Source: Jimgerdemannia flammicorona (taxonomy: Eukaryota). From it: DNA of 32,382 bases. Below the pieces are notes generated by a model. The model worked only from the letters and a program-made list of their open reading frames with translations, did no database searches and had not been told where the DNA came from. How positions within the stretch are numbered: position 1 is the first letter of the stretch; each line of letters opens with the position of its first letter. Shown here piece by piece: positions 1 to 32,382 of this stretch. The stretch covers positions 1 to 32,382 of the forward strand of contig RBNJ01000352.1 in NCBI GenBank assembly GCA_003990765.1. The letters are read 5' to 3'. A program made the position numbers and the translations under genes.

Positions 1-444
1 AAAAAAAATTTACCAATAATTTTTTATATAATAATTCTACCTTTGGTAAAAATTTTACAAAAAAAAAAAAAATATTTTTAAACAAATTGAGATATATTTT
101 TAACAGAAAAATAATGTTTCAAAAATTATTTTTTTCAAACTTTAATTTGTGTGCTAAATGATTTTAAAAGATGATCTTATCTACAGACAAAGGGATATGA
201 ATTGTACACCCGACGCCATACAAACCACGAGTCACACTAACATGTCACCAGCCTATACATCTTAAATGATGGGTCGTCATATGTCAGTCTGTAGTCTCAC
301 TCGCAATATGTATGAGTGTAGATCTTACAGTTAGTGATATGATACAGCAATATACAATGTGACATATATATAATTCATACCATATTGATTAGTCCTGCAT
401 ATATCTATTTTAAGAGATGTTTAGATATATCAGTTATCTTAATA

Positions 445-1323
445 TTAAACCCCAAAATTGATGTGCTTGTTAACAGATGCTTCTCTTGATTTGTGGCTCC
501 ACCAGATGGAATTCCTGACATTAACTAACAGCATGTGAGATATATAGGTGATGCAAATTAATGTGAGCTCTGTGTAATATAAGGGCCCTGTGACAAATGT
601 TACAATAGTCATACAACAAATGAGTACATGCAGACGATCAATGGAACTCAGTATGTGTATCGCAATAAAACGTAACAAATTTTCAACTGGAGTGGGTATA
701 TTGGGATGGGAATTCAGGCGTATGGCAGCATGACAGCAGGAGGTCCAGTCATTGAATAAAATACACTCAATTGTCATATAGAGTCTCCCACTTCCCACCT
801 ATCATATCTCATATATATATGAGATACAACATCAACGATCATGTAGTGGATGTGCCATTGGTGATACATATAGCATTGTAGATATCAGTCTATATCTAAA
901 ACTATTCAGAGATGAATTTAGATGATGGTGGTATCCATTGTAACATAGCAATGTGATATGATTGACATTACACTGAATGCAATATAGAGATATATGATGA
1001 TTATAGTAATGGTGATTTGGAGGTCTATCAGTAACACTAGGTTCTATGATAAATATGATGTTGGGTAAATAACATGACTATGTGTCCCATGAATAACAAT
1101 ATTCTCATAAATATACTATGCTATCCAACAGACAGTCACAATTGTACAGGAGTATTTCACACTGTTCTACTGCCATTATAGTCTTGTTTGCAAGGCTTGA
1201 GACAGGTGTATATATCTTGTTTGTTAGTTCAATAGTTATTGTGCTATCTATTACATGCTGGGCTTTGGTGATAGTAGCCTCAACTCAGCTTATGAGGTCA
1301 TTCAATTTGCTATCATAGTCCAT
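445..1323 (-). pseudogene. Decayed ORF of unknown function (~290 codons)
   Basis: ATG at 1323 (MDYDSKLNDLIS*VEATITKAQ...) stays in frame with ORF 445..798 through several TGA/TAG stops. No recognisable family. Confidence 0.4.
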
Positions 1324-1616
1324 AGTAGTGTAGATACAATTATAAATGTGTATGTAAGGGGGGGATTTGGCTTCTCTGAATTTATATACAGGAGTTCCTG
1401 GTCCTCTCAATCAAATGTCAAAGTATAGTGTGACAGGGTGGAGTGGGGTACCAAGATTCAAGACTATTGTCTGGACAGGATACTGATTTTTCACATTTTA
1501 AAACAACAATACACACAAGTTCATGATATTTATGTAACTTTATATTCATACAGAACACACTTCAAATAAGCTATATATGTCATGGAAGTGAGAGAGTAAT
1601 ATCTAACGATTATCAT

Positions 1617-4290
1617 TCACATCTCAAACTTTGTTTGGGATAGATATATTGTTTGTACAACTATATGTACATGATCGTCGATATTAGTTATATTTTGTGA
1701 TTTCAATCAATTCATCGCCTTGTCAATAACTGGTCAACAAAACCTACTTACCATAGACAGCTCCGCTAGCATGTACACAATAGCACAAAGTGTGATGGCA
1801 AAATCATTGTCACCCTTCTCATTGAACTTGTTCGATAATTTTTGAAAGAAATCACTATCTGCACCGTTTGGTATGAGAATGTCAACAAGTTCATCTGATT
1901 TTGTAAATACACTGTTGTGCATCTGGTGTTTGACTAGATTGTATAGCTTCTGAACATCAAGTTATGGGAAAGTCACATTTGGGGATGGAATAAATATTAG
2001 TCTGAACTCTGATAGAACCATTCGTTCATCTTGCATCAATCTGATATAATATGGAACTTCAATGAGTTCAGCATCTGGGTCAGACTTGAAACATATTACA
2101 GGAGTCAGAGTAATTGGGCTGTAATCAATAAATGGCATAATTGCATTGGTGTGGGTGCTGGAATTGTTGCTGTCCACTACAACAAAGTGGTTCGACTTTG
2201 TCGACAATGCACACAATATTGCCATTTGTCCAATTTCATGCTCTGCTGTTGCACTCCTCTTGTAAATGTCCTTGATGGCTAGTGCATAGAGTGTGTTGCT
2301 ATTGACAATGTCCCGTGTAGATACCTGTATAGTTGTTTGTATATCTGTATGCAACTTAATGAGATTTATATAGAACTCTGGGATATGGTGTGGTGGAAGA
2401 ATACAGAACACGGTTTGTTGTGATCATGATTGAACTGTTGGAATTTCAGATGGTGATTGTTGACCTATGTCACTACTGTTGCTACTGCTCCATTCAATGC
2501 TGGTAACTTATGGTTGCATAGTATTGGCGAATACAAGTAATACAGCAGCTATGACACAGCTCTGCTCTTTGATACACTGCAAGTATCCGCACCCAGTGCA
2601 TACAATAAAATCCAACATGTCATATTCATTATGAATTCTGATTCCCAACATGAACACACGAAGCTGTCATTGAGAGTTTATGGTCTTTATAGTATCTGTG
2701 ATAGCATTTTTCTCATCAAAGTGATTGATACTTATCAGAAGTATAACAGTGGTGGATGGTGAATTCTTATTCATAGTGTAGACATCAGTCAATGGACAAG
2801 AAATATCTGTTGTACCACCAGCTCCCATGTCTGCCCTGAGGCTGTTGACAGCCTGCAGTAGATGAATTATGCCATCATCATCACAATTGATATTGGTTTC
2901 AAATAATTTGAAATGTGTTGATATGCCGAACTTAACAATATTGATGGTACATGACTTGGGTAATATTTGCATGGAAAACGCAAGTGCTTCCTATATTTGG
3001 GCTAGTTTGCCATTGAGTATATATGTACAGCAGTCGACAATAAATATGATATCAGTTTGTCGCAGGTCCAATAATATATGGGATATGTTTGTGTACATTA
3101 TACAATGTGTGTTAGTATCAGGGTTGTATTCAGAGATCACAGATTGGTAGTGTTTTCTGTCAACATATATTGTGAAAATAAAATCCTAAAATGTGCATCA
3201 ACATTTAGAGAACTTTGTGACATTCATACACATATGCACATGCTTGATATATAGTTACCATTTGTAGACAACCAATATTGTCAACTAGAATTATAATTGC
3301 TCTTTTATAATCAGTAGTGTCATTAAACACCAACAATGTCTTGTGTGATGGTGATTTCACCTAAACAATTCTGTCTGTCATGGAACATTCAGAATGCACA
3401 GTCAATTTTCCAATCATTGTGCTGTTGGTGTGATTTGCCAAGTGGTGGCATGATATTGTCGTTTTCGGTAAACAAAATAGAACACAATCACTTATTGGTG
3501 ATTCATCCTCAAGCTCCTGTACATATTCAATGTGGACTGTTGTATCATAGTCATCAGAAAATAGTTTTCCAAGCTGTATTTCTATATGTTTGGGGAAGGG
3601 CAACTCAAGTTCTTGAGACAGCTGGACCGGGGATGGAAAGGGGTATACACTTGATATCTTTGCGACTAACTGCGCATATTGACCAATGTCAATAGTGAGA
3701 GTTGCTAGGACTGCCCAATCTGGTACTGCAAACACATATGATGGTGTAATGGTATCAAGAAAGTTGAAGTTGTACTTTTGAGTGATATGGATCCAAGCAA
3801 CTTTGTCAGTAATAGCAATTAGGACATCAATGGCACTATACAAGATTGGTTCAAGGTTGTATATGTTCTGCGGGAACCTGAGCATCCCATTAGATTTGAT
3901 GTGACTACATATCCCCAGACGACATGGGTGTGTGAATGACTCACCTACTGCACCTGAATTGCATTCTTGTAAGATAAAAACAAGCTCACTGTTAGGTTTG
4001 TCATAGATATGCAGACAATCTCTCCGATCATTTTGGGGATCGATTGCCACACAACACTCTGCATTGCATTGGATGATTATGTTGAGGATAGCAACCTTGA
4101 CAACCCCAGGCTCCAGAATGTAGCCATCTCTCAGCCGCACAACAAGTGTCTTGTCATGTTTCCCATACTTCTCTTCGAGGCAATTCAAAAATGGGGCAAC
4201 TTTGTCAGATTTGGCCACAATGCACTCAACAATAGAGCCATTCAACAATCAAATTACAAAGGTGTGACCACCTATGTTTTATTTATTGTA
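1617..4290 (-). pseudogene. VIT-VWA (VWA5A/BCSC-1-like) protein with N-terminal ubiquitin-like domain; one intron at 3186-3258
   Basis: VIT: VAWIHITQKY...SYVFAVPDWAVLATLTIDIG...QLGKL...HIEYVQELE...FCLP, then VKSPSH. A GTAACT...TTTTAG intron joins LQM|DFIFTIYV and explains the frame change. VWA: DIIFIVDCC...EALAFSMQILPKSCTINIVKFG...LRADMGAGGTTDI...VILLIS...RVFMLGI...TGCGY. C-terminus: TLYALA...FVVVD...VIDKAMN*LK. MIDAS motif is degenerate. Confidence 0.85.
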
Positions 4291-4571
4291 GACATCTCCC
4301 CACAACATTTTGTTTATAATCAAATCCCTGACACACTATCTGGTAACTTTACCATTATCTATGTGATATTATAAATTATGCATCTGTTGTCAAATGAGTT
4401 GAATGTGAGATTTTTACAAGACTTGCCTTATTATATATTATGTAATAAGTTTGTTTGTACATCTGTGATGTGCAATCAATCTATATTTTGACATGTTGTG
4501 TAATACTCTAAACATCACGTGCCCTGATTATATATATATATATATAACAGCTACTCACTGCCAACACAACA

Positions 4572-5234
4572 ATGGAGTTCACAACAATATACACAGGATA
4601 TCTAGAGACATATGTCAATACAGTGTATGTTGTCCGGGCATATAAGAACAGACACCTCCCATTTACATCCAGTGTGAGGCCAACAAGAAAAAGTGGTCTA
4701 ATGCCATCACTTGCAAATGGCACAACATATGTATGGAAACAAGCTACAATTGACTGATATTATGACTGATACAACTGGAGTCTGAATCATTGGGCTGGCT
4801 CCTTCTCCCTGTATCATGAAACACATCAAATATATTAGAGCGATAATTGAAGAGTTGAATCGAGGCTCATACTAGGAATAGAGAGAACAAGCTCTCATCA
4901 CCTAATATGCTCACTCTGCAATGAAACATACAAATTTAAAGTGGATGGTCTAATGTGTAAGATGATAACAGTAACTGTCAATAATGAGACATTTGTAATA
5001 TATAACTATTACGAACCAGAGGAAGCAGCTGTCTGTCTACTACTCTGACCAAACAAGGACATAGAACTATCACTATTTCACGTCACCACAATGTAAGGTG
5101 CATGTCAACTATGTCACAAACATCACAAAAAATGTGACAAGCAAGACATTTGTGGATGATATACAAAACACCATCAGACATATGTATACCAAGATACTGA
5201 TGATGTATATTCCTCCACCCTAATTACTGTTTAA
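4572..5234 (+). pseudogene. Gti1/Pac2 (WOPR) domain + C-terminal Zn(II)2Cys6 transcription factor
   Basis: One frame through stops. WOPR: TIYTGYLET...HLP...NGTTYVW...ID*YYD*YNWS...GSFSLYHE...YKFKVDGLMCKMITV...NYY...L*PNKDIEL. Then ACQLCHKHHKKCDKQDICG*YTKHHQTYVY at 5100-5189, a Gal4-type cluster with C>Y and R>H/stop transitions. Confidence 0.8.
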
Positions 5235-5381
5235 ATGTATTTCCTGCTTAAATCCCGAAAACTCACTCTCTCCTATGTCTCTAGGTAACAACTCCAGGGG
5301 TCACGAAGTGACAACCATGACATACCCACAGTCAATGACGTGTAAATTAATATATTTTATAATTCCAATATATAATACATT

Positions 5382-6400
5382 TTACACATCTATATATGCT
5401 GTGGGAATTGTATATGGGAATTGTGAAATGGATCGAACATTGGAAACTACAAATGTTAAATTTTGCCCTAGTAGATAAATATCCACTGTTTTGGTCAGAT
5501 ATGGGAGCGAGTATTGAATATCAAACTCAAATAAAATATTTGAGCTATTTATCGATAATAGATTCCAAACCGCTCCCATCCAACTCATACCATTATTATC
5601 AAATGTCCACACATATATACTGTTGTGATAATAGACGAATTTTACATCCAGAATTGTGGCACATGACAACCTGTGCAACTGGTTTACCACAAATATCTAC
5701 TTACAAGTAGAGTAGTTGTATATACACAATATACCAGAATCGTAAAATGTGATAAGGTGTATGTTGGTGTCAATGGTAATTTTGTCACCCTGCAACAATG
5801 TGTGTTTTAGGTACTATAGCTTATTTGGATCCTGCAGATTGTACAGCTTTGTATGCCCCAACATCTCGCATCAGGCAAAGTGGTGATTGCCTACAGTTAT
5901 CAGTGAAATTGCCTAGAATCCTGTATCCTGTTTATGTAACTGGCTGATATCAATCAGCTGCTTTATCTGATGAGTTGTATCTACTATATATAGCAATATC
6001 TGATCACAGACAATGATGTGATGGCCATCACCAAGCAAAACAAAATCACCAACAATAGTATTTTGGTCACTATCACAAAACAATCGTGGCTGATATGTTT
6101 CATCAGCAGGACAGAATGTGATAATTTTTTTACAGTAACCCAGTAGAACTACTGGGGATTCACCATCAGAAACAGTCAAATTGATGTCATCATATAGTGA
6201 TGACAGCTGGTTCATGTGTTCAAAATCTAATAATATTATGCTTGCAATATGCTTGGTTGTGCAGTAGAACAGTTTCCATACTGATAATATTCCATCACCT
6301 AGTAAAAGAGCTGCTGTGCACCACTTATCACACAACCTTCTACAGATTCTGATAGAGGTTCTGTGTGTTCTGTCAGACTAGTGCTGAACATATATGTACA
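5382..6400 (-). pseudogene. WD40-like/beta-propeller protein, paralog 1
   Basis: ORFs 5913..6335 and 5382..5690 share a frame. GDGILSVWKL resembles a WD repeat end. Aligns with the gene at 24.4-25.6 kb. Start is approximate. Confidence 0.55.
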
Positions 6401-7146
6401 TTGATAATTGGATACAGCAAATTGCGATCTGTTGGTCTACCAATAGTAACAACAGGATAAAGCCCGTCGAGCTATGGACTTGGCATGAGCAATTCTGTTT
6501 TATGCAAATATATATTAGATATATATATATATATATCTTCTTTCTCTCAATTTGTGATAATCACATTCCTTATAGATATTATCACCAGGTAGGTCGCTGT
6601 GTTTAAAATAAAATATCCGTGAATCGTTAATGTATATTGAGAATCCAAACACTACTGAAATGGTTTGTACAGTAACTACAGAATGTCTAATATGTTCTGA
6701 TGATGGTATGAACAAGAGGCCAGTACTGAGGTTATATACATATCTATACACAGTGTATACTTGATGCACTTGAAAACCACAGCCTTGTGACAAAGCCGAA
6801 CCAGACACCTCTATATGTTTGTATGAGTGTGTTAGACCAAATATACAACAGTGTAGTGGTTGTGGATATTTGTATCTTTACTTTTCAGAATGGCTTATAT
6901 TTAGTGTAATATCTATACATATATTACTGTCAATACTGTAGTTATATAACACATTCTGATCAGTGTCATATAATAGTTGAAGTATACCAATATAGACATA
7001 TACACATTTATGGTGTTAGTGTATATATATTTGGGAGTATTTATTGAATGCTGACACAGGATGTAATGTTTGGATATCTACCAAATGTTACAGGTATGTA
7101 TTTTAATATTATTTGGTTTATTCCATATGATGTCAGAAACACAACA

Positions 7147-7572
7147 CTACTACTACTACTATTTGAAGCACAAACTGTTAACTATCAACTATATCATACC
7201 CACATGCTTAGATGACCTTTTGCGATTCAACCCACTTAAAGTATCTGCCAACACTGTGTGATATGTCTCAAGACAGTCATCATACTATTCCTGCTTTAGG
7301 ATTTGGAGAAGATAGCATTTGACGAAGGCATCCATAGTTTCTCTCTCATATTTAGACAAACTGTTGCAATCTTTTGCTGCTCGCGCTAGCAACGATATTG
7401 AAAGCATACTGTGTTTTTTACAATTAGACATCTTTAAATACATGGTGTCTTTACCTGTGGATCCATCTGTAGTAGTAGTAGTCTGTGATAAACCATACCT
7501 GTTTTGTTTGACACTAGCTCTCTCTTTTGCTCTTTATTTGTGGTTTATTTGGGTTGGAGTTCCTGTAGCCAT
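7147..7572 (-). pseudogene. Possible histone-fold (H4-like) protein
   Basis: MATGTPTQINHK*RAKERASVKQNR tail, then SISLLARAAKDCNSLSKYERETMDAFVKCYLLQILK...YHTVLADTL, which loosely parallels H4 AIRRLARRGGVKRIS...LKVFLENVI...RKTVTAMDV. Confidence 0.3.
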
Positions 7573-7791
7573 TGTGTGTGTGGAAAGGAAGGTGTGTGAT
7601 TGGGTTGACTGAGTCAGCTATTCTTAAGCTCCTGAATTTAAACCTCTACCATTGAATCACAATTTGATTGTTGTGTAACTGTTGTCTGCTAATCAGATTT
7701 TGATTGGTATAGTATATAGATGAGCTGCATCCACTTAGCCTGTCAGCTTCTACTCTTTTACAATATATCACAATTCACCCACATCACATTT

Positions 7792-9153
7792 ATGGTTCTG
7801 GCTGTAGTATTAGTGTGGTTTGTTAGTGTGGATGCAATAAGTATACCTGATATAATCTCACATATCATACTGGATGCGATGAGCACACCGAAGCCAGACC
7901 TCATAACTATTTTAGACTCCAAAGACACAACATGTGTGGCTGCAGTGCTGTGCAGCATAGGCACTGATTGCAACCAGATTGCAGATAATAATAACTTTGC
8001 TGCTGCTCTGAGCATAGCTCTCAAAAAATACGATATAGATTATATGAAAATATTGCTCCCAACTAAGTGTTAGGTCAGCCGGGCTGCAGGTATTTGTCTC
8101 GCAGTCTTGCTAGCCCATGTGCCAGCAATATACAACATATTCATTTCCAAACATGCCAATTTGCTTGTATATTGTATGAGTGCATCAATGGGAAATACAG
8201 TGATGCAGCTGATGGATGCATCTACAGCCTTTGCACACCAAACTGAGGAACTGTTTCAGCAGCAGGGCAAGCTTGTGGTATCTACAAAAAATGCAATCGA
8301 TGCTATTGGAATCAATATGGGAAGGGTGCAGGCACAGGTCCAACAAACTAACACCAACATAGTAAAGATCAGCAAGACTGCTGCACAGACCCTGGCAAGC
8401 ATCAATAAAATCAATACAAATATGAAGAAAACCCTCGACCTTAGTGAAAAACTGCCAACTCAAATTGAAGACATTAGCAACCTGATAATGCAGAGTGTTG
8501 TGGAGCAGAGGGCAGCACTAGTCAGTGTTAGTGATAGAATTAGTGGTGTAGAAACATAGCTGGGGGAATTCAAGATGAACATGGCAATAAAGTTCACAGA
8601 TTTCAACCTGAAGGTGGATGACTTGCAGGACAGGATTGTCAATGTCCTATCAGATATTATAGTTCAACTGGATTCAGTTGAGAAATAGGCACAAATACTG
8701 CTGGCCATTTTGGATGGTGCTGAAAAAGCTGCCACAACAATGCACATGATATACAATGGCATGATAGCTGTTGTTGATAGATATTTTGGGCTACTTTGTG
8801 GATTCTCAGATGTGACAGGGTTCATATTTATCATTGCAGTTCTGCTACCATGTGTCTGGTAGCAACATATTCCAGGTACAATCAATAAAATGGTGTGTGT
8901 TTTGGTGCTTATTTCATAGAAAGCTATTAGACAGGGTGATGTACAACTATTTGTACCATATGAGATTGCTGCAACTATGTCGGGATTGTGTGTCCTGAAT
9001 GTGCTATGGATGGTGCATAAATGATAACAATAACAACAGTATAATGTCAGGTTGATGGAGTGTCAAGAGAATGCATATGATGAATTTTGTGAATTGTATT
9101 ATGACGAATATGATGATACACTTGATATTGTAGTTAAATCAGATATATTTTAG
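7792..9153 (+). pseudogene. GEX1/KAR5/Brambleberry-like nuclear membrane fusion protein (~450 aa, intronless)
   Basis: One frame. Signal peptide MVLAVVLVWFVSVDA. Cys-rich domain TCVAAVLCSIGTDCNQI...LSIALKK(Y)...PTKC*VSRAAGICL...IYNIF...VYC. About 200 aa of heptad-rich coiled coil (8190-8760). Two to three hydrophobic segments (8790-9015). Then TGA TAA CAA TAA CAA (decayed poly-CGA Arg run) and an acidic tail. Confidence 0.65.
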
Positions 9154-9247
9154 CAGTAATAAATATTAAACTGGCTTTGTTGCAATTATCTATATTTTTT
9201 TGGACATTTTACAAATTTGATGATTGTGTTACATAAAGGTTGACTAT

Positions 9248-9272
9248 GTGATGTCCTTGATGATGACATTAC
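9248..9272 (+). repeat. Short intergenic motif, copy 1 (GTGATGTCCTTGATGATGACATTAC)
   Basis: Near-identical to 17086-17110. Ends 14 bp before the kinase ATG. Confidence 0.7.
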
Positions 9273-9286
9273 TAATTACACCACTT

Positions 9287-10818
9287 ATGTTAAATGATAA
9301 AGCACAAGCCAAAACCACTTCAATACAAATTCTTGCAATGGACTGATATACTGCTCTTTTGAAAAAATGGCAAAAAAGCATCAAACTTAGTGAAAAGCTC
9401 AGAGAAGGGCTTGTATCTGTCATATATTCAAGTATATCTGTCAGTCCCTTCTGTATACATTTTACTTGTTAGATTCTGATATTGCACGCAAATAGTTAAA
9501 CCCATGACTTCCATTATACCTGACCATACTGTAGACTTGAAGCAATTTGCACTAAAATTAGTAGGTTCAATATATTGATCATGTATGATGTATATTGTTT
9601 TCGTATCTTACATGTGCTTCACTTATGATATTTATTAAAAAGTCCAGGGATTCTGAATCATTAGAGATGGTATTAAGAGAGAAGGATGTATATAGTATTT
9701 GAGATGATGCCAAAGATTAGTGGGCTGAAATGAAATATTCATTGTTAGAAGCAATAATTACATATTTATGTTGATTGTCATAATACAGGAAATGCTCCTC
9801 TACCACATATACTCAAATTCTATGGTTCATATCAGAAAGGTGGTTTGGGGATAATTGTAATAGAACAAATGAAGATAGATTTGAATGGTTACCTTGAGAA
9901 AGAAAATGTGATTAATGAAGACAAATTCTTAGATATCACAGTAAAGTTGGTAAATATATATTAAAAATGATGTAATCTTATTGTATAATAAGGTATGAAT
10001 TTTTCATCTACTTTGCAATATGATGTCTTTTTTCATTTCTAGATCGACTGTATTCGGAGTTTTCATTATTATAGATATGTTCATAAAGACTTAAAGGTAA
10101 TCACTGGGATAGCACAAAATACATTAACTGAATGAGTCACCATTCCTATAATGCTTTATATTTTCATAATTTACAAAACTATCTCAGCCAGCCAACATTG
10201 GCATCTGACAGATATCTGAGGGGTTCGAATTCTGCATTTTCAACATGACTACATGCTACCATACCAATATGAAAAATTTCACAAACCACAGCCAGTGTCC
10301 ATGGGATATCTTCATCGAAATGCCAATGTTTGCAAGTGTGGCTGCTGTGAATAAACTTGGTAGGTTACAAATATTTTTAGTATATACATAAAGTAGAATT
10401 TTGCTGTTTTCCTTACAGGAGATTTTGTATTCAAATCCGTTTATTAGAACACTTCTATCTTGATGATCTTGAGAGTCTTGAGTATATCTTGCTCTATATA
10501 GTCTTTGAGCAACACCTGCCATGGGAGAATTCTAAGGATTGAGAAGTATTACAACAGAAGAAGCAGATTATGATGGTGTTGGAAAATGCAAAGAATAATA
10601 AGCAGTATCAAAGGACTCTCTTAGAAATTGTCTTCAGGTACTTTAGCTACCTCTCCACCAAGCAATGGGCATGGAAACCCAAAGATGCCAATTTTGAAGA
10701 GCTCAAGGCTTCTTTAAGTGGTTCCAAAACTCCGGCTGCTGTCTCATAAGCAGACCTCACAATCATCAAGCAGCCTAAGCCCCAAAAATATACATACAAT
10801 CTGCAATCTAAAAAATAG
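9287..10818 (+). pseudogene. CK1/VRK-like Ser/Thr protein kinase with spliceosomal introns
   Basis: KLREGLVSVIY (Gly loop), ILKFYGSY...IIVIEQM, YVHKDLK|PANI, IEMPMFAS (from GTPxFAS), DDLESLEYILLY...LPW. GT-AG introns at 9950-10042, 10097-10187 and 10360-10447, plus less well defined ones between 9430 and 9790. Confidence 0.85.
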
Positions 10819-11199
10819 CTAGTTATACTTCAAAGATTATATGTATGTGGAGTGCAATTGTCTACAGAATAATTTGGACAATATATTCTCAAATAAACAT
10901 CCCATTTCCGTATATACTAGCTATGTCACTTAATTCAGTGTAACCATATGTATGGAGCATTGTAATCCAGATACTTAGTAGTTATAACAATTAATATAAA
11001 GATATATTTAATTCAAATGAGGTGAGCACTTGTAATGATAGGTCACTCCAATATAACGATGTCAGTGTAATATTCTATAGAAGCAGTTCTGATGAATATA
11101 TAGGATGAAATATGAGGTGACCACCCTTTTAAATAATAATGCCAAATTCGATAGTTATGATTTTAGGCAGTTGTATCCTTTTCCATACACATACAAGCC

Positions 11200-13857
11200 A
11201 TGCATCAGCACAACCCTAGACACTTTTCATATGACTCCTCTGATAGACATCCTATCATGTTTATGAATGAAAAGGGTAACAAGCTCCAAGTTCAGGTTAT
11301 CAATGATAGCATCATACATGTTTTATACAATGTACCTCACCAACTATGGCTACTAAGCTATACCCTCATCGATGACAGAGCACTCCTGATATTCACATTG
11401 GAGATTGACGATGAGAACAAGAAGCTTGTCATTAAAACTAGAATCCTGTGTATTGTTGTCAACTTCAAAAAGGACCTATATATCGCCTGGTATGCCCAGA
11501 GCCACCCTGATACCCCCCGGCAGGAAGATCTACTGAACCACATATATCCCTCGGATCTGGCCACAGGTGCTGTTTGGCACTATATGAAATAGCTTGAAGG
11601 TGACATATACTATGGTCTTGGGGAGCACACCAGCGAATTGAACCTCAAAGGCCATCAGTTCAGACTGGAGCATCTGGATTGTATGAGTTATGATATAGAG
11701 ATCTTGGACCCCCTGTACAAGTTTTGTCCATTCTATCTGATGCTGTCAAAGGGCACAAGCTTGGCCCATGGCATTTTTTATAATAATATGTCAAGGATGA
11801 CAGTGGATTTAAGCAATGAGAACAATGCTGTGAGTATATGCGTCACTGACTCTAGTTTTGTAATATGTGGTAGTTTTCTTGCTCACTCATTTTATGATTG
11901 TTGCTTCAAGCTGTGGGGGCCCTATCACTACTACTATGCCGAGGTAGGGCCTCTTGATTACTACATCTTTTTCAGCCCTTCTGTCCAAGACGTTATTGAA
12001 GGCTTTACCTCATTAATGGGTATGCTGGATCACCTCCCTCCCCGCTACTCATTTGGCTACCTTGCCTCCTCCATGGGTTATGCTGAAGCCTCTAATGCAC
12101 AAATACTTCTTGAGGGGGTCCCCGATCTCTGCCGCCAGCATAATATTCTCTGTGATAGACTCCACCTTTCATCCAGCTACACTGTCGACAAAGACACCAA
12201 GCAGCGCTACGTCTTCATCTGGAATGAGAAATACTTCTCAAACCCCAAAGACCTGATAGTCAAGCTTAAAAATACTGGTATCCACATCTTTGCCAACATC
12301 AAGCCCTGGCTGCTCGAGATCCATCCATACTACCAGAGTCTGAAGGATGTACATGGCCTCATCTGGAATGAAGAGGATGACATCCCCGGCAAAGTAATGC
12401 AGTGGAGCGGCAGTGCTGGCGAGTCTGCCAGCTATGCCTACATTGATTTCACAAGTGAGAATGGGTTCAACTGGTGGAAAGAAAATGTCAAGACAAAGCT
12501 CCTCATGTATGGCCTGGAGGGGTTGTGGAATGATAACAATGAGTTCACCATGCCTGATGATATATATTCATTTTCCAATGAAGTTAAGTCTACCATGAAC
12601 CTATACTGCCCGTTGCCCTCATACAGGACTAATTCAGCTGTAGTCGGCATGCCATTGCAGACCCTGCTGATGGCACAGGCATTGTACAAGACCATGTATG
12701 AATATGTACCGAGCCAGTGACCCTTTGTGATCACAAGATCTGCGACTCTATTTATTCACAAATATGTCATGCAGACATAGAGTGAAGATAATTTCATGGC
12801 ATAGAAGTTGGTCAAGTTCAATATTCTAATAGGCATATCTGCTGGGTTGTCCATATTCTCTGGTATGTATGGCCACAACGTGGGTGGTTTTGTGGGGCCT
12901 AAGCTGGAGCCAGAACTGTTCATACATTGGGTGCAGAACAGAATCTTCAATCCTAGGTTTAGCATTCATTTGTGGAATTCAGATCATACTATCATAGAGC
13001 CATGGATGGTAAGATCATTGCACTGAGCTATTAAATGATATACTTAGCATTAGAAGCTCTTGTCAAACATTCTCACCATTTATAATTATTCACAATGATA
13101 TACATAGTATCTCTCCATCCTTCCGACCATCTGTTCCTCCATCTATTTCCACTACCACCTCATCCCTCACATATATTCTCTTTATATCGAGTTCCACCAC
13201 ATGGGTCACCCAATCCTTCACCCACTCTTTTACCATTTCCAAAATGACCTGGTGACATACAACCAATCCTTTGACTTCATGCTTGGTTCCACTATACTCA
13301 TTGCCTCTATTTATGAGCCCGCCGCCACCACATGCAAGGTTTATCTGCCCACAGACTCTAACTGGTACCACTTTCAGACTGGCTGCCATCATATAGGCAG
13401 ACAGGAGGTGGAGCTCCCAGCCCCACTCGAGGATGCACACTCTCTGTTCCTGATGCTCAAAGGTGTACTCCTCCTGCTTGGCAAGGTGATGCAGCATATA
13501 GGAGAGCAAAGAGATGATAAGCAGGTTGTACAAATGTACCCACTGCTACTCATAGCCAAATATGTCAAAAAGTGATTTGAAGTGACAATGGTAGAAAATG
13601 ATGGGATATCCATGAACTATATGGAAAAAGGTGAGTATACAGAGCTAATAGTGTGGATTGTATGTGATTTCGATGAGATCAAGGTGGGTGTATATATCGT
13701 TCATGCACAGTATAAGCCCAAGTATGACATCATATGGTTTGTGGTTGCAGTGGAGGGTGAGACCAGGAAGGTGGTCAGAGGTAAAGACAGTTTGACTAAA
13801 GTGGATACTGTGGGGAGGACGATGGTGGGTGTTCCTGTGATATTTGCACCTTACTAA
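11200..13857 (+). pseudogene. Glycoside hydrolase family 31 (alpha-glucosidase-like, WNDNNE type)
   Basis: YYGLGEH, DPLYKFCPFY, PPRYSFGYLAS, ANIKPW, YIDFTS...WW, nucleophile WNDNNEF, PFVITRS, QT*SEDN, GHNVGGF.GP, EPWM|Y. In-frame introns at 11830-11910 (GTGAGT...GCTCAC...AAG) and 13009-13107 (GTAAGA...TAG). At least five in-frame stops. The 5' end is uncertain. Confidence 0.93.
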
Positions 13858-14337
13858 GGTTCATACAAACATTCACTTAATATGTACCACAATTTACTAA
13901 ACATTATATTGACATGTTTTGGTTGTTATAACCTGACAGAAACAATCTCATCCCCCCCCCCCAAAAAAAAAAAACCAAATGTGCAATACTGGTATTAAGA
14001 ATTATATAATATATATGTGATAGGTGGTAATATGTATTATATGACTTAGTGTATAGTTATCCATGCTTATATTAAAATAAACTACCTATCTGTGATTTAA
14101 TATACAGTTTTGTCAACCATGTACTATAATATCAAGTTGTAATCTTCTATCATACACATAAATGTATTAAACTGAAATCCAATTCTGAAGAATTATAGAT
14201 GTTTCGTTTTGTTGTACATATTCATGATGCATTTCAGACTGATTGTAAATGGGAAACACAATGACGCAATTATGTGACATAGTTTACATGATAAATTAAT
14301 ACCAAATTGTAATATTTATACTATTACATTGTAAAGC

Positions 14338-15348
14338 ATGCCCAAAGTACAAGTAAGAAAGTCATATAACCTGCAATCTAACAAGCTGCTGCCACCACCA
14401 CTACCACCAATACCAATACTAGCAGACAAATATATTCCTGTCAAATTTTCGATAAATGAAAATGGCAAAGTCTGTTTCATTCTGGTGAATACACCTAAAT
14501 TCATCCAAATGATCCACAAAATGATAGAGGAAGTCAACACAAAACATGTTGATCTTCGAACTCAAATACATCAATATCTACTAAATGTGTTTTCATCTGA
14601 CGAAGGTGCCAATCTTAACCTGAGACCACTTTGTCATGAGTTCAGAAAAACACCAATTTTCAAATTGAAAGTTGTAATCGATCAACTAGTTCGCGACAAG
14701 ATATTTTTCTGAGATAGACAATAACAGTATTCATAGACTGAGCAAACTATTGCATCGACATCAGCACATATTACTGATTTCGAAGGATTGGAACTTCTCA
14801 TACTAGATTTTTTGAGGGTTCAATTGGATGAGCACGACATTAGTGAAACAGGTGTAGACACGCTACATATAGAATTTGATGTGAAGAGTTATGTAACCTT
14901 GACATTACAACAACCGTATCACTAAGGCCTGATCCAAGATATTGAAATTGATGAAAATGAGAAACCCCAAATTCATTTGTCTAAAGAATTAGTTGAAAGA
15001 ATAGATGTTGAGCTGGCAGAGCCATTGATACCAGATGAAATAAAAATGCAATGGTTGTACATAACTACTATATATGATAACACATCGTTTACACCATTTC
15101 ACCCATACAAAATATCGATAGTAGAAGACATTATTTTAAAGATTAATTGTGAATTACACAGGTTCATACAAGATCACTTGATATGTACTATAATATTTAC
15201 CAACCATCATATTGATATGTTTGTTTGTTGTAATCTGACAGAAATATATATAACAACCTCATCACAAATGGTTATTTGAAATGCATCCCTGACAAACGAA
15301 ATGTGCAACATTAGTACTATGGTCATACTAAATATATCTAGTTCTTAA
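14338..15348 (+). pseudogene. Winged-helix domain protein (RPA32C/STN1C-like pattern)
   Basis: ORFs 14338 and 14977 share a frame. LRTQIHQYLLNVFSSDEGANLNLRPLCHEF...KLKVVIDQLVRDKIFF fits a wHTH pattern. A second possible wHTH follows (LELLILDFLR...TLQQPYH*GLI). Confidence 0.4.
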
Positions 15349-15698
15349 TGACTATAATTATCTGCAATCAGCTTATGTTAAAATAAACAAATTTGTCCAA
15401 ACACCATTATGTCAACTAACTTATTACTATGTATGTCACATGTTTCATGTGATTCTTTCATTGTGATCACAATGCAGTAGTAGCATCTTGTTTGGAGTAT
15501 ATTTCATTGAACATAATGTATCATGTCACTATTATAAATAATATAAGTCTAGTTGTGCCAACAGTCATCCAAAACATCCAGCAATGTCGCAACTAGACCT
15601 CAATATGTTATACGTATCTCAACATCTTATCCATACTATGTTTGAACAAATTCTTCATACAAATTATTGCTATTCTAAACCTAAATCTATATATATAG

Positions 15699-17075
15699 AT
15701 GACATTGGAAGAAATCTTTACTGCGATCAGACAATACAACCTACTACATATAAATGGTACTATGCAGGGTGCTATTCTCACCGCATGTTCTATAGCTCAT
15801 CATAATAGTATACCAGATCTTTTTGATGTCCAAGTACACCAAAGTGGATATATCCTCTTATCTATTGCCAAACATATTCTCTCTGACAATATTGTAGCAT
15901 TCTCATTGACAATAGATGACAGCTATAGATTATATATGATAAGTCCTAAGTATATAGCCAGTAATATTACATACATTTCATCTAATACAAACTCCTTGAT
16001 CAGCATTGTAACTTCTTTGACCTCATCTGTTGATTCAATAACTTACATGACAGCATCACATTTTGCAATCACCCAGCAAACTGGCTATACATACCCACAC
16101 CTCCATTCTGCGGGTCATACAAAGATTCTTCGAAATCAATATAAAGATGTATTTTGTGTTACTGATCTAAAAAGACCAATAGCAATGACTACATTCAGAC
16201 AGCTATTCATGTTGGTGGATGGACATGGTAGTCGCAAGTGTGTGTAGTTCTTTGTCAATATGATCTCTAGTGCAATTGCAGATCTGTGTAGTGGATACAA
16301 TTTGGAGGAGTTGGGTGATGCTACCATACAGCAATCGATAGCACATGAGATCAAGGAGCTAGTTAGGAGGCTTGATGACGAGTATTTGCATGGATTGCAC
16401 AATAGCAATAGGTGTACACTTATGCTGGCTATATTTCTGAGTAACACGTGGCTCATGCAGGCCAACGTGGGTGACTCATGCACCATCCTCATATCTATAT
16501 TAGATGGTGTCTACAATCTTGATATTGACTTCGCCTTACAAGATCATAAACCATACCTCGGATGTATTGCCCAAAATATACTAGCGAATGGTGGTGAATT
16601 CATGGATGTTATATAGGATTGGGTCATCAATGTCAATTCTAAACATCTCTAGAGTGGTACCAATACAATAGCCATACTCAGGAATGCATATATCAGAGTA
16701 TTGAAGAATGAGATGTCAATAAATGTGGGGAGATTATGTGGCGATGCTGTGTTCAAGCAAAATCCGACTGCAAGGATCATATTGTGTGAACCAGATATCA
16801 TGTTTATTGACATTAGTAGATAACAGCAGCAACAGTAATGACAGTAGTTCCTGCTCATGAGTAGTGATGGTCTGATGGATCACCTAGGATATGGACTTGT
16901 TGTTGACATACAGAATAAATGTATCACAATGGCTGTCAGAGATCTTGTTGAGGCTAGTGAGGAGTGTGGTTGTATTGTTAAATATCTTTATAATCACGAG
17001 GGTGATCCCAACTTCTTCTTGTCTATAGTTCAAGCATATGATAATTGCACTGTTATATTAGTTGAGATAGTATAG
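15699..17075 (+). pseudogene. PP2C (PPM) protein phosphatase with N-terminal extension
   Basis: One frame: LVDGHGS, ANVGDS, QDHKP, NGG, GRLCGD, CEPDI, SSDGLMD, YDNCTVILV. No introns seen. Confidence 0.9.
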
Positions 17076-17085
17076 CATATTTACT

Positions 17086-17110
17086 GTGATGTCCCTGATG
17101 ATGATGTCAC
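17086..17110 (+). repeat. Short intergenic motif, copy 2 (GTGATGTCCCTGATGATGATGTCAC)
   Basis: Matches 9248-9272 with transition-only differences. Lies between the PP2C stop and the next ATG (17160). Confidence 0.7.
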
Positions 17111-17159
17111 AAGATAAGATATAACGAATGCATTTTCATTGAATAAATCTTCCAAAACA

Positions 17160-17868
17160 ATGACTAACCAATGTGGATGCTACTATTTTGAAAGTGGCTA
17201 TGAACTATATCTAATCTCCAAACCGGTCTCTCCAGGTGTCATTCGTATCTGTGCTAGAGCCAAAGGTGAGAGTTGTGTATTATACTGTTGTCTAGCTCTT
17301 TATTTATTTCAATACTCCAGGTGTAAAACCCTACAGCTATCTTGAGGTGAATACTGCAGTATAACTTCTGAATAAATGACTTGGACATGGCTGGTCCTGC
17401 AAATACAAAGTAGATAATAGGATTGAGGTATTTGTTATGGATGTCAATCTGTAAATTCATGTGGCCACAAAATACTAATCCAAATATAGACATTCTACGA
17501 ATCCATGAGATTGTGGGAGATTTATGTCAAAGTGACTGCCAAGTTCAAATACATCATACCAAGTAACCAAACAATAAAACGCGAAGTATGTATTTAGCTT
17601 ACAAGAGCTTCAACTACAACCACTGCTCCATCTAACACAATCCCAGAAATGTGGTGGATTTATACAATCCTTGCAGGCAAGAGGCACAGTGAGAAAAAAT
17701 GCTAGAAAATTGGCTAACTCTGATGTGCTAAAACGAATTGCTGCCACATTCGGCATTACCATTGTGGGTGAATCTGTCGATAATGGTAACTGTGTTGTTG
17801 GTGATACATTATATATAGCGGAGTTCCCATGCTTACACCTTATTAATTTAAAACATAATAGATGCTGA
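17160..17868 (+). pseudogene. Unknown decayed gene with probable intron 17266-17320
   Basis: A GTGAGA...CTCCAG intron joins the frame of the 17139 ORF to the frame of the 17671 ORF. Confidence 0.35.
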
Positions 17869-18214
17869 TCCCACCCCCCACCTCTCCTCATTCAAGTCAA
17901 GGTATTTGTCTCTTTCTTTATATATAGCCATTTCATTTATATCCCATTATTGAGCTATACATATATTATTTTAGGTTTGAACCATATATTGGTAGTGTTT
18001 AATGATACAGTACATGCAGTAAGTATTTATTGTACAAAATTAATAGAGTCATATGGATATTAATTTTCCCACCCCTTTCAAAATAGAATCCTGATTCAGT
18101 TGATTATATAAATTATGACCACCAATAAATAATATGTTTGGTCATATGATCACAAATAAAGAAGACTTATAAACAGCTTATAATTAAACAGCTTTATACA
18201 TTATTCACTACAAT

Positions 18215-19880
18215 ATGAATACACTTGCAGAGCAATTAGTTATGTCATATACGGCTCTTAAACACAATACAACAAACCCTATGTTTAGCTCAGACATTCT
18301 CACTAATCTCATCACTAGTAAGAATGATATATGGATGCTATTGTCAAATGTTTTTTAGATGATAGAGGAAATGTATCAAATTCACACTTTTACTGCTGAT
18401 GGTAACATGACTTTTGGATACAGTGGGGACAAACATTCGATAACTGTCATCATAAATAGAATGGATATATATCAGATAACAACTAATGTTATATCACCAG
18501 CTACTAAAGCAATTTACAAATCTATAATATAGGAGCCATATGTATATGATCCCCCATTCTCAAGAACCTCTGATAGATATGATGATGACCTATTATATAT
18601 GACAATGGCTGAAGTCATGCCACAACCTGATGATGACATGGATATCGATTTGGTTGAGGTTCTTTCAGCTAGTGAATTATCGCTACATGGGGTTCTTCTA
18701 GCCAGTGAATTATCACTATATGGGGTTCTTCCAGCCGATGGATCACTACTACATGGGGTTCATCCAGCCAGTGAATTATTGCTACATGGGGTTCATCCAG
18801 CCAGTGAATTATCGCTATACAGGGTTCATCCAGCTAGTGAATTATTACTATATGGGGTTCGTCCAGCCAGTGAATTATTGCTACATAGGGTTTGTCCAGC
18901 TAGTGAATTATTACTACACAGGATTCGTCCAGCCAGTGAATTATTGCTACATGGGGTTCATCCAGCCAGTGAATTATTGCTACATGGGGTTTGTCCAGCC
19001 AGTGAATTATCACTATACAGAATTCTTCCAGCCGATAGATCACCACTACATGAGGTTCTCCCAGCCAATAGATCACCGCTACATGAGGTTCTCCCAGTCG
19101 ATGGATCACTGCTATATGAGGTTCTCCCAGCCAATGGATCACCGCTACATGAGATTCTTCCAGCCAATGGATCACTGCTACATGAGGTTTCACAAATCAG
19201 AGCAATATTCAGACAAGAGCTCAGAGTCTGGAGAGAAACTGCAACTCATGCTACCAAAAGAGTAGATGACCCAACTAGAAAATACCATAGACAATGATAT
19301 GTTAAAGATAGCCAGAGACAAATCAGTCACAATTTGAATGAGATATCTTCAGAATCTGAGACAGAAAGTGAGACAACAGCAGAGGAGGAGGATGAATGTT
19401 TGCAGATGCCACAACTTTTATATGCTATATATAAACATGCCAGGTTTATATATCTAGACCAATCATTAGCCACCAGAATGCGGTCAGAGAAGTTTATCAA
19501 ATTGCTCATAGTGCAATCTGCAAGGTCTATTTTAGACAATGTGGCGAATTGGTATAATCAGTTAGTGGTCAAATATATTTCAGGTAGTATAGGGTTATGC
19601 CTTTGTAGTATGAGCATCTGTGTCAAATATTTACTAGATCTGACTGATCTGAATAATTATCAATTGGTGTCATGGAGGGTAGTGTCCAATCAGCTCAATG
19701 CAAAGTACAGCCAATATAATGCCAGTGAGCTTGGTAAGTGGATTAGGTGTGGGTGGCAGTATCTCATCTTGGCTAAGCTCTTCAATAGTGTATTTGTTGT
19801 GGCATCATTGTAGAGAGCCACTAGTATATCAAGAATGATGAATTCAGAATTTAGAGAACTGGTGACATACCTATGATTGA
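18215..19880 (+). pseudogene. Unknown protein with internal 11-aa tandem repeat and acidic patch
   Basis: ATG 18215 and ORFs 18599 and 19334 are all in one frame, separated by TAG/TGA stops. Confidence 0.6.
18656..19183 (+). repeat. Coding minisatellite, 16 x 33 bp
   Basis: Unit approx. GGGGTTCATCCAGCCAGTGAATTATTGCTACAT; 528 bp = 16 units. Two subtypes (PASELxL, PAxGSPL). Confidence 0.97.
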
Positions 19881-20586
19881 AGGACTGTATTGTAGGTATT
19901 TTTTTTTATAGTCATTTGGACTTTGCCATTTATTACCAGTCTAATGTTAAATATACATTCTTCCTCCCACTACCTGATTCCCATAGGCAATCCAAGCAAA
20001 GACCACCTTCCCCCCCAACTGTGTTGTAGGTATAATATATGATGCATATAGTGGGGATGATGTGTGGTCGATAGTAAAGAATTGTGTGAGTGGGGAGGAT
20101 ATTGATGCAACTAGTAGTGTTGTCACACAAGTGTTGGAAGAAAACACACTTGAATGCCTACTAGTGATATATAATAATAATAAATAATAAAGTTTTAAAT
20201 ATCTCTGTGGAAAACTGTGAATGTTTTACAACAATTATCTCCAAATCTATACATTACTTATATTGGACCACAATCGATACAAAAAGTAACAGAGCTGTCA
20301 AGTCATATAAGTATTTATAAAAACTATCCTCAAAAATCTATTGGCAATATATCCATAGACTAGAGTTATAAAATATATCATATTATAAAATGATCTTTTC
20401 TGCAACAAGATCCTTTTTTATGGACACAGCATGCTACACATTTTGCACTCCTGTAATCAGCTTTGAAAGAAACTGAAAGTTTCACTGAATTGTCAAACAC
20501 TCAACTCCAAATAATTTTACTGGAACACACCCAAGAATATGAAGTAGTGTTAAGAACTGCAGTTGTGGGGCAGACTCGCCCACACA

Positions 20587-22527
20587 CTACACATCAGTGT
20601 GCACAACAACTAGATTATCATGAAAGATCTGTTCGAGGATCGCATTGAATATAGAGTGTGCTACTGTACTGAGATCTGTGTCACAACTCTGCATAACACA
20701 TTGTGATACTTTGTTGTTTGCACAGGCCAACCACACATGACCACATACAATTTCGGGAAATATAGTATTGCAAGGCAATTCATTGTAGTACTCATTGTCA
20801 TATGCATAGGACTTGAGTAGCTATAGTCATGAGCATTTGCAGACCACTGCAGTAAACAACAAAGCCATGCTACAGATAGTATAGACTGCCAGCCCAGCCT
20901 GCAACTGTGCACAGTACTGTGGTAGAATCATCTCATCGGGCATCTGTGTATATGGGACCTTAGCATAGACCAGAATAGATGTGAAGAAGTTGGGATCCTG
21001 GTCCTGAGGACACATCATCCCATCCACATCATATCCCATCACTACAAGCGCATCAGGTGAGTACCAACAGCACTGTATGACCTGTAGACACATGCCGCGA
21101 TTCATAATATCACAACAGTACTGTAGCTACATATATGCAAATGCCAGATTCTCTAACATCTGGCCCCATCCACATGCGCATCTGCCAAACTCACTGAACA
21201 CTTGCGTCATACCTGCCTTCCGGCTGACCAGGCTGTGGAATGCTGCAGAGTTTGTGAGTGATATTGCTGTGAGTGCATTGGAGCCTCCGAGCATATGTCT
21301 AATCAGTTCATACCACTTGGGTGAGTGCTACACCAGCAGTAGAAACATATTGACAAATTTGATGAGAATTTGTCACAGCATGACTCTAATGGGCACTGTC
21401 ACTGTGGTGTGAAGGCAGACATTGCCAATGGTCTCCAATATGCTGCTGTTGTCATGTGACCACCCAGACATTATTATCAGCGAACACATCTCCTGTGTTA
21501 GCACCATGAGCAGATGCTGATCGATTAGCAACAGAATTATATAGGAATATACATCCAAGTTGATTGGTATGAATTTCTGCATTGCAAACAAATTTTATTG
21601 TATATGTAATTAAGTTGCTTTAAATACATGTCGTGCTTGAAAAACATCAAGTATGCACTGCATGGTCTTGTCATGCAATCTCATCCAGCTGACTACTATA
21701 TACACCAGCCTCTGCCACATAGTTACATCATTGTGAGTATGGACATATGTGTAAAGTGAATAAAGGTCATTGAATTTGGTGATAAGCACAGCAGCAGTTG
21801 TATGCAATATGTCTGGAATCTGCATCAGAAAATCTCGGAATGTATGCTGACCAAGTTGTGTCTTAGAGGCGTGGACCATGGCCAGATAATCCTCAGACAA
21901 TATCTTTGAATGATCTTTTTGAGTACATTTCAGCAGTCATGCAACTGTGGTTGCTGTGTCTGCCATTGTTGTAGTTCTACATATGACAACATCATCACAA
22001 CATAACTCCAATGAGATTATTATGTGGTCAATATCTACAGATGCACCCTTAAATAACAAGTAGATCTGCTGATTGTGGAATCGCATTTTTAGATTGTTGA
22101 TATCAGTTGTCAGCCTATCGTATGTTGTGTAGAGAATGACAATAATACCCTTTTGTCATGTGGCATTGTTATTGTCACCACAATTCTAGCAAAATATGTA
22201 GTGGAATGATGGCAATGGCTCATCAAGTTTGCACTATTTGAATACATCCATGTGTACACATATTTTCGCTTCCAGTATCGACACTGCAGGTATGTAAAAT
22301 AGAGTAGGTGTCTGTGTGTAGGCAATGGCAGTGGTAGTGATAGCAATACCAACAATGGTTGATGACACTTGAGAATAAAAATGACCCCCTCTTAAAATCT
22401 CTTCAGGGGATGGAAATTCAAAGTCATCATCATCCAATATTTTATATATTGAATGACTACTAGTGATTACTAGATATATATATACATGTGTGTGTATTGA
22501 CAAAATAGGGTTGTTGATCAGATGCAA
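20587..22527 (-). pseudogene. Long decayed ORF (~650 codons), unknown, probably alpha-helical
   Basis: ORFs starting at 22527, 21900, 21591, 21105 and 20778 are all in the same minus frame. Confidence 0.55.
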
Positions 22528-22893
22528 GCCATTTAACTTGTGCAGGTTACAATTGGTTCAATAGTTTATTCATTTGATAAAATAATTTGATACTATTATA
22601 AAATAGTACCACATAGACCTGTAGCCACAGCAGCTACAGCTTATAACAATAGTAGCATTGTCGCATTTGTTGACAATGTGTGTATCATTTCATTCACGGT
22701 TAAATACACTAAGTCATTAGAGTTAATATGCTCAGGTTGTGCCATAGGGGTGTAGTGGAGACTGAGTGGTGTGAATTTATATATATACCATTAGTCTACA
22801 TGACATACTGAGTAATATTATATAAAAATAAATAAGATGACATTACCTTTGATTATACACATATTAGATTCCAAACATGTTTAGTAGTGGTCA

Positions 22894-22948
22894 GGGAAAG
22901 TGCATTCACATGGATGGGATTATCCTGTCTATGTGAATGCACTTTCCC
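22894..22948. repeat. Long palindrome, copy A
   Basis: GGGAAAGTGCATTCACAT GGATGGGAT T ATCCTGTCT ATGTGAATGCACTTTCCC. Confidence 0.97.
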
Positions 22949-23041
22949 CAATAATGGCATCATCATTAATTTGAAACATGGTCACAACTTGTAAAGAAAT
23001 ATAAACCATGGTAAACTGTCTTAAAAAGTTACAAGATGGCA

Positions 23042-23491
23042 ATGCAATAGAGATGGGCAATTATTACCAGGGTGGATTCAATAACAATCCTTCAACCAAC
23101 AGATATATTGATGGGATCAAAATTAGGAGAACATCTCTGCAATCATCTTGCCACAGAACTATTGGAGTTTCAATGACTGGATGATTTTCTGCAGGTATTT
23201 AAATACAAACTCAGATGGCGAATGTCTGGTGGGAATAAGAAACCTGGTGTTATTGTTATGCTAGATAAGAAGGAGTATTGGAAATTCATCTGTCACAGTA
23301 TGCAAGTTGTCACTGATCTTGCAGACCTGAAAGCGATATTTCCAGACCACTGTATATGTATAATCCTGCAGGGTTTGACTAATTCTGTAAGAATAAACCA
23401 ACAGATGGTTAACAAGTATTATGCCCATGAAATCATTATCGAGCAGTCAAGAAATTCTCCAATAACAATTGCACAGATTGTCTGGTATTAG
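23042..23491 (+). pseudogene. EME1/Mms4-like (ERCC4-type) fragment
   Basis: KLGEHL...LRWRM...GVIVMLDKKEYWKFI...LADLKAIFPDHCICIILQGL...NKYY resembles the inactive ERCC4 domain of EME1. Confidence 0.4.
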
Positions 23492-23592
23492 GCAATGTAG
23501 TCCAGCAATTATATATACTATGTAATAAATGATGTTTATATGTCACAGCCTCATCATATCCCAACCACGCACACCATGATACACTTTGCACA

Positions 23593-24171
23593 ATGATGTC
23601 AATTACAACCCAATTCAAAGATGATCTGGTAGCAATAATCAATGACATAGTGCTGCACGATGTATCTATTGTCTGTGCCAATGGGTAGGTCATTAGTGTG
23701 TATAGTGCAGTGCTTGCTGCCTATTGTCTGCTGTTCCAAACCATGTTTTATGGCAATGTGCATTCCAAGTAGGTCTTGCTGGACAATGTGTCTGTTGACA
23801 TGTTACACTATGTCCTATACTTCTTGCATGCTGAGCGACTGCCAAAGATCATGGATACTGATGTTACCAAACTCTACTGTATTGCAGTCCATCTGGATCT
23901 GCACAAGCTACAAACACAGCTTGTGGTGCAACTGATTGCCGAATTGAATGGTGAGAGTAGTAGTGCACATACAAGTGAGCTTTTCGACAGGGTGATTGCA
24001 TTATGAATTGATCCAATACATGCATGCAAATTCTATGATGCACTCACTCAGGCTCTACCAGTGCAAAAAATTACAACTGTCCAGTTACAAGTATTGGGGA
24101 GGCTAATCAATGATATAGGTGTGATCAGAGGACAACGAGATGTGGCAACCCAGACAAATGAAGATGGTTGA
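23593..24171 (+). pseudogene. BTB/POZ domain protein
   Basis: DLVAIINDIVLHDVSIVCANG*VISVYSAVLAAYCLLFQTMFYG...V.LDNVSVDMLHYVLYFLH...LYCIAVHLDLHKL. Confidence 0.8.
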
Positions 24172-24389
24172 TACATATATATATTTGTATAGATCTTGTG
24201 CACTGTCTGGCTGTATGTGTGATTTAACTATCCTACTATATGCATTGCAAAACTTGTAAATCACATTTAATACACAAACTCGAGACACTGTTATGTGTCA
24301 TAACATCTCTCTTATAATGGCAACTGGAATTCGCAAATTTCGAAAATAGTAAAGGTGATATATTTTATAAAAATACAATATTTATTTGC

Positions 24390-25640
24390 TATCAAAGACT
24401 ACCTCGGTTGATATTGGTTAGTGCCATCGATCCCTATACATTGTTTATGGTCGGCCACTGAATTGACTCATATCTACACAATGTACAATTATACTATACA
24501 ACAACACCATCATCTGCATAAATAAAGGCAATGCTAGCAGTATTACTAAACACAAATAGGAATTCATCACCATGCTTGATATTATCTGCTAATATTTCAT
24601 CCATTTTGTACTTGTAGACAACACTTAAAGTGTCATTCCTGTCCATATCTCAGATTCATATAGTGATATGGATAGTGTTACTCACTTGTTCTAGGGTGTG
24701 TATATCAATTGTCAGGATGTATGTTTTGTTATTTCTGGTAATAAAGAGTACTTTCATTGGTGTAGTATTGGTCCCTGTCTATCAGTGAACACTGGATGCA
24801 AATCAGTAGTTAACAGTACTACTAATTTACTGCTGTCATGGAGTACAATATGGGTTTTGTCCAGGTTCATGGCAATCTTATGGAACATGGCCATTGATAG
24901 TCTAAACATCTTACTCTTGTTGTGGTTGTCAGCTATGATCATCCTTGCCTGGTCATCAGCACCATACCAAATAAATGCACCCTTTCCGACTTGTACAAGT
25001 GGCAGTCTGTCATGTCTGGTTGTATCAGAACATCCAATTCCAAAATGGGCAATGATGTCATTGTTATGGATGGATGATTTGATAACCCCAAGTGTGTTAA
25101 GATCTACAATATAGAATATTGTCCAACTGATAACAATCACCCATATACTATCACCCAGCATAGCAATGTCACCTGTAATCGGCTCATCACTATCATCAAG
25201 AAGAATCAATGGCTTGGTTACCAAGCTATCAATATTTGGTTTCAAAATGAATATATATCGATTCTGTAGTAGCAAAGAGTTGTGATATCTACCCAGCAAA
25301 ATTACTGAGTTTGGTGTGTCTGATATTGCCATGCTGATTGTATCATATATATTCATATCAGAGTCGAATATAGTAGTAACTGGCAATACAAATTCTTTGC
25401 AAGTAATAGAAGTCTTTAGTATGGGTGATTTTGTTGATATATCTTATATAGACACACAGCCATCTCTACTGCTGAAACAGACAGCTGTCATACAATTGTG
25501 TGTTGTGGTAAAATATCCAATTTATGTCTGGTGTGGGCTGGTTGTATCCTTAACAGGAGGTCCAAAATTATATGGTCTGGTGAATTGCATCTGTGTAGCA
25601 TTGCTGGGGACATTGAGGACTGTAATTTTTGCATTACCAT
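24390..25640 (-). pseudogene. WD40-like/beta-propeller protein, paralog 2
   Basis: TAVCFSSRDGCVSI*DIS; IYDTISMAISDTPNSVILLG and ITGDIAMLGDSIWVIVISWTIFYIVD align to paralog 1. Ends are approximate. Confidence 0.55.
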
Positions 25641-25677
25641 GGTTTCTAGCAAAGTATATAACTAGATAAATAAGACA

Positions 25678-26252
25678 TCAAGACTTGTTGATTTTAACAA
25701 TTTCACAGATCTCACCATTGATATTGCTCTGTAGAAATGTAGAGCTGCTTGAATCTTGACAACTCATGCCAAATCCAATGGTGAGGTTGATTGGAAACTT
25801 GTTGTAAGTAGTGCCATCAAAGTCTAAATGATCTGTTTTAAAGTCAAATTGATGAATCCATCCATGAACTGACCAACTGAAAAACAGGAATATTATTATC
25901 AAATATATTAAAATTCATACTCTAATGGGTTATATCTAGTAATTACCAATTTCTGGTATAGGACATTTGGCTGTAAACCACCATTTGGTAACCACTCTTA
26001 AAATCACACCTCTGTAGAGAAGATAAGATGTTATTACATTATTCAAAGCTAATGTACTACATATATCATCCACCAAACATACTGGATTAATTGTTCTTCT
26101 GTTAGCATAATTTTAAAGTAAAATGCTGTCAGAGGCTCTGGAAGATTTGGTTTTGTGTGTGGGGGTTTCGGTTTTTGAATTTGTTGCATGACACTATCTG
26201 TAATCATATACACTTCACTGATATCAAAGAGGGTTGTTGAAGTGTGTTCCAT
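25678..26252 (-). pseudogene. Unknown decayed gene, possibly spliced
   Basis: Adjacent minus-strand ORFs 26049..26252 and 25678..25902 with a possible GT...TTTCAG intron between them. Confidence 0.25.
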
Positions 26253-26484
26253 GGTAGTTGGTTGGCATTACAAAAATGTGTATTCGACTGGCTATTTATG
26301 CCATGACATATTATAACAATGATGGTCCAAAACACTCACATGATAGCATCAGGGACATCATATGAATTATTTTGCTACAGATTCAACTATGACAATTTAC
26401 ACCAATTCCAACAATATCCAATTCTGCTGAACCCTGGGTAATATTATATGATGTTTTGAGAGATGTTTAATTGTGTATTAGGGA

Positions 26485-26546
26485 TTAGTTGTCAAATTGT
26501 AAAGGCAGGTCTATCTGTTGACAATACCTTTACTATTGACAACTAA
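26485..26546. repeat. Inverted repeat / hairpin
   Basis: TTAGTTGTCAAATTGTAAAGG ... CCTTTACTATTGACAACTAA, ~20-bp arms with one indel and one mismatch. Confidence 0.8.
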
Positions 26547-26558
26547 GTGTGACGTTGT

Positions 26559-26623
26559 CATTGGGGAAAGTGCATTCACATGGACAGAATAATCTCGTCC
26601 ATGTGAATGCACTTTCCCCAATG
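26559..26623. repeat. Long palindrome, copy B
   Basis: CATTGGGGAAAGTGCATTCACAT GGACAGAAT A ATCTCGTCC ATGTGAATGCACTTTCCCCAATG. Confidence 0.97.
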
Positions 26624-26858
26624 CTATATAATTAGCACTTTTGAGTGATGTAATCAATTATATTTGGAATTGGCAATATAGATGTGATATTAAATAGCAT
26701 ATATGATATCATTGCAAGAGCATGTTGTAATTGATATTGTATATAGCCAGCTAAACTATCCTTAATGTGTAAACAGACTGTAACCAATAACTCGGACTTG
26801 AGGTTGCACTAATTGTACAATATAACAATTCCTGCCCCAACTACAGTAATAAACAAAA

Positions 26859-27740
26859 ATGATACACTCCGCTACACAAGAGACAGTCTATGAAACACTA
26901 CTTCCGGGATATACCATGGCAGCTCTACAGTCATTGATTACATGGGTGCAATACTAAGATCTACACCATGAGGATGGTTGTTACATATGCATCATTCTAT
27001 ATGAGAGTGGCAAGGCCGCATTGGAGCTAGATTATTTCGACAGCACCTGTAATTCATTCACAGTATTGGCTGCTGGATACATCCTGCTGTTGAGGTGTAA
27101 TATATGTAAATACACTGAAGCCTATTTAACTGCTGCAGACAACGGTATACTGAAACATGGCTTGCAACTGGAATGTGGTCATTTTATACACACAGATTGT
27201 ATGAAGTCCATCTGGCTCAACAATGGTTGCTATCTCAATTGCAATCAACAGCTTGCACAAGGAGATCCAATGCATGTCACCCTAATTCAACAAAATGAGT
27301 TTCTCAGAATGATACTGGAGCACCAAAATATCGAATTTCCCAACCCCTTCCACCATGATGAATGGTTGCATAAGTTCCGAATGCACCACCTGATGGGAAC
27401 AGATGATGATGCCGCCACTACTGCTGTGGTTGTTGCCTCGTCCACAACAACTATAGTGATGAACAGTAGTGAGCTGCTGCCACCACATATACAGCAACAA
27501 ATATACTCTCCACCATGTGGGTCTATCATTGGTGAGCCACAGGAGTCTGAAGGCAAAGGTAGCAAGCCATCCACACCCATACCTATACCATTATCTGGTG
27601 ACAAGGATGCAGACACAGTGCCACAAATTTTACTGGTGCGATCTGCAATCCAGGGCTGTGCCCGCCCAGAATATGGAGACAAATATGAGCATATTCCACT
27701 CAGCAGGCCAAAAAATATTGATATTATTGATATATTATAA
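26859..27740 (+). pseudogene. RING-H2 finger protein (putative E3 ligase); may continue to ~28300
   Basis: CNIC...LECGHFIHTDC...W...CYLNC. The upstream ATG at 26859 is in frame across one TAA. Pro/Ser-rich tail. Confidence 0.75.
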
Positions 27741-28903
27741 CATGCAATGCATGTGAAAGATGGACTCATTCAGTGAGTTGATCTTACCACAGGTGACTGC
27801 TCTGCAAACTAGGCAATGGTGGCAGCCCAGTTTGAGGCAGCAACAGATGCAACAGCTGCCAAGGCAATTATTGCATACAAATACACCAGCAGACATATTG
27901 ATGAATACACCCAAACCCTCACCTGTTCCAATGATCGGAATGCTGTGATATCTGCAAACAGGTGGTACAGACATAAACTGTTGGCTATGAATTTGTCCAT
28001 AACAACAACCATATCCATATTGCATAGACAGTGTATCAGCTATTCCATGATATCAATGATGAGATATTAGGCAGGCTGTATAGCATCATAATTAGCAGAC
28101 TCAAAGAACTCATACACCACAACAGATTATGTATATATAATCAGATCAAGGCACTAATGATGACAGCCAAATCCCCTGCTGAGCTTGCCTCTGATATGGA
28201 TGTTGACATGGAGCTCGACATGCATTTTGACAGCCTTCCCTTCACAACTATACAGACTATTACAACACTATATATAACTGTTGTAGGCATAGTGGTATAG
28301 GCTGCTATTGTTTGGAAAGATATTGAGTTATTTGTGATATTATCTATTATAATGGCCAAAATCTGTACTTGAAATATTAAGTTGACAAAATAAATAACTA
28401 TTAAAATTTGTTTGTTTAAGACTTCTCTTAAATACCAACCAGATGGCAAGCCCTTCCTATTTATCTTGAGTGTGATCACAAGCTCCTAGATATAACCAAT
28501 AAAGGTATCTATAATATTTTCTCCAAAATATGAACTAGTACATTTGATGATGTCAAGAGTAAGAGATTTAAGTTACCAATTAAGATCAATCTAATAACTA
28601 ATAATGTTCAGAAAATGGAATTTCATTAGGAGATGTCTATATATTGATCATAAATAAAATTCTGCCTGCTGAACTCTGTTTATTGAATATGAGATTAAAT
28701 TGATAAGCATTTTATATAATTCATCTTATAATAGTCATAATATTGTCCTTATTTTTATAGTAAAGATTATCATGCTTCTTCTTATTCGAATTATATAATA
28801 TGTTTATAACTTATACATATTTATAAATAAAACATAGTTATTTGGCTTAAAATGTATTGCAATATAGTTCATATATCATAGATGTAATTCATGAGCAGTT
28901 ACA

Positions 28904-30100
28904 TTAAATATGCTTCAAGTTCAGCGAGCATCCCTCCACAGAACAGCAATTCAACTGTTGCACTTTCAACATATCTATCAGATGTGTATTGTGGCGGTCT
29001 GCAGCCTCAGTGTTCTTGAGACAGCGATAGTGATTTACAAGCCATTTTAACATAGATGCTGTATTTGCATTGTCAGTGTTTATGCTGTTGTTCAGTAAAT
29101 CTGATAGCGACAGTTCCAGTAGCTTGCCAATCTGCTGGATCAATTGTTGGGTATTGTGGTTGGCGAGCACTGTGCAGAGCATATTCATGACTTGCAGTTC
29201 TCTGGTAAAGGTTGCATTGGCTGCCATCTGCAATATCAACACTAGCCAGGTACAGAACTAGAGCACTGGTTGATGGATATTGTCATGTAAATGTAAAGCA
29301 CTGTCCATGACATCGATCGTGCATGGGTCACAGTCCTGGGCAACCTGTAACACAGTCTAGTATATTGTGAGTGTGATGCTGATCTGTATGTGTATGCCAG
29401 ATTCTTCGCGCACTTATGCCAGTACCTATCGCCTGTATTCATCATATTTTGCAAGACAATCTGTGTAATAGTAGAATATACACAGATCTACTAATGTGTT
29501 AGCATATGGCTCTTGTTTGGACAGTTTGTCCTGCATAGACCATATCAAAAGGCACTCTGCATTGTCATTCTTCCTTTGTCATATGTATATTATAGTAAGG
29601 CAGGTTGTGATGCACAGAATCAGTAGATGGTTTATATAGTATGTGTTGCTGTCCAGCAATATCAGGGCATTCTGGAGATGGACTGAGGCATCCACATCAC
29701 AATCAGATTGTTCAGCAAGCATGTAGCTGTAGTTTGCAAACACCTCCGCCTTCGCAAGAGGGGATATAGAGGCATTATTTGTCAGCATCTCAAGATACTA
29801 GAAGATAGCACCGGCCTTGACTACATCTCCATCCAGTCACCAAGTATTAGTCATCATAATTCACACAGCTACAACAAAATGATTGGTACACAGATATGTG
29901 ATCTGCAGAATTGCGACCACATAGTTCCACATTTCTCATGCAAAAGAATATTATCTGTGACTACCAAACAGCTCTGCTTTGTCCTGCAGTACAAAAGCTG
30001 TTATCTGCCCACTCTGCTGTCTGATTATAGTTCTTATTTCAGCATATGTATATAGCTGTGTTGCATTTGCTCAGTTTTGTAAAGGAGTCATTGATACACT
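28904..30100 (-). pseudogene. TPR-like helical repeat protein
   Basis: ORFs starting at 29242 and 29788 share a frame. KAEVFANYSYML...DASVHLQNALIL and NDNAECLLIWSM...YANTLVDLCIFY resemble TPR helix pairs. Start is approximate. Confidence 0.35.
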
Positions 30101-30260
30101 GTTGTAGGAGTTGTGGATTTGACAGTGAATTTGACAGCTACTGTAGGGGTGGCATAATTGAGTTGGAATACATAAACACTCTTCAGATAATATATATATA
30201 TATCAGGATTATATTACATGATACTGGTATTAGATTAATCATATATTTGTGACCATGGTT

Positions 30261-30316
30261 GGGGAAAGTGCATTCATATGGATGAGATAATCCTGTCCAT
30301 GTGAATGCACTTTCTC
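30261..30316. repeat. Long palindrome, copy C
   Basis: GGGGAAAGTGCATTCATAT GGATGAGAT A ATCCTGTCC ATGTGAATGCACTTTCTC, ~110 bp upstream of the polymerase ATG. Confidence 0.95.
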
Positions 30317-30424
30317 TGATGCTCACATCATTATATTTAGTCTCATTATTGTTAAAATGGTTTGCCACATCCTAACGTATATATCTCGAGATGATTAAAC
30401 AATACAAATCATAACTCTATTCAA

Positions 30425-32130
30425 ATGGTGAATAATAAGTGACCACAACAATTTGATGATAGTGAAAACAGACGTATACGACACAACTCCAACCAACTGC
30501 CACAACAAACATCGGAACCACTGCTGCTATCATACCACCTGCATTGGATGTGCCTACAGGCTCCGATCATAAACTGTGAGAGCAATGAACTCATGTTTCA
30601 GCTGATGGATGTTCATATAAAGTTTCGCAATAGCGAGGAGATTGTGATTATAATTGGAACAACTATTGAAAAGTATAGTGTTATATGTTGGGTGCATGGA
30701 TTTAGACTATAGTTTTACATCTACATGCCCAACACTGTCCAACAGGACAATCTACCATTGTTGGTAGTGTGGCTGCAACAGTATGCAAAAGTGTCTGTAT
30801 ACAACTGTAGTATTGTTGATAGCAGAGACATATACAACTACACAGAGTCAGACTTGGAACTATTCATTAGGTTCACCACTACAACAGACGCTGCTAGACA
30901 ATGACTGGTGAATTTTATATAGAATCGAACAGTCTTCAGTCTGCCCAGTTGCACTATTGTGCATGATGACAAATCGTATAAAAGTGATGTGAGTCTGGAT
31001 CTGCGATTCATGGTCAACCACATGATAACTGGGGTCAGATGGGTGCGAATCTCCACTGGAAATTACATGTTGTATATCTTGCGGACATCACACTGTTAGT
31101 ATGAGGTCGAAACGGACATCAATGCAATCCAGAGTGTGCCCTATAACTCCTGTGACGTGGGTTTGTGCATCGTACCCTTGCAGGTACTGAGCTTCGATAT
31201 CGAGTATCACAGTTGCAAGAGCATTTTTCCGGAGCCCAAACATGACCCCATCATACAGATTGGCTGTACTGTGGCTGTGTTGGATGTGGCAGACCCACCC
31301 AAATACATTGTGTTTGTGCTGGGGGAGTGCACCATGCCACTCGATAATTGCAAAGTGTGGGCACACACCTCCGAGAAGGCACTCCTGCTTGACTGGTGCT
31401 GGTTTGTGGTGTATGAGGTCAATCCAGACATGCTGACAGACTACATGATTGCCAAGTTTGACATTCCATATCTGATTAACTGCGTACATGCATTGGGTAT
31501 TGAGTGTACATTCATACAGTTGGGCCAGATTGTTGACAGGGAAACCACAATCAATCAGAAAGTTACAAAGACCAAGGCATATGGTATCAACAACACAAAC
31601 AAAATTGACATCGCAGGCTGTCCACTGTATAATATCTATGACGTGGTCCATCTCGATTACAAGCTCCCTGGTAGAAACAAACTCAATAATGTCTGCAAAC
31701 ATTACCTTAATGGTGAAATAAAGGTAGACCTATACTACAGTATGATCATGCTACTGCACGATGACAGTAACAATGACTGACACAAACTAGCCGAGTACTG
31801 CATACAGGACATGATACTACTATTACTGCTGATGGTGCAATTTGCGAGTATGACTAAGTATATTGAGCTGGCATACATTACAGGCATGCCATTTGCATAT
31901 TTGTTACTACATAGCCAGCAGATCCAGACCATGTCACAATTCTATCGAAAGACACATGAACTGAACTATCTCATTCTTGTATCTGACCCTGTCAAGGGCA
32001 TTATCGCCAATGGGCCACAGTACCAGGGTGCGAAGGTACTCAACGTGACCCCTGGCTACTACTAAGTACCAATCTGCATGCTTGACTACAGCTTGCTATA
32101 CCTGACCATCATGATCAACAATAATCTATA
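30425..32130 (+). pseudogene. polB: Family B DNA polymerase, Pol delta-like, intronless, interrupted after motif A
   Basis: One frame: LMFQLMDV, SVICWVHGFRL*FYI, LRFMVNHMITGVRW, ExoI LSFDIE...FPEPKHDPIIQIG, ExoII DYMIAKFDIPYL, ExoIII LAEYCIQD, ELAYITG...SQQIQTMSQ, YQGAKVL...GYY*VPICMLDYSLLYLTIMINNNL (motif A, from DxxSLYPSIM). Confidence 0.95.
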
Positions 32131-32382
32131 CTCGCAGACCCCGACATGCAAGTCTCTCCACTACAATTCACGTTACACACACTTTTCAACACACTTTCGA
32201 AGCATTTATTGGCGAGAGATACTAAGGCAATATCAACTAGCAAGCAAGCCGACACGCGTACTGGGTCGGGTGGACCTGGGGCCTTCGACTGGCAGACTGT
32301 CGGGAGAGGGTATGGATTGGGGATGGGATCTTTCGGTGGCTCGAGTGGGCAGGGCGGCTCAGGTGGTGGAGGTAGCACTGGT
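32131..32382 (+). mobile_element. Probable younger insertion or rearrangement junction inside polB
   Basis: Polymerase similarity stops after NNL. The sequence becomes GC-rich with many intact CpGs. A Gly-rich frame STSKQADTRTGSGGPGAFDWQTVGRGYGLGMGSFGGSSGQGGSGGGG runs off the window end. Confidence 0.55.

Follow-up and report, generated by a model that had tools for sequence, protein, structure and literature searches.

A decayed WOPR–Zn2Cys6 pseudogene in a CpG-depleted region, with an intact homolog in Jimgerdemannia flammicorona

Main finding

The 32,382 nucleotides analyzed here (referred to as a whole as "the window") contain, at positions 4572-5234 of the plus strand, the remains of a gene in which a WOPR domain is followed by a Zn2Cys6 zinc cluster. 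An initial annotation of the sequence had suggested a regulator of element genes or of host development. The window copy is instead a pseudogene, and is not a regulator of anything: it has seven internal stops, two of its six zinc ligands are gone, and no more than 19 of 44 strongly conserved WOPR columns survive in it. The architecture is real, however: an intact, colinear homolog (P0002) passes the Pfam thresholds for both domains, which argues for a genuine compact chimera of about 220 aa, with a WOPR part and a C-terminal Zn2Cys6 cluster. The locus is very likely a unitary, single-exon pseudogene of a lineage-restricted fungal gene, decayed in a CpG-depleted region; the source gene was probably one of the Endogonaceae (Mucoromycotina).

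The reading frame and its stops

The pseudogene and its recognizable parts are:

4572..5234, plus strand: whole WOPR–Zn2Cys6 pseudogene, 220 codons and a terminal TAA, colinear with P0002
4587..4841, plus strand: first WOPR segment (WOPRa), residues 6-90, from the best Pfam stretch (7-91), the alignment to Wor1 and YHR177W, and the conserved columns
4920..5051, plus strand: second WOPR segment (WOPRb), about residues 117-160, from conserved columns 120-160 and strands 128-136 and 139-147 of the homolog model
5100..5195, plus strand: decayed Zn2Cys6 cluster, residues 177-208, from translation, Pfam, and alignment to P0002

The frame begins MEFTTIYTGYLE..., passes through the WOPR segments, and enters GACQLCHKHHKKCDKQDICG-stop-YTKHHQTYVY. 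Besides the normal terminal TAA it contains seven in-frame stops: TGA at 4755, 4767, 4848, 5046, and 5157, TAG at 4836, and TAA at 5094. This amounts to 7 stops per 220 codons, against a mean of 12.8 across the plus-strand frames of the window. The uninterrupted reading frame expected of a functional protein-coding gene is thus missing, and the only stop-to-stop ORFs in this frame are fragments at 4548-4757 (69 aa) and 4851-5048 (65 aa); an ORF track would therefore miss the gene, as the initial annotation had said it did. Its central observation, a WOPR domain running in frame into a zinc-cluster motif, is likewise confirmed, both by translation and by the colinear, intact P0002. At the positions of the seven window stops, P0002 has Arg (five), Trp (one), and Gln (one).

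The intact homolog

P0002 was the single match when the window translation, with X for stops, was searched against 5.8 billion protein clusters (E 8e-102, 75% identity, 100% coverage). It is a hypothetical protein of 220 aa from Jimgerdemannia flammicorona, carrying the UniRef name "Zn(2)-C6 fungal-type domain-containing protein". BLASTP aligns residues 1-220 of one sequence to 1-220 of the other without a gap, from a common first Met to a common last residue before the stop, and the inter-domain linker is conserved (LLLRPNKDVDLSLFHVTT in P0002, LLL-stop-PNKDIELSLFHVTT in the window copy). A search of solved structures with the stop-containing copy returned a sole match, S100-A3, which at E 0.72 was rejected as chance.

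The layout of P0002 is a divergent WOPR part from residue 1 to about 170, a short linker, the Zn2Cys6 cluster at 178-204, and 16 further residues; apart from its two DNA-binding folds, the protein has only a short acidic tail (EDTDD). Both domains are above their Pfam thresholds (Gti1_Pac2, 58.9 bits; Zn_clus, 28.1 bits, residues 177-208). All six cysteines are present, spaced CX2CX6CX5CX2CX6C, with a basic stretch between the second and the third, and there are sequence matches to the solved zinc-cluster domains of LAC9, PUT3, Pho7, and GAL4 at E 0.03-0.5. Pfam detects neither form of the middle-homology region (Fungal_trans, PF04082; Fungal_trans_2, PF11951) in this protein, and no coiled-coil dimerization element is detected. 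The chimeric protein of about 220 aa that had been proposed for the window thus has a counterpart of exactly that length, with both domains scoring above threshold.

Could the zinc-cluster likeness, or the fusion itself, be an artefact, arising from a chance cysteine pattern in the window or from a chimeric gene model in the database? The window copy alone gives only 7.6 bits for Zn_clus, and P0002 is an unreviewed automatic gene model, the one member of its cluster, from a single 7.2-kb contig. However, the 220-codon frame, its start, the position of its stop, and the linker are common to two independent loci, which argues against a chimeric gene model. In P0002, moreover, the cysteines are canonically spaced, the Zn_clus score is above threshold, and solved zinc-cluster domains are matched. 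An artefact of either kind seems highly improbable.

The WOPR part

Translated with stops as X for profile scoring, the window copy scores 38.3 bits with Gti1_Pac2 (PF09729), against a gathering score of 23.6, in two stretches; the second segment contains YKFKxDGLM...YNYY...LLxP. On these scores the WOPR part is demonstrable from the window sequence alone, and the zinc cluster is not.

Conservation was judged on 44 columns, each conserved in at least 80% of 108 WOPR relatives. The window copy keeps 19 of these and P0002 keeps 26. The RWTDG signature, 93-100% conserved among the 108 relatives, is found in neither: its position reads stop-YYD-stop in the window copy and QYYDR in P0002. Both copies likewise have other residues in place of the consensus S72, L79, K129, and H142. 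In all, P0002 lacks R62, W63, T64, G66, S72, L79, K129, H142, and others that are 83-100% conserved among the same relatives, while one Arg of the conserved RR pair is apparently kept (R36, from the alignment) and the other is Val. With so many conserved residues lost, and 26 of the 44 columns kept, the WOPR part of P0002 may itself be non-canonical or degenerating.

The zinc cluster

The window copy keeps four of the six zinc cysteines (residues 178, 181, 188, and 194); the other two, 197 and 204, have been replaced by Tyr, and there is a TGA stop at codon 196. With four of six cysteines, it does not show the spacing CX2CX6CX5-12CX2CX6-8C, and Zn_clus (PF00172) gives 7.6 bits (E 5.5) against a gathering score of 21, so that the motif is not callable from the window copy alone. 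The initial annotation had looked to both domains for a Pfam score: this is the case for Gti1_Pac2 in the window copy and for both domains in P0002, and fails for Zn_clus in the window copy.

The homolog also allows the proposed repairs of the cluster to be judged residue by residue. Of six restorations, five (R182, R196, C197, R200, and C204) agree with P0002; the sixth, at 184, does not, as P0002 has His there too. The statement that single transitions account for all the restorations holds almost throughout, the exception being the TAA at 5094, which needs two if Arg was ancestral at codon 175. The proposal would have been refuted if intact homologs stopped at 5094; P0002 has Arg at that position and reads on into the cluster, and the TAA thus corresponds to a sense codon in the intact relative.

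Neighboring genes and regional decay

Three other coding regions in the window could be assigned, with varying firmness, to families:

2574..4248, minus strand: probable VIT + VWA host-type gene, upstream of the pseudogene; leads all below family thresholds
11200..13839, plus strand: GH31 alpha-glucosidase-like pseudogene, colinear with Mucoromycotina alpha-glucosidases
30974..32143, plus strand: family-B DNA polymerase fragment, comprising the exonuclease domain and the beginning of the polymerase domain, from Pfam

Pfam was run as a six-frame read-through on 3-kb pieces, with 1-1571, 8237-11166, and 13840-29599 covered by ORFs of at least 110 aa only. In the upstream gene, the 295-aa ORF at 3364-4248 (minus strand) is open and gives VIT leads (Atlas, 0.89; Pfam VIT, E 0.051, sub-threshold). 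Just downstream on the same strand, the VWA part (about 2574-3053) lies in a read-through frame with stops and gives leads to two Pfam families, VWA at E 8e-5 and VWA_3 at E 5e-5, neither of which reaches the gathering score. These weak leads come from independent tools. When the 295-aa ORF was compared with proteins of 162-517 aa, no homolog reached E 1e-3. The polymerase fragment scores 110.6 bits with PF03104 and 38 bits with PF00136, and has three in-frame stops in 390 codons.

The best relatives of the GH31 pseudogene, over its largest exon, are from Bifiguratus (53%) and Umbelopsis (50%), both Mucoromycotina. There are five in-frame stops within the aligned blocks. Stops occupy positions where 12 of 12 homologs have R or W, and the GHDVGGF motif has Asn in the window where the Umbelopsis homolog has Asp. 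Among 303 columns at which at least 10 of the 12 homologs agree, the window differs at 76; 51 of these differences need only C>T/G>A changes and one only the reverse (p 2e-14). For 53 inferred changes, the context is CpG in 28 and CpA/TpG in 13.

The decay is thus regional: at least three host-type genes, the WOPR–Zn2Cys6 pseudogene being one of them, have been inactivated within a stretch depleted in CpG. A karyogamy-like gene had also been suggested nearby, but the ORFs at 7720-8556 match no Pfam karyogamy family, giving weak coiled-coil-type noise only, and no Pfam match was found in any frame of 5235-8236. The window also contains a palindromic element of about 75 nt, present three times, at 22.9, 26.6, and 30.3 kb.

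Direction and context of the mutations

The window copy and P0002 differ at 56 of 220 residues. Most of the changes are C>T or G>A transitions, in support of the initial annotation: 39 of the differences need only C>T/G>A changes, five only the reverse, and 12 are explained by neither (binomial p 1.4e-7). For 40 inferred changes, the context is CpG in 19, CpA/TpG in 17, CpC in three, and ApG in one. Direction and context were inferred from amino-acid differences to P0002 rather than from homolog DNA, and the contexts are biased by codon structure, Arg codons forcing CpG and Cys codons TpG. Read in this way, the differences are overwhelmingly C>T/G>A, with about half at CpG, and the same mutational bias is present in two of the inactivated genes, the WOPR–Zn2Cys6 pseudogene and GH31.

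Window-wide, GC content is 0.37 and CpG observed/expected 0.27, with TpA/ApT at 0.76 and (CpA+TpG)/(ApC+GpT) at 1.47. The classical thresholds for repeat-induced point mutation (RIP) are 0.89 for TpA/ApT and 1.03 for (CpA+TpG)/(ApC+GpT). The classical indices do not indicate RIP across the window, and none of its 1-kb bins satisfies both. Such a dinucleotide pattern marks the conversion of CpG into TpG and CpA, and is not the one left by classical RIP.

Pseudogenes produced by methylation-associated CpG decay and by RIP have in common with this locus the C>T/G>A bias, nonsense codons derived from CGA and TGG, and AT enrichment. Is the decay here, then, the result of a true RIP-type defense acting on a duplicated segment, rather than of passive methyl-CpG deamination and drift? 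In favor of such a process, a substantial minority of the changes are at CpA/TpG (17 of 40 in the pseudogene, 13 of 53 in GH31); the extreme directional bias in two unrelated genes (39 to 5, and 51 to 1) and the inactivation of at least three genes together within 32 kb would also fit it. It is disfavored, however, because of the dinucleotide indices (0.76, and 1.47, the opposite of RIP depletion), the predominance of CpG among the contexts together with its depletion throughout the window, and a kingdom-wide screen that reports RIP-like signatures as unique to ascomycetes (10.1101/2025.01.10.632494). Compared with RIP-degraded pseudogenes, moreover, it is CpG and not CpA that leads, and the targets are host-type genes rather than recognizable transposons. 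A RIP-type defense is accordingly given an outside chance.

An alternative of a different kind is that the locus is still functional, its stops being overcome by read-through, by recoding, or by repair of the RNA (for example by A-to-I editing, or under an alternative code). A-to-I editing could mask some of the G>A changes, those that give TAT at Cys, CAC at Arg, and TAG at Trp among them. The C>T changes could not be reversed by it, though, and there are five TGA stops at positions that are Arg or Gln in the homolog, in addition to one TAA; three different stop codons are used. Missense changes also remove conserved residues of both domains, and other genes in the window have stops at invariant Trp and Arg positions, so that any recoding would need to extend to these genes as well. 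Given three stop codons, many missense losses, and other genes hit in the same way, recoding or editing is very unlikely indeed.

Passive decay of a dead gene therefore remains the preferred reading. The copy would lie in a silenced host segment, probably cytosine-methylated (as suggested by CpG depletion only), that is duplicated, degenerating, or redundant, and would be drifting under deamination-driven GC-to-AT pressure without selection. Most likely, this segment became redundant, by duplication or in some other way, in the genome of an Endogonaceae-like member of the Mucoromycotina.

Is the gene part of a mobile element?

Another possibility is that the gene belonged to a mobile element, as cargo or as a regulator, the window copy being one decayed member of a multi-copy family borne by such elements. 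In favor of this, the region is rich in A+T and contains much decayed coding sequence, the palindrome of about 75 nt occurs at three places in the window, and P0002 is an orphan without close family, as is often the case for captured or element-borne genes. The terminal repeats, element genes, and multiple copies that would be expected of mobile-element cargo were not found, however. No direct or inverted repeats flank the pseudogene; tblastn finds one copy and no further ones in the window; and six-frame Pfam searches of 1572-4573 and 5235-8236, about 3 kb on either side, detect no transposase, integrase, reverse transcriptase, or tyrosine recombinase, or other element-type domain. The recognizable neighbors are host-type (VIT/VWA-like, GH31, and a family-B polymerase of cellular type), and the protein search gave one relative rather than a family. 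The suggestion that the protein regulated element genes finds no footing in this single copy without flanking repeats among host-type neighbors, and an element origin has in our view only a slim chance of being correct; the gene is not recognizable as one of a mobile element.

How unusual is the fusion?

An exhaustive phmmer search with P0002 against 1.84 billion representative proteins gave 505 matches with E values of 1e-3 or better. Apart from the query itself none was below 1e-30, and the next match (1.1e-13) covered the WOPR part only. In the best 109 of the 505 WOPR relatives, Pfam finds Gti1_Pac2 in 109 of 109 and Zn_clus in one, P0002; a regular expression for the Zn2Cys6 motif likewise picks out one of 151 proteins examined, again P0002. 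Among the named WOPR relatives of P0002, the nearest are Pac2-like proteins of an ordinary kind, from ascomycetes. Scanning metagenome contigs with P0002 gave 69 pattern matches, of which tblastn confirmed none. Structure matches in the ESM Atlas are to Gti1/Pac2 clusters (query TM 0.63 and 0.60) and, separately, to zinc-cluster families (TM 0.28-0.32); among the matches listed there is no cluster with both families, and no usable feature match. The pairing of WOPR with Zn2Cys6 is thus rare, in keeping with the earlier remark that a second DNA-binding domain is unusual for WOPR proteins.

In literature searches combining WOPR with Zn2Cys6 and Mucoromycota, no title or abstract described such a fusion. 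P0002 is already deposited publicly, but is uncharacterized and, as far as the literature searched goes, undescribed.

The protein resembles three known groups of factors, and departs from each. With WOPR factors (Wor1, Ryp1, Sge1, Mit1/YHR177W, Pac2, OsaA) P0002 has in common the two segments, WOPRa and WOPRb, with a linker between them, and PF09729 is above threshold in P0002 and the window copy alike. P0002 is very short, however, at 220 aa against 159-1053 aa among the relatives listed; it has QYYDR in place of RWTDG, with 18 of the 44 strongly conserved columns changed; and its second DNA-binding domain is absent from the other 108 relatives scanned.

Gal4-type factors usually have an N-terminal cluster, a linker, a coiled-coil dimerization element, and usually a middle-homology region. 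The likeness to this group (Gal4, Put3, Lac9, Ppr1, Pho7) is in the six-cysteine spacing and the PF00172 score of 28.1 bits in P0002. In contrast to these factors, the cluster of P0002 (178-204 of 220) lies at the very C-terminal end, just 16 residues short of the last one, and the full architecture is lacking, as there is neither a coiled-coil element nor a detected middle-homology region; the cluster of the window copy, in addition, has Tyr for two of its six cysteines and is interrupted by a stop.

The third group is that of the dual-specificity fungal transcription factors, in which, as in P0002, two DNA-binding domains of different classes are combined in one polypeptide; those with a C2H2 domain and a zinc cluster (Cmr1-type) have been described by Shelest (2017; PMC5415576). 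According to that paper, one of the two domains often decays in paralogs of such factors, and a domain combination was required to occur in at least five genomes (PMC5415576). The WOPR–Zn2Cys6 combination, by comparison, has been seen in one protein and in this pseudogene, and there is no mention of Gti1 or WOPR in the text and four supplements of the same paper (PMC5415576).

Predicted fold and possible role of the intact protein

An AlphaFold2 model of P0002, built from a 109-sequence alignment, has a mean pLDDT of 75.5; most 10-residue blocks in 1-90 and 121-170 score 80-97, and the zinc-cluster part is of low confidence (40-56). Strands are predicted at 51-56, 73-84, 128-136, and 139-147. 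Judged on this model, P0002 has the two WOPR segments (about 80 and 50 aa), the linker, and the one interdigitated beta-sheet that characterize the family. Foldseek against the PDB matches the model to YHR177W (4m8b, E 4e-9) and, at E 3e-8 to 7e-8, to two complexes of Wor1 with DNA (4qtk and 4qtj); target TM is 0.66-0.74 for the three structures. Because these are the matches, and no other in the PDB is better than E 0.09, the N-terminal fold is predicted to be WOPR.

The WOPR domain is described as an interdigitated beta-sheet in which an arginine-bearing loop, lying in the minor groove, makes the key DNA contact (PMC4567300, PMC13729134). Since the WOPR signature of P0002 is eroded, its zinc cluster may be the main DNA contact. 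The protein is predicted to bind DNA through this cluster, probably as a monomer, as it is without a coiled-coil or middle-homology region. Having lost RWTDG, its WOPR fold could provide an altered second DNA contact, or a surface for contact with other proteins. As there is no long activation region, P0002 might be a small factor that binds composite sites, or one that competes with canonical factors of the WOPR or zinc-cluster type.

Significance

WOPR and zinc-cluster factors are both regulator classes specific to fungi, and each has so far been studied separately. The WOPR-type DNA site is TTAAAGTTT-like. A more ambitious reading of the present data is that P0002 is a working, Endogonaceae-specific, minimal class of transcription factor, in which a Zn2Cys6 cluster has been grafted onto the C-terminus of an RWTDG-less WOPR fold and which recognizes a composite of a CGG-type half-site and a WOPR-type site, and that the window copy is a duplicate inactivated, with at least two of its neighbors, by a directional C-to-T process outside the ascomycetes. 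We consider this combination unlikely. If true, P0002 would represent the only WOPR–Zn2Cys6 pairing among 1.84 billion representative proteins, and the window an instance of directional C-to-T inactivation in the Mucoromycotina, outside the ascomycetes to which RIP-like defenses are thought to be confined.

The value is in the intact Jimgerdemannia protein, and not in the dead locus of the window. How are two unrelated DNA-binding folds combined on one site? Does a WOPR fold without RWTDG still bind DNA? A protein of the P0002 type would be a compact test case for the first of these questions, and could provide an answer to the second. The regional pattern of decay is maybe the more useful lead, as it bears on how Endogonaceae genomes, which are described as very large (96-240 Mb; PMC7928374), silence and erode duplicated DNA.

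Directional decay and CpG depletion

Two further genes of the window carry in-frame stops:

11200-13839, + strand: GH31 alpha-glucosidase-like pseudogene, colinear with Mucoromycotina homologs
30974-32143, + strand, extending in the direction of the window end: family-B DNA polymerase of cellular type, with its exonuclease domain and the start of its polymerase domain

The GH31 alpha-glucosidase-like gene, which has two apparent introns, is a pseudogene: five in-frame stops lie inside aligned blocks, and in the motif GHDVGGF the Asp of the Umbelopsis homolog is replaced by Asn. Taking as conserved those residues that 10 or more of the 12 homologs share, the window copy departs from them at 76 positions; codon changes of the C>T/G>A type alone suffice to explain 51 of these, against a single one for the reverse changes alone.

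The family-B polymerase, presumably similar to a polymerase delta-type catalytic subunit, scores 110.6 bits in its exonuclease domain and 38 bits over the start of its polymerase domain, and is interrupted by three in-frame stops in 390 codons. As a decayed copy of a cellular-type gene, it suggests that this is a degenerating duplicated host segment.

Over the whole window, GC is 37%, TpG and CpA are in excess, and CpG observed/expected is 0.27 (0.10-0.51 among all 1-kb bins), the depletion being uniform whether the sequence is coding or not. Two unrelated genes, GH31 and the WOPR-zinc-cluster fusion pseudogene, have decayed directionally, and a third, the polymerase, holds stops; taken with the depletion, this suggests that DNA of a Mucoromycotina fungus is being eroded by a process that is linked to methylation or is RIP-like. 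Such erosion would be notable there, since RIP-like signatures are reported from ascomycetes only (10.1101/2025.01.10.632494).

Neighboring genes and repeats

The remaining features are:

2574-4248, - strand: probable VIT and VWA gene, adjoining the WOPR-zinc-cluster pseudogene, from sub-threshold matches
7720-8556, + strand: adjacent ORFs of 117 and 161 aa, one stop between them
18658-19189, + strand: tandem array, 33-nt unit, 16 copies, 82% matches
22888-22966, 26558-26636 and 30256-30334: three copies of a palindromic element of ~75 nt

The first is probably a VIT and VWA gene, judging from its sequence matches, every one of which falls under its family threshold. Its N-terminal ORF (295 aa) is still open; a search among proteins of 162-517 aa found no sequence homologs for it. 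The coiled-coil-like ORF pair had been described in the initial annotation as "karyogamy-like", a label that Pfam does not bear out: no family is matched at E <=0.01, and relaxing the cutoff to E <=10 still brings up none that relates to karyogamy.

The tandem array, for which a 99-nt period was also scored, is enclosed by long open frames (18533-19297), and may encode an 11-residue repeat protein or be a minisatellite. The palindromic copies, spaced ~3.7 kb apart and 71-82% identical, may be hairpin- or MITE-like repeats, or may delimit a tandem unit of 3.7 kb. The arms of the element read GGGGAAAGTGCATTCACATGGA...TCCATGTGAATGCACTTTCCCC.

What the first reader, a model, noticed from the sequence alone, without database searches (positions are those of the whole stretch)
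7792..9153. Element-borne GEX1/KAR5-like nuclear-envelope fusion gene
Seen: signal peptide, Cys-rich domain with GEX1-like spacing (C..A...L...C..I...L..[C>Y]...P.C...C...Y..F...C), long coiled coil, 2-3 TM segments and a decayed poly-Arg stop-transfer, all without introns. Known: this is the architecture of KAR5/Tht1, GEX1 and Brambleberry, which are required for nuclear membrane fusion. Inference: a virus or element carrying a karyogamy factor could enter or leave nuclei, or spread between nuclei of coenocytic hyphae by promoting nuclear fusion. I know of no described viral homolog. An unrelated viral envelope glycoprotein is the alternative.
Basis: partly seen in the sequence, partly recalled or inferred. 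Interest (0 to 1): 0.9.

Follow-up and report, generated by a model that had tools for sequence, protein, structure and literature searches.

The report
Dead coiled-coil membrane gene, KAR5 kinship unproven
This is the broken remains of a gene for a membrane-anchored coiled-coil protein, lying among other dead intron-less genes that look like an old virus insertion; its layout resembles the nuclear-fusion protein KAR5/GEX1, but no sequence test shows that it belongs to that family.

Summary
Window 7792-9153 (+) is a real gene relic. It has 453 codons in one frame, 8 internal stops and no frameshift, against about 32 stops expected by chance.

The described layout is mostly there:
- a signal-peptide-like start;
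- six Cys at residues 48-128;
- a significant heptad coiled coil at about 137-330;
- one strong membrane segment (338-356) and two weak ones.

The "poly-Arg stop-transfer" is not supported.

Every homology test was blank: Pfam Tht1 (PF04163), phmmer against 1.84 billion proteins, the PDB, the ESM Atlas, and IMG/VR and metagenome scans. The AlphaFold model was too poor to search with (pLDDT 42).

One point favours KAR5. Five Cys plus Tyr80 reproduce the spacing of yeast Kar5p's six conserved Cys within ±3 residues (73 of 20000 shuffles). That test was chosen after seeing the data, and the strict six-Cys pattern is not met.

The surroundings are a dense island of dead, intron-less genes with strong CpG depletion: a Pol-delta-like polB, GH31, PP2C, VWA and BTB. 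This fits a decayed endogenous large-DNA-virus insertion, probably in an early-diverging fungus, but no viral hallmark gene lies in the window.

Verdict: an orphan membrane-protein pseudogene. KAR5/GEX1 kinship is possible (about 0.25) but unproven.

The parts
7792..9153 (+). Relic ORF: 453 codons, 8 internal stops, no frameshift (read-through with X = P0001)
7792..7839 (+). Signal-peptide-like hydrophobic N-terminus (residues 1-16, ...SVDA|IS)
   Evidence: Kyte-Doolittle 2.24; sequence. No signal-peptide predictor was available.
7933..8175 (+). Cys-containing N-terminal domain (residues 48-128: C48, C54, C60, C93, C102, C128; Tyr80 sits where Kar5p spacing predicts a Cys)
8074..8151 (+). Internal TM-like or fusion-peptide-like hydrophobic segment (residues 95-120), directly upstream of the coiled coil
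   Evidence: Kyte-Doolittle peak 2.03
8200..8781 (+). Long heptad-repeat coiled coil (residues 137-254 and 258-330)
   Evidence: 0/500 and 9/500 shuffles; AlphaFold2 helix 137-254
8803..8859 (+). Strong transmembrane segment (residues 338-356)
   Evidence: Kyte-Doolittle 2.32
8869..9015 (+). Two weak hydrophobic segments (residues 360-375 and 392-408): possible decayed 2nd and 3rd TM
   Evidence: 1.32 and 1.45 with a 19-residue window; 1.87 and 1.73 with 15
9022..9027 (+). Tandem TGA-TAA (codons 411-412): either decay or the original stop of a 410-codon gene
9034..9150 (+). Acidic C-terminal tail (residues 415-453), if the gene ran to 9153
9195..9201 (+). T7 run 42 nt after the last stop; one of only 4 such + strand runs in the window
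30395..32200 (+). Context: decayed, intron-less Pol-delta-like family B DNA polymerase (7 in-frame stops)
11167..14046 (+). Context: decayed, intron-less GH31 alpha-glucosidase; closest relatives are Mucoromycota (53% identity)
15453..17342 (+). Context: decayed PP2C phosphatase
1710..3197 (-). Context: decayed VWA-domain gene
23533..24189 (+). Context: decayed BTB/POZ gene
   Evidence: E 2.8e-9

Best explanation
This is a pseudogene: the relic of an orphan membrane protein about 410-453 aa long. The protein was made with a cleavable signal peptide. Its first ~320 residues faced the lumen or the outside: a small disulfide-type Cys domain, a hydrophobic segment and a long heptad-repeat stalk. 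One strong C-terminal membrane segment, perhaps three in all, held it in the membrane.

Shown: the gene lies in a dense island of intron-less genes on both strands. All of them have been inactivated by point substitutions in a strongly CpG-depleted stretch of DNA.

Inferred: the island is a decayed endogenous large-DNA-virus insertion, or an element like one, in a host that methylates CpG. The host is probably an early-diverging fungus.

Inferred mechanism when the gene was alive: a coiled-coil membrane protein that brings two bilayers together, as a tether or fusion protein of the ER, nuclear envelope or virion membrane. A hydrophobic segment followed by long heptad repeats and a membrane anchor is the generic layout of such proteins.

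Descent from the KAR5/GEX1 family is not demonstrated. The gene has no function now.
For: A real coding relic: 9 stops against 31.9 +/- 5.2 expected, with 0 of 2000 shuffles as low, and a coding-like codon-position composition. The domain layout is shown.

An orphan:
- 0 hits among 6400 word-sharing candidates;
- 0 of 1.84 billion representatives at E<=1e-3;
- no PDB relative;
- only coiled-coil noise in Pfam;
- no relative in IMG/VR or JGI metagenome contigs;
- no paralogue in the window.

Decay is island-wide. There are 101 in-frame stops (41 TAG, 36 TGA, 24 TAA) in 6875 codons across 16 relic segments. CpG observed/expected is 0.20-0.32 and (CpA+TpG)/(ApC+GpT) is 1.47, the signature of 5mC deamination rather than RIP.

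The neighbours are intron-less relics of polB, GH31, PP2C, VWA and BTB, plus a weak YqaJ-like nuclease hit, and a pair of paralogues (E 2e-7).

The polB is only 31-38% identical to any known protein yet has just 7 stops in 602 codons and no frameshift. Most of its divergence therefore arose while it was functional, so it is not a recent host retrocopy.

GH31's nearest relatives are Mucoromycota at 45-53% identity. The window's GC is about 37%. The published 1.5-Mb giant endogenous viral region of Rhizophagus irregularis has 36.6% GC and many pseudogenes (PMC10640383, passages).
Against: No viral hallmark gene (capsid, packaging ATPase, VLTF3, D5, RNA polymerase) was found. I scanned 33 of the 63 ORFs of >=90 aa and 17 read-through or ORF pieces.

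In a FastTree the polB falls on the cellular Pol-delta side, not with the 36 giant-virus-like polymerases. It sits on a very long branch, so its placement is unsafe. IMG/VR polymerases are only 24-32% identical.

All recognised neighbours are cellular-type genes.

The ectodomain has no N-glycosylation sequon (2.6 expected; 5.8% of shuffles also have none). That is unusual for a viral envelope glycoprotein.

The Kar5p-like Cys spacing argues that the protein may not be an orphan after all.
Confidence: 0.5

Rival explanations
1. The relic descends from a true KAR5/Tht1/GEX1/Brambleberry-family gene carried by the element. When alive it sat in the ER or nuclear envelope with its Cys-rich domain and coiled-coil hairpin in the lumen, and helped fuse nuclear membranes. 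Tyr80 would be a decayed sixth Cys (TGC to TAC, a G-to-A transition).
For: The architecture matches the family definition: signal peptide, N-terminal Cys-rich domain with six Cys, one or two coiled coils, and two or three C-terminal TM segments (PMC4291462 passages; PMC7586128 and PMC9324357 passages).

C48-C60-Y80-C93-C102-C128 gives spacings of 12/20/13/9/26, against Kar5p's 12/23/14/11/25. Such a chain (+/-3, one Tyr allowed) occurred in 73 of 20000 shuffles of residues 20-136. The first Cys is 32 residues after the putative cleavage site, against 33 in Kar5p. The protein is 410-453 aa, against 504.

Kar5 proteins are too divergent for BLASTP even among fungi (PMC5720818 passages), so blank searches are weak evidence.

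Earlier unchecked notes of this scan report intact GEX1/Kar5 genes on mirusvirus-like contigs.
Against: Pfam Tht1 (a 595-position model built largely on fungal sequences) gave no hit at E<=10, either with the whole protein or with the Cys region alone. In the same window the decayed polB, GH31, PP2C, VWA and BTB are all still recognised.

phmmer found no KAR5/GEX1/Bmb protein among 1.84 billion at E<=1e-3.

The six-Cys rule ('conserved in every ortholog') is not met as the sequence stands. No chain of six real Cys fits at a tolerance of up to 4.

The same loose pattern occurs 50 times in the window's six-frame translation and in 7 of 230 unrelated proteins.

There is an extra Cys54, and a TM-like hydrophobic segment inside the 'Cys-rich domain'; the Kar5p description lists only three hydrophobic domains.
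Confidence: 0.25
2. The island is not viral. It would be a silenced, methylated stretch of host or horizontally acquired eukaryotic DNA holding dead copies of cellular genes, and the ORF would be a decayed cellular membrane protein of an unrecognised family.
For: Every recognised neighbour (Pol-delta-like polB, GH31, PP2C, VWA, BTB) is a cellular-type gene. No viral hallmark gene was found. The polB sits on the cellular Pol-delta side of the tree. GH31 is fungal in type.
Against: At least six genes are continuous in one frame over 0.7-2.9 kb without introns. They are packed on both strands at about one per 2 kb. That is unlike retrocopies and unlike the intron-rich genes of Mucoromycota (the intron richness is from my own knowledge).

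The polB and the other genes are far from any known cellular orthologue. Most ORFs are orphans.
Confidence: 0.15
3. The open frame is a chance feature or the mirror of a gene on the other strand.
For: The antisense frame over the same stretch also has few stops (8; longest ORF 132 aa).
Against: 0 of 2000 shuffles reach so few stops. The + frame has purine-rich first codon positions, a signal peptide, significant heptads and a TM segment. The antisense translation is Cys/Tyr-rich and of low complexity. Low stop counts in the mirrored frame of a real gene are common (from my own knowledge).
Confidence: 0.03

Closest known systems
Kar5p / Tht1 / GEX1 / Brambleberry (Pfam Tht1, PF04163), nuclear-envelope fusion proteins
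   Same: The order of parts is the same: signal peptide, N-terminal domain with six Cys, long coiled coil(s), C-terminal membrane segments. The overall size is similar. Five Cys plus Tyr80 fall within +/-3 residues of the Kar5p Cys spacing.
   Different: There is no profile or sequence similarity. One of the six Cys positions is Tyr, and there is an extra Cys54. A TM-like hydrophobic segment lies inside the Cys region. Only one convincing TM segment is present. The gene is dead, and it sits in a virus-like island rather than at a host locus.
Class I-type viral fusion glycoproteins (generic layout, recalled from my own knowledge)
   Same: Signal peptide, N-terminal surface domain with disulfides, an internal hydrophobic segment directly followed by a long heptad repeat, a second helical region next to the membrane anchor, and a short tail.
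   Different: There is no polybasic cleavage site before the hydrophobic segment (residues 88-97 read LLPTKCXVSR). There is no N-glycosylation sequon. No family in Pfam or the PDB matches. Trimer formation was not tested.
Giant endogenous viral elements of fungi, e.g. the 1.5-Mb region of Rhizophagus irregularis (PMC10640383)
   Same: GC is about 37% against the published 36.6%. Genes are intron-less, many are pseudogenes, and fungal-type genes are mixed in.
   Different: That region is Asfarviridae-like and carries hallmark genes. In this window no hallmark gene was seen, and the polB groups with cellular Pol delta rather than with giant-virus polymerases. I did not establish which genome the window comes from.

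Membership tests
KAR5/Tht1/GEX1/Brambleberry (PF04163) | Sequence or profile similarity to the Tht1 model or to family members | tested here: not met
   No Tht1 hit at E<=10 for the whole read-through or for four sub-pieces including the Cys region alone. phmmer against 1.84 billion proteins: 0 hits at E<=1e-3. The power of these tests is low for a divergent, decayed copy.
KAR5/Tht1/GEX1/Brambleberry (PF04163) | Cys-rich domain with six cysteines conserved in every orthologue (Kar5p C56, C68, C91, C105, C116, C141) | tested here: inconclusive
   Six Cys lie at 48-128, but only five fit the Kar5p spacing; the third position is Tyr80. The chain with one Tyr allowed occurs in 73/20000 shuffles. 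A strict six-Cys chain is absent at a tolerance of up to 4. The loose pattern is common in unrelated sequence.
KAR5/Tht1/GEX1/Brambleberry (PF04163) | N-terminal signal peptide | tested here: met
   Hydrophobic residues 1-16 with V and A at -3/-1. This was judged by hydropathy and by eye; no dedicated predictor was available.
KAR5/Tht1/GEX1/Brambleberry (PF04163) | One or more coiled coils between the Cys-rich domain and the membrane anchor (predicted as an antiparallel hairpin in GEX1) | tested here: met
   Heptad periodicity over 137-254 exceeded 500/500 shuffles; over 258-330 it was reached by 9/500. AlphaFold2 predicts a helix over 137-254. Hairpin geometry could not be tested (pLDDT 42).
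KAR5/Tht1/GEX1/Brambleberry (PF04163) | [quoted passage not shown] | tested here: inconclusive
   One strong segment (338-356, Kyte-Doolittle 2.32) and two weak ones (1.32 and 1.45 with a 19-residue window).
KAR5/Tht1/GEX1/Brambleberry (PF04163) | Nuclear-envelope location and a requirement for nuclear fusion | not testable with these tools
   The gene is a pseudogene, and no genome or RNA data were available.
Class I-type viral fusion glycoprotein | Hydrophobic fusion segment directly followed by a long heptad repeat, then a membrane anchor | tested here: met
   Hydrophobic segment 95-120, heptads 155-245 in one register, TM 338-356.
Class I-type viral fusion glycoprotein | Proteolytic (polybasic) cleavage site before the fusion segment; N-glycosylated ectodomain | tested here: not met
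   Residues 88-97 have no R-X-K/R-R motif. There are 0 sequons in 314 ectodomain residues, against 2.6 expected.
Giant endogenous viral element (Nucleocytoviricota-type) | Viral hallmark genes (major capsid protein, A32 ATPase, VLTF3, D5, RNA polymerase) and a viral-type polB | tested here: not met
   No hallmark gene was found in 33 of the 63 ORFs of >=90 aa or in 17 further pieces. The polB lies on the cellular Pol-delta side of the tree. Only 32 kb could be examined.
Giant endogenous viral element (Nucleocytoviricota-type) | Dense, intron-less genes on both strands with many orphans and paralogues, eroded by pseudogenisation | tested here: met

The most novel reading that the evidence does not exclude
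A large DNA virus that once infected an early-diverging, coenocytic fungus carried its own KAR5/GEX1-type nuclear-envelope fusion gene, and this relic (with Cys80 decayed to Tyr) is its fossil. Together with the scan's earlier, unchecked notes of intact GEX1-like genes on mirusvirus-like contigs, this would mean that nuclear-membrane fusogens were acquired repeatedly by nucleus-dependent giant viruses.
Probability: 0.2. Interest if true: 0.7.

Novelty: new member of a known kind. Interest (0 to 1): 0.35.

Why it matters
If the KAR5/GEX1 kinship were shown, this would be fossil evidence that a virus of fungi carried a karyogamy factor. My literature searches found no paper that links GEX1, KAR5 or Tht1 with giant viruses or mirusviruses. 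It would also suggest how such viruses deal with the nuclear envelope.

As the evidence stands, this is one more orphan pseudogene in a decayed virus-like island. It is useful mainly as a marker of that island, and as a caution that architecture alone (signal peptide, Cys domain, coiled coil, TM) does not identify a family.

Tried and rejected
Searches and models that gave nothing:
- Whole-genome search: no genome is held for this window.
- Sequencing runs: none was listed, and no RNA holder was listed.
- Word-index homology search with P0001: 0 of 6400 candidates.
- Exhaustive phmmer: 0 hits.
- PDB phmmer: only noise at E 0.29-0.57.
The two open pieces gave no usable hit (best score 0.81, which a third of shuffled proteins reach).
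- AlphaFold2 without an alignment: mean pLDDT 42, so I ran no fold search, because its matches would be meaningless.
- IMG/VR and JGI metagenome scans with P0001: 5 and 77 pattern matches, none confirmed.
- tblastn of 7 relic proteins against 80 IMG/VR polB loci (867 kb): no hits.
- Pfam Tht1 searched in 37 IMG/VR records, to obtain a viral GEX1 for comparison: 0 of 37. The control genomes are prokaryotes, so nothing could ring.
- Ning et al. 2013 (PMC3672651), which defines the Cys-rich domain, is not held. I therefore never saw its consensus. Supplementary alignments (figures) of PMC7586128 and PMC5720818 were not readable either.
- Rfam: no hit in the window.
- Bulk six-frame Pfam scans failed for size.

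Ideas rejected:
- Alternative genetic code. All three stop codons occur in frame across the relic genes (41 TAG, 36 TGA, 24 TAA). In polB a TGA sits just before the conserved RRLA motif, where I recall an Arg in Pol delta.
- RIP. TpA/ApT is 0.76 and (CpA+TpG)/(ApC+GpT) is 1.47, the opposite of the RIP signature.

Full report
**What is there**

From the ATG at 7792 one frame runs 453 codons to the TAG at 9151-9153. It is interrupted by eight stops: TAG at codons 94, 256, 299, 357 and 376; TGA at 411; TAA at 412 and 414. There is no frameshift. Counting the terminal stop, the frame holds 9 stops. Shuffles of the same 1362 bases give 31.9 +/- 5.2, and none of 2000 shuffles had 9 or fewer. None reached the 161-aa longest open piece either. 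First codon positions are purine-rich, as in real genes. The antisense frame is also fairly open (8 stops), but its translation is Cys/Tyr-rich and of low complexity. I read the + strand frame as a genuine, recently inactivated gene.

**Anatomy (read-through with X at the stops = P0001)**

- Residues 1-16 are a hydrophobic, signal-peptide-like start ending in VDA.
- Six Cys lie at 48, 54, 60, 93, 102 and 128. The next 207 residues contain none.
- Residues 137-254 show heptad periodicity beyond all 500 shuffles, in a single register over about 155-245. Residues 258-330 are weaker (reached by 9 of 500 shuffles).
- AlphaFold2 without an alignment gave a poor model (mean pLDDT 42). It does draw 137-254 as one helix at pLDDT 55-80.
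- Residues 338-356 are a strong membrane segment (2.32). Residues 360-375 and 392-408 are only weakly hydrophobic.
- After residue 410 come TGA-TAA-CAA-TAA. Only the TGA could derive from an Arg codon by one transition, so the "poly-Arg stop-transfer" is not supported. The tandem TGA-TAA could equally be the original end of a 410-codon gene.
- A T7 run lies 42 nt after the last stop.
- There is no N-glycosylation sequon (2.6 expected; 5.8% of shuffles also have none).

**Tests of the KAR5/GEX1 reading**

The family is defined by a signal peptide, an N-terminal Cys-rich domain whose six Cys are conserved in every orthologue, one or two coiled coils, and two or three C-terminal TM segments. The Cys-rich domain is the only part conserved in sequence (PMC4291462, passages; PMC7586128 and PMC9324357, passages).

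Every sequence-based test was blank:
- Pfam at E<=10 gave no Tht1 (PF04163) hit for the whole protein or for four sub-pieces, including the Cys region alone.
- The word-index search scored none of 6400 candidates.
- Exhaustive phmmer against 1.84 billion representatives found nothing at E<=1e-3.
- The PDB gave only noise.
- The ESM Atlas gave no usable hit for the two open pieces.
- IMG/VR and JGI metagenome scans found no relative.

I could not obtain any bona fide KAR5/GEX1 sequence or profile through the tools. Tht1 was absent from the 37 IMG/VR records I could search, and Ning et al. 2013 is not held. So no profile-profile comparison was possible.

In the same window the decayed polB, GH31, PP2C, VWA and BTB genes are still recognised by Pfam. 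Decay alone therefore does not erase family signal. But Kar5 proteins are reported to be too divergent for BLASTP even among fungi (PMC5720818, passages). The blanks weigh against kinship only moderately.

**One result in favour of KAR5**

The G3 paper gives Kar5p's conserved Cys as C56, C68, C91, C105, C116 and C141, with spacings of 12, 23, 14, 11 and 25. In the relic, C48, C60, Y80, C93, C102 and C128 give 12, 20, 13, 9 and 26. The first Cys lies 32 residues after the putative cleavage site, against 33 in Kar5p.

A chain within +/-3 residues, with one Tyr allowed in place of a Cys, occurred in 73 of 20000 shuffles of residues 20-136.

Several things count against this:
- No chain of six real Cys fits at a tolerance of up to 4.
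- Cys54 is extra.
- I know the spacing of only one family member.

I put the probability of true kinship at about 0.25.

**Surroundings**

GC is 30-45%. CpG observed/expected is 0.20-0.32 across the window, with an excess of TpG+CpA (ratio 1.47) and TpA/ApT of 0.76. This is the mark of 5-methyl-cytosine deamination, not RIP.

Low-stop frames reveal a dense set of intron-less relic genes on both strands:
- a VWA-domain gene (1710-3197, -; E 1.7e-5);
- two distant paralogues (5223-6569 and 24694-25929, -; BLASTP E 2e-7);
- a GH31 alpha-glucosidase, continuous in one frame over 2.9 kb (11167-14046);
- a PP2C phosphatase (15453-17342; E 8.5e-6);
- a protein with sixteen 33-bp repeats (18658-19189);
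- a 700-codon gene with a weak YqaJ-nuclease match (E 0.023);
- a BTB gene (E 2.8e-9);
- weak RING and kinase signals;
- a family B DNA polymerase cut off near 32200.

Sixteen relic segments hold 101 in-frame stops in 6875 codons: 41 TAG, 36 TGA and 24 TAA. All three stop codons occur, so a variant genetic code does not explain the stops.

**The polymerase and GH31**

The polymerase is closest to cellular Pol delta. It scores 2e-64 against yeast Pol3 in the PDB. It is 31-38% identical to the best database proteins and 24-32% identical to IMG/VR polymerases.

In a FastTree of 59 sequences it sits on a very long branch beside the cellular Pol-delta clade, apart from 36 giant-virus-like polymerases. 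The tool itself warns that this placement is unsafe. With only 7 stops in 602 codons and no frameshift, most of its divergence must have arisen while the gene was functional. It is not a recent host retrocopy.

GH31's nearest relatives are Mucoromycota (Bifiguratus 53%, Umbelopsis 50%), then liverworts and chytrids.

The published giant endogenous viral region of Rhizophagus irregularis has 36.6% GC and many pseudogenes (PMC10640383, passages), which resembles this window. I did not establish the window's source. No viral hallmark gene lies in these 32 kb.

**Conclusion on the surroundings**

The island is best read as a decayed endogenous large-DNA-virus insertion, or an element like one, in a CpG-methylating host that is probably an early-diverging fungus. 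My confidence in that is about 0.6.

**Conclusion on the gene**

That it descends from KAR5/GEX1 is neither shown nor excluded.

The layout fits equally well a generic viral membrane-apposition or fusion protein: a hydrophobic segment followed by heptad repeats and an anchor. In either reading the likely former role is bringing membranes together. Today the gene does nothing.

Earlier, unchecked notes of this scan (e1-5467373, of which part later fell, and e1-5467362) report intact GEX1/Kar5 genes on mirusvirus-like contigs. This raises the prior for virus-borne copies and lowers the novelty of the idea. I found no paper linking GEX1 with mirusviruses, and none of the 15 listed papers from the search joining Tht1, KAR5 and nuclear fusion protein with giant-virus terms made that link.

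Noticed in passing
window 22894-22952, 26559-26623, 30259-30314: There are three copies of a ~60-bp near-perfect palindrome (GGGGAAAGTGCATTCACATGGA...TCCATGTGAATGCACTTTCCCC), 85-94% alike and about 3.6 kb apart, lying between relic genes. As single strands they fold into long hairpins (z = -8.6, -13.7 and -6.5). They could be a MITE-like element or virus-type dispersed hairpin repeats.
   Followed up: partly
window 18658-19189: A 33-bp tandem repeat, 16 copies at 82% match, lies inside a 613-codon relic gene. It encodes an 11-residue unit of the type ASELLLHGVHP.
   Followed up: partly
window 11167-14046: An intron-less, decayed GH31 alpha-glucosidase of about 960 codons with 13 in-frame stops. 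Its closest relatives are Mucoromycota (45-53% identity) and liverworts (about 50%). It is a hint to the host or donor lineage.
   Followed up: partly
window 30395-32200, and 32001-32382: The Pol-delta-like polB relic stops matching polymerases at about residue 450 of the read-through. The last ~380 bases of the window have a different make-up (CpG observed/expected 0.66 against 0.2-0.3 elsewhere). This may be an insertion or the edge of the island.
   Followed up: no
window 7792-9021 and 15453-16820: All five internal stops of the finding's ORF before its TGA-TAA are TAG. So are all five in the PP2C read-through. Island-wide the split is 41 TAG, 36 TGA and 24 TAA, so this is probably chance plus a CAG/TGG-rich codon usage rather than a recoded TAG.
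   Followed up: partly
window 9195-9201 and 19899-19907: Two of the only four T>=7 runs on the + strand lie 42 and 86 nt after the last stops of + strand relic genes. I recall runs of seven or more T as terminators in asfarviruses; this was not tested.
   Followed up: no
window 5223-6569 (-) and 24694-25929 (-): Two distant paralogues of an orphan gene (23% identity over 198 residues, E 2e-7). Neither has a Pfam family.
   Followed up: partly
proteins P0010 and P0018: A Pleurotus eryngii 'hypothetical protein' and a Salix suchowensis 'DNA polymerase delta' are identical over the region used for the tree. This suggests contamination in one of the public assemblies.
   Followed up: no
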